Shown here piece by piece: positions 1 to 64,000 of a stretch of DNA of 64,000 bases. The DNA is from Raja brachyura (lineage: Eukaryota). Both the position numbers and the translations under genes were made by a program. Each line of letters opens with the position of its first letter. Positions within the stretch are counted from its first letter, which is position 1. The DNA lies in contig OY740811.1 of the NCBI GenBank assembly GCA_963514005.1, forward strand, positions 5,890,001 through 5,954,000, written 5' to 3'. The notes under the pieces were generated by a model that saw only the letters and a program-made list of their open reading frames with translations, was not told the origin of the DNA and did not search any database.

Positions 1-722
1 TCCTAGAATGCAGGAACTCCTCACGACCAGACCTTTTTATTTCCAACTGCCAGCATGACATCAACAGTCTCAACTTTTCCACTCCCCTTATCTACTCTAA
101 CCTCACCTCCTCTGAACGTACAGCCCTCCGCTCACTCTGCAGCAACCCCAACATTATCATCAAACCCACTGACGAGGGAGGTGCCATGGTAGACTGGTGA
201 GCCGACCTCTACTGCACTGAGGCCAGGTGCCAGCTCTCGGACACCTCCTCCTAATATCCTTGGATTATGATCCCACAGATGAATCTCACAGGCCATAATC
301 TCGCAGACCATTTCTGATTTTTATCAGTTCTGGCCCTCCAAAGCCTCCAACCTTATCATTCCCAGCCTCACGGCTCGGTTTTATCTTCTCCCCAAAATCA
401 ATAAACACAACTGCCCTGGCAGATCCATTGTTTCTGCTGCTCCTGTCCAACTGAATTAATTTCCATGTACCTCAACTCCATCCCATCCCCCTGCTCCAGT
501 CCCTCCCTACCTATGTCCAAGACACCTCACATGCCCTTTGTCTTTTCATAAGTTCCGTTGTCCAGGCCCCCACTTCCTCCTCTTTACTAAGAGTCTGAAG
601 AAGGTTCTCGACCCGAAATATCACCAATTCCTTCTCTCCAGAGATGTTGCCTGTCCCACTGAGCTACTCCAGCATTTTGTGTCTATCTTCAGTTTTAACC
701 AGCATCTGCAGTTCCTTCCTAC
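1..722 (+). mobile_element. Penelope-like element fragment: degenerate reverse transcriptase (1-590) joined to PLE terminal repeat with hammerhead-like motif (595-622)
   Basis: Translates with frameshifts to IIIKPTDEGGAMV and FYLLPKINKHNCPGRSIVSA/CSCPTELIS, typical PLE RT motifs (IKPADKG; LPKIHK..P.RPIVS). Followed by CTGAAGAAGGTTCTCGACCCGAAATATC and the shared PLE end (GATGTTGCCTGTCCCACTGAGCTACTCCAGCATTTTGTGTC). Confidence 0.8.
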
Positions 723-729
723 AACTTAT

Positions 730-892
730 GAACCTGCAGGTTTTTGGAATGTGTGAGGAAACCGGAGCACCGGATAAAACCGACTGGGTGATAGGGAGAA
801 TGTACGAACTCCACACAGCCTGCATCCTTAGACAGGCTTCAACCCGGGTCTCCAGCGCTGGGAGGCAGTAACTTTGCCGCTGCGCCACTGTG
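730..892 (-). mobile_element. tRNA-derived SINE (HE1/V-SINE-like), 5' part
   Basis: Minus strand reads CACAGTGGCGCAGCGG (A box)...GGGTTGAAGCC (B-box-like)...GGAGTTCGTACATTCTCCC, as in the other SINE copies. Confidence 0.8.
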
Positions 893-1744
893 AGCATCAG
901 GTAAGAATTCCAGTTGACCACAATGCTGTTCGACAACATGAGCCTTAACATCAACAGTTATCCACACTGTTGGTTTTAATTTAATATTGATTAAAATCAA
1001 GATTTTAAGTCCTCGGAATCTGACTCTCACATAAAAAGGCCAATTGGCTGAGGTAAAAGGAAGCATGCAGCACCTCTGCAAATACATCCCACCCTGGACC
1101 CACCCCAAGGACAAATAATGAAAGAAAGAAAATCCCAAATCATTTGTTCTCCTCGAAATATGGCAACTAAAGTGTTATGATTCACCTTTGGCTCTGCATT
1201 ATGCTTTGGCTCGGAAAGTCACTACCATTTTCCTTTCCTACTGACTTAAAACAAAAACATGATTATGTCTGAGAAATTCGTGTCTCATATTATGCAATTT
1301 AGAACAAGAAAGCCCAGCCTCTGGGTTTAACAAATTGATATTTATTCCGAGAATCAGTCTTTGTTCAGGCTGCATTGGAAAAATCAGCCAAACTTGGTGA
1401 AAACAATGCAGTTCATGCATGTCTTTCACAAAATGTATTAGAAACATAGAGATGTTTTCTCTTCCCTTTCGAAAGAGGCTGTTCCAGTTCAGGAAAGACA
1501 GTCATTCTCATACCAGTCAACAGCTTCCCCTTTCTGAGATGGGAATAATGAATCAGGAGTTTCTTCTGGTATTCTACTGAAGGGGCAAGATGAATCAGAG
1601 TATTTTCTTTAGTGGAACAGCTGAAATTAAAATGCATTTATTCTAAAGCAAGGTTAGTTTCCTTTCCTTTGCAATTTTGCTCATAATCCTTAAGTTTCTG
1701 CCTCCTGTGGGCTGATATCCTAAATGTGTCATTTAATATCCTAG

Positions 1745-1985
1745 GTCGACACAAAAAGCTGGAGTAACTCAGCTGGACGGGCAGCATCTCTGGACAGAAG
1801 GAATGGGTGACGTTTTAGGTCGAGACCCTTCTTCAGACTGAGAGTCAGGGGAAAGAGAAACAAGAGATATAGACGGTGATGTGGAGAGATATAGAACAAA
1901 TGAATGATACGCAAAAAAAGTAACGATGATAAAGGAAAGAAGCCATTTTTAGCTGTGGCCTCGGTGAGAACGAGTTGTATCTACA
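1745..1985 (-). mobile_element. PLE 3' terminal fragment with degenerate hammerhead motif (1809-1836)
   Basis: Reverse complement reads CAGTCTGAAGAAGGGTCTCGACCTAAAACGTCACCCATTCC; homologous to 55200-55400. Confidence 0.8.
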
Positions 1986-2241
1986 GCCCCTTCCTACACA
2001 TGAGAGGGTGGCACAGCTTCTGATTCACATATATTGAAATATCAAACCCACAATTTTACTGCAAAATTCACACATGTAGTCATTAGATAAGAGAAATTAG
2101 ATTGGGAACTGGTTATGATGTAATTCACAGTCAAACAGCATGCTGGGAATCTAAGGTAATCAGTGAAGAAACTCCTGGAGATCCAAATGTTAACTTGTTC
2201 AGGAATAGCATTGGATGGTGGAATCACTGGGAATTAAATAA

Positions 2242-2738
2242 AGGGCATGTCCCACCAGCATGCGACTGCATGCGGCGAGCACGACCTAACATGGTCACTT
2301 GAGCCGTACGGCCTCGTGGGGCCGGGCGCACTTCGATCGCCGGAGCCGTATGGAGTTGTGCGGGGCTGGTTCCGACATCGCGTGGGGCTCTGAAAAACTG
2401 ACACTGTCCAAAAATCCCGCGCGGCAACGGCCTGTCGGCCCGCAGCCGCATTGAGGACATACGCAGCGCCTCAACGTCATACGCAGTGTCTTGACGGCGT
2501 ACGCCTAGCGCGTGCCGTTGCGTGATGACATTACCACCCGAAGCCGTGCAACGTCCAATTTCAGTTTGCCCGCCTCCTGCCCAGCTGATTGGTGAGTATG
2601 ATGTTGGGGCCAGCCCCAGCACAACTCCATACGCCTCCATGGTTCGAATTGGGACCGGCCCCGCGAGGCCGTATGCTTCAAGCGACCACATTTAGTCACG
2701 CTAGACGGATGCAATCGCATGCTGGTGGGACAGGCCCT
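2242..2738. mobile_element. CpG-rich MITE, copy 1 (probable PIF/Harbinger type), about 140-bp imperfect TIRs
   Basis: Ends AGGGCATGTCCCACCAGCATGCG...CGCATGCTGGTGGGACAGGCCCT, flanked by TAA on both sides (2239-2241, 2739-2741). No credible ORF. Confidence 0.85.
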
Positions 2739-2751
2739 TAAGAGACGCACT

Positions 2752-3284
2752 AATAGAAACATAGAAATATCGAAAATAGGTGCAGGTGTAGGCCATTCGG
2801 CCCTTCGAGCCTGCACCGCCATTCAATATGATCAGGGCTGATCATCCAACTCAGTATCCCGTACCTGCCTTCTATCCATACATCCTGATCCCTTTAGCCA
2901 CAACTCCCTCTTAAATATAGCCAATGAATTGGCCTCAACTACCTTCTGTGGCAGAGAATTCCAGAGATTCACCGCTCTCTGTGTGAAAATGTTTTTCTCA
3001 TCTCGGTCCTAAACGATTTCCCCCTTATCCTTAAACTGTGACCCCTTGTCCTGGACTTCACCAACATCAGGAACAATCTTCCTGCATCTAGCCTGTCCAA
3101 CCCCTTAAGGATTTTGCAAGTTTCTATAAGATCCCCCCCTCAATTTTTTTAAATTCTAGCGAGTACAAGCCAAGTCTATCCAGTCTTTCTTCGTATGAAA
3201 GTCCTGACATCCCAGGAATCAGTCTGGTGAACCTTCTCTGTACTCCCTCTATGGCAAGAATGTCTTTCCTCAGATTTGGAGACC
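2752..3284 (-). mobile_element. CR1-clade (HER1-like) LINE 3' fragment
   Basis: (TTTCTATG)n-type tail at 2752-2775 and RT C-terminal coding sequence on the minus strand; homologous to 39240-39614 and 60907-61709. Confidence 0.85.
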
Positions 3285-3379
3285 TTAATGGTGCAACATT
3301 CATTATTTTGCAAGATTTACAGGCACTGAGAATATTTTATGTTAATAACCTGTTCGCGAGGTGAGTTTCATTATCTTTG

Positions 3380-3575
3380 ATCAACCATCTGCCTATCAAA
3401 ACCCCCTTCGCCTGTGTACACCTAGTACCTGCCACGCTTTCTCCTGTCCATCCACTCTTCCAGCTTTCGTTCCACCCTCAGTCTGAAGAAGGGTCCTGGC
3501 CTTGAAACGTCACCTATCCATGTTCTCCAGGGATGCTGCCTGCCCGTAGATATACTCCAGCACTTTGTGTCTTTA
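3380..3575 (+). mobile_element. PLE 3' terminal fragment
   Basis: Pyrimidine-rich UTR, then hammerhead motif, then GATGCTGCCTGCCC...TACTCCAGCACTTTGTGTC terminus. Confidence 0.75.
3483..3511 (+). ncRNA. Minimal hammerhead ribozyme motif, intact core, PLE-associated
   Basis: CTGAAGA-AGGGTC-CT-GGCCTT-GAAAC-GTC: CUGANGA box, pairable stem II, GAAA box and GUC cleavage triplet. Stem III is reduced to the palindrome ACGT; stem I is only about 2 bp. Activity not shown. Confidence 0.6.
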
Positions 3576-3904
3576 TTTTATACTAACTCATTGTTCATTT
3601 TAAGCAGTCCATGCTGACATCAGAAGGATAAAAATGATACTGATGATGTCACTGACACAAGTTTTAATATGCAATGGCTCTTAAAAGTTTGTTGCAAGAA
3701 TCTCCGTTAATGGGAATAAGATGTGGTGCTTGGCCTTGAGATTGGTACAACCTATTGCATCCAGGTGTGTTTCCTACATAACTCACTCAGTTTTCAATAG
3801 CATTGCTGGAAAACCGGGAATGGCACAGTGAGATATCTAATGTGAAAATCGGTGCAGATGAGTACAAGTGAAAAGCTGTGAAGTGCCTAGTGGTTATACA
3901 AAAA

Positions 3905-3928
3905 AGAGAGAGAGAGAGAGAGAGAGAG
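3905..3928. repeat. (AG)12 microsatellite
   Basis: Direct reading. Confidence 0.95.
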
Positions 3929-3989
3929 CGGTGCACAAAGCTGAGACAACCATCTGCCTCTTTGGAGGTTTGGAAACGGAGTCCTTGCG

Positions 3990-4260
3990 AAGGATTATCC
4001 GGAGCAGCTGTATAACAGAGGACTCTGAACAGAGAGAGCAAAACAAACGTAAAATGCAGCTGGATGATCATCAACTTGCTGAAGACCATGTTTTCAGGTG
4101 TAACATGTCCATATGTGGATGCTCCTGGTATCTTCCAGGCAGAGAACAACCTTTTGAGGGACACACTGAAAGTTGGTGAAGCCATCACAAAGGCGCTGAA
4201 GAGAACGAGTGTAATGGAAGGTTCTGTCACCACAGAGAAGCTGGCTCCTGTGCAATAGTT
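3990..4260 (+). mobile_element. Degenerate L1/Tx1-clade LINE ORF2 C-terminus
   Basis: ORF 4064-4258 (IINLLK...LLRDTLKVGEAITKAL) resembles the Tx1-type ORF2 end as I recall it (IINSVK...LRDALKLGAA.AKA). Confidence 0.4.
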
Positions 4261-4326
4261 GCACAAACGGGCCACAGGTGTGGTTTTAGTGGTTTGGATA
4301 TACAATTAATTAAACATACTGATTTA

Positions 4327-4813
4327 ACAGAGGAGATTTACTAGAATGTTGCCTGGGTTCCAGCAACTAAGTTACAGAGAAAGGTTGAACAAGTTAGGTC
4401 TTTATTCTTTGGAGCGCAGAAGGTTAAGGGGGGACTTGATTGAGGTCTTTAAAATTATGAAAGGGATAGACAGAGTTGACGTGGATAAGCTTTTCCCATT
4501 GAGGGTAGGAAAGATTCAAACAAGAGGGCATGACATGAGAATTAAGGGACAGAAGTTTAGGGGTAACATGAGGGGGAACTTCTTTACTCAGAGAGTGGTG
4601 GCTGTGTGGAATGATCTTCCTGCAAAAGTGGTGGAGGCAGGATCGATTTTAACATTTAAAAGTAAAGTGGATAGGTATATGGACGGGAAGGGAATGGAGG
4701 GGTATGGTCTTAGTGCAGGTAGATGGGACTAGGGGAAAATAAATGGTCGGCACGGACTGGAAGGGCCGAGAAGGCCTGTTTCCGTGCTGTAATTGTTATA
4801 TGGTTATATGGTT
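4327..4813 (+). mobile_element. Young CR1 LINE 3' fragment with (GGTTATAT)n tail
   Basis: Uninterrupted ORF 4346-4732 MLPGFQQLSYRERLNKLGLYSLERRRLRGDLIEVFKIMKG...FFTQRVV.VWN.LP is the CR1 ORF2 C-terminus; tail GTTATATGGTTATATGGTTA. Confidence 0.92.
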
Positions 4814-5129
4814 AACAACACCATTAATATGCATATATAATATATACATAGACTGGATGACATCATGTATGTAAAAAAAGCCACGTGCCGTTCCGTATTT
4901 TTGTATATTCTTTTTGTGCATAAGTTTATTTTTTGTAATTAAAAAAACTCCACAACACTAAAGGCCTCAGGCCTACAACCATATCTCCATCCCCCTCACC
5001 CATCCCTCCAGCCTGCTTCACTATCCGTCCCCTCCCGCTGTGATCTTCTCTCCCTGCTGTTGTCGGGTGGAGGGATGCGCTAACATAAATCTGGCCTGAT
5101 GCCCCACACCATGCCACTTTAACCTGTAA

Positions 5130-5345
5130 GTTCAGGCACATTATAGTCATAGGCACCATCTCTGAATTAAACCATGACATGGCCATTATCATATTGCATG
5201 GTGCCAATATATAGGTAGATTCTGTGTGTCATCTCATTGCAACAATGACTACGTTTCAAATGTACTTCATAGTCATAAAGCACTTTCGGAAGCGCTGAGG
5301 TTGGTAAAAGCACTACATAACTGCAAGTCTTTCCTTTTCTTTTAC
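5130..5345 (+). mobile_element. Old Deu-domain SINE (SacSINE1/AmnSINE-like) 3' part
   Basis: GACTACGTTTCAAATGTACTTCAT...AAAGCACTTTCGG...GAGGTTGGTAAAAGCACTACATAACTGCAAGTCTTTCC resembles the DeuSINE tail; similar to 51160-51470. Confidence 0.55.
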
Positions 5346-6238
5346 ATGGCATCTTTCACATAATTGGGGGCCCGGTGGCAAAATATTGGAAATGACAAAG
5401 GACATAATTTAGTGGTACAGAGTGGCAGTTGCTTTTACTTCTGCAGATTTCATTCCCTTCCCGTGTGGTTCTTCTGAGCTGTTCTTGCTTAATTAGCAGG
5501 ATAAACTGAAGCATGATAAATGCCATTATTTACTCAGTGAAAGACCACAATCATTGTTGTTTTGACCCTTGGGGCAAAAAAGGCAAAGCCCTTGATGATT
5601 TATAAGGGGCCTATGAGTGGTGCTTTCTGTATTAGCAGGCAAGGGAATAATGTGCTGCAAGACTCAACATAAATTCAAAGACATCACAATAAATAAAGCA
5701 TGTCATTTTTTTTCTTAATCTGAATCCCACACTGGAAATCTCTGAAAGATCCAGTGCTCACTGCAGATAATTATGGCCTTACTGCTCTGCAGCCTAGTGG
5801 ATGTTATTTTTCCTGTCAGATTTACTAGTGAACTGGTACCAGGCTGAAGCGCAGCCCTTGTTTCCATCAGCATATTAATATAATGTCTGTAATGATCAGT
5901 ATTATTCATTGATTTCATTAGCCTGGACTTTGACAGTACCAAATTGGACAGAATTTGTTCACTCCTGATTCTTCAAATTGCCAATGTGTTAAGTTAATTG
6001 ATAGCTACACTGGGAATAAACTCGGGAAGGAAGCAATTCAGTAAGTTTATTATCATAAAATTATTGGTATCTTCCAGAATTATGCTCTCGCAAAGGATTT
6101 GGCGACTCCTGCCTGAATTGTTCTCTATCAGTGCAGGAAGTCAGTCAATGCACATGATCCAAAGGGGAGCGCCAATGTACCGGTGCAGAGGCCCAACTAA
6201 TACAAAGCCAAGAATCCCTAAACCATTTAATACCATTT

Positions 6239-6318
6239 CGGGTCTCAACCCAAAACGTCACCCATTCCTTCTCTCCAGAGATGCTGCCTGTCCCACTGAG
6301 TTACTCCAGCATTTTGTG
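6239..6318 (+). mobile_element. 80-bp PLE terminal insertion with TSD
   Basis: Flanked by TAATACCATTT (6228-6238) and TAATGCCATTT (6319-6329); starts inside the hammerhead stem II. Confidence 0.7.
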
Positions 6319-6409
6319 TAATGCCATTTGGTCTAATTCATCAAGTCTTAGTAAAAAGCCTTCACAATATACATTGGTGAGACATAAGAAACTAACATCA
6401 AGGAGACCT

Positions 6410-6620
6410 GAAGCAACAAATGATCTGCTGGAGGAGCTCAGTCAGTCAGGCAGCATCTGTCGGGGGGTAATGGCAGTCAACATTTTGGATCGGGACCAGA
6501 TGAAGGGTCTCAATGTGAAACAGCGACTGTCCATTTGCCTCCACAGATGCTGCCTGACCGGCTGAGTTCATCCAGCAGCTTGTTTGTTCCTTGTTCCAGT
6601 ATCTACAGTCCTTGTGTCTC
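6410..6620. mobile_element. Fold-back PLE-derived element, older subfamily with CTGATGA-type motif
   Basis: CTGCTGGAGGAGCTCAGTCAGTCAGGCAGCATCTGT is inverted against ACAGATGCTGCCTGACCGGCTGAGTTCATCCAGCAG; central CAGATGAAGGGTCTCAATGTGAAACAGCGACT. Confidence 0.65.
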
Positions 6621-9289
6621 TATCAATGAGGCTTAACCTATCTCGTATTATTGATGGCTGACTCAGTCGGTGCCAGTGACACCCAACTTTATCAGTACAA
6701 ATATCACTGCCTCACCCAAATTACCTTCGGGAGCCCTAAGCATGCATTGCTTGGAAAGCCTAATGCGTTAGGACAATTGAGACTGCTGATAGCTGAGCCT
6801 ATTTATTTCCAGTTAGGGCATGATCAATGTTTCCACAACATAATCCAGAAGAAATGAGGCGAGTTTGTGCTGCACCTGTATTTCGCGCAACGTTCTGACG
6901 AAAGTCAAGAATCTGAAACATAGAAGCTTCCTTCTTCTCTGGAATTTGGAATTACACCTTGTACGCTGGAACCCAGTATCCTAATTCTGTGAAACATGAA
7001 AGTTCTCTTAAAAGGCAGTTCTCCACCACAGTATCTCCCTCCATGGAAACCCAACGTATCTCCAGCTTCAATCCCTGATCTGTAAATGTCTGCCTGTTGT
7101 TCCAGAGGTGGGCAAGATATTCTTTTATGGTTGTGCTAATATTAAATTAGCACAGGTCAACAATCGGATTTCCTGAATCAGTAGCCTGCAAAGATCTGTC
7201 TGAGCCTGCAGCTGCACAGAACTGGTGCCCCTGTCTACTGCTGGGATGAAGGAAAGTGGTAACAATACAGAGGAGGAAGCCGGTCCTTAGTTTCCAGACT
7301 TTCTCATGTATCCTGGCTATAGCGTGTAACATTCACCACTTCCTCGGCTGAGAGGGGCAGTCAAAAGCTCCATTGTATAGGAGAGAATGGTTGCTGATTG
7401 CAGTTCACCGTGACAATGGTTGGAAATAGCCAACCTGGTGGCTTTCTCTGAGACAACCCTATGCATAACTAATCAGCACCCAAATCCCCAGAGTGATCCT
7501 TCTAATGCGAAGGTTGGGGTTGAGCGCACAAGCACCCGACTACTTCTTGTACTGGGAACTTCCTCCTGGTTGTACTGCACTTTACTCCTAAAGCTAATCT
7601 CCTGCAGTTCCAGCTTTTACATTTTAATGTTGAGAGAGGGTGTGCGCTCACTTATTCCTTGAAACCGTTCAGAGATTAGATTGAATGCAGCATGTTAAAT
7701 GAAAGCAGGTGGAAAGATTCAATACCAGTGTATTTCAGAGCAGAGGCGGTGGAGACAAACTGTAATTCACACATAAATGTTAATTTTTCTGGATGTTCAA
7801 TAGTTATTTTAACATGACAAATTATATTTATTAACCCGTTTTGTCTCTGAGCTTCCTTAAATGCAACTCTAATTGTGTTCTTTCGACTTTGTGGCCCTCT
7901 GCTTGGTTACATTGACATGGTCCTGAAGATACAGGATTTTCCCTGCTGGAAATGTTATTCTTGCAGTGGCCGATTTTTTGCATTCTTTCTATGATCATCA
8001 TTTTTTCGTATCTTCTTTGACCTCTTCTTCAGAATTTCAGCTTCCAACCTGCTTCCAGCAAACGGGAATGGCAAGGTGAGACAAATGGGCAAGTACTCAC
8101 ATAGTGAGTACAAGTGGCAGTTGGAATAATAGTAGGCACTTGGATTGAATGATGGAAACTACATGCATGGAAGACCTGGATAATTAATGGAGTCTATAAT
8201 GCCACAAACAACTAATTAAGCATTCTTCATCCTATCCAACATTTCCCCACAACACTGAAAGTTTGGCAAAGAATGTCCCTTGACTTGACATCAAGACTTG
8301 CGAGTATTCTTCAGTCAATGCAATAATCCACCAAACACTTTACCACATTCCGTTGATCTGTAAACAAACCGAGTTCCACACCAACCCCAACACTATTCAA
8401 CCTTCCCCTTCACCGCAAGGGATCATTGGGCCCAAAATGGAACAGTTTAAAATAATGCCATTCAATAAAAATGATGAAATATCATCTGGAAACGAGTTAA
8501 AGTATATTCAAAACAACAAGGGTATTTTAAAACTAAACACAACTTCTTATTATTTGATGGTCACCCTTAAAGACAACATAGCAAGTGTAAATCCAGAGAA
8601 ATAACTTGCTAATGGAAGGCAAAATAAACTTAATATCCACCAATGGCAATCATATTGGGTTTCCTGGTGAAGTATATGTTTTTATGTGTAATTTGTGCAC
8701 TTTTAAATTGTCTCATAAAAAGCCCAATTTTAATTCCTGCATATTTTAGATTTGAGTTTACTCTGTGACACAGGCATACTTGGTTCTAATGTCTGTTCTT
8801 AAATGTTATGATCCGCCCTGTCCTTGAGCCATATGACATTGCTCAATGTAGAAATGCTCTATTACATGGCTATTCAAGCCTCAGGAATATAAAAGTTCTC
8901 TCAAAAGGCAGTTCCCCGCCACAAATGGTTAATATGCAGACATACAAAAATAGCTGCCACAGAGACCTATACAATCCGACAAAATTTAACCTCAGGTAAA
9001 ATTTTCAGGAATAATTCAGCAATTATTATTTGAAAATTCTATTAATAATCAACTAGGCCAGCAGGCAATTATGTCACCTGTATTATTAATGCCTCCTGTG
9101 CACATTTGGGAATCATTTTCCTACTCAAGCGTCACTCCTCTTCCACATAAATAAATATGTTTCATTAAGTAACAACAAAATGGAGATTGAAAAGAGAGTG
9201 CATGTACAGCACACCAGAAGAGTGCCTGACTGAATAAATCCAATGTGCAAAATCTGTTAGTTTTAAGACATATATCTTCAAATGAATGT

Positions 9290-9810
9290 TCCGTGCAATT
9301 CCAAGTGCCTATACAAAAGCCTCTTAAATGCCACGATGAAATCAGCTTCCACCACCCCCCCGGCAATCAGTTCCAGCCCCCACCACACTTTGTGTAAAAA
9401 ACCTGCCATGTATGTCTTCATTAGACTTTCTGCCTCTCACCTTATAGATATGTCCTCCAGTGTTGGATATCTCCACCCTGGGAAAAAGCTATTGCCTCTC
9501 CACTGTATCTGTGCCTCTCATAACTTTATATACTTCTATTAAGTCTTCCCTCAATCCCTGACGTTCCAGCAAAAACAATACAAGTCTATCCAACCCCTCC
9601 CCGTAGCTGAAACTCTCTAATCCAGGCAGAATACTGGTAAACCTTCTCCGCTTCCCCTCAAATGCTTCCACATTGATCCTGTAATGGGGTGACCAAAACT
9701 ATGTGCAATACTCCAAACGCGGCCTAACCATAGTCCTATAGAGCTGCATCATGATGTCCTGACTGATTCAATGACCTTGGCATTGAAGGCAAGCATACCG
9801 TATGTACACC
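9290..9810 (-). mobile_element. CR1 LINE fragment
   Basis: ORF 9489-9671 RRRFTSILPGLESFSYGEGLDRL.LF.LERQGLREDLIEVYKVMRG. Confidence 0.85.
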
Positions 9811-10184
9811 TTCTTGCGCCAACACCATGAGGTGAAACATTTGATTGTGCACACCAAAATAAATATTTCACCAAATGATATTAGAAGAACAAATAAAACA
9901 AGGTCAGCTGTTAGATGACGTTGATGGGAGTTCAATATATCACTAAATTTCCAGACACTCCAAATCACACTTCAAATTACCCTTCCAAACAGTGACGAGG
10001 CATAAAATACATCTTGAGGAGTAGACAGGTGCTATCAAACTCATAGGTTCTTCTAGATTGTTCCTAATATATCTTCTCTCTTCTAGATGAACATCAATGT
10101 CAGACTGACCATTTGTGCTGTGATGACCATTTTATTGCTAAAGAAGAGCCCTAGTACAGAATGATTCCCATGCATGGAACCACA

Positions 10185-10331
10185 GGGCAGCATGGTGGTG
10201 AAGTGGTAGAGCTGCTGCCTTATAGCTCTGGAGACCCGGGTTCGATCCTGACCACGGGTGCTGCCTGCACAGAGGTTATACGTTCTCCCCGTGACTTGCG
10301 TGGGTTTTCTCCTCCCACACTCCAAAGACGT
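10185..10331 (+). mobile_element. tRNA-derived SINE (HE1-like), 3'-truncated
   Basis: GGGCAGCATGGTGGTGAAGTGGTAGAGCTGCTGCC...GGGTTCGATCC (B box). Confidence 0.8.
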
Positions 10332-10379
10332 TCAATGAATTAAATAAATCATGGAAAGCTGTTATCAAGAAGCAAATAC

Positions 10380-11190
10380 AATTCAAGGGTCAAAAATGTT
10401 TAATGGTTATATGTACCAAAAACAGAAAAATGAAATTCTTACTTGCTGCCTTTAACAGGTCCGTAAATGCAACAATGCACAGATAATATATAATGACCAA
10501 AAATACGATAAAACATTTTTATGATAACCATAAAACTGCAAAAATGGTAGTCCGTAGTGCAACCAAAGTCCAGGCCCTGGAAGATCACAGTTGCTGGGGT
10601 TAGTGGGGTTAGTGTTGTGTTGGTTGCTGGGAAGAAGCTGTTCTTGAACCAGGTGGCCAGGGTTTCTGGCTCCTGCACCTTCTTTCCAATGATAATACAA
10701 CATGAGAGTGTGGCCAGGATAGTGGGGAAGTTGTATCTGTGATGGATCGGGCAGAGCTTCTGCATTTGGGTTGCCAAACTAGGCTATGACATACTCAATC
10801 AATATGCTCTCCCTCATACACCGGTGGAAGGAAGTTCAACAGAGTATTCCTCGATCTACCCTTTCTCCTCGATCCTCTATGGAAGTAGAGACATGATGAG
10901 CTTTCTTTCTGATTGCGTTGAGTCCTGGGCCCTGGACAAATCTTCAGAGATATGCACGTTCAGGAACTTGAAGCTCTCACAACCCCAAGACTGGTTCATC
11001 AATTCCTGGCTTTCCCCTTCTGAAGTCAACAATCAGATCCTTGGTCTTGCTAACTTTAAGAACAAGATTATTGGCACCATTCCATCAAATTTTCAATGCC
11101 CCCCATGCCCTGTTCTCTGTCTCATCGCTAGCCATTATGCATCCACCAACAGTGATAATGGCAGTAAATTTAAAAATGGTGTTGCAGCAA
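10380..11190 (-). mobile_element. Rex1/Babar-like LINE 3' fragment
   Basis: Minus-strand peptide GKKVQEPETLATWFKNSFFPA resembles the Rex1-type ORF end (GRRYRSL..RT.RFKNSFFP.A); 3' UTR shares TGAAATTCTTACTTGCTGC with other copies. Confidence 0.65.
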
Positions 11191-11727
11191 AGTCCACCTG
11201 CTGGATTCTTGTTGAAAAAACTCTGGTTCACTTCAAGGAACAGAATCTATATCCTAACCAAGCCGTCCTGTGTGAGTTTAGCCTCGTACTGATATGGTTA
11301 ACTCTTAACTGCCCTCTGAAGTGTCTGAGTATGCCATTAATTTGTGATAGGTTACTACCACTTAGAATGTGATTCTACAAAGTTACTCTTCTCTACAAGG
11401 GTGTTAAATATCAATTTTTTTCATCAGTGACTAGTTATTATAAATGACACATTATTGGATATTATTGAAGTTTAGAAAAAATTAATGTATATTAACTGCG
11501 TGTGTTTGCATTGACTGACCTGTTAAGCAGCTGTGATTGATAATTTCATTGTTCCCTTGCCGGTACATATGACAATTAAAACACTCTTGACATCCTTGTA
11601 CCAATACTGAATATTAAAAAATGGCCTTTGTAGAATTGATTGTATTCTGTATGAAGAAATCTCTGTCATCTGTCTTGAGACTCCAGCGTCAGCCTGCAGT
11701 CTCATCCTGTGATGACTACTAGTCTTG

Positions 11728-11998
11728 GGTGGCATGGTGGCACAGTGCCAGAGACTCGGGTACGATCCTGACCATGGGTGCTCTCTGTACAGAGTTTGTA
11801 CATTTTCTCTGTGACCTGCATGGGTTCTCTCCGAGATCTTCGGTTTCCTCCCACACTCCAAAGACATACAGGTTTGTAGGTTAATTGGCTTGGTATAAAT
11901 TGTCCCTAGTGTGTATAGGATAGTGCTAGTGTGCGGGGATTGCTGGTCGGCACAGACTCGGTGGGCTGAGGGCCTGTTTCTCCACTGTATCACTAAAG
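11728..11998 (+). mobile_element. tRNA-derived SINE (HE1-like) with internal deletion in the head
   Basis: GGCATGGTGGCACAGTG...GGTACGATCC...GGGCTGAGGGCCTGTTTCTCCACTGTATCACTAAA. Confidence 0.85.
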
Positions 11999-12617
11999 TG
12001 AGAAACAGTGCCATGCATCTGATGTTCTTTGCCATCGTGTGACTTGAATGACATCAGGTCACATTATTCCCTGTGCGGTGCAGAGCAGCGAGAGAAAGGA
12101 GGAATAAGTACATTTATCCAAGGTTCCTCTGTGCTTTCGCTTTTCCTCTGTAAAGTTTACTGTGTGAGCTTTATGAACTTTAAGACATCATATCATCAAT
12201 TTTCTTGCTCTTCTCACCTCGGCGAGCTCTTCCCCCAAGCTGCTTCACAGTTCTTGATTCCCAGAGACAGCAATTCAATAAACTGATAGCCCCAGTCAAG
12301 GCTCATCTACTGATAACTTACTGGTAACTGACAGGCAAGCATTATTAATCTTTCAATCAATATGGGTGGTATAAAACAGGAAATAGCTAAACACAGATCA
12401 ACAGTTCTGAATCAGTGAACTCCAGCTTATCCAATGATTTAGATGTCCATTCACAAGGTTTAATGTCTCACTGTTTACTTGGCTCATTCTATATTCATTG
12501 TTCAAAGCGACGAGAGAAAGAATCAAACCAGAATATTGTCTGCAGTTCTGGTCATCTCATTACAGGAAGAATGTGGAGGCTTTGGGGAGGGTGCAGAGGA
12601 GGCTCACCAGAATGATG

Positions 12618-13018
12618 TAGGAAAGAACTGCAGATGCAGATACAGAAGTGGTGGAGGCAGGATCGATTTTAACATTTAAAAGTAAAGTGGATAGGTATAT
12701 GGACGGGAAGGGAATGGAGGGGTATGGTCTGAGTGCAGGTAGATGGGATTAGGGGAAAATAAATGGTCGGCACGGACTGGAAGGGCCGAGAAGGCCTGTT
12801 TCCGTGCTAAAAAAAAAAAAAAAAAATCAAAATTGCTGGTTTAACCGTAGATAGACACAAAACACTGGAGTAACTCAGCGGATCAGGCAGCATCTCTGGA
12901 GAGAAGGAATGGATGACTTTTCGGGTCATGACCCTTCTTCCAAAACATCACCCATTCCTTCTCTCCAGTGATGCTGCCTGTCCTGTTGAGTTTCTCCAGC
13001 ATCTTGTGTTGATCTTTG
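12618..13018. mobile_element. Fold-back PLE-derived element inserted in CR1
   Basis: TSD CCAGAATGATG (12607-12617) / CCAGAATGGTG (13019-13029); inverted arms about 12860-12915 and 12950-13010. Confidence 0.75.
12646..12826 (+). mobile_element. Young CR1 3' end terminating in A18
   Basis: 12646-12808 matches 4626-4788 with 2 mismatches, followed by 18 A instead of the microsatellite tail. Confidence 0.9.
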
Positions 13019-13909
13019 CCAGAATGGTGTCTGCATAAGAGGGTATTAGCTACAGGGAGATGATGGACAGACTTGGATTATTTTCTCAGGAACAGTAAAA
13101 GTTGTGGGGAGACCTGATAGAAGTATATACAATTATGAGAGGCACAGTTAGGGTAGATTGTCAGAACATTTTTTCCCAGATGAAAAAATCAAATACTAGA
13201 AGGTATAGCTTTAAGATGAGAGGGGCAAACTTTAAAGGAGATGTAAAAAGTCAAAAAGTCAAAAGAGTTTATTGTCATGTGTCCCTGACAGTAGGCATTG
13301 ACTACAAAACAGATCAGTGTGTCCATATACTATATATACATAAATACACACACATGTGTGGACAAGTTTCTTTACACAGAAGGTTGTGAATGCCTAAAAC
13401 GAGCCACCGGGAGTGATGGTTGATGCAGGTACGACTGTGGCATTTAAGAGACCTTTGGATTGGCATACACATATGCAGGGATGGGGGGATATGGATTATG
13501 TGCAGGCAGACAAGAGTTGGGCTTGGCATCATGTTCAGCACAGACGTTTTTGTGCCCTGCACTCTTCTATGATCTATGTTCAGACAAGCCTTGCCTGGAA
13601 AGGATCAGATGACTGAACCACACAGAAAAGGTTTCTTGTTCAAAGGAATTCCAGTGATTAGGGTCTGAAGACACAAATAGGATGGATTCAATCTGATTAA
13701 TTCTCAGTTAATTGGATTGCTCCAAATTTTTCATGGACTCGATCAAGAAAAAGCAGAATTTTTACTTTTGCTTGAAATTACCCTTAAACTCAAAAAAATG
13801 CCACTTTCCATTCCTGTCACCATATAATTTAATGATTCTCGTATACAGTTATATACATGCGGGCATCTTGATTTTCCAGTAAGTGGCTAGTATCTGAGGA
13901 AAGAGTCAC

Positions 13910-14710
13910 CCAGCACAGAAACATGCCTGTTGGCCCTACTCATCATTGCCGACCAAGATGACCTGTCTTAGCTATTCCCATTTGGTGGCAATTAGCCCGC
14001 TTAAGGGCCTGTCCTACCAGCATCCGACTCTGTGCGATGAGCGCGATCAAACTAGAAGCGGGGGCCGCGCGGAGGTCGGGTGATCCCCTGTACAGGGCTA
14101 TTCCCACCAGCATGCGCCTGCATGCGGCAAGCGCGACCAAACCGGCAGCGAGGGCCGTGCGGAGGTCGGGTGAGTGGCGCAACGCAGCGCAAAGTGAGGA
14201 GAACTTGGAGCAAAGTCTTAAGGTAAGTTCGCCAGGACAGAGAGGGGCACACAGAGAGGGGCACAGAGGCACACACACAGAGGGCCACAGAGCCACACAC
14301 ATAGAGGGTCACGGAGGCACCTACAGAGAGGGTCACGGAGGCACGATGTCGAGACGGTGTGTAATGCGTTGAGGCTACTGCGAGCTGACAAGCCGTTGCT
14401 GCGCGGAATTTTTGAACATAGTCAGTTTTTCGGAGCCCCGCGCGATGTCGGGATGAACTCCGCACAATTCCGCACGGCTCCAGCGATTGAAGTGGGACCG
14501 GCCCTGCGACGCCGGACGGCTCAAGCGACCACTTTAGGTCGCGTTCATCACATGGAGTTGCATGCTGGTGGGACAGGCCCTTAAGGATCTAAACCTTCCT
14601 TATCTAAGTGCCTTTTAAGTGTTGTTATTGTACCTGCCTCAACTACTGTGATTCCCCTGGCAGCTCATGCCATATCCTTACACCATCTGAGTGAAAAGGT
14701 TATCCTATAC
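13910..14710 (-). mobile_element. Old CR1 3' fragment interrupted by MITE copy 2
   Basis: CAGCACAGAAACATGCC...CCCATTT...TTAGCCC [MITE] TCTAAACCTTCC...GTACCTGCCTCAACTAC forms a continuous CR1 3' end. Confidence 0.65.
14004..14581. mobile_element. CpG-rich MITE, copy 2
   Basis: TTA-AGGGCCTGTCCTACCAGCAT...ATGCTGGTGGGACAGGCCCT-TAA; near-colinear with 61790-62363. Confidence 0.88.
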
Positions 14711-15614
14711 AGAATTTTAAAGAATTGGGTAGGCAAGTCAAGGCTGATATGTTTCTCTGTGTTTCTGAAGGTGGATTTCTAGTAAATAGCTGAAACAAAT
14801 TACCAGTACAGACATGTCATTCTCTTAAATAAAGAATTGGAGAAACTGAGACTAAATTGCAACTTATTATTCAACCTGAAGGTCTGAAAGAAAAGAATCA
14901 ACGAATAGGAGATATATGCTTCCCTTAAACACTTTATAAAATATGTATGTGAGACTACATTTGCTTTTCTAAAGTTGACATTAGCTTCATCACAGTTGCC
15001 AGCCGGAAACATCAGACTAAGGTCTCAAACTGGAAATTTCATGCAACTCTTCAAAGATCTACCAGTTCACAAATCTACCAGTGTTTTACAATCCAGTTGT
15101 CCAAACGTCTTTTCCCTCCCTGTTCACCCTCACTTCTCTTTCTTTAGATCCCAAAGGACGAAACATGAATGTTTCTGTATTGAACCCAAAAAAATGCCAG
15201 AAATATTCATCAGGCCAGGCAGGATCTACAGTGAGAAATGCACACTTATCATTCAGGTCACTTGCTTTTCATGAGAACTGGAAAAATTCCTTGCTTTATC
15301 ACATCTGCTGACGTGCTGAAATATTTTCTGTTTTTACTTCAGATTTGTAGTGTCGATACTTTTTTGCTTTTGAATTACTCTTTCCACATCCCAGTTTAGT
15401 GAACTGATACATCACAGGCACTTCTTGGCTCGGTTCCTCATGCAGTGATTCTTGAAGAAAGATATATTTCTTGTGAACAACAGTGAAGAAAGCATTAATC
15501 TCTTTTGTGGCTTCTTTCGTAGTCCAACGGCCTACAAAAACACTGGCTTGGTCCAAACAACATTGAATGATCCTAAGCGAAGCCCATGTTAGGGTTAAAC
15601 CTAGTCTTTTCAAA

Positions 15615-15942
15615 TTTAGTTTAGTTTAGGCTAGTTTAGAGATACATCGAGGAAACAGACTCTTCAGCCCACTGAGTCCACACCGACCAATGATCCCCAC
15701 ATATTAACACTGTCCTAAACACACTAGGAACCATTTACATTTATACCAAGCCAATTAACCTACAAACCTGTACGTCTTTTGAATGTGGGAGGACACCGAA
15801 GATCTCGGAGAAATCCCATGCGCTCACGGGGAGAAGGTACAAACTCTGTACAGACAGCACCCATGGTCGGGATCGAACCTGGGTCTCCGGTGCTGCAAGC
15901 GCTGTAAGGCAGCAACTCTACCGCTGCGACACTGTGCCGCCC
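15615..15942 (-). mobile_element. Near full-length tRNA-derived SINE (HE1-like) with (CTAAA)n tail
   Basis: Minus strand: GGGCGGCACAGTGTCGCAGCGGTAGAG (A box), GGTTCGATCCC (B box), core, CR1-like 3' end and ACTAAACTAAACTAAA tail. Confidence 0.9.
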
Positions 15943-17329
15943 ATATTATTCATTGATTTCTGCAGATGTGGACTGTACATCAGAGGCCGTTAGAATACAA
16001 TCAGGAACAAAAAGCTTGTCTGGTTTCTTGTCTAGTCTCTTTTGTTTTGAGAAACTTAAAAGTTTTTGTACAGCCCCGAGAATCATCTCAACTGGAATCA
16101 GTAAACTAATCACAAACTGGGACTCAACTCTGAGGTCTTCCTGATCTATTTGGTTCCGTACCATAATGGGCAGTAGTGTTCGAAATAAACCAGTGAGAAT
16201 CTCTCAGTTGCTCGTTAAATCCACAGATTTAAATTTGTTTTATAATAACACAAATCTTCACTTGAGCTGGGTGATTTTGGGAAAGGTATCTGTCTCTTTG
16301 TGTCCTTGTCTGTCAATGAGACAGCACCTGTATCTATTGTGATAACCTTTGAATCAGGTATCATCTGATAACAGGTTCCCCAAATGTACAGGGAACAGTT
16401 CTGAGCTAAATCATGGTGTTGGCAAGGCTGTGAAGGTCGATTGATTAGTCATGGGAACTAGTGGAATAGTTATTTTGTTTTGAGGTGTGGCTGTTTAATC
16501 CTGCCCAACTCTTTCAACACAAAGCTATCAAAGGCAAAGGAAAATCAATATTAGGATCCCTTTCAAAGGAGAACCTGGACCTTGTTCCCTCACTCCAAGG
16601 TGTCCTTCAGTTAAAATTTGCAGATTATCTTTTATTATGTTATATGTCACAGAGGTGTCCTGAAAGTCTGAAGATAGAGTCAGACTTTTATCAGCCTGCC
16701 TCTCAAAGTGCTGTCAGTAAACAATGGTGTCTGATAGAATGCACAGACCAGAAGAAAGCCTCGCTGAGGCTGTGTATCCAAACACTCATAAAAAGACTCT
16801 GTGTTATTTTTTTGTTGCTGCTGCATCATTCTCAATCCTTTCACAAGAAGGCACCAGCTCATGTTTTAGTGCCAGTCTATGAACGTTTACAGTTATAGAG
16901 GTACATTTGGAGAACGGCCTCTGAAAATGTACCCAATAATGCATCCACACCTTCCCTTTCTTCTGTTGCCTCCGATTCTATTCCATCTTTCAGCCTCTGT
17001 TTTTTGCTCCAGAGCTTGGCCTCCATACCTCCACACCTATCAAATCATATTGTTCTGCAATTGTAATTCCTCTTAAGCTACATTTTGTTCATTTTTTTGT
17101 TAACACGGCTAAACTCTCCTATTGTGGTCTGGTTCCTCCGTGTATTTCTATGTCTGAAATTCCATGGAGTTTTGGATCTGCACTAAAAATACTAACACAA
17201 ATAAAAGAGTTTCTGCTGGCTCACAAGAGATCATATGTCTTGAGTGAATATGTCTTGAGTGACCATTGTAAGTCAGCAGAATCTGTTGACTGTATTCATT
17301 GGCTCATTTCCACATATAGTTGGGAGATG

Positions 17330-17500
17330 AGAGTGTTACAGAGAATGTGAGCGTGAGTCACATCCTGGCAGGCTACGGATTTGAATCTATCCATAAATCT
17401 GGGAATAAAAAACAAGCCTTAGTCAAAGAGTCCATGAAGTTGCTGAACTGTTTTTTAAATCCAATTGATTTATTGATGGTCTTCAAGGAAAGAAACCACA
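17330..17500 (+). mobile_element. Old interspersed repeat, related copies at about 11195-11340 (+) and 58120-58320 (-)
   Basis: AATCTGGGAATAAAAAACAAGCCTTAGTC...CCATGAAG...CTTCAAGGAAAGAAA; part of the motif recurs in the other two loci. Confidence 0.45.
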
Positions 17501-17697
17501 GTAATGTTCAAGTGCACTCTGAAATGGACCAGCAAACCACAGAGTGTGGAGAGCTACACATACTGTAGGAGGAACTTCACTTCAACAGTTTAAGAATGCG
17601 GATGACTCGCACCTTCACTGAACCAATTGGGGAGACAGAAACCTTAAATGTTGTCCCTGATAGTGACGCCCACACCCCAGAAAGAATAGAAACATCC

Positions 17698-17836
17698 TTT
17701 CAAGTTCAAGTGAGTTTATTGTCATGTGTCCCTGATCAGACAATGAAATTCTTGCTTTGCTTCAGCACAACAGTAGGCATTGACTACAAGTAGGCATTGA
17801 CTACAAAACAGATCAGTGCGTCCATATACCATTATA
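17698..17836 (-). mobile_element. Rex1/Babar-type 3' UTR fragment; similar pieces at about 18510-18700, 25170-25530 and 56100-56280
   Basis: TTCAAGTTCAAGTGAGTTTATTGTCATGTGTCCCTGAT...GACAATGAAATTCTTGCTTTGCTTCAGCAC is the reverse complement of 34860-34930. Confidence 0.7.
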
Positions 17837-20800
17837 AGGGTGTTAGAAAACAATCAGGAACAAATTATCAATAATGTTGGTGCTTATATGCCCACTTAAG
17901 CAATCTAGCAAAGTGTTTAGTTTTATCAAATTGGTACAAATAATAAAAAGCCCTACCAAGGCCCAGGACAGCTGGTATGGGCAATGACAGTCCATCCCCC
18001 CCCACCCCCACCACCCCTTCCTATTCCACGAATAGAGTCATAGAGTCATACAGCACGGATGCAGGCCCTTTGGCCCAACTCATCCATGCTGACCAAGTTG
18101 CCCTAAGCAAGTCTCTATGAAATTTTAAATTCAGAATCAGAGATTAGGAAGCAGGAGCAGGTACACTGGCTGATTTTATTTCCTCTCTCCTTAACCCTGC
18201 AGCAGGGAGGGAATTTCTTATAACCTTTGTAGTGTTATAACTACAGATTGCAGATACATATCAGGAGTCAAATCTGCAAGCTTTTTGGCCAACTCTTTTG
18301 AGCATGTTCAAATTGTGGATTTAAACATACAAATGGGTGTCGACTGTTTCTATAATTTAGGCGATCAACAAAAAAAACAATCAATGTTGTTGTTTGCGTG
18401 TGTTCTGGATTCCTTAAGGAGTAGGGAAGAAGGGAAGAAGATTGGGCAGAGATAAAGGGTAATGCACCAAGTTCCATTCTACCATCTATTCCTGAGATTA
18501 GTTTAAGACACAAGTCGAGAGAGTCGAAAGCATTTAATTGTCATATGTATTAGCAATGGAACAATGAGATTTTACTTGCTGCAGTTTAATATGCCCATTA
18601 TTAACGTAGATAAATAATATAATGATTCATAATACAATAAATTAATAATCATAATCCTCGGTAACTGTAATAATGCACAAACAAATTCTGTACTGCAGCC
18701 AAGGGTTTGAATACTCTCAGCCATGAAGCTTCCACCGCCTTTTTAGGGAGAGAATTACCAAGGATTACAAACCTTTGGTTCGTCGATCCTGAATATCCAT
18801 CCCTTTACTTGAATAGATGTCTACACCAGGGAAGTATAATCTCCCCACCAACCCTGCTAAGCTCTTTTGTGTGTTTGCATGTTTTTGAATAGGTCTTTGG
18901 TGTAGTCTTTACTTTGCTTTTCTTATCACAGTTCATTTCCTATCACGAAAGAAGCCTTGTTTAGGCACAGAAATGAAAAATCAGATACTTTTGCAGGATT
19001 CCAATTCCCATCTTAAAATACTGAGCTGTCTGATCATTCTTTATCATTACTTAAAGGATAGGCAAATGCATATTTATGTAATTCCTATATCAGAATATAT
19101 CAGTTTCCTGATGGACTCTGACATATCTAATGGAGCTGTTACAGAACAAAAAAAAACTTATTTTACAATAGAGGCCTGGTCTTGTCTTGTTCGCCACCAG
19201 AGGAAGAGGAGGAAGGAGTGATTTATCTGATTTCTGTCCTCGCCTTGATCTAATGATGACCCACCAACTCACTCCAGCTGAGAACAGCACAGTTGTGATT
19301 TATTGGTAATGATCTGAATGCCCAGTTATGTGCGTGGCCAAAATGTTCTAATATGACAATCATACACTAAAATGTTTTTTTCTGAAAGCTTTGATGTGAA
19401 AATCCACATTATAGACAATAGTTGATCAGGTGTCAACAGTTGATTTTCAAGATAAAGGGATTTTCAGAGCATTCCATGTCCCAATGGTGTTTGAATTAAT
19501 GAATGTGAGACCCTCGGACTTTCTGAGTGAGAACTTTGTTTGAATGACCCCTGAAGCTGTCTCAGCAACCAAAATAAACGAACTATTGGAAATGTGCATG
19601 CATGTGCTTTTTATGGAGGGCTAACATACATTTCTTCAAGGTCTGTTGCTGCAAAATTCCAATGCTCAGTGAACCTCAGTATTTTCAAATGCCTTTCCTC
19701 TCTTGCTCTGGTGAATGGAGAGAAAACAGATATCTGGTGGTCCTGGTTATGGGTCATGGGAGGGGTCGAAAATGTAAGGAGAGACAAGAGGTCGGGCTGG
19801 GATACATGTGATAGATAGGGTTCAGACACCATTCAGGAGGGTATCAAGGCCCTGACGATCAGTGCCCATGTGAGTTTTATGATTGGGTTGGATAATGGGA
19901 AATGGGGTGCAAACACAGTGGTTATAGGAGAACAAGTGACAGCACTGCAAGTGATATGTTTTTGACTAAAACACCAGACTGAAACAGATTCCCAATTAGG
20001 ATCTGGTCCTACAATAATACTTAAGACACCAAAGAAGACCATCCTAGTCCACAAAGGCCCGTGTGTCACATGGGCACAGCACAGAGGATTCCAAAATAAA
20101 ATAATGGACTTTGTGACATGATTTAGGTCGCCCATCTGGTCTCAGAAGAGTTTCAATTATATAATGCACTTAAACATTGAACTACGCAATAACCTTTCCA
20201 AGCCCACGCCTTTTTCTGTTTACCCTTAGTCTAGAAATCATTATTAATTAAAAAATGCATTATTATATCCTTTTAGACTTAATCGCCTCTGGTCCAATAA
20301 TAAGAGTAGTAAGTTAAAATGTGTATCTTCAGTTGGATGCAAAAAAGACAAATATTTTGTGGTGCCACTGTTATCTTTGTCACATAGAATGGGCAAGAAG
20401 TATTGGCCTCACCAACACCAGCATCAGCTGACAAAATGAAGAAAACATTTTGGTTTAAAATGTAGTTCCCTTTTCCCATTGAAGTAACTGCAAGTGCAAA
20501 TTAGATATTTCTTTTGACTTACAAAAAAAACTATTTGGCCTTTAAGATATCAGGAAATGTAAGTCAGAATTTCAAATCAGCATACAACCAAATCCATTAA
20601 CCACACAGCTGACAATGAATGCACTGCAGTTTCACCTGAACCTACAGAGCAAATGACAGTCTCATTTAAGCTCTTGAATAATATGTGTGTAATATTATGT
20701 TGTTATAAGATCCACTTAATGGTTTTTAAATAGACGATTTCTAATGCAACACATTTATGTCTGTGAAAAATAGACAGAGAATGGATAAGGCCTGCAGCTA

Positions 20801-23139
20801 TTCATCCAATAGATTGAATTGTCTGTCTTGGTAGAATGGGTCTAAATTAATCCTTGGAGCTTCCTGTTCCCGGAGGCTGTGAGCTTCCATCCCCCTCCAT
20901 GGTTCTAGACAGAACGACACTTTTACATTCAAAGTGTGTTGTTGGCAGCAGATGCCGCCAAGACGCTGCCCTCATTGGCACCAAATTCCACTGCAAAAAA
21001 GCTGAATCATGCCAGCAGCCCCTTTAATCAGGGATTCTGCAGCTTGCAAAAGTAAAATGAATTTTAAATAACAGACAGTTAAAAAAATCTATACATATGA
21101 TATATTGTTTAAAATATTGAAAATCATGAGTAGGTAAGGGCCTTAATAGCCCTAATGAATAGCAACATTCATAGAGATGCCATCCACATATTCGTCATCT
21201 TATATTACAATGGCAATTGTAGAAATAACCCTATAGTTGAGTAGTCTTCACATTGGGATGATTCTGTATGCAGCAACATTTAGTACCCTTGTCATGTTCT
21301 GCACCTTCTTGATTAATGCAGCATCACACAAATAATTGGACTGCAAGAGTTTTCTACCAAATGTGATCAAAGTGTGAACAGAACAATATCACACAACCTT
21401 CAGCCATGTTATATCACTGTTATTGGATAGTCTGGTCATTGTTATTCTACTAGTTGCTTTGTAAACAATTTTTGTATGGGGCCGCACTGTACTGGCATTC
21501 ATTCATTTTTTAAATTTCTCTTTGTGGGTCATTGTTCCACTATCATATTGCTATCATAAATGCTATCATATTGATAAATGATTAGGTCATCAACAGAAAT
21601 GCGAAAACTCCTTAAAACATAGAATGGTGAAAGTGACACAAACTTCATTAAATGAGAACTGGGTCAGGAACTTGCCGTGTACATCTGCAAATTAATAGAT
21701 AACTAATTTGAGAATCCTAGAACCTTGTCCTTCAATTTAGTGCAGGGAGTATATTTTGAACCTGCTGACAATTCAGTAACATTAGTAGGGAATTAAGACC
21801 ATGAAGTAAAACAAAGGATTTTGTTAAGATCCAACAATAGCTTCACCATTCTGGTACTCCATGTCTATCCTATATCGGTTGAAAAGATGCATGGAAGCAA
21901 TGTATGTGCAGAATGCATGACAAACATTGCATATGAACAGCATATTCAGCAAGTGTCTTGCTTGTAACCTGTAATACTTTCAATATTGCACATCGCTAAC
22001 TGCTCCACTTTTACACAGTAACGCATCATTTAACTCATTGGGAACAATGTGACGGGGATCTCCTTCTTTGCACCAAATACATGAATCACACATAAAATAA
22101 AACATTTTCATTTCCCTTATCAGAATGATTCCTGAAATGCAAAATTAGACTTGAGTATATTGGCTACTCCTTATGGAGTAACATCTATTGAAATTCAGAA
22201 TGTTACTACAACAGCAAAATTAACCTTGTTCAATTATTGTTGCAACAAAGCAGTGGCTTCTCCAATTATTGTGAGGAATGTCCAGAATGAAGCTGATTGG
22301 CAACATACTCATTGATGCCCTGACCTGACTACAATGGAGCCTTGCTGACAGACGTTACTCCAATGCCATCACAACAGTCAAACAGCACATTGAAATGAAA
22401 ACATAGTCATAAGACCAGTTCGATCTGAAATCTCAGAGCTGCACCAATACGAACTGGGAAAACTGTGCCTTTGAAAAAATGTTTATATATTAAAATTGAC
22501 TTTAAATATCGAAGACAGAATAAAGAGTACCATATACATTTTTTTAATTATGATTTTTTTTTACAGGAGGATCCTTTTATGTTTATCCAATGAGGTCTTT
22601 TTTCATCAATAAAGTATTTTTTTGATGGATGAATGGGACTGACTGTTCATAAAATACATTTCCTCATCTCCTTTGGCTGTTCTATTTGTCAGTGGACAAA
22701 TTTACCAGTGGACTGAGAAATCAAGTAGAATACATTCTCGGACAGGAAAGAAACAAAGATCATGCTCAACTGAATATTCATTGTAAGCTCTTCCATCTTC
22801 CACACCATGGGCGGATCCATTAATTAAAAACTGGAATCTTATTTTATTTTGGGGGAAAATAAGTGAAGCACTCAAAAAGTGACCTATCAGCCCACTGGTT
22901 TTTTTTCTGCTGTGCAATTCTGGACAAAACTTAGCCAGTTTGAGTTATGAGAGCCAGGAAAATTGAGGACCATGCCTCTTGAGCAATAGAACTTTACTCC
23001 ATACATATAGAAGTGGGCCAGTGGGAAAATGGCTAAAATGCTGCCTGTGGTAAACTCGAGAGTAAAACTCATAAATCTGAATAACATGCTAAGGCCACAT
23101 AAACAGGACCAATAATCAATTAAAAATTGCATGACTCAC

Positions 23140-23489
23140 CTCCCATCCAAAATTTGGATCCTTCAATGTCCCCCTCTGAACTCCGGCGAAAGGACCAAAT
23201 TTCTCTCCCACTTCAAGTTTCTTCTTGGCCCATATCCCTAATCCAGCGCCAGGAATTGAAGACTCCCTTAGCTCAAAGTCAGGTGGGATTGGAATGTCTT
23301 CTGGAATGTAGACAGGGGCTTCATATGGGGACCCTTCTTTTGAGGTGAATTCGTTGCTGGTGGGAAGTGGAGATGGTGGACCCACAGGAATCGGGGACAT
23401 TATACTGTCTTCTGTTTCTTCTCCTCCACTCTCTCCAGCTGGTGGCTCTGGATCTGTCTCATACATATTATCAACCACTTCACTGTCAC
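23140..23489 (-). CDS. PRDM16: PRDM16 coding exon 2 (N-terminal region and start of PR/SET domain); partial gene
   Basis: Peptide [14 protein letters not shown]...[71 protein letters not shown]...FGWE closely matches vertebrate PRDM16 ([54 protein letters not shown]). Acceptor TTAG|GT at 23489/23490, donor GAG|GTGAGT at 23140/23139; 350 bp, phase 1 to 0, as I recall for human exon 2. Confidence 0.95.
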
Positions 23490-26364
23490 CTAAATGTAGG
23501 GACAAGAAACAAAGAATAAAATGAGGGAACGCTACATTACAAATACCTTTTACACGTTTCACAACAAAACTATGATGCACCATTCCATATTTGAAGAGCC
23601 CCAATTTAAAGTTAAACCACATAAATATTTGTGAAGGTATAGATCTCTGGTTACATAATTTTTAGCTCTCAATCAAAACGCAAACTGTGATCTTCCGCTA
23701 ACTAGACAGTAATTACCTGTGGTTGCAATCACTGTTTGATGAGTCTGTTTCTGTTAAGTGCCATGTGTGCTGACTGCAATAAATTCACTCAACATGCCTT
23801 TTAAGCAAGATCCCCTTGCACAGCCCAGTTTTATCCATGACAAGGGCTGGTTTGCCCATTGTTTTAATGTCCCTTTCATACCCTAACCATGAGGCCAGGC
23901 ATTATTTTATCCCAATGATACCATCTGTATTTTTATCATTTGATGACATTATTTTTTATTTGCTAAAGGTTTCCATCTTGCAGGAATGTCCCTGCAATGC
24001 TCACTGCCTTCCTACCTCCTATTATTTGATGCAACTCTTTCTGAAGACCTCTCCATCTGCAACACATCACCATGCCCATACTTCCATCGGATTTCTTTTC
24101 ATATCTTTAATAATAATATTTTAGGAACATTTTTCCACATCCTCTGAGTCTAAGTCTGACATTTCTTTGTCTCCACACACAGTGGCAGCCTCCATGATTT
24201 ATATCTTTGGATCTTGATCACTCCCACCCTGAATTATTCCATCTTCCCCACCTTAACCCCCAACAGCTCTCTTTCATCCCTTATTCATTTTTCCTGCAAA
24301 TCTTGCAAAACAGCCCTTCTTGCTCTCCTAATAAAGGTCCAAGCCAGCTCTCCTCTGCCCCATCTACAGTTTTTTTTACTGACAAATATCTTTCTGGATT
24401 AATCCATTGATGATGCTCCTCAAACATCAACTTTACCTGAATCATAACCTGATGTAATTCCAATATTCCATTGACATTAGACTTTTATTTAGAACAACTG
24501 AGTTTTAGAATCAGCTCAACTCTCTGTACATTCGAATATACCACAAACAAAGCATAATATATACTTTCCTTTTTATGGGGTACGAGTCAAAATACAGTTC
24601 TCCATCAATATAGAAATGCATTTCCAACTAATTGAAACCACATTGTAAATTACATTATTGTGGGGTGGAAATGCTCACATCAAACCCTGTTGCTACTAAA
24701 CTCTGAAACACTCTCTTTGGCACTTTGCTTACTCTTGTGTAGAGCAAATCCCTGGGAACTGGAGGAGGATAGTTAAGAGAAAACTGGTGCAGCAGAGGGA
24801 ACGAATGAGTCAAAGTACTAGAGTAGAGAGAGGTGGAACTGACAGGACAATAGGAGTACAGTACCTGTGAGGCAGGTGAGGAGTCAAAACATATCCCTTA
24901 AGACGGACAAATTATAAAGGCCAAGATCAGAATTATCCCGGTGAGTTAATGTTATACTGCAGTGAATGACAATGTGGAGGCAAAAAGAGGTCCATCTGGT
25001 AAGCTTAAAAAAGAATTTAACAATTCTATTTTTGCCTTATATTGCACCAGAGTTAATTGTGAAGGGATGGAATACTTAAGTTATTTAAGAGTGGATTAAG
25101 GCTCTTTCCAAAATGGTACCAGATAAATGTTAACTGGTTTGCCTAATTCTTTTATCATCGGTGATTTTCAAGAGAGAGAGTTTAATTGTCATATACACCA
25201 TATTGGAACAATGTATTTCTTCCTTGCTGCAGCACAACTGGTTTGTGAACACAGTACTCAATAGATAGCATAGTAAACAATTTAAATAAAGTGGAGGCGT
25301 TGATGGGCTTTTGTTTATGATTGCATCGATGTTTTGATTCTAGGAGAGATCTTAAGAGATCTGCATGACCAGGAACTTGAAGTTGTTGCCCACTAACCCG
25401 CCGATGGTTTGTGAATCTTTGGCTTTTCTCTTCTAAAGACAATAATCAGCTCCTATGTTTTACTGGTGCTGAAACCAAAGATATTGTTCTAGCACCATTG
25501 AATCAGATGACCAATCTCCTGCCTATACTCTGGCTATTCTTCAAACACTTCCACATATGTTTCAGTAGCTTCCAAAGAGTCATCATTTAGTTTACAGGTT
25601 TTCACCAACTCTTGTTTCACAGAAACAATTCTACAATCAGAGTAAGAGTTCCTAATATATATTGGAAAGCATTTGTATCCTTTTTATTAAGAAGTAACTT
25701 CCACTGTAGCAAACTCTACTGAACAAATGTCACTTTGAAGACTGTGGAAGCATGGGGCGAATCCTACAATGCAGGCTAAATTTCAAATGCAGCATCCATC
25801 AAAAAAGTTGCAGGTTTCATCCCTGTAAAGAGTGCCTCCATTCCCTAGCAAAGGACACACCCAGAAGAAAAACATACAGAAAACATATTAGTGTTAAATG
25901 ACCTGAAGCCCAGGACAATAACTTATTGCATGTGGAGCTTCATTCTTGAAGATACATTTCCATTGTCAATCTTTCAAAACAATAGAGCCCATTCTATTAA
26001 TTCAGGTTAAGAAGTAGACCTTTCCCAAAGTAGCTCCCTGAAAGTGGCAACACAAGTAGATAGAGCAGTAAAGATGGAATAAGGCAACGTTGCCTTTATT
26101 GGTCAAGACATTGAGCATAAAACTTGGCAAGTCATGTTGCAGCTGCATAACGCCTTGGCGAAAGTCACTTTCAACATTTCTGCTCCCAATAAATAGTCTT
26201 AATGAGAACATTTGACGGATGACTCCACAATGGGAAATACACTGGATTATTTTAAATTTAAGAAATTTATAGAAGAGTAAAAAAGTTTTAAATAATAGAT
26301 GAATAAGTATGTGCTTAAATCTGCATGTTCTTATTATTTCTAAACTCCACACATGGACAGATAT

Positions 26365-26962
26365 TCAGATGTACCTCCTCCAAACGCATCTACTGAATCT
26401 GGTGTTCCTGATGTGGGCTCTTGTACATCTGCAAGACCAAATGTAGACTCGTCGACCATTTCACTGAACACTTATGCTTGGTTCATCTAGGTCTATTGGA
26501 TCCTCCAGTTGCCAAGCATTTCAACTCCCCTCCCATTCCCGTACAGACCTTTCTGTCTTGGACCCCCCTCCATTGTCAGAGTAAGGCCACACATAAATTG
26601 GAGGATTAGTACCTCATATTTAGTTCATATCTCTCCCCTCCCCCCTTGCTCCCACCCTTGTTTTACCAGTTCCACAGTTCTCCACATTGCTTTCCTCTTG
26701 ACATCTAGACGACACCTCCCCTAAACAGCATTGGGTTTATCAGGCGCCACCTGCCTGATGTCCTTTGTGGTTGACCCTGATTTGTCCTGGTCTTTTCTCA
26801 CCTGCAGCTCTTCACCCCTCCTCTCCCTCACCCCCTACTTTCAATCTGAAAAAGGGCCCCGACCCATTATTTTTCCCCAAGGATGCTGCCTGACCCTCTG
26901 AGTTACTCCAGCACTTTGTGTCTATATTTGGTATAAACCAGCATCCACAGTTCCTTGTTTCT
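26365..26962 (+). mobile_element. Degenerate PLE: GIY-YIG endonuclease end plus 3' terminus
   Basis: ORF 26421 YICKTKCRLVDHFTEHL...VAKHFNSP (YIGETKRRL.DRF.EHL motif); terminus CTGAAAAAGGGCCCCGACCC...GATGCTGCCTGACC. Confidence 0.75.
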
Positions 26963-27231
26963 ATGAATCTTATGCGCCTTGTTCTTTCCACCATCTCTGA
27001 CTTGAACATATATCTTCCATAACCCAGAATGAGTAATGTAATAAATGAATAAAACATTTGCTTCAGGTATTTTTAAAGGATAGGTGTTCACCAGTTACTG
27101 GAGAGAAATTTGCTGGCCTTTGTATGGTACCAAAGCAACCTGCTACTACGTTTTGAGAGATGGATGTTGACTTGGTTCAATGTCCCCAAAAAAGTCCAAA
27201 AGATGACAATCCATATGCCGAAGTTACATGT

Positions 27232-27400
27232 GTAGGAAAGAACCGCAGATGCTGGTTTGAATCAAAGGTAGACACACAATGCTGGAGTAACTCAGTGGGA
27301 CAGACAGCATCTCTGGAGAGAAGGAATGGGTGACATTTCGGGTCGAGACTGAAGAAGCAATGCTGCCTGTCCCCCTGAGTTACTCCAGCACTTTGTGTCT
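27232..27400. mobile_element. Fold-back PLE-derived element with TSD
   Basis: TSD GCCGAAGTTACATGT (27217-27231) / GCCCAAGTTACATGT (27401-27415); inverted arms TGCTGGAGTAACTCAG / CTGAGTTACTCCAGCA. Confidence 0.8.
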
Positions 27401-30400
27401 GCCCAAGTTACATGTTGAATTCTCTGGAATGGGGCATCAAAACATTCTGAGTGAGAGGTGAAATGGTTACCAATGACCCAAAGTGTGGAGGTACAATGAA
27501 ACAATTATCTATGTGGCCAAGGGGTAACAAATTAACATTTAGAATTTGGAAAAATTCATGAATAAGCACTTGTTGGATACAAAATAGAAGAGAATACACT
27601 GTTATTTAACTCCAAATAAACAGCATTAAAATCATTTGGGATACTTTAAAATGCAAATGCATGTAACACAGATGAAACAAAATTATTTTATTAAGACTTT
27701 TGGTGAACTTTTAATCATTTACGAATTTAAAAAAATTAGGCGAGTGTTTAAGTATGTCAGCTGTGAAACTGATATTACTTGTGGGAGCAACTGAATGGTT
27801 TTATTTCACAGCATATGCTTCCAGGGTCAGAATTGGATAAGAAGCCTATTTGAAATCGGAATCGGACCTGGGGGAACATTGAATGGGAATTAATTTGCGG
27901 TGTAGGATCAGGAGCAAGCACATACCACAGACTAAAATAAACACTTTAAAACATATCAAGAAAAAAAATGTGGGATTAGTCTAGGGAGTAAGTGAAGTCT
28001 GTATGGGCTTTTATATATGGTGCACTTTTATACAGTACAGCCACTTTTGACTGGTAGGGCTGCAATCCAGTGTGAATCTGGGGATAAAATATCAGTGATC
28101 ACATTGAGAGTGATTTCTGGCTGCCAGTGTTTGGGGAAACCTCGTTCCTGGCCTCAAGAAAAAGACACACATTTCTTGTATCACAAGTTTGGCCCAGCAC
28201 TTATTCTACTCCTATCACACAGTTGTTGCAAAAAGCCAGCGTACGGTATCTTTACTTTAATTTCTCACGGGACGCCAGTGGAGAAAGGGAACAATATTGC
28301 ACTCCATGCATGAAAAAACATGTCTGCAGGCTTGGAAAACTTAGAGCAGACCTACCAAAGGCCACAGATGGACGAGATGTAAACAGAAAATGGAGCTGTG
28401 GTATAAAGATTATTTGCCTGTTTACATGTCAAGCACAAAAATATCAAAACATTTATTCTTGTAGGAGCGCTCTGTACAGATATAGCAAGTGGTTTAGTAG
28501 TCACAGTAGTGCATAAAAATGCTGTGAAGCATGGATAACCAGATTGCAGAGTGATAACAACTATTCTAAAATTTGCTTCACTACATTTAAACTGATTGTA
28601 TATCACCATAATGCTCTTCCTAAAAGCACCATAAAAACTAGTAGGTTTCTAGAACAGTGTTATGATGGTTTACCTGCATAATGCCATACTGCATGTGTCA
28701 ACACTGCTACTCCACTGATCTATTGCAAGATCTCTCAGCTGCTACCACCTGCAGCTGAGACTTCCCCAGTTGTCCCATAAAGGGACATACACATGCTACA
28801 GGCAGCTCTTCCAGCTCTTTGGGAATGCATGTGACAAAGAGAGGAGAAGGCAGGGAGTGTGCTCCAATAACCTACTTCTAGAAGAATGACCATGCAAGCA
28901 GGCCACAGGGTTCCTTCAGAGCAGCAGCCAGGCCGTCTTGGCAGAAGGCTTGCAGAGAGTCCATGCAAGGAAGATCATTCCATGATTTCAGCCTATGAAT
29001 GGTTGTACTCTGCAGAAGCCTGCAATGCAGGCAGATACACATGTCCACTCTGCATGTTCCTGTCCAAAGGAAAAGTGTTAAAACCTTCTCTCCTTGGGTT
29101 TAGAGCTTGAGTGATCTTTGTAATATAGCAGTGAGCCCAACACTGTGAAATGTGGCATGTATCAGTGGCAGTTATCTCAAATCATCCCGAGCTGGGAAGC
29201 TGACAGTGAGTTTCACATTGATATTCTGTTGATCTAAGGATTCAGATAAGCAAGGGGGGAAATCTGGAGATACATTTTAGGCATTGTCCAATTGTCAGTA
29301 TAACATGGAAGCATTTAATGGCAGAGAAAGGTTTCTAGTGCAATTGAAAATCCCACTGGAAAGTCAGTAATATTGCTCTGCACCAGAGGAATCCTATTTT
29401 CAATAGCCCAGCATTTTATTTTTTGGATTCATGAGGGAATTTCTAATTTCCTCAGTAAACACGGGTTTTAATGCCATGCAATTCTCATCTTCTCTGCAAT
29501 ATAGAGTGTGAATACAGGAAGCAGAATGGTGTAATATAATTGCTTAAATTCAGAGTGCAATGTAATATCATCTATACAGAATCCACAACATTATCCACTA
29601 CATTAACTCCAAGAAAGCATAATGATCTAACTTCAGATGGTGATGTAAAATATACAATGCAATTTATACAGCTGTATTTTCTCTAATTTCTCTCCAATTT
29701 CCTCACTTGCTGCCTCCAAGCATGTCTTGTTCAGGGGACCATCGTCCTATTCCATTGAGCCAATTTTACTTGAGTTCTGACCAACCAATTTCTCAGCCTT
29801 GTCATCTTACGAGCTGATATTATAATTGACACCCTCTGTTTAGGACTTTACTGTATTTCAAATCTTCCCTTTAAAATCTTATAATTGACTCTCAGTTCCC
29901 AAAACCTCACAACCCTCCATACATCTTGCATTTTCCAGATTCATGCTCAAATCAAAGAGTATCAAATGATTGCTATGTACATTTTTGATTCGGTCGCCAA
30001 TTCATTTTTTACAAGATATCTCATTCTCTTGCATACGGCAACCCTCATTCCAATATTCCAGTTCTGAGAGACACAGGAGACGACAGATTCTGGAATCCTG
30101 TGCAAAAAAATCAAACTGCTGGAGGCAGCAGGAGGGAAATGGACATGCGACGTTCTGAGTGTCAGATCTGTGACACACAAACTCTATCATGCTGTTTGAA
30201 TTGCTTTTCTCCAACCTTGAGCCATAATTTCATTTCTGTCCCAACTTCTTCTCTTCCACCATCCCCTCAAGATTTGTCTGAACTAAACCGAGTCGTGTTC
30301 CGAGTCTTCTATGCATTAGTAACTCAGCAGGCATAAAACCTATTGGCAATGTGCTGTCATTTTAGAGTTCAGTCTTTGCTAACTGATGCTTCATTGTTAA

Positions 30401-30769
30401 GTGAGCACCCCAAAATATTTATTTCTTCAGTGCCACTTTGATGATTTTCAATAACCTCTCTGCTGCTCCATTGGACGCTGATATGTTGAAATAAATAGAT
30501 GCGCAAATCTTCACAATGTGCAAAACGAGCCCCAATATCTGAGAGTAGTTCATTTGGCAAATTGTCACGTGAGAAAATTAATCTCAATTCTCTAATATTA
30601 TGTTGTAGTACAGGACAAGCACGTTTCAATATAGTCCTTTTGAATGATTATCTATGCATACCAATAATTCCTCTATTACCAATTATCCTCTATAATAATC
30701 AATTTGTGTTCTTTGAAAATTAGAACTTTCTAAAAGCCATTTACAACTCAGTAGACATGTCATCTTTTA

Positions 30770-31135
30770 TCAGGGTAGTCTACAAATTAATGGGATAAAT
30801 ATTGAAATTTCCAATTTCAGGTAACAATTACTTCCTGTTACCCCCCCCCCCCCCCACTCTCTCTCCCCTTCTGATCCACCACCAATCCATCTACTCATCC
30901 TCCCTACCCCCCTGTTCCATCCACATGCTCCCCTGCCTTCACCTGTTTCCATCTGCCCATTTCTTCTTTCACAGTTCACATTACTGTTTACTTATAAGAT
31001 TCCAGCACTACTAAGGTTGAAGACTGAAGTAAGAGTCTTTGAGTCTGAAGAATGGTCTTGATGCAAAACATTGTCTATCCATGTTCTCCAAAGATGCTGC
31101 CTGACCTGCTAAATTACTCCAGCACTTTGTCTCTT
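30770..31135 (+). mobile_element. PLE ORF end and 3' terminus
   Basis: GSLQINGINIEISNFR* (cf. GSLQPSGRNIDSSHFR* at 55075-55126), then C-rich UTR and degenerate CTGAAGAATGGTCTTGATGCAAAAC. Confidence 0.7.
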
Positions 31136-31199
31136 TTCCAGCACTGGTACCCTAACACCCTCTAACAGCCGTTTCCATCTTCATCTCGTTCCCCCCAAA

Positions 31200-31700
31200 C
31201 CTAGATCAATTTGCACTTTTTTTTTGTCTTGTCTGTCTGCAGCTGTCACCCAACTGCCTTAGCCTCCCAACTCCACCCTTCACATTTTATCTGCCCCCAA
31301 CGCCACAACATGGCTCTATCTGCACATCATCCCTCACCCTTCCCCGTCCACCTATCATCACTGAGCCTCTGTCTCACTATTTTCCCTCTACTCTCAGTCC
31401 TGATGCAATCTGAAACATTGACAAATCCTTTCCCCCTGACATTTACATTTGGTCCACTGAGATCCTTCAGCAGTTTGTGTTTTGCTTCATCTCTGTAAGG
31501 TATCTTCACTGGCTTGGCTCTAGAATTGTGACAGATTATACTCCTGCATAAAAACACAGTGCTGGAAGAATACTACAGGCCAGGCAGCATCTGTGGTAGG
31601 AATGGACCGTTCAGGTCAGGACCCTTCAGACTGAGATGCTGCCTGATCCACTGAGTTCATCCAACTGAAGATTCCATAAGCTGCAGCTTCTTGTGTCTAT
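31200..31700. mobile_element. Old PLE terminal fragments, including a small fold-back at about 31550-31700
   Basis: AGTCCTGATGCAATCTGAAACATTGAC; CAGGCAGCATCT / AGATGCTGCCTG inverted pair. Confidence 0.55.
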
Positions 31701-32839
31701 GTAACCCTGACCCTTTGGTCTCTTCAAGAACTTCATCTAATCCCAGTCAACAACGTCTGCTGGCTGTCTTCATGCTGAACATATCCGAACGTTCACTGTG
31801 AAGCCCTTCTAAACTTGTCTTCTCAATACACCTAGTATGATAGTTAATACAACCTTGTGTCAACGATTGGGACTCAATCTTTGATTAGAGTGTAGTACTG
31901 TTTTTTATTTGGATATTTATTTGATTTAGATCATCCTTCTAAAGACTTTTCTCGGGCTCATTTTACAACAATATCTCCACAGCTGTAACTAGAAAATCAT
32001 CTTCTACCATCTTCAATATGAGGATCACCCTTTCACTTCCTAAATCTGAATTCTAAATTGGGAATGGATTTGACAATGGATCTGCAATTGCACCTTTGAA
32101 ATTTTATATTGGTTCACATAACCACATTGCAAAGAAAGTAATAATAAGCCGTTCTTGGTATTTGCAAAACACCTAATGTTGATCTTGCCAAATTAGAACC
32201 AAGAGATTTTAAAAACAAAGGCTTCCTGCTTATGACCAAGGTAATAGGTCTGCCTAACAGAAAAATATTAAAACAATCGATTAGAAGCAAATTCCTTTGC
32301 TTGGATTTGCTCAGAAATGGATCATTCTGAATTTAAGCATTGTTTTTTCTCACTTTTCATCAATGGAAACACAATTGTTTTTTCTTGAACTTTGACTGAC
32401 TACATTTCCTATTCCAGAATGCGAATAATGGAATTGAACACATGCCTGGCCATACTAAGTGTATCATAGCAAACTAACAAAGGCTCTCTTCTCATACTAG
32501 CAGAATCAGTCTTTTGTTATGTGATGTTCCATGCCTCAGTTATATTCTCTGTCTTTTATTCTCCAACTGAAGAAATGCTTCCGTTTTGTTCGTAGGCCCA
32601 GAGTTCTTTTGAGCTTTCCATTATGTATGTGTAGTGTAGTGCCTATTCTTTAAATATTCAAAGATTTTCTTCCTTGACTCTAACAACATCATCTTTATTG
32701 CATTGACAATGATCATAAACCTTGTACTATCTTGTCTATAGTTACTTGAAAGATCCTTGGTGCCATTTAACACATAAGGTGTTTTATACATAAATAAAGA
32801 TCCCCATGTAGTAATTTTTAAATGTTCTCTTTGCCCATA

Positions 32840-33130
32840 TTGAATTGACAAGTCCAGTGTGGTGCAAACTTTGGCTCGTGCCAGTTTTGGATCGGTACAA
32901 TTAACATCCACTGCTTTTCCTACCTGATAGGTTGATGTGTTTTGGATCTAGATTTTTATCGACATGAAAATTATGACCAGTAATCCTGGAACATTTTTCG
33001 CATTTTTGCCCAATACTATACAAAGTGTCTCTTTGAAGCTTCCAAACAGAACACTTCTTTCCAGTTTATCTTCAATTGCCTGAGCTAACCTTTGTCTAGC
33101 AATATTTATTGTACATCAGCTACTATCATT
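32840..33130 (-). mobile_element. Possible degenerate LTR retroelement integrase C-terminal relic
   Basis: Frameshifted minus-strand peptides RQRLAQAIEDK / WKEV / SRITGHNF / TYQVGKAV / PKFAPHWTCQF occur in the order expected for a Gypsy/ERV integrase ending in a GPY/F-like motif. Confidence 0.35.
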
Positions 33131-33273
33131 GGTGGCTTTACTTGCTGTTCACAATGATTCATCCGCTCCTGATAAAGTCATAGAGTCATACAGTGTGGAA
33201 AAAGGCCCTATGGCCCAACTTGCCCATGCCGAACAACATGCCCCACCTATACCAGTCCCACCTGCCCACATTT

Positions 33274-35091
33274 ACAAGTCGTGCTTAAATACAAGAGAGG
33301 TGCCGGAAGACTGGAGGGTGGCAAATGTTGTGCCTCTTATCAAGATGGGCTGCAGGGAAAGTGCTGGGAACTATGGGCCGGTGACTGGAGAGTATCTTGA
33401 GGGATAGGATATGCAGGCATTTGGATGGGCAAGGGCTGATTAGGGGCAGTCAGCATAGTTTTGTACGTGGGAGGTCGTGTCTCACAAATCAGGTTGATTT
33501 TTTTGAAGAAGTGACGAAAAAGATCGATGAGGGCAGAGCTGTAGATGTTGTGCACATGGACTTCAGCAAGGCGTTCGACAAGCTTCTACATGGTGGGCCT
33601 TTCTGGAAGGTTAGATCATGTGGGAGCCAAGGAGAGATAGCTGAACGGATAGCAAATTGGCTCCATGGAAGGAAGCAGAGGGTAAAGGTGGAAGGTTGCT
33701 TCTCAGACTGGATGCCTATGACCAGTGCTGTGCCTCAGGGTTCAGTGCTGGGCTCGTTGCTGTTTATCATCTACATCAATGATTTGGATGAGAACATACA
33801 GGCCAAGATTTGCAAGTTTGCTGTTGATAAAAAAGTTTGTGAGTTTGCAGATAGCGAAGATGGTTGTGAACGATTGCAGCAGGATCTGGATCGATTGGCC
33901 AGGTGGGCTGAGGAATGGTTGATGGAATTTAATACAGAGAAGTGTCAGGTCTTGGGACTCATTTTGGGACGTTGAACAAGGGCAGGACCTACACAGTAAA
34001 TGTTAGGCCTCTGGGTAGTGCTGTAGGGCAGAGGGATCTAGGAGTACAGGTCCATGGTTCCGTGAAGGTCGAGTTGTGGGTAGATAAGGTGGTCAAAAAG
34101 GCTTTTGGCACTTTGGCCTTCATCAGTCAGAATATTGAGTATAGAAGTTGGGAGGTCATGTTGCAGTTGTATAAAACGTTGCTGAGACCGCATTTAGAAT
34201 ATTGTGTTCAGTTCTGGGCACCATGTTATAGGAAATATATTGTCAAGCTTGAAAGAGTTCAGAAAAGATTTATGTTGCCAGGACTAGAGGGTGTGAGCTA
34301 TAGGGAGAGGTTGAGTAGGCTGGGTCTCTATTCCATGGAGCGCAGGCGGTGAGGGGAGATCTTATAGAGGTATACAGAATGATGAGAGGAATAGATCGGG
34401 TAGATGCACAGAGTATTTTTCCCAGAGTAGGGGAATCAAGGACCAGAGGACATAGGTTTAAGGTGAAGGGGAAAAGATTTAATAGGTATCCGAAGGGTAA
34501 TTTTTTTACACAAAGGGTGGTGGGTGTATGGAACAAGCTGCCAGAGGAGGTACTTGAGGCTAGGACAAAAAGGCTGGCAGCATCATCAAGGACCCACACC
34601 ATCCTGGCCACACACTCATCTCCACGCTCCCTTTAGGTAGAAGGTACAGGAGCCTGAAGACTGCAACAACCAGGTTCAGGAACAGCTACTTCCCCACAGC
34701 TATCAGGCTATTAAACTCGGCTCGGACAAAACTCTGAACATTAATAGCCAATAATCTGTTTATTTGCACTATCAGTTTAATTATTCATGTGTGTATATAT
34801 TTATACAATGGTACATGGACACACTGATCTGTTCTGTATTCGTGCCTACTATGTTCTGGTGTGCTGAAGCAAAGCAAGAATTTCATTGTCCTATCAGGGA
34901 CACATGACGATAAAACTCTCTTGAACTCTTGGACTATCGCATAATTTAAGAAACAGTTAGACAGGTACATGGATAGGACAGGATTGGAAGGATATGGATC
35001 AAGCGTAGCAAGTGTAGCTGGGACATTGTTGGCCATTTTGAGCGAGTTAGGCCAAAGGGCCTGTTTCCACACTGTATCACTCTATGACTCT
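33274..35091 (+). mobile_element. CR1 LINE with degenerate reverse transcriptase domain
   Basis: ORFs 33397-33975 (QHSFVRGRSCLTN, MDFSKAFDK, VPQGSVLG.LLF.IYINDLD, KFAVD), 33942-34352 and 34349-34560; ends GGGCCTGTTTCCACACTGTATCACTCTATGACTCT. Confidence 0.93.
34567..34930 (+). mobile_element. Rex1/Babar-like LINE 3' end nested in CR1
   Basis: Peptide AGSIIKDPHHPGHTLISTLPLGRRYRSLKTATTRFRNSYFPTAIRLLN; (CTCTTGAA)-type tail; GGAC duplicated at 34563-34566 and 34931-34934. Confidence 0.85.
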
Positions 35092-37184
35092 ATTTGGCCC
35101 ATAATCCTCTCAATCTATCCTATCCATATACGTGTCCAAATGTCTCTTAAATGTTATGATAGTAATTGCCTCAACTACCTCATCCTGCAGCTCGTTCCAT
35201 ATACACCCACCACCCTTTGTGTAAAAAGGTTACCGCTCAGGTTCCCATCTTTCACCATCACCTTAAAATACTGGCCTCTGGTCCTCGATTCACTTACCCT
35301 GGGCAAAAGACTCTGTGTCTTTGCCTGATCTATTCCTGTCATGATTTTGTACACCTTTATATTATCATCCTTCATCATCCTGCGCTCCAAGGAATAATGT
35401 CCTAATCTGCTCAAACTCTCCCTGTAGCTCAGGCCCTCGAGTCCTGACAACATCCTCATAAATCTTCTCTGTACTCTTTCCTGCTTGACAACATCTTTCC
35501 AATTTTTTGACAACCATCATCATTATCTACAATACTACCCACTTTTGTCACCTGTAAATTTGTTAATCATCCAAATCATTGATATAGATGACAAACAGCA
35601 ATGGGCCCACAACCGAACCATAGGGCACTCTACTAGTCAAAGGCCTCCGAAAATCACCTTTCCATCACCCTCTGCTTCCGTTCATGAAGCCAATTTTTGA
35701 TCCAATCATCTATCTCACCTTGGATCCAATGTGATCTAACATTCTAGAGCGGCTACCATGTAGATCCTTGTCAAATGCCTTGCTGAAATCCATCTATATA
35801 ATGTCTATAGCTCTGTCCTCAACAACCTTTTTGGTCAGATCTTCAATATCAGATAAGTGAGGCACGATCTCCCACATTTAAGTATAATCCTGCTTAAGTC
35901 TTCAATACTTGGCCTGAAAAGGTTTCCAAGTTCCAAGACCGTGGTCTTCATTGGCAGTAATTGGTCTACTGGCTTAAATATTTAGTTACTCATAATTAAT
36001 CAATCTGCTTCCATATTGTTGCACATGCTGTTCCACTAACCAGTTACCCATGCTTTTGTCTGAAAGTCTTTCTACATTCTGTCATTACTGGTAAAAATAC
36101 TATAACTAAACCCAATTGTCCCCTGTTCTCATGAACTTCAATACTGTGTAGACTTGCTCTTTATGCCATTGTGCTGTGGTTACTTCCTTTCTAGAGTTGC
36201 TTTCATTAACTACCTTGGCTTTAAATTTGCACGCTGGGGAAGATGTTTTTTCAGACAATTAAAACATTTTGCTGTTTTGAATTGACGTCATGGATTGATT
36301 CAGTTACATCGATCATAACTATTTGCACCAGCTTCAAATTCTGCATTGAAATCCTCTTCTACTCTGTGTGTATAAACTGTCATATTTGTATTTTGCATTT
36401 TAGGAAATTATTTAGCATTCCTCAATGCATTTATAGATGTTTTGCATGAGAATCAGGTGTAGGGTTTGGTGGGATTAGTAACTTGAATGAAACCACTTTA
36501 TTGATTAAACCCCAGGCAAGCTTGTTCACACAGAGCATAGCCCAAAGAAGTGTCAAAGTTGCAAGGCTGAAACTGGTCCTTCAATGAGACGATACACTCA
36601 CTGAAAGTGTTGGCTGATATCCGATTTGTGAAATAGAACATCTTTTGTTGTCTGTGGCATTAAAGGAGTTGCTAATGCACGACATATGTTCAGAACACAT
36701 TCAAATTAGGAGACCAGTTTTTTGTACTGTGAACAGCATAGTTTTGTGCAAGCAGATTATCATCTCATCAAAAACATCGATTTCCATGACTTTATGTGCT
36801 GTTAAAAAACAACTCCATGCATTCTATGTGTGAACTCAAAAACTCATACAGCAATGCTTCCAGTGCAGTTAGTGGCAAGGCATTTTCTTGTTGTGATGCA
36901 ATTCAACCAATGCTGATGATATCATAGCAGATTTGAAATTTCCCATCTTTGCAATGCCCTTTTCGTTCTCTGACCACATCCACAACCTTGTTAAACTAAC
37001 CGCATCGACCTATGTCGAGCGACTCCAATGCGGCTGAAATCACGTGGAATCTCTTCGGCCCAGGGCACGTAGATTGTTCATTTCTTCTGCTGTCGGCAGT
37101 ATATTTGCCCAACTCTTCTTTCTGAGACTTTTGTCACTCTTTACCCAGACAATGCCTGCATGCATCTCTCAAGCAAAGGTGCTT

Positions 37185-37272
37185 GTTGGAAGGAACTGTA
37201 GATGCTGGTTTAAATCGAAGATAGGCACAAAATGCTGGAGTAACTCAGCAGGACAGGCAGCGTCTCTGGATA
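37185..37272 (-). mobile_element. PLE terminal fragment
   Basis: GGAAGGAACTGTAGATGCTGGTTTAAATCGAAGATAGGCACAAAATGCTGGAGTAACTCAGC. Confidence 0.75.
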
Positions 37273-37997
37273 AAAGTTTAGTTGGTGCACCCTCCCATGT
37301 CCACACACACACATCTGGGATCATCTTCTTGCTTGACACAAGATCTGTTTTTTATTTTCCTTCTTACTTTATGTGAGATCTGCTTTTCATATCTTCTTCA
37401 GTTTGTAACCTATGTACCATGTGCGCAAATTGCTTGTTCTAATTGTGGGTACTTGTGGAATTAGGGAGACACAGACCCCGACAGGTGGGAGAGCATGTAA
37501 TCTTTGATTATTCCTTTCACCAATCACACTGCGCACATACACGCACATCATCCGCTATTTGCATGTAATGGGCCTGCTGTGAGTGCCTTGGCCTGCTGTG
37601 AATGTCAAGGCACAAGAAGAACAAATGATATTTGGACCAGAAATGGTTTTGTTATTGCAAGCAAATAGTGACAGTCGGAGGATTGGGAAAATTGAGCATC
37701 AGAAGCCAGATGGGTTCTTGTTTAGGATTTGGGAGGATGGGCTGTCACCAGTGGCCTGGTGCAACTTGGGGGAAAGGTACTGCTGCATCGAAGGCAGTTG
37801 GGACCATGGGTGAAGTTTTATGTTGCAATGAAGACTTGTTGACCTAAAAGTAAGTAGGGCAGTGGCAAAAAGGGAACAGAGTTACCATGCAAATCGGAAT
37901 TTGGGGTATCTGGTTAGGGACAAAAGGAAGGTCAGTGGTGTTATTGCTGAAGGTTAGGTTTGATACCGTGGTGGGAAATGGGAGGAGGGCAAAAGGC

Positions 37998-38292
37998 AAG
38001 GTAGAGTTGCTGCCTCACAGCACCAGAAACCCAGGTTCGATCCTGACTACAGGTGCTGTCTGCTATGTGTCTGGTACACTTTCTCTGTGACCATGTGGGT
38101 TTTCTCCGATTTCCAACTCACATTCCAAAGACATGCAGGTCTGTTGGTTAATTGGCATCTGCAAATTGCCCTGGTGTGCGAGGTGCTAAAGTGGAATAAC
38201 ATAGAATTAGTGTATGGGTAATCAATGGTTGGCATGGACTAAATGGGCCAAAGGGTCTGTTTCCATACTGTATCTGTACACTAGAACTAAAC
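37998..38292 (+). mobile_element. tRNA-derived SINE (HE1-like)
   Basis: GGTAGAGTTGCTGCCTCACAGC...GGTTCGATCC...GGGCCAAAGGGTCTGTTTCC...ACTAAA. Confidence 0.82.
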
Positions 38293-38534
38293 GATCCCTG
38301 CTGTACACCACTAGTCACAGCTCACCAATCTGAAAATGTTTGTGAACATTAAGCCATTTTCATCAATCCCTTTACAGAATCCAAGCCGCCCATTCTCCGC
38401 AACCTCACTTTCAGGCTGAATTAGATTGTAGTTTCATTTATTCTATTTAACCCTAACCTGAGCTTTTCTGGGCGAACTGTGTCTATTGCCTCATTAATAC
38501 CAACTTCCTCCTCCACCATCGGTTTTGCTTCAGT

Positions 38535-38880
38535 CCACCTGGTGCTGCAACACAGTGGCTGCCTCACAGCTCCAGAGATCTGTATTCAATTCCAACCTCA
38601 TGGGTCTTGTGTGTATGGAGTTTGCATATTCACCATGTGACCACGACGATGTCCTTCAGGTGTCCAGGTTTACGGTTTATCCCAGAAATGTGTGCATTGG
38701 TAGATTAGGCTGCAGTAAATTTACCCTAATGTGGAGGAAAGTGGTGGAATCTGTGGAGGTAGTTGATGGGAATATGGGAAAACTAAAACGGGTCTGAGTA
38801 AGATTAGTGTAAAAACGGGTGGTTTGGTAGTTGGCATGGACTCAGTAGGCCACACGACCTGTTCCTGCTCAATGACTCCA
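38535..38880 (+). mobile_element. Older SINE variant of the same superfamily
   Basis: GCTGCCTCACAGCTCCAGAGA...GGAGTTTGCATATTC...GGCATGGACTCAGTAGGCC. Confidence 0.6.
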
Positions 38881-39239
38881 CGACTCAGCTTTTCCTACCA
38901 TTCCTGAATTAACTTCCCATCTTCCAGACTTTGTAAAATTTGTCTGGACCAAACTTCATGACTTCCACCACGTTCAGCTGTTCTATCACTCCCCTCTTGC
39001 AAATCTACTTTGGACTTCAGGTACCAGAAATCACATTTTCAACCACCTTGAAATTCCTACCTTTTTACCCACTGCAACAATCCTTTCTCATTCTTTCCTC
39101 TGTACTAGTAGACCCCTCCTAAGCACCCATACCCAAATCCGCAACCACTCTTACAAATTATCCATTACTCAGGCCGATTATGAATTATCTCATAATCAGT
39201 GGCCCGGCCACCAACAGTAACAGGAGCAGATCCTGAATC

Positions 39240-39614
39240 ACTTACAAAATTCTTAAGGGGTTGGACAAGCTAGATGCTGGAAGATTGTTCCCGATGTTGG
39301 GGGAGTCCAGAACAAGGGGTCACAGTCTAAGGATAAGGGGGAGTTCCTTTAGGACCGAAATGAGGAAAACATTCTTTACACAGAGAGTGGTGAGTCTCTA
39401 GAATTCTCTGCCACAGAAGGTAGTTGAGGCCAGTTCATTGGCTATATTTAAGAGGGCGTTAGATGTGGCACTTGTGGCTAAAGGAATCAGGGGGTATGGA
39501 GAGAAGGCAGGTACGGGATACTGAGTTGGATGATCAGCCATGATCACATTGAATGGCGGTGCAGGCTCGAAGGGCCGAATGGCCTACTCCTGCACCTATT
39601 TTCTATGTTTCTAT
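39240..39614 (+). mobile_element. CR1 LINE 3' end with (TTTCTATG)n tail
   Basis: YKILKGLDKLDAGRLFP...FFTQRVV; 3' stem-loop GGTGCAGGCTCGAAGGGCCGAATGGCCTACTCCTGCACC. Confidence 0.9.
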
Positions 39615-41542
39615 CGCTTCCTAAATAGGTCGGCCTCTCAGTCTTCATCGCTATAAGATGTTCCCCAAAAAACCCACCACCACTCGTAACGCCTCCTTCT
39701 TTACCTTAGTGTCCACGTTGCTCCGATCACATTTCTGTTTTATACCATGGAGCATTTTTCTACTTTAAAGATCTACTTAAATGTTAGATTATTATTTTAG
39801 AATGAATTGTAGTACCGTGTAACATAAAATACACTGTTCTCTGGTTAATAAATATTCTAATGTGGAGTGTAAATCCAGGCTGCAGCATTCAGTTATAGCT
39901 GTTACTGCTGCTCATTGTCATTCTACTCAGTATAACTCCCTCTGGACCCATGCAGGTCACTGACGTTTATTAAAACCTCAGATTAATAGCTATGGGAAAA
40001 GACATTTTCACAAACATGATAAATATTAATAATAATCAATATTAACTTACATTTGCTAAATTGAGCTACAAACAATACCCAAGGGTGAATTTTCACCAGA
40101 ATCTGCAGCTGTCTGGAGAGGTAAGGGAGAGGGGATGAGGGACAAGGGTGTTGAAACATAATAAAAGAAAATGTCGACCTTTTTTTTCCCCTTGTCGGAG
40201 AACAATAGAATTCTCCATGATTTTATGTGTGAATTGTGATCTGAACAAGGAAATTGAGGAGGAAACAAAATGTTTATTTGGGTTTAGAGCTGTGTACAGT
40301 ACTTTTGCATTATTGTTCTATCCTGCTTTTGTCTTCAGTTATTTTTAGATAATGACATGTTTCTTGCTGAGGGAACAACAAGGAATTGTTAACAAAGAAC
40401 AAATAAATTGTAATTTTCTTCCTGAACTCTTTTTGCTTCAATGTTAAAACATTTCTGGTTCTCTAAGGCACATGGACAGAGGGAGATATTTGAGCAAACC
40501 CATTCCTGATTCCTGAAACTCCACCTGATTTTCTTCAACCAAGGAACGTTAAATGTTGCTTTATAACAGGCCAACTTACTCATCAAGGACTTGGGATTGT
40601 TTGGGGGGAATTTTACTGCATAATAATGGCTCAAAGTAACAATTATTTGCTGAGCCATCAGGGTAGTACTTACAAACCTAATCATGGCGTGGTTTAGTCA
40701 CGAGATTCTGTCTTGTAATGTTACCTGGTTCCAAGTTACATTCTCATCAGAATTTTTGATTAACTCTGAAGAACACTGGTTTATTGTAGCAATTCAACGT
40801 CAGCTTTTGCTGCATGAAACTGGAGGGAAGCCCCAAAGGGCAAATATATGTTTCTAACATAACTTTAAGATCCCTGGCCTTATGCCACTTGACGGAAAAC
40901 TTGGTCACATCCCCCTACTTCAGCAAAACTTAATGTGGTTCGAAGTCACACACAATGGCTTTCATTGTTCTTTTTTTAACCTTGAGCTGATGCCCTTTCA
41001 ATATAGGGATGCTAAAACTGCACACCTCTTCCTATACCCCCTATCATCCCTCCCTCCTAAATCCATTACTCCTTTGATGGTAAACAATTTGAAATACATC
41101 AAATAAGCCTCTGGGGTACTTAATACACCATTGTTTCCCTTTGAGCCGGGACGGTTGCTCACTTGAAAAAGATTTAATTTTGTAGATTGATCTCAATTGA
41201 TCCCTACCTCATGCAAACATTATCATATTGTCAGCTGGGAAGTGAAAACAATGGAAATAATTGAGAAGTTCCATTAATTTTAACCGTTAACAACAAGGAA
41301 TAGTTGTGCCATGTAAGTACCACATCCAAAGCACCACAGCGCTATTCTTCTATACTGATATTGTAAAATCACCAGCATACTACCTACATTCCCTGCCTTT
41401 TGTTTCAATCACTGTTGCTAATTACAGAAATTACTATTATTTTGCTCTCATTGCAAGATATTTTGATAACCATTGTGATTGGGCGAGAAAAACATTCTGC
41501 GGATAATTTAAATAATTGATGCATAGTTTAAATCACAGGATG

Positions 41543-41640
41543 GTAAACACAAAATGCTGGAGTAACTCAGTGGGACAGATAGCATCTCTGGAGAGAAGAA
41601 ATAGCTGAGGTTGCGGGTCGAGACCCTTCTTCAGACCTAT
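41543..41640 (-). mobile_element. 98-bp PLE terminal insertion with TSD and hammerhead-like motif (41607-41634)
   Basis: Perfect TSD ATCACAGGATG (41532-41542 / 41641-41651); minus strand GTCTGAAGAAGGGTCTCGACCCGCAACCTC. Confidence 0.82.
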
Positions 41641-42769
41641 ATCACAGGATGTTGTAATGAATCAGTTCAATAGTCTTTCCGCACCGAAGCTTTATATTCT
41701 TGTCACGTCAAAAGCGATCTAGGCCCCTGGTCCCTTTCAGAGTTGAGTATAAATCCTCACATGGGTGTAATCCATTAGATTTAAGATCTCTCAGAGGAAT
41801 GGGACCTCAACAACCTCACTACACCATGGGTGAAATCTATGCCAAATTCATCTCATTCCAAGCTGCCTTCCCAATCATCTTCCAAATCTAGTATGTCTAG
41901 AAATTCATACCCAAATGGTAGCAGTTCCTGCTGACAGAGGTAAATGAGAGGCATATACCATTTTTGAAATGTCATTACAATTTGTAGACATCACTATAAA
42001 TTCCATTTAGTTCTTTCAAGCGGGAATAATGTTTATGTAACAAAATATTTAAAACATCTATTCTAATCATGCATTGTAAACTCTGCATTATTTTATTTAC
42101 ATCTTGCTAATTTTATATTTTAGTTTAGTCTAGGTAACAGAATAGGTGGATGAGGAATTTCTCTGATGGGGTGAAATTCTGTAGCCACTGTGGGCCAGTT
42201 ATGCTCCTTCATCTGTGTAACATGCTGTAAATGTTGTAAAGTCTGCATAATATTGTACAGTTAGGTCCATTGGGACATGCCCAACAGCCCAGAGTATACG
42301 AATGGAAGAAAAAGAGAGGGGGGGGGGGGAATGCTTGACAACATACAAACAATGAAAGAGCCGGCTGTCTAAAGATGTAGAGTTTGATATTGAGTCCTGG
42401 AATTGTCCAGAAGAAAGATGTGGTGTTGTTCCTCAAATTTGCTTTTTGCCTCATAGTAGGAGGCAGGAGCCTACAGACAGTGAGATGAGAATAGGAATAC
42501 GATGAGAATTAAAGTGGCAGGCACATGGAAGCTCAGGGTCACTTCTGAAGATGCAGTGGTCCATAATTGCTTTTGGTTTCCCCAATGTTCACAATGTTCC
42601 TCTGCAATCATCTCTTCCTTTTTCTCTCATTTGTATATTTTGGTTTGCTTGGGAAGTTCCAATACACCAGACGATACAATATTACCCAGATTTACTAAAT
42701 AACACATTATACGGACAAAGGAACTTAGCATCATCTGTGGACATCGCTGAATCGTGATGTGCTCATCCT

Positions 42770-43660
42770 CTAGGAAACATGATGTCCCCCCCTGCTAGAG
42801 ATGTGCTCCTTCACCCCATTCTCCCCGTGTTCCACAGTTCTGCTCTCCCTCTCCCTCCACCAAGCCAGAACAAGATTGGAGATTCCCTGGTCCATATATT
42901 TCACCACACCAGCCTCCACATCCAACACATAATTTTCTGACATTTTTGCACCTTCAGCGAGTCACATCTTTTCATCCCCACCCCTTTCTGCTTTCCAGAC
43001 CACTCCCTAGGCACTTTCCCCAGTAACTGCAGGACCTGTTTCTATAACTTCCTCTTAATTTCCATCCAGGAGTCCCACCAGCCCTTCCAGATGAGACTGG
43101 GGTTCACATGTACTTCTTCAAACCTCATCTATTGCATTCAGTACACCCGATGTGGCCTCCTTTCCATCGGCAAGACCACGTGTACACTGGTCGAGTTTTT
43201 CACAGAACACTTGCATTCTGCCTGCCAAGACTGCTCGATCTCCCAGTTGCTTAGTATTTTAACTCCTCTTTCCATTCCCATTTTTCTGTACTTGGCCTCC
43301 TCTGTTACCAAAGTGAGGTCAAATTCAAACTGAAGGAACATCAACTCCTATTTCTATTGGGAAGCTAGCAACCCAATGGTATGAACGCTGGATTCTCCAA
43401 CTTCAAGTAACAGCCCTCCCTCCCTTTCTTTCCCATGCCATCCACTCCAACCCTAGTGCATCTCCCCCCCCCCCCCCCCCCCCAGCTCTAATCAGTTTGA
43501 AGTGGCTATGCTATGTAAACCAACTTGCTTTCCCTTTTCCCAGTTCTGATGAGGTGTCACAGACCTGAAATGTTATGTTTCTCCATCCACAGATACTGCT
43601 GAGATCTTCCAGCTTTTTTCTGTTGATACTTCAGATTTCCAGTACCTGCAGTTTCTTTGG
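42770..43660 (+). mobile_element. Degenerate PLE (linker plus GIY-YIG) with a distinct terminal motif
   Basis: ORF 43091 FTCTSSNLIYCIQYTRCGLLSIGKTTCTL.E.FTEHLHS; terminus CAGTTCTGATGAGGTGTCACAGACCTGAAATGTT (43546-43574). Confidence 0.8.
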
Positions 43661-44924
43661 ATTTTCGGGCACATGGAAATCCTTTTGGGACAAAATTGCT
43701 AACTCACCCCTCAAAACTTCCTGCAAACATCGGCTAAACCTAGAGACCCTCTGGGAGATAGATCATTCCGCAACATATCGCTGGTCCCTTGTTGCAAATA
43801 CAGGTGCACTTCTGGGACCATGTGTAAATATTGGCACATTCCTAGGCATTCCTCCCTGGAAATCGAGACAGGCTCCCAGGGACATTTAAAAGATCATTAA
43901 CTATCCCAGGAGAATGATGCTATGGTAGCAGAAAGCATTTTTATTCATGTACAACAACAGAAATAATGTGTTAATAAGTAAATAAATGCAGAAAAATACA
44001 TAACATTCTCAAGACACCGTGTGTGCTCAACGTATACCTGACTGAAAATGATTGATTCTGTAGCCTCAAAGATTTCTTTTCATTTACTTGGATAAAATGA
44101 CTCTGTTTTAAAAAGCTTTCACTTATAAACAGTACATTCTGATATGGGCTAGGACTTTATATGGTCATAAATTTCTATATTCCAGTTTACTGACTAGTCA
44201 TCCTGATCTACAGTATATTAAAAACCCCTCCTTAGGGTGCTATGCAGGCTAGTGTAGGGGCTCCACTGTTTGTGTTACAGGCTGGTGCCTTCATATCCCC
44301 TCCTGCTTTTAATGTTGCTCCAGGCTAAACTGGTGAAATGACCTGGTGTGCAACTGTAATTTTTATAAAGGATTGTTTTCTCAAATAATCTCTTTGTTTC
44401 AAAGAAATGTGATTTACTTCCTCCTGTTCTCTTTTATTCAGTGGTTAATACATATCTGCCATTGCCCCTTGGGCTATGAAAGGTAGTTTTGCTTCCTCTG
44501 CAACTCAACCCCTGCTGTTCCTACAATCATATCTGACTCTCACTGCAAACAGCAATTACTGTCTGCTGTTCACAGTCTCGGTTGGTAAACACACTGGCCA
44601 TGTGGGACGCAGCTATTCAATTCTTGAAGGTCTCCAGTTCAATTCCCTCGTCTGCTCTGAGTTAGCTGATCTCAGTCAGGGTGGCATTAGGAATGTTACA
44701 ATTGGTCTCAGGTTTCCACAACTGCAGGCGGAGAGTGGGTGAACTACATGCAATTATATGGCCCCTTCTAAGATGCTCCATATATGTTTACAGCCACCAT
44801 GTGTTTTTGAATGAAGTTAATACGGTATGTGAAAAAAATACAATCATATTTACATGGCAAGATTCCACTTGAATAGTGAGATAAAGATAAAAGTATTTTA
44901 TTGCTACTGGCTAAAGATTAAGCA

Positions 44925-45135
44925 TTGGCCAAAATATTGTGGAGAGCCTCATTATTTTTGTTCCAATGGTGGCATTGGGTTTTGTACATCCACCTAAACC
45001 TGCAGGCCTCATTTAAGGTCTCAATCACACAAACACAGCTGATAGAGTACTCCTTCTTGCAGCACTTAGTGTCAACCTGAATCTTGTGCTGGGCTTTCTG
45101 AAGTGTAGATTGATCGTCATACCCTTCAGACAGTG
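44925..45135 (-). mobile_element. Old Deu-domain SINE fragment
   Basis: TTGGCCAAAATATTGTGGAGAGCC...TTTTGTACATCCACCT...TTTAAGGTCTCA resembles the reverse complement of the Deu core. Confidence 0.5.
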
Positions 45136-45484
45136 CTGACAGTAAGGCCACAGGACAACAAATATGCAAACATTCTTGCTCTTTATTCCCAATCAATTAA
45201 GACAATTAGTAAAATATTATACACAAATGTGAAGAATAAAATCACGTGCGGATGTCAGAGACTTGATAATACCATTAGAACCAAATTATTGAAAGATTGA
45301 AAAAAAAATCACAAATTAATTATCTAGTAATTAAAGATTTAGTATAAGCATCGTCTTTCAGAAAAGATTGTATTTACATTGCTGTTGCAAACCTCTGGAT
45401 AATAATCCTTGTCCATAGTCGTCCTGTCAGGGATGCTGTAAATTCTTGGGATAAGATGAAACTAGTTGATTTCTAACTTGCAGA

Positions 45485-46072
45485 GAACATAGTGCCGTGC
45501 TGCTAATGAACAGGCCCTTTGGCTCACAAAGTCTTTGACAAACATGAAGCCAAGCTAAATTAATTTCATCTGCCTGCATATGATCCATACCACTCAATTC
45601 CCTGCATATCATATAACCATATAACCATATAACAATTACAGCACGGAAACAGGCCTTCTCGGCCCTTCTGGTCCATGCTGATCATTTATTTTCCCCTATT
45701 TAAGAAAAGTTTATTTTCTTAAATAGGCATATCCATGTGTCTATCTTAAAGCCTCCACCACCCCTGGCAGTGGGTTCCTGGCACCCATCAGCCTCTGTGT
45801 AAAGTGTTGCCCCGCACGTCTCCATTAAACCTTAAAGCTATGTCCTCCAGTCGTTTGACATCTCCACACTAGGTAAAAAGGCTTTGACTTGTCTATCCTA
45901 TCTTTGCCTCTCATGATTTTACATACTTCCATCAGGTCACCCCTCAACCTCCGCCATTCCAAAGAAAATAATCCAAGTGTGTGTAATCTCTCCTTTTTGC
46001 TAATACCTTCTAATCCAGGAAGCATTCTAGTAAACCTCTTCTGCACCCTATCCAACGCCTTCACGTCCTTTA
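45485..46072 (-). mobile_element. CR1 LINE 3' fragment containing a young CR1 tail insertion (45611-45726)
   Basis: ORF 45825-46109 KDVKALDRVQKRFTRMLPGLEG..RLRGDLMEV; the insert has an (ATATAACC)n tail and TSD GCATATC. Confidence 0.82.
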
Positions 46073-46574
46073 TGTGGGGGCTATTTGCATACCTTGGGTA
46101 TGAAAGCAAAGAATTTCACTGTGACTTGTCACATGTAACAATAAAGTATTCATTCATTCATTTATTTATTCATTCGCATCCTTCCTGTGATGGGGTGAAC
46201 AGAATAGAACATCTGCGATTGAAAGCAGAGAGGATAACAAAATCTCCCTTAAACGTTTTATATTTGGCTTTTATTCGCATTAGCACATTAGCTTAATGTC
46301 GAGAAATATTCCAATTAATTATGCAGGAATTTGGCATCAGGACACACAAGAAATATTGAGATGGGGTAGATGTTAAGAAGCCGTTAAAAGAAGAGAACTA
46401 CAAGAGAACTACATAAGTATATTTGCACTGAAGTTCAATGTTAAGGTGCTCATGAGTTTGGGATGCAACCATCCTTGGGAATGCAAGGCACTGCCATTAA
46501 AGCTGTAACAAGGGACCTGAGTTGCATAAGACCAGTATTAGATGTATGCATGTTATAATCCTTTTCTTTCATAG

Positions 46575-47460
46575 AATGGCGGTTGAGGGGAGATCTGATA
46601 TAAGTAAATAAAGTTATGAGAGGCAGTTAGAAGCTTTTTCCCATGGTGGGAAAGGCCACACAGCTTTAAAAGGGGCAATGATTAAAACGGATGTGCAGGG
46701 CAAGTTTTTTTTACACAGTGGTGTGGTGGTGGAGGCATTTAAGAGGCCTTTGAATACGTATTTGGACATGCAGAGAATTACGTGCAGACAACAGAGATTA
46801 GTTTAATTTGACATCATGTTCGTTCTGGACATTGTGGGCCAAAGGCTTTGTTCATGTGTTGTTCTATGATCTATGGACACAGGGAAATTAGCACCAGCCT
46901 TTGTTTGTTGTTGCACAGCAATAATGTGACAGACTAATACCTGGCATTTACAAATTGTGTAAATCTATGATTGCAGTTTTATTACACGCTGTGACTAAAC
47001 AAAGCATTTTAATTTTCTCTTAGATTACGTTGGTTTAAATTGGCATTCCTTGAGTCATAAAGAGATGCAGAATGGACAGAGTCTCCGTGACCCACCATCT
47101 TTGCAGATCAGCAAACATCAGCAAACATCCATTTTGAATCCTCTATCTTGATTTCCTCCCCTTCCCTCAAATTTTATTATTTAATCGTTTTGTTATTTAT
47201 TATAGAAATTATTTTATTATTTTTTATAGTTTTAAGATAAGAATGCAAATTTATAGGAGATGTGCAGTGCAAGTCTTTTTTTACACAGAGGGTGGTGAGT
47301 GCCTGGAATGCGCTGCCGTGGGCCGTGGTGGAGGTAGAAACGTTGGTAGCATTTAAGATACTTTTGGATTGGGATATGGATGCTCATGGAATGGAGGTAT
47401 ATGGCACTGGTGGATAAGTGATAAGCTTGGCATTATATTTTGCACAGACTTTGTGGGCCA
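46575..47460 (+). mobile_element. Two old CR1 3' fragments (about 46575-46875 and 47230-47460)
   Basis: GGTTGAGGGGAGATCTGATA, TTTTTTACACAGAGGGTGGTGAGTGCCTGGAATGCGCTGCC, TTCTATGATCTATG tail. Confidence 0.65.
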
Positions 47461-47958
47461 TTATGGGCCAAGGCACGGTTTCATTAATTGGTCAGCACAC
47501 TCGGTTTTGTTGTACTCTTCCACCTATTGTCCGAGAGTTGTGTGGGTGTTAGCTACATTCTTCTTCTTTCTTTGATTTTTCTAAGCCGGTGAGAGAATTT
47601 GGTGTTACGGGCAACACCTTGTGCACAATGGTTCTCAATGTCAATGAGGTGACCAGAAGTTCACTTTGCTCTCTCTCGTAGCTGCATCGTTTTAATATTG
47701 CATTTAATTGGAGTAGAAAGCATCAAATTAGAAATGCAACACAGGTTTACAAATATGTCAAAGATTTCACCACTAGTTTGGTTAAGAACCTATAAATTGC
47801 CAAAAAAGAGAATCATAGCAGTCGCTGAAGAAATCCAATTGATATGCCCTGGTGCTATCAGGTAGATTAAAGTTCACTTAGCATTGGTCAGGATTTATCC
47901 CCAAAGCTGAGATGAACATCAGCTAACATCCAGAAATTAAAAAATCATCTATCTCATC

Positions 47959-48169
47959 TAAGGTAGACTAAAACGCTGGAGAAACTCAATGGGTGAGGCA
48001 ACATCTATGGAGCGAAGGAAATAGGCAAAGTTTACCTATTTCCTTCTTCAGAAGGGTTTTGACCCGAAACGATGCCTATTTCCTTCGCTCCATAGATGCC
48101 TCCTCACCCGCTGAGTTTCTCCAGCATTTTTGTCTACCTTCGATTTTCCAGCATCTGCAGTTCCTTCTT
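47959..48169. mobile_element. Fold-back PLE-derived element (another subfamily) with TSD
   Basis: Arms GCTGGAGAAACTCA..GGGTGAGGC..CATCTATGGAGCGAAGGAAATAGGCA and their reverse complement; TSD AATCATCTATCTCATC (47943-47958) / AATCAACTATCCCATC (48170-48185). Confidence 0.75.
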
Positions 48170-49949
48170 AATCAACTATCCCATCGAGGTGTTTTTGAAA
48201 TCAAGTAAACCTACAACCTGCCACTCACTAACGTGCAAGTCAGCGTCCACGAAATACTATTAGATGTGCAAATGTTTTAACGTACTTATCCCCTCTATAA
48301 TGAAAAAGAAAGACTGAGAAATGTCACTAACATTGTCATACCAAGGCTTATGGAATGTTTGAAGGGATTAAAATGATATTGCATCTTGAAAACAATTATC
48401 GAAGGACAAACTATATTTTGACAGAGCAAGACTAGGAGAAGGGCTGAACAGAATGAACCTTAATAGTATCTTTTAAAAGATATTTAAAGAAACAAAGGAA
48501 CCATGCGGGGATGAACAAAAAGCAGTGCCAACGCAAACACGACTGTCTCACTAAATGCTGAATACATGTTTTGCTTTCCCTAGTGGATGAGAGATCAGGC
48601 CTGCAGTCTCCTATGCGCACTCTATAGCTTCATCTAGCAAACCACTGAAAAAATTCATTAATTTTTATTAACAGAGAAAGCCATTTGTCCCTGCAACAAT
48701 ATTTGACTTGTCTAAATGATTTTCACCTCTGCCATAAGGTATAGGCTCGGCACATATATCACCCGATTACTCTGAGACTAGTGACTCTCAGTCATTAGTG
48801 AGTGAATTAGAGATGATATAAAGTGCTATTAATCACCTTGACAAAAGCCTTAACGTTTCTGTGACCTGACCAGACTTGGGGGACAGGGAGATGCCTGAAC
48901 CGTGCCACTGAGAAATGAGCATTTGCTGGTCAGGCAGAAAAATAAAGAAAATTAGAAAGTCACCGACAATGAACCCAGAGCTAGCAGGGAAAATTGGATA
49001 AGGAGGAGGGCAAGAGGAAAGGCATCTTGCTTCAGGCTCCTGAAACTGCATTCTGGAACAGTGGTCTCCATTCCTAGCTGAAGGTTTCTCAGATGCATCA
49101 TGTTTATACGATTCATTGACTACCAATGGGTATTAATGACAAAATGCTTTGTCTTAATTTACAACTCTTTATTGACATGACCCTCTAATTATATGAAAGG
49201 TGAGGATATTTAAAGAGCCTCCTTAAGGCAACAATTGCTTATCAATGCCTCGATTTTCTAGCTATTCATTACTATGGATTTTTGTATCTACCCCTTTTAG
49301 GATGCAAAGGCATGTCCACAACTATGTGCCTGCCCATATCGCTTTATAAATATATTTTGTTCTATTATTGGTATTGTTGGGAGTACATACGCTGTAAATT
49401 CATCATGCTTTATTTTTCTACACGCTGTTAAAGTTGGAACTCTCTCACTTGAAGAAGACAGTGAACTGAGCACAACTAACAACTCACAAGCTGTTCATTG
49501 TTCCAGGTACAAGTCCAATTGCAGTTGACAATTAGTTCACCAAACACAGGCAATGTTGTCAAATGGTTTATATTGTTTCTATCTCAAATCTATCCCATTC
49601 CTGGCTTCATATGTGTTAGCTGCCTGCCCAGAATGGACTCATTTGCTTGATGTTGCACCTCAGTTGAGAAAACTTTCCACCACAAAGGCGTCGGAGTTGG
49701 GCAGAAATCTGTTTAAATCCACAATTTGTACAGGGCCGCTTTCCAAGAGGAAACTTCAGATCCTGTTGAGCACAACATCTGATTGTTCTCTTCTAATCCT
49801 AGGTGCTGAGGCTCAAGTGAATTAATTAATAGCATGGATAATAAATTGAAAGTGTGATATGACATGTTCCTGAACTGTACCATTCTGCACCAGATGCTGC
49901 TTTGAAGCATCTAAGCCATACAGTCATTCTTCTGTACCATTCATAGAAG

Positions 49950-50380
49950 AGTCAGTCATGGAGGCATACAGGGTGAAAAAATAACCTTTGGCCCAAGTAG
50001 TTCATGTCAACCAGGTTTTGCAACAAAGCTAGTCCCATTTGCCTACGTTCGCCATATCCCTCTAAACATTTCCTATCCATGTACCAGAATAAATGTATTT
50101 ATCGTGTCGCCATTGTACTCATCTTTACAGCTTCCTCGGCAGTTCATTCCGTATATGCACCACCCTCTGTATGAAGAAATTGCCCCCAAGTCCCTTTTAA
50201 ATCTTTCTCCTCTCACCTTAACCCTATGCCCTCTAGGCCTGGACTGTTCAACCGTGAGGAAAAAGCTATGGCTATTCACCTCATCTTTGCCTCTCATGAT
50301 CATATATATGTCACCCCTTAGTCTCCAGCACTCCAGTGGAAAGTGTCACAAAAGCCTCTGCTTGTAACTCAAGCCTTTGT
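49950..50380 (-). mobile_element. CR1 LINE 3' fragment
   Basis: ORF 50073-50303 IMRGKDEVNSHSFF..RPRGHRVKVRGERFKRDL. Confidence 0.8.
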
Positions 50381-51159
50381 ACATTTTCCTGTAAAAGAAG
50401 TCTAATTATAGATATAATAATGATGAGTAGTTCTTGATCTTTAAAAATAAGGATTTATTATGCCAGTCTAACAATTGAGAGTGAGCCTTTCTATTTAATA
50501 ACGGTGAAAAAAAATATCCTTTTAATGTAATGTGCATTTACACGATAGCACCTATAGCAATAATGTTTTCTCAAAAAAATACACAGTTAACAACTTGTTT
50601 GAAACAATTTTCCCTGAGAAAGGCAAATTTCTTGGAATCGTTGTGTTCCAAAACACGATGGAATTCAAATTGTTGGCCATATTGATTTAATTGTGTAAGA
50701 TTATTCATGACATTTTTGCTGTTACATAGTGAGAAAATAAAAGTCAGATTCACAGCATTGCTCGGAGATTGAGGCCAATCTAGAAGGTCAAGCCAAGGAA
50801 TGGTTGAATATAAAAAACACCAAAACATTATTCACAGGGAAGCAGGGGGAATAATTACAATACTGTATCCGTGTTAAAGTCATCCTGAGGATGCTTCTCA
50901 AAACGAGTGGAGAACTTAGATCACAACCAAAAGCAGAAATATTGAAGTAAAAACTGAAAATGCTGAAAGCACTCACAGGCACATCTAATAAAATAAAAAC
51001 GGCTGTTCCTGATATTCTACTCTCTGGCTCAGTCCTGCTGTGCCAATGTTTTATATCATTTCTTTAGATTCTTACTTCTAAATCTGATGACCATGGTTTT
51101 AAGCACCCACTTCAGTTATTTTAAACACAGAATATCGTGAATGTGTAATTGTTGTAACT

Positions 51160-51470
51160 ACAGTGCTTTGGATGAGTTGTCAAACATGTCCTTTGAGGTA
51201 GATGTGAAAAATGTTTTGATATTATTTGAAGGAAACCAGGGGAGTTCTCTCGGACATCTCAATCAATATTTACCTCTTTGCCAACATAACTAAAACAGAT
51301 CATCTGGTCATTATAACACTGCTTTTTGCAGGAACAACCAGTGCACTAATTAGCCTGTACATTTTCTATATTATATCCATAATTATATTTTAAGAATACT
51401 TCATTAGCTGTGACGTGTTTTGGGATTAACTGAGGTTATAAAAACTACCCTAAAGCGGAAATTCTTTCAT
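51160..51470 (+). mobile_element. Deu-domain SINE (SacSINE1/AmnSINE1-like)
   Basis: CAGGGGAGTTCTCTCGG...AATATTTACC...CAACATAACTAAAACAGATCATCTGGTCATTATAACACTGCT...TACTTCATTAGCTGTGACGTGTTTTGGGA. Confidence 0.65.
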
Positions 51471-52257
51471 CTTAATGGTAAATGTTCCTCTCCTGCTGAC
51501 ATTTCGAACTTGGATTACTTTTTCCTTTCATCACTAGTATTAACAAAATTCATACACGTATTATTGGTGCAATCACAATTTGTGACCTTGTACATTTTAC
51601 TTCCGTTTAGAACCAGGGGCTTTCATGGACTTCAGCAAGTGGAAACAAGTTCACATGGACTTCAGCAAGTGTAAAGGTGTCTTTTTGGACACTTGTCTGT
51701 CAACTGAGTTGTTCAATGCTCAATAAACCAGGATGTGCATTTGCAATTTACATTTGTAAGATGAAATACTCATCCCAGTATGCGCCTGCTATACATAATG
51801 AAGAGTTAATCCTGCTTCTCTGCTATCTGTGAATTACCCTGTAGGTTATGGACTTCAAATGTTTAAATGTGTTGGTTGTTACCTCTGTCACCAATTCAGG
51901 CATTGAATTCTAGACCCCATCCATCTCTGGCTAAAAATACGTTATAACTTGCCTCAACTCCATCTCAATCTTTCTACCAATTACTTAATCAATTTCTTGT
52001 AATTATTGGCCTCTCCCACTAATGGGTAATAGTTCTGATTAGTTTATTTTCACCTGTACTGAGGTACAATGAAAAACTATTGTTGCGTGCTATCCGGTCG
52101 GTGGAAAGACTATGCATGGTGAGTTCACCCTGATAGCGACTACAATAATGTTATATACCTTGATTCATTCTCAGTTAAATTTCCTTCTTTTTAAAGACGA
52201 CTAACCCAGCCTCTCTAATCTGTCCTAAAAATACAAATTCTCCATTCCTGGAAGATT

Positions 52258-52440
52258 ATAACATCATAAGACAAAGGAGCAGAATTAGGCCATTTGGCCC
52301 ATCGAGTATGTTCCGCCATTCGATCATGGCTGATCTATTTTTTCCCTCTCAACCCCATTCTCCTGCCTTCTCCCTATAACTGTTGACACCTTTACTAATC
52401 AAGAACCATCAATCTTTGCTTGAAAAATACCCAAAGACCC
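52258..52440 (-). mobile_element. CR1 3' end; older CR1 and Rex pieces at about 51780-52255
   Basis: CATAAG...GGAGCAGAATTAGGCCATTTGGCCCATCGAGT...GATCATGGCTGATC. Confidence 0.75.
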
Positions 52441-53266
52441 AAAAGCGTACTCTATACATTTTTTAGTACTATCACTTCTTTCCTGTAGGGTGATCAGAAG
52501 TGTACCTGGTATAAATGCAGATTCATACAGTTCCAGTTTGACCTACCTTCTGTATATTCTACGTCTGAAGTCATTGTGGCTGGCAATAGTTAAAAGCAAG
52601 ACTGTGATCCATATTGGTTATTCAGCCTTGAAAGGGTTGTCATCAGCTCCTCCCCTCCACTGTACAGACCCCGCCTCCCCGAACCGTATCCGCCCTGTAA
52701 CACCCATTGAAATATGCTTGACAGTTTCTCATGTGTGCCCCTCTTTATTAGCTCATTGCATGGCTGATGCATATTTAAAGTCTTACAAGACCATCTTCCT
52801 TCACTTTAGCAGTTGCCCAGCAAGCTCCTGAATTGGTGTGAACAGTGATGAATACACAAATCAAATAAGAGAGTTTTTTGGCTGTGTAAATCTTCTCTTC
52901 ACATTATTAATTTAAAAAATCCATTATGCTGTCTCAGTATTGATATTATGATGATGAAAATGCCAGGCCTGGATGAGTCGGCTTCAGGGGAAAATCAGTA
53001 ATTCTTCGCTTGTCGACCGAAGATTGGTTTTGTCTGCAAATAACTGTTTTAAACAATTGCATTGAAAAGAGGCTCAAAACAATGGACTGCTGATGAGACC
53101 TGAATGACAGGACTCCCAGCTGAGGGTCTGAAGCCAATACTAGCAAGTGACAAAGTAAAAAATGAGAAGATGGTTCTCTGACTTACTGCACCTAATAACG
53201 CTAATGACGACATTGGGCTCATTGTCTATTGCATGCCTAATCTATTTGAAATCAATAGATAGAATA

Positions 53267-53515
53267 GCTACAAAATGCTGGAATAACTCAGCAGAACAGG
53301 TAGCATCTCTGGATAGAAAGAGTGGGTGACATTTCGGGTTGAGAACATTCTTCAGACTGAGTCAACTCCCTCTCCACTGGCTCTCAGTCTGAAGAAGGGT
53401 CTCAACCAGAAACGCCTCCTATTCCTCTATCCAGAGATGCTGCTTGTTCCGCTGAGTTACTCCAGCATTTTGTGTCTATCTTCGATGTAAACCAGCATCT
53501 GCAGTTCCTTCCAAC
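53267..53515. mobile_element. Fold-back PLE-derived element with two divergently oriented hammerhead-like motifs and TSD
   Basis: About 95-bp inverted arms; motifs at 53328-53355 (-) and 53389-53416 (+); TSD TCAATAGATAGAATA (53252-53266) / TCAATAGACAGAATA (53516-53530). Confidence 0.85.
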
Positions 53516-54387
53516 TCAATAGACAGAATATCAGCGAGCGGATATATGTGGCTGCCCCTCCGATATCAAAAATGCCTACACTGTTATATTTTTCTCCCTT
53601 TCCTTGCATATGCATTCCCTAGCGACCCAATTTCAAATGTATCAGCAGACATCTGGAGCTGGTTACTCAAGTGACCATCTATCATGCATGAGGTTATACC
53701 AGAAGAGATGAGCATACTGCTTCTATGATAGTTTAATTCATCCTACAGTATGCTTAAAATGATTGTATGTTCTGGAACGTTAAATAAATTCCCTAACCAC
53801 TGGTCTACCAGCCCAGAAGGATCATGGCCTTTAAATTACACTGCCTATTAATCCTTCTTTGAATAGTTACATTCATTCCGTGGTGATTTAAGATGGTCAT
53901 GTATGTTTAAAAACTTCAAAGGTCAATAAGATATTTGCTCTCGAGGTACAGAGCCTTGTGTCCAGAAGTTTTAATGCAATGTGTTTGTTTTAAGTTACCA
54001 AACATGGCAGTCTTGATATATGAGCAAAGTCAATATATTTGCACCATTTAAAAAGTTTGAAATGGAAAATTCTAAATCTGTGGGATAGTGGTTCAGGTGT
54101 AAAACAACCACGCTGCTATATCCTAGACGGCATCAAGCTTCAAGAATGATTTCAGAGCAACAATCAGGCAGTTCAGAGTATTCCATTATGCTCCTGACTT
54201 ATGCTTTGTACTCCTTTGAAAGACAGTCAATGGTATCTTCCAACACTTTAATGATGAATGAGGATCAGCAGGATTTAGCCTGTTTAAATTTATTCTGCTT
54301 TATGCAAACAGAACGCACATGAGCAATTTGATGTTTTGATAGATGCCTGTATTTCAATTGTACTAGAATAGCTAAGCTGGAGGCATA

Positions 54388-55400
54388 CAGCCTGCTTTCT
54401 GCAGAGACTCTATCCCTCCCTTCCTCCCAATTCCTCCGTCTACGCCGCATCTGCGCCCAAGATGAGGTGTTCCACACCAAGACATCCGAGATGTCCTCAT
54501 TCTTTCGGGAACGGGGGTACCCCTCTCCTATCACAGATGAGGCCCTCACTCGTGTTTCCTCTTTCCCCCGCAGATCCGCCCTTGCTCCCCCTCGCCCTAG
54601 ACGCGACAGAGACAGAGTCCCCCTAGTCCTTACCTTCCACCCCATCAGCTGTCAAATACAACACATAATCCTCCGAAATTTCCGCAACCTCCAATGGGAT
54701 CCATTCACTAGCCACATTTTCCCATCTCCACTCCTTTCCGCCTTCCACAGAGACCATTCCCTCCGCAACTCCCTGGTTAACTCTTCCCTTTCCACCCAAA
54801 CCACCCCCTCCCCAGGTACCTTCCCCTGCAACCTCATCTGTTGTATCCGTTGTTCAAGATCTGGACTCTTATTCATCGGTGAGATCAAACGTAGACTGGG
54901 TGAGCGTTTTGCGGAACACCTTCACTCAGTCCCCCTGGACCTGCCTGATCTCCCGGATGCCGGATGCTTTAATTCTCCTTCCCATTCTGACACTGACCTT
55001 TCTGTCCTCGGTCTCCTCCATTGTCAGAGTGAGGGTAAGTGCAAATTAGAGGAACAGCATCTCATATTTCACTTGGGCAGCTTACAGCCCAGTGGTAGGA
55101 ATATTGATTCATCTCACTTCAGGTAGCCCCGGCATTCCCTCTCTCTCTATCCCTCCCCACACTGGGTTCTAATTTTCTCCCTACAAACAGCGAACAATGA
55201 CCTGTTTCCTTTATCATTGTTACTTTTTTGCACATGTTTATTCATTGTTCTTTATCTCTCTGCATCATCGTCTATATCTCTTGTTTCCCTTATCTCTAAC
55301 CAGTCTGAAGAAGGGTCTCGACCTGAAACGCCACCCATTCCTTCTCTCCAGTGATTCCACCTGTCCCGCTGAGTTACTCCAGCTATTTGTGTCTATATTC
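54388..55400 (+). mobile_element. 5'-truncated Penelope-like element: RT thumb/linker, GIY-YIG endonuclease, 3' UTR with hammerhead motif
   Basis: ORF to 55126: SQFLRLRRICAQD..F...RERGYP...VPLVLTFHP...NLICCIRCSRSGLLFIGEIKRRLGERFAEHL...LEEQHLIF.LGSLQPSG.N; motif CTGAAGAAGGGTCTCGACCTGAAACGCC at 55305-55332; TSD AAGCTGGAGGCATA (54374-54387) / AAGCTAGAGGCATA (55401-55414). Confidence 0.9.
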
Positions 55401-56329
55401 AAGCTAGAGGCATAGCTGTTCTGGATTGCACATGTCACAACCAGGATGTCTGGTCTCAAAGCCCTTGTGGTATCCAGTACATTCACGTGGAGTGACTCAA
55501 ATTGGCCGAATGCTAGTTTGTGTGGTAGCTGGATTATCGATTTGGCATCTCTGACTTAATATGATTGTGAATATAAATGCTGATGGGTCTGTAGTGTTAA
55601 TGAAATAGGCTGTAGTGCAGAGAATATAGTTACGTATTTTGCACCAGTAACATAATATGAGATAATTGACCAGACTGCTTGTTATTGACTGAGAGAATCG
55701 CATTGATTAGAATGCCTCTGCACTTCTTCAGTGTTATCAGATAGTTAAGATTTATTCAGATTGGCAAATGGCTTTCAGGGCAACACCTCATGTCAACTCT
55801 ACCAATTCCACTCTCTCAATTCAATATTTATATGTTCAATCCAGATTAAGAGATAATTAAGGGACAAATGTTCTGTTAACCAAGACAAACTGACAAGCCT
55901 TTTAGTAACAAGACAATATTCTCAAACTTGTTTTTAGATAATCCACGACATCACCCTTCCCTGTCTCCAACACTTCCTCCAGCATAATCGCACCTTCAAT
56001 TCCCAAGAAAAGAAGTGCTTGTAGTCAAGCTTGTAGTCCAGTTGACGAGGCAATTCTGGATTTGGTATTGTGTAACGAACGGGATTTGATTAGGGAGCTT
56101 CAAAGGTTTCAAAGGTCTTTTATTATCACGTGTACCAATTAAGGTACAGTGATATTCGAATTACCATACAGTCATACTAAACAAAAGCTATAAGACACAC
56201 AACTAAATAAAAGCTCACGTTAACATCCACCACAGCAGATTCCCCACATTCCTCACTGTGATGGAAGGCAATGAAGTTTAATATTCATCCCACTTTATTG
56301 TTAAAGGTAAAAGAGAGGGAAACTATGAT

Positions 56330-56948
56330 AATCAGATGTATTACTGTTGAGTAAAGGTGACTACAGGGGCATGAGGGAGGAGCTGGCTAACGTTGAGTGG
56401 AAAGCAACCCGAGCAGGAATGCTTGGCAAGTGAAATCAAAGACAGGATAAAACTAAAAGAGAAGGCATATTATGTTGCAAAGATTATTAGTAATCAAAGT
56501 ATTGGGAGGCTTTTAAAAACCAACAGGTAAGCTAGCCAATAATATAAAAGAGGATAACAAAAGCTTCTTCAGATATATAAAGAGTTAGAGAGAAGCAAGA
56601 TTGGACATTGGACATTGGAAAATGGCTGGAGAAGTAGTAATAGGAGAATAAAGAAATGAATTGAAGACGTTTTTACATCAGTCTTCACAGTGGAAGATAC
56701 CAGCAATGTGCCTGAAGTCCAAGCTGTCTGTGTGAAGTTTGCACGTTCTCCGTGTGGCCGCATGGGTTTCTTGCGGGTGCTTCTTTTTCCTCCCACATCC
56801 CAAAGATGTACGGGTTTGTAGGTTAATTGCCCATAGTGTATAGGGAGAGGATGATAAAGTGGGATCACATAAAACAAGGGTAATCAATACTTGGCATGGA
56901 CTCGATGGGCCTAAGGGTCTAATTCCATGCTGTATCTCTAAACTAAAT
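56330..56948 (+). mobile_element. CR1 internal fragment (about 56330-56720) followed by a 5'-truncated HE1-like SINE (56724-56948)
   Basis: AAAGGTGACTACAGGGGCATGAGGGAGGAGCTGGC, TCAGTCTTCACAGTGGAAGA; then GCTGTCTGTGTGAAGTTTGCACGTTCTCC...GTATCTCTAAACTAAA. Confidence 0.7.
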
Positions 56949-58555
56949 AGGTCCCTTCAGAGATGGATATTTCATCTTTAAGGGAATACTTACGGAGTAT
57001 TGTTTTCAAGTGCTTCAAGCTAAATAATTTGTGCTGGGACAATAGGACTGTTCTAAGATAGCCACTAGAAACTACAGAGGCTGAAGGGAAGAGAAAGCAG
57101 GGTGTGAGGGAAAGAGTGTATTTAGTATGAGGGCAGGTACATTTAGTGAAAGTCATGTTGTGAAAGCAAGAGAGAAATGGAGTGTAAAAAGATGGTAAGC
57201 AGAAGGTAGGAAAGAGCAGGTAAAGGGAGATGACAAGAGAATGAAAGACTCAGGAAATGAGATAGATAACAAGAGAGGTTCAAAGTGAATGGTGGGAAGG
57301 ATAAGGAGAGCTATTTTCTGTCAAGCTCATTTACAGGTTGAGTGCATGCGTGAATAACTGGTTGAATTATAGAAAAAATCATGGACATGCATTAAAGAAA
57401 GAGTGAGAGGAAAAGAGAAAAACTAGCATGAAAGCATCTGTTATAGATAATATAGAGACCTCGGATGTCACCACTGGTTCTGAATTGTGTAATTGCATAC
57501 TAACAGTTGAAGGGTAATTAATTGTGAGAGGCAGTGACAAGTTTGCCATGATAAAGATGTATTTTTACCACAATAAACAGCTAATAGAAGAAGATTAACT
57601 TCATGAGTAAAGACCCAGGCCCCAGCTGTGCTCCTGTGGTTTCAGGGAATGTTACATCACATGCCGCTGAACTGCAAAGGACTCATCGGTTGATGAAAAA
57701 TGACGTGAAGCAAAATGATGATATTTGAAACATTAAAAATACCAATAGTTATAGACCCAGGAGCAGGGTTTGATAATTGGTGCTAAAGCATAATCAATAG
57801 TCTGACACGACACTGCCCTTGGCTGATGACAAAGAGGAACCTCCCTGCATCCATCAACAGAAATGCAAGTGTCTTATTCTGTCCAACTGGAAAAAAATAA
57901 CCCCTTTATAACTGCAGTCTTTCCATTTTAAACAAAATTTAAATTTAGGAATTATGTACAATTAAAATGTTTACTACTCTGATCCCTTCAATATTACTGT
58001 TCACCTTCCTGCGAAGGTCCTAATGTCATGGGGATACAATAATCCAGGTCTCTGGTTAATCTTTGTTTTCCTGAAATGTGAGACTAATTGTAAACAGAAT
58101 CTTTTTATAATTTTTATTCATAATTCATTTTCAGGAAATAGGTACTGCTGGTAAGGTCAAATTTATCGAATCCTTCTTTAATTATGCTAAATCAGTTCAA
58201 AATAATTGAGTACTTTGTAAAATCAATTAATGGGATAACTTAGCCATATTGATATGAGACCAGACTAGGTAAGGACGACAAACTTCCTGTCCTAAAGTTC
58301 ATATTGATCCAAATCGGGTAGGAAAAAGAGAACTTCACAAATATTATTTGCCTAAAATTGGAGAATAACCTGACATTGCCTGAACAGTATGCCAGTTTTT
58401 TGATGTATTCCTCAAAACATCATTGGAGATCTTAATGAAAGGTGTATTAATACAATGCTAGTTTTCCTGTAATTTTATTTAATGCACATAATAAAGTGTG
58501 AGGCAGCCAAATGTCATACCAACAGTAGTATCATAAAATTGCCTCAGTACATTTT

Positions 58556-58795
58556 AGAATCATACTCATACAGCATGGAAACAGGCCCTTTGGCCAACAT
58601 GCCCACGCCAACCAACAAGTCCCATGCACACTAGTCCCACTTGCTTGTGTTTGGCCCATATCCTTCTAAACCTATTGTATCCATGGTCACAGGGAAAACA
58701 TGCAAACTCCACACGGAAAGCACCCATATTCATGATGGAATCCGGACCTTGGGCGCTGTGAGGCAGCAACTCTGCCACTGCACCATTGTGCTGTC
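58556..58795 (-). mobile_element. Chimeric element: SINE tRNA head fused to a CR1 3' end
   Basis: Minus strand: SINE head to GTGACCATGGA, then directly CR1 3' UTR TACAATAGGTTTAGAAGGATATGGGCCAAAC...GGGCCTGTTTCCATGCTGTATG. Confidence 0.6.
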
Positions 58796-59404
58796 CTGTT
58801 TGTCGAAGGCATAGGGAATTAAGATCAGTTGTGAGATTTATACATAGTGTTGGCGGATTTATCTGTATAACACTATGCTTAAAGTTATAGTGTTGGTTTC
58901 AGACCTGTGTTCTTTCTATATTTATTGCTAGTAAGCGTATCATCCAGTGTTTAGCTTCACAAGTTCCATCTGTGCAGCCAGACATATCTCAATAAAAAGC
59001 AACACACTTCCAGCTGAGACAGAGTCCTGGCATTGTACAGTTTGGCAAATAAATAGCCGGATTGTGGCCACGGCAAATGAAAACTTCACCAGTTGGTGAA
59101 TTCTGTGCATTGCAAACCCATGAATCATTCAGGGATATTTCAGGCCAGCAAATGACAACTCTTCAAATAAAGTTAGGAACCAACATTTCATGAAATTTTA
59201 AAAATGAAATGGCACCGTATTTATTTTCTTTAAATCTAGCCAATTCTTAAATTGTCCAGCAGGATTTTTGGAGTTGTGCACAGGAATCTCTTAGCAGAGT
59301 GATGGGATTTTCATCTGATAAAGTGAAAAGCCAACAGTCAAGATGATTGTACAATTGACATCCTATCCAATGCTCTGAACCATCCTTTTATGTCTATTGG
59401 TTGA

Positions 59405-59830
59405 ATTTTGTTTATTGTCAAGTGTATCGAGGTACAGTGAAAAGCTTTTGTTGTGTGTTAACCAGTCAATGGAAAGACAAAACATGATTGATTAAAATCG
59501 AGCCATCTACAGTGTACAGATACATGATAAAGGGAACAATGTGAATACTGTTTAGTGCAAGATAAAGCCAGCAACGTTTGATCAAAGATAGCCCAAGAAT
59601 CTCCAATTAGGTACATAGCAGTTCAGGACTGCTCTCCAGTTGCGGTAGGAAGTGTGTTTTTATACTTCAACAACTTTTGCCCAATGGGAGAGGGGAGAAG
59701 AGGTAGTGGCCAGGGTGCAATTCATCCTTGATTATACTGGTGGCCTTGCCAAGTCAGCGTAGGTACAAATGGAGTGAATGGGAGAGAGGTTGGTTTGTGT
59801 GATGGTCTGGACTGCGTCCACAGTTCTCAG
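59405..59830 (-). mobile_element. Rex1/Babar-like LINE 3' fragment
   Basis: TTTATTGTCAAGTGTATCGAGGTACAGTGAAAAGCTTTTGTTG (also at about 52050); TCCTTGATTATACTGGTGGCCTTGCC, GGTTTGTGTGATGGTCTGG. Confidence 0.55.
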
Positions 59831-60906
59831 TTATGATTACTATCAACAAAATTAATTGCTTTAACTCGCCAAGGTTTCCGTGACAGCACTTCCCAAATCT
59901 CCACCAAACAAAGACAACACTACTTTTGACATAAATATTTTTCCATGCCCCACTATTGCTGGGGTCCAGTATCAAGATGTCTTACCCAACAGCGCTGTGG
60001 GTGTTTCTTCACTATAGGAACATAGCTCCCCACCATATTTTCCAAGCACAATTCTCATGTTACTTTCCCTGTTACTGATCAACTCAGTTTCCACTTGGTC
60101 GCAATTAATGAATACAAAACCAAACCAATGTCAAATATGACAGTTATATATCAAATGCTGACAAAAAAAACAACTGATTACTTGCTGTACATGCTAAACT
60201 TGTACTTGCTAATCTTCTATGTGCTTTTGTTTCTCAGAAACACTGCCACCCCATGATGATGTAAAGCCAGCTGATGGCAGTGGAGAATGATGATGATGGC
60301 CCTGGTTGATAGATTATTAGCAAAGGCCACAAGAGATTGCATGGTCAGAAGATCTTCCACGGCAGATACTTGATTCCTCTCTAAATTACTCAGATGTTGG
60401 GCGGGTTCTGCTGTTGCTGCAATGAAAGCCGAGATATCGACAATGGGATACTGCTTTAAGGTTGAGCCTGTAAGTGTTAAAATAAAGTTGGCTTCCATTT
60501 CCACATTGACAGGGATAGGTTTAAACTACACAGAAAGCCTTATTCAAGATTGGACATTTGAAACCTCACGATATTTCAATTTCCACACATTTTTCAGGGA
60601 GACTTTCTAAAGTACAAGAGCCTCATTTTGTATACTCATTAGTGTTTATGTGGAGGTGACCCAATCATCACCCTATGGACCACAACTTGTTTGCTATCTT
60701 CCCACTGGAGAGTGAGCTAGCCTCTCTCCTGCCCAACATTTCCCTCTGGCCGCTGTGAACCAGTAGTTGTGGCAAATCAAATGCCATGCTCTTCAGTTTT
60801 TTGTCGCTGAACATCTGTCATCCGACCAGTTGAGATTTCTTGATTATCTTTTAAGAAGAACGACCAAAGGTCAGGCTATGCTGGACGTGGGGGGGGGGGG
60901 TGGAAT

Positions 60907-61709
60907 GACAATAGACAATTGGTGCAGTAGGCCATTCAGCTCTTCGAGCCAGCACTGCCATACAATGTGATCATGGCTAATCATCCCCAATCAATACCCC
61001 GTTCCTGCCTGCTCCCCACATCCCCTGACTCCGCTATCTTTCAGAGCCCTATCTAGCTCTCTCTTGAAAGTATCCAGAGAACCGCCCTCCACCGCCCTCT
61101 GAGGCAGAGAATTCCACATGCTGACAACTCTCTGTGTGAAAAAGTGTTTCCTCATCTCCATTCTAAATGGCTTACCCCTTATTCTTAAACTGTGGCCCCT
61201 GGTTCAGGACTCCGCCAACATCGGGAACATGTTTCCTGCCTCTAACGTGTCCAAACCCATAATAATCTTATATGTTTCAATAAGATCTCCTCTCACCCTT
61301 CTAAATTCCAGAGTATACAAGCCCAGCCGCTCCATTCTCTCAGCATATGACAGTCCCGCCATCCTGGGAATTAACCTTGTAAACCTATGCTGCACTCCCT
61401 CAATAGCAAGAATGTCCTTCCTCAAATTAGGGGACCAAAACTGCACACAATAATCCAGCTGTGGTCTCACTAGGGCCCTGTACAACTGCAGAAGGACCTC
61501 TTTGCTCCTATACTCAACTCCTCTTGTTATGAAGGCCAACATGCCATTAGCTTTCTTCTCTGCTTGCTGTACCTGCATGCTTACTTTCAGATCCTGTGGT
61601 ACTTCCTCTTTTCCCAACTTGACACCATTTAGATAATAATCTGCCTTCCTGTTTTTGCTACCAAAGTGGATAACCTCACATTTATCTGCATTAAACTGTA
61701 TCTGCCATG
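60907..61709 (-). mobile_element. CR1 LINE 3' fragment with (CTATTGT)n tail
   Basis: ORF 61204-61617 KKANGMLAFITRGVEYRSKEVLLQLYRALVRPQLDYCVQFWSP...RGDLIETYKI. Confidence 0.92.
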
Positions 61710-61789
61710 ACAGGTAGAATGACAGTTAATGTGATTGCATGAACTATCTGTAGCTTGCAAATGAGAACAGATTATAGAACAAAGCCTCA

Positions 61790-62363
61790 AGGGCCTGTCC
61801 TACCAGCATCCATGCGATGAGCGCGATCAAACTAGAAGCGGGGGCCGCGCGGAGGTCGGGTGATCCCTGTACAGGGCCGTTCCCACCAGCATGCGCCTGC
61901 ATGCGGCAAGTGCGACCAAACTGGTAGCGAGGGCCGTGCGAAGGCCGGGTGAGTGGCGCATCGTGGCGCAAAGTGAGGCGAACTTGGAGCGAAGTCTTAA
62001 AGGTAAGTTCGCCAGGACAGAGAGGGGCACACAGAGAGGGGCACAGAGGCACACACACACACAGAGGGCCACGGAGCCACACACATAGAGGGTCACGGAG
62101 GCACCTACAGAGAGGGTCACGGAGGCACGACGTCGAGACGGTGTGTACTGCGTTGAGGCGACTGCGAGCCGACAAGCCGTTGCCGCGCAGAATTTTTGAA
62201 CAGTCAGTCTTTCGGAGCCCCGCGCGGTGTCGGGACGAACTCCGTACAATTCCGCACGGCTCCGGCGATCGAAGTGGGACCGGCCCCGCGACGCCGGACG
62301 GCTCAATCGACCACGTTAGATCGCACTCATCGCATAGAGTTGCATGCTGGTGAGACAGCCCCT
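61790..62363. mobile_element. CpG-rich MITE, copy 3
   Basis: TCA-AGGGCCTGTCCTACCAGCAT...ATGCTGGTGAGACAGCCCCT-TAA; colinear with 14004-14581. Confidence 0.88.
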
Positions 62364-63257
62364 TAAGTATGTGTGAAGGAGGTTTAGGCATGGGCAGCGG
62401 ATTCTGCACCACCACAAATCATGGGCTCAGCATCAATAATTGCAGCACCCTGTCCTTGAGTGAGTTGAGCCATTGGGACTGTATCTGTTCCCTGCTGGAC
62501 TTATCCTAGTGTTAGAGAGAGCTATGTGTTTCAGTGTAAACGTTCTTCAATTACCTAAATATTGTAGCAATCCAATGCCAACGTCTGTTTTGGTTGTGTG
62601 GCTGACGATGAATATTTCAAGCCTTAGGCTAAGGGCGTAACTGAAGTGTTGCACATTTCATTTTCTAATTATGGCACATGACACCTGAAAGGAGGTGACT
62701 AACATGTAAGTGTCTGTTGCCAGTGGAAGAGTCAATAACCTTTGCATGGGCTGTATTCCAGGCAGTAAGAGAGTGATGGGGGGGTGAATCATGACTGCAG
62801 TGTTTGGAGTGAAATCAAAGAGTCACTATCAGGGATTTTGGAGCAATGGCCAGAATGAGATTAGGGTCTGGATCTGACTCTTGGGAGCAGGAGCGTAAAG
62901 AGCAGGATCCTTCGAGACCTGAGCCTTGGAAAGTATTATCAGTGGAATCAGTGCTCAGATCAAAGTGGTTAGTGGGCATTCATTGCCATATTGTACCAAT
63001 GAATGGTTGCTCTATATCTTGTTCTAATATCCACCATAATGCTTCTACAGAATGATATTTCCTTTGAGTATCTCTCACTGGAATCGCACTAGGATGTGCC
63101 AAAGTCACAGTTGCCCAGCTGAAATTCTTGTGACACCAAATGCCCCAGAAATAGGAATGATTACATTTCATTCCAGGAAAATTCGAATTTCAATTGTGTT
63201 ATATTGTAAAAAAGCAAATTAAACAATTCAATTTCCACACGATCCTGTATGAATAAC

Positions 63258-63895
63258 GTGTAGAAAGGAATTACAGATGCTGGTTTAAACCAAAGATAGA
63301 TACAAAGACCTGGAATAATTCAGCGGCATCTCGGGAAAGAAGGAATGGGTGATGTTTCGGGTCGAGACTCTTCTTCAAACTGGTTATATAGACAATGATG
63401 TGGAGAGATAAAGAACAATGAATAAAGGATATGCAAAAAAGTAACAATGATAAAGGAAACAGGCTATTGTTAGCTGTTTGTAGGGTGAAAACGAGAAGCT
63501 AGTGCGACTTGGGTGGGGGACAGATAGAAAGAGAGGGAATGCCAGGGCTACCTGAAGTGAGAGAAATCAATATTCATACCATTCGTATCGTATGAGATGC
63601 TGTTCTTCCAATTTGCATTTGGTGGATAGCCCCACCATTCCCTCTCTCTCTCTATCCAACCCCCACCCAAGTCGCACTAGCTTCTCGTTTTCACGCTACA
63701 AACAGCTCACAATGGCCTGTTTCCTTAGAATTTGTTACTATTTTGCATATCTTTTATTCTTTGTTCTTTATCCCTCCTCATCATCTCTCGTTTCCCTTAT
63801 TCCTAACCAGTCTGAAGAAGTCTCGACCCGAAAAACATCACCCATTCCTTCTCTCCAGAGAGGCTGCCTGTCCTGCTGACTTACTCCAGCTTTTT
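63258..63895. mobile_element. Large inverted pair of PLE 3' ends (arms about 250-270 bp)
   Basis: About 63300-63560 is the reverse complement of about 63625-63895 (e.g. GTGAAAACGAGAAGCTAGTGCGACTTGGGTGGGGG / CCCCCACCCAAGTCGCACTAGCTTCTCGTTTTCAC); degenerate hammerhead motifs in both arms. Confidence 0.85.
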
Positions 63896-63974
63896 CCACG
63901 GATCTTCTGTAGGAATAATGCATCTGCTATGGCAATGTATGGATACAAAGCCTGTGATAGTGGTAAGTTTGAAT

Positions 63975-64000
63975 GACAATAGACAATAGACAATAGACAA
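63975..64000 (-). repeat. (ACAATAG)n repeat, probable CR1 tail running off the window
   Basis: Same repeat unit as the CR1 tail at 60907-60920. Confidence 0.7.

What the first reader, a model, noticed from the sequence alone, without database searches (positions are those of the whole stretch)
53252..53530. TSD-flanked fold-back mini-element with two back-to-back hammerhead motifs
Seen: a 249-bp unit made of two inverted PLE termini (about 95-bp arms, about 22-bp spacer), each with a hammerhead-like motif, bracketed by a 15-bp TSD with one mismatch. The whole palindromic unit therefore inserted in one event and encodes nothing. Established: PLE insertions often show inverted pseudo-LTRs. Inference: either a minimal product of PLE integration or a non-autonomous ribozyme-bearing family that yields a long RNA hairpin from either strand.
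Basis: partly seen in the sequence, partly recalled or inferred. Interest (0 to 1): 0.7.

Follow-up and report, generated by a model that had tools for sequence, protein, structure and literature searches.

The report
Fold-back scar of Penelope retrotransposon insertion
This is a short, old, head-to-head pair of Penelope retrotransposon ends left by one insertion in a cartilaginous-fish genome; it is an ordinary product of a known element, its two ribozyme motifs are mutated, and six similar scars lie in the same 64 kb.

Summary
In detail: two inverted ~97-nt arms (fold z = -15.7) inside a 15-nt target-site duplication that no control matched. The arms are 3' ends (pLTR) of a Penelope-like element (PLE); a GIY-YIG ORF remnant 1 kb away ends in the same sequence. 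The 'spacer' is the 5' continuation of the right arm, which also carries the ~33-nt PLE 'tail'; the left arm lacks it. Six more head-to-head pairs lie in the window, each with different truncation points and one tail; five of the seven have a TSD. The junction sits at single-copy depth in one relative, and contigs of four relatives run into the element, so no empty site was seen. Both hammerhead cores carry mutations at conserved positions, lie on opposite strands and are buried in the hairpin. Verdict: a one-off PLE integration product of a kind already described, not a mobile ribozyme family. Residual interest: the host holds >100,000 contigs' worth of these ends, so the one-tail rule and a cluster of 5' ends at the hammerhead edge could test PLE integration models.

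The parts
53252..53266 (+). Left target-site duplication (80% A+T); last 3 nt overlap the left arm
53264..53361 (-). Left arm: inverted, 5'-truncated PLE pLTR end, no tail; 5' end 6 nt before hammerhead C3
53328..53355 (-). Degenerate minimal hammerhead motif: core letters kept, G10.1 changed, stem II 2 of 5 pairs, palindrome broken
53362..53382 (+). Hairpin loop = unpaired 5' continuation of the right arm (pyrimidine-rich pLTR stretch), not foreign DNA
53383..53483 (+). Right arm: 5'-truncated PLE pLTR end, sense on +
53389..53416 (+). Degenerate minimal hammerhead motif: U16.1 changed to C, C11.1 to A, stem II 3 of 5 pairs
53484..53515 (+). PLE 'tail' (~33 nt), on this end only; family-wide 3' ends pile up at 53481-83 and 53511-12
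   Evidence: (table 7)
53516..53530 (+). Right target-site duplication
54392..55400 (+). Separate PLE 3' remnant (RT thumb, GIY-YIG-type endonuclease with an internal deletion, stop at 55126, then pLTR with the same hammerhead at 55305); identifies the family
47943..48185 (.). Sister fold-back of another subfamily, TSD 14 of 16, tail on the right only, different junction
27216..27415 (.). Sister fold-back, TSD 15 of 16, tail on the left only
12607..13030 (.). Sister fold-back, TSD 11 of 12, tail on the left interrupted by a later ~190-nt insertion
63243..63918 (.). Sister fold-back with long arms (about 360 and 270 nt), TSD 12 of 14, tail on the left only
6416..6620 (.). Older sister fold-back, tail on the right, TSD not significant
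31552..31698 (.). Older sister fold-back, tail on the right (read by eye behind a deletion), no TSD

Best explanation
One integration by an endonuclease-bearing PLE, with both DNA strands primed. The PLE protein nicked an A+T-rich target at two sites about 12-15 nt apart. One nick primed reverse transcription at the downstream start site (giving the right arm with its tail), the other at the start site ~33 nt upstream (left arm, no tail). Both cDNAs stopped after ~100-155 nt, were joined head-to-head, and gap filling made the TSD. The product codes for nothing, was never copied as a unit and has decayed since. Shown here: PLE origin, TSD, one tail, arm-derived loop, junction diversity, mutated ribozymes. 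Inferred: the order of priming and the assignment of one start site to each nick. That it is a one-off PLE product by this route or by the first two rivals together: about 0.9.
For: Arms match the pLTR behind a GIY-YIG remnant at 80-85% (protein). TSD beats all controls, and 5 of 7 window fold-backs score >=8 against 0 of 182 and 14 of 1500 controls. Each of 7 fold-backs has one tail (6 by alignment; 1 by eye; 0.5^7 = 0.008 if ends were independent) and its own pair of 5' ends. Two 3'-end peaks ~30 nt apart followed by T-rich DNA in 4 of 4 runs. An Anolis PLE nicks and extends both strands, starts at two adjacent internal sites whose gap is the tail, prefers AT-rich DNA and is predicted to be a dimer (PMC11167929). 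Junction contig in X7 has depth 21 against 28 and 25 for the flanks.
Against: The in vitro study saw no difference in start site between the two strands, so it does not itself explain the one-tail rule. The tail-bearing arm is the longer one in 5 of 7 (P = 0.23), which snap-back predicts and this model does not require. No empty site was seen, so the TSD is not confirmed by an ancestral allele. The seven loci and their borders were picked by hand from BLAST hits. No genome of the host was available.
Confidence: 0.5

Rival explanations
1. Snap-back (self-priming) in the same single event: one cDNA primed at the tail site stalled, folded back on itself leaving the 21-nt loop, was copied as the second arm and joined the second nick before the tail.
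For: Loop belongs to the tailed arm here and the tailed arm is longer in 5 of 7. Arms share 3 non-consensus letters. L001 shows the same layout with 174-nt arms 98% complementary. Arkhipova 2013 reads palindromic head-to-head PLE junctions as self-priming (PMC3846280, passages).
Against: 2 of 7 do not fit; sharing >=2 non-CpG variants occurs in 23 of 165 copy pairs; arms are 81% alike, no closer than the right arm is to unrelated copies (84%); it must stop by chance at a position that is also a family-wide 3' end and an RNA start site in vitro.
Confidence: 0.28
2. Reduction of a longer insertion: inverted pLTR + pLTR-ORF-pLTR-tail lost its middle by recombination between the direct pLTRs (as in solo-LTR formation) or by hairpin deletion.
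For: That longer layout with a 9-10 bp TSD and one tail is described and would collapse to exactly this form; two sister loci show internal deletions.
Against: Short 5'-truncated single copies with TSDs occur in the window (6240, 41549), so short products arise directly; organism C has the same junction, and no relative showed ORF sequence at the site in the rows displayed.
Confidence: 0.12
3. A mobile non-autonomous fold-back family (MITE-like or retrozyme-like) with a fixed junction and working ribozymes.
For: Compact, TSD-flanked and non-coding; PLE cis ends can mobilise other sequence in trans; only one window and one relative's junction contig were examined.
Against: Junction found once in the window; seven different junctions; single-copy depth in X7; both cores mutated, on opposite strands, and paired to the far arm with mean probability 0.77 and 0.83, whereas PLE minimal hammerheads need a same-sense dimer; TSD lengths vary 11-16 nt.
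Confidence: 0.05
4. Two independent insertions that landed head-to-head, the flanking repeat being chance or belonging to the first.
For: The family is dense (about 25 pieces in 64 kb) and PLEs insert next to earlier copies; arms differ by 19%.
Against: One TSD brackets both arms with none at the junction; the same layout with a bracketing TSD recurs 5 times in the window; arm ages do not differ.
Confidence: 0.03

Closest known systems
Inverted, 5'-truncated insertions of EN+ Penelope-like elements (Craig et al. 2021, 10.1101/2021.04.23.441226; Arkhipova et al. 2013, PMC3846280)
   Same: Inverted truncated copy abutting the 5' end, 30-40-nt tail on one end only, variable TSD, hammerhead in the pLTR.
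   Different: Here both copies are cut to pLTR ends, so no ORF lies between; the described examples mostly enclose an ORF or captured DNA.
Minimal hammerheads of PLEs (Cervera and de la Pena 2014, PMC4209133)
   Same: Core with a bulged base before stem II, palindromic helix III remnant; the paper notes pairs 100-700 bp apart on opposite strands in Schistosoma, and a Drosophila form with a 2-bp helix I preceded by the intron end.
   Different: Cores here are 34 nt apart and both mutated; no cartilaginous fish was named in the parts read.
Poseidon PLE of Anolis (PAc; Frangieh et al. 2024, PMC11167929)
   Same: Two 3' ends a tail apart, the far one about 120 nt past the start of stem II (111-118 in PAc), AT-rich targets.
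   Different: Relatives of this family have the CX2-5CxxC linker of Neptune/Nematis, which Penelope/Poseidon lack; clade not tested by a tree.
Animal non-LTR retrozymes (10.64898/2026.07.22.740005)
   Same: Non-coding, PLE-derived, type I hammerhead.
   Different: Retrozymes are head-to-tail tandem units with intact ribozymes; this is head-to-head with mutated cores.
L1 twin priming and MITEs (own knowledge)
   Same: Inversion made during insertion with a TSD (twin priming); short palindromic non-coding unit (MITE).
   Different: Twin priming inverts upstream, non-overlapping sequence, whereas here the same 3' end is present twice; MITEs have symmetric ends, a fixed TSD length and many identical copies.

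Membership tests
EN+ Penelope-like element insertion | Sequence is the pLTR of an RT + C-terminal GIY-YIG element | tested here: met
   Arms 80-85% to 55301-55400, which follows a frame whose Atlas neighbours (0.96) carry GIY-YIG and HTH_animal and whose homologues carry RT motifs. Pfam alone gave no hit on this decayed frame.
EN+ Penelope-like element insertion | 5' truncation with an inverted truncated copy at the 5' end | tested here: met
EN+ Penelope-like element insertion | 30-40-nt tail on one end only | tested here: met
EN+ Penelope-like element insertion | Variable-length TSD | tested here: met
   (11-16 nt at seven window loci)
EN+ Penelope-like element insertion | Empty orthologous site with one TSD copy | tested here: inconclusive
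   4 of 21 listed runs laid; all appear to carry the insertion
Neptune/Nematis clade | CX2-5CxxC linker before the endonuclease | tested here: inconclusive
   Present in 5 of 5 aligned homologues; the window copy at 54392 has a deletion there and the one at 42941 a decayed form; no phylogeny run
Active minimal hammerhead ribozyme | Intact core, G10.1-C11.1, A15.1-U16.1, stem II | tested here: not met
   both motifs break G10.1-C11.1; the right one also lacks U16.1
Active minimal hammerhead ribozyme | Same-sense partner for dimer formation, core free to fold | tested here: not met
   Opposite strands; core paired to the far arm, P 0.77-0.83
Active minimal hammerhead ribozyme | Self-cleavage in vitro | not testable with these tools
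   needs an assay
Non-LTR retrozyme | Head-to-tail tandem units each with a complete hammerhead | tested here: not met
   definition
Non-autonomous fold-back family / MITE | Many copies with the same junction | tested here: not met
   One copy in the window, single-copy depth in X7; diverged copies elsewhere in the genome not excluded

The most novel reading that the evidence does not exclude
The fold-backs are a large natural record of a coupled, two-strand PLE priming reaction on a short template: one protein-RNA complex uses each of the two start sites once (hence one tail), and many cDNAs end at a fixed point at the 5' edge of the hammerhead, where a polypyrimidine-CAG splice-acceptor-like site lies. 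If that point is an RNA 5' end or intron boundary, the very numerous ~100-130-nt copies would be run-off products of a short or processed pLTR RNA, in effect a SINE-like life cycle of PLE ends, and its fold-backs would supply frequent intronic dsRNA in these fish.
Probability: 0.2. Interest if true: 0.6.

Novelty: new member of a known kind. Interest (0 to 1): 0.22.

Why it matters
As a single locus it matters little: the layout is in print for PLEs. How PLEs make inverted ends and the tail is still called undefined. A genome with on the order of 100,000 short PLE ends and, by this window, a fold-back every ~9 kb would allow two-strand priming, snap-back and later reduction to be told apart by counting alone. 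Such hairpins inside introns are also candidate dsRNA, as inverted Alus are in primates (own knowledge; not tested).

Tried and rejected
Genome-wide junction search: no host genome held. Rfam: no hit in the window at gathering, no hammerhead at E<=10 on the locus or on L001 330-510 (only generic hairpin matches to miRNA models below their cut-offs). Pfam: 0 families on the three PLE frames. Expression and editing: no RNA holder listed, so no evidence either way; contigs cannot show editing. Earlier findings: nothing returned. Metagenome scan for the head-to-head motif: 1 locus, L001, of another family; no TSD established there. Joint table shows many left-to-right joins but the letters between are mostly unknown and 568 rows were cut, so it was not counted. 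Shared arm variants as proof of one template: rejected (23 of 165 pairs do as well). 5' ends at the ribozyme cleavage site (+28): no cluster seen. Assembly artefact: rejected (arms 19% different; junction identical in organism C). First coding exon of the host gene: not found in the window.

Full report
Observation. The + strand folds at -141.9 kcal/mol, z -15.7, 0 of 200 shuffles as stable. The direct repeat 53252-53266 / 53516-53530 matches at 14 of 15. With a score of matches minus twice mismatches and 8 nt of slack at each border, it scores 12; 0 of 182 mismatched-flank pairs reached 8, and of 1500 random pairs 14 reached 8 and 0 reached 11.

Identity of the arms. BLAST of the unit against the window hits about 20 other places. 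One, 55301-55400, follows a frame (54332-55126) whose nearest Atlas clusters (0.96) carry GIY-YIG and HTH_animal and whose 6 longer homologues among 2860 candidates include RT-bearing proteins and records from Hypanus (51%), Chiloscyllium (48%) and Rhinoraja (72% over a quarter). The alignment shows RT motifs, a cysteine linker and a CxxC between the GIY and YIG positions, the PLE signature in Craig et al. (passages). Pfam itself found nothing on this decayed frame. So the arms are 3' ends of a PLE pLTR in a cartilaginous fish; Neptune/Nematis is a lead, not tested by a tree. An exon at about 23140-23489 (-) is closest to PRDM16 (E 1.7e-33; MECOM 1.3e-22). No first exon was found with recalled motifs, so the unit probably lies in a long upstream intron, which is inference.

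Anatomy. The left arm is an inverted copy from 6 nt before hammerhead C3 to about +94. The right arm starts at about -23 to -27 and runs to +127. The 21-nt loop aligns to the upstream part of other copies (24 of 28 with the copy at 1836), so there is no separate spacer. The last ~33 nt are the PLE tail. In 4 of 4 relatives, loose ends of family contigs pile up at 53481-83 and 53511-12 and continue T-rich (X7: 1146 and 752, top rows only). This matches Anolis PAc, where reverse transcription starts at two adjacent internal sites whose gap is the tail, both strands are nicked and extended, and AT-rich DNA is preferred (PMC11167929, parts 1-2 of 4 and passages; figures and supplements not seen).

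One-off or family. I picked seven head-to-head pairs in the window by hand (6416, 12617, 27229, 31552, 47955, 53264, 63260). Their 5' ends relative to C3 differ in every case: +9/+2, +2/+20, +10/complex, -7/+45, +21/-1, -6/-23, below -200/-181. Five of 7 have a TSD score of 8 or more, as do 2 of 7 single-arm loci tested. Each pair has one tail: 6 by alignment, 1 by eye. The finding's junction occurs once in the window. Of 21 listed runs I laid 4. In X7 an 86-nt contig covers 53310-53395 without a difference at depth 21.1, against 28.2 and 25 for the flank contigs; I read that as single copy, which excludes only near-identical copies in that organism. 122,165 to 143,169 contigs per run were laid, nearly all on the repeat.

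Empty site. Flank contigs (2.5-5.8% substitutions) end 25-30 nt inside the left arm in 4 of 4 runs and 23-24 nt inside the tail in 3 of 4 (X17 starts at 53560). That is below the tool's 31-letter rule for bridging, but an empty allele would have run from flank to flank, and no such join is among the rows shown (568 rows cut).

Age of the arms. They differ from the window consensus at 9 of 93 and 15 of 94 columns (P = 0.27), are 81% alike, and share 3 non-consensus letters, 2 outside CpG, which 23 of 165 pairs equal or exceed. Same subfamily and age are not rejected; a single template is not shown.

Ribozymes. Less decayed copies keep a minimal hammerhead core with a bulged base, stem II and a palindromic helix III remnant, with only a 2-bp helix I, like the forms in Cervera and de la Pena (PMC4209133, parts 1-2 of 4). 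In the finding, the right motif has lost U16.1 and C11.1 and the left has lost G10.1 and 3 of 5 stem II pairs; position names are assigned from my own knowledge of the numbering. Any transcript holds one sense motif, paired to the far arm with mean probability 0.77 (+) or 0.83 (-), and these ribozymes cleave weakly and as dimers. Activity is unlikely; it was not assayed. Rfam has no hammerhead hit.

Mechanism. I favour priming at both nicks, one start site each (0.5), over snap-back (0.28) and reduction of a longer insertion (0.12). For: the tail-less end is a family-wide end and an in vitro start site. Against: in vitro the strands did not differ in start site, and the tailed arm is longer in 5 of 7 (P = 0.23), as snap-back predicts; Arkhipova et al. 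favour self-priming (PMC3846280, passages). L001, the only hit of the metagenome scan, shows the same head-to-head hammerhead layout in another family with 174-nt arms at 98%; its PLE origin was not tested.

A lead. Of 25 pieces examined, 17 have 5' ends between -30 and +50; the 8 longer ones were left out, and values were curated by hand. Eight of the 17 fall within 10 nt (-7 to +2), scan P = 0.016 against a uniform spread. All 8 copies shown that keep the upstream part are pyrimidine-rich there (0.68-0.92) and 7 of them have CAG just before the core, which resembles a splice acceptor; in D. virilis Penelope the intron ends at the 5' side of helix I. The sample is small and subfamily differences can mimic truncation.

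Comparison with print. An adjacent inverted truncated copy, a tail on one end and variable TSDs are described for PLEs (10.1101/2021.04.23.441226 passages; PMC8969392 passages; PMC2377424 passages), and opposite-strand hammerhead pairs 100-700 bp apart are noted. Retrozymes are head-to-tail (10.64898/2026.07.22.740005, part 1 of 5 and passages). Six searches (listings only beyond the papers named) showed no title or abstract on pLTR-only fold-backs in cartilaginous fish, but the library lacks most subscription papers, Repbase and Dfam could not be searched, and supplements were not read.

Verdict. Real, explained, a new member of a known kind. Interest 0.22.

Noticed in passing
window 23140-23489 (-): Exon closest to the PR domain of PRDM16; the fold-back lies 30 kb upstream of it in gene direction.
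   Followed up: partly
window 53367-53388, 1836-1870 (-), 55270-55304, 63777-63811, 3448-3482, 31365-31399, 43511-43545: Pyrimidine-rich stretch ending in CAG just before the hammerhead core in several subfamilies, like a splice acceptor; short copies' 5' ends cluster there.
   Followed up: partly
window 42753-43660 and 26371-26960: Older PLE 3' remnants (60-62% to the one at 54392); the one at 43546 has a CUGAUGA-type core.
   Followed up: partly
window 460-735: A piece that reads like PLE RT-region coding sequence (recalled motif) joined directly to a pLTR end with tail.
   Followed up: no
window 12638-12830: A later insertion ending in a run of A splits the tail of the fold-back at 12617-13016.
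   Followed up: no
window 6228-6329 and 41529-41651: Single short pLTR ends without tail, each with its own TSD (10 of 11, 13 of 14).
   Followed up: partly
window 33385-34636, 4328-4732, 61204-61725: RT-bearing LINE fragments (RVT_1 E 9.5e-17 at 33385); CR1-like by recall.
   Followed up: no
window 2224-2822, 13943-14588, 61744-62418: Three related GC-rich repeats with short internal tandem units that give long stop-free frames; not identified.
   Followed up: no
L001 241-597: Near-perfect 174-nt fold-back with two intact-looking minimal hammerhead cores head-to-head, in a record of another family.
   Followed up: partly
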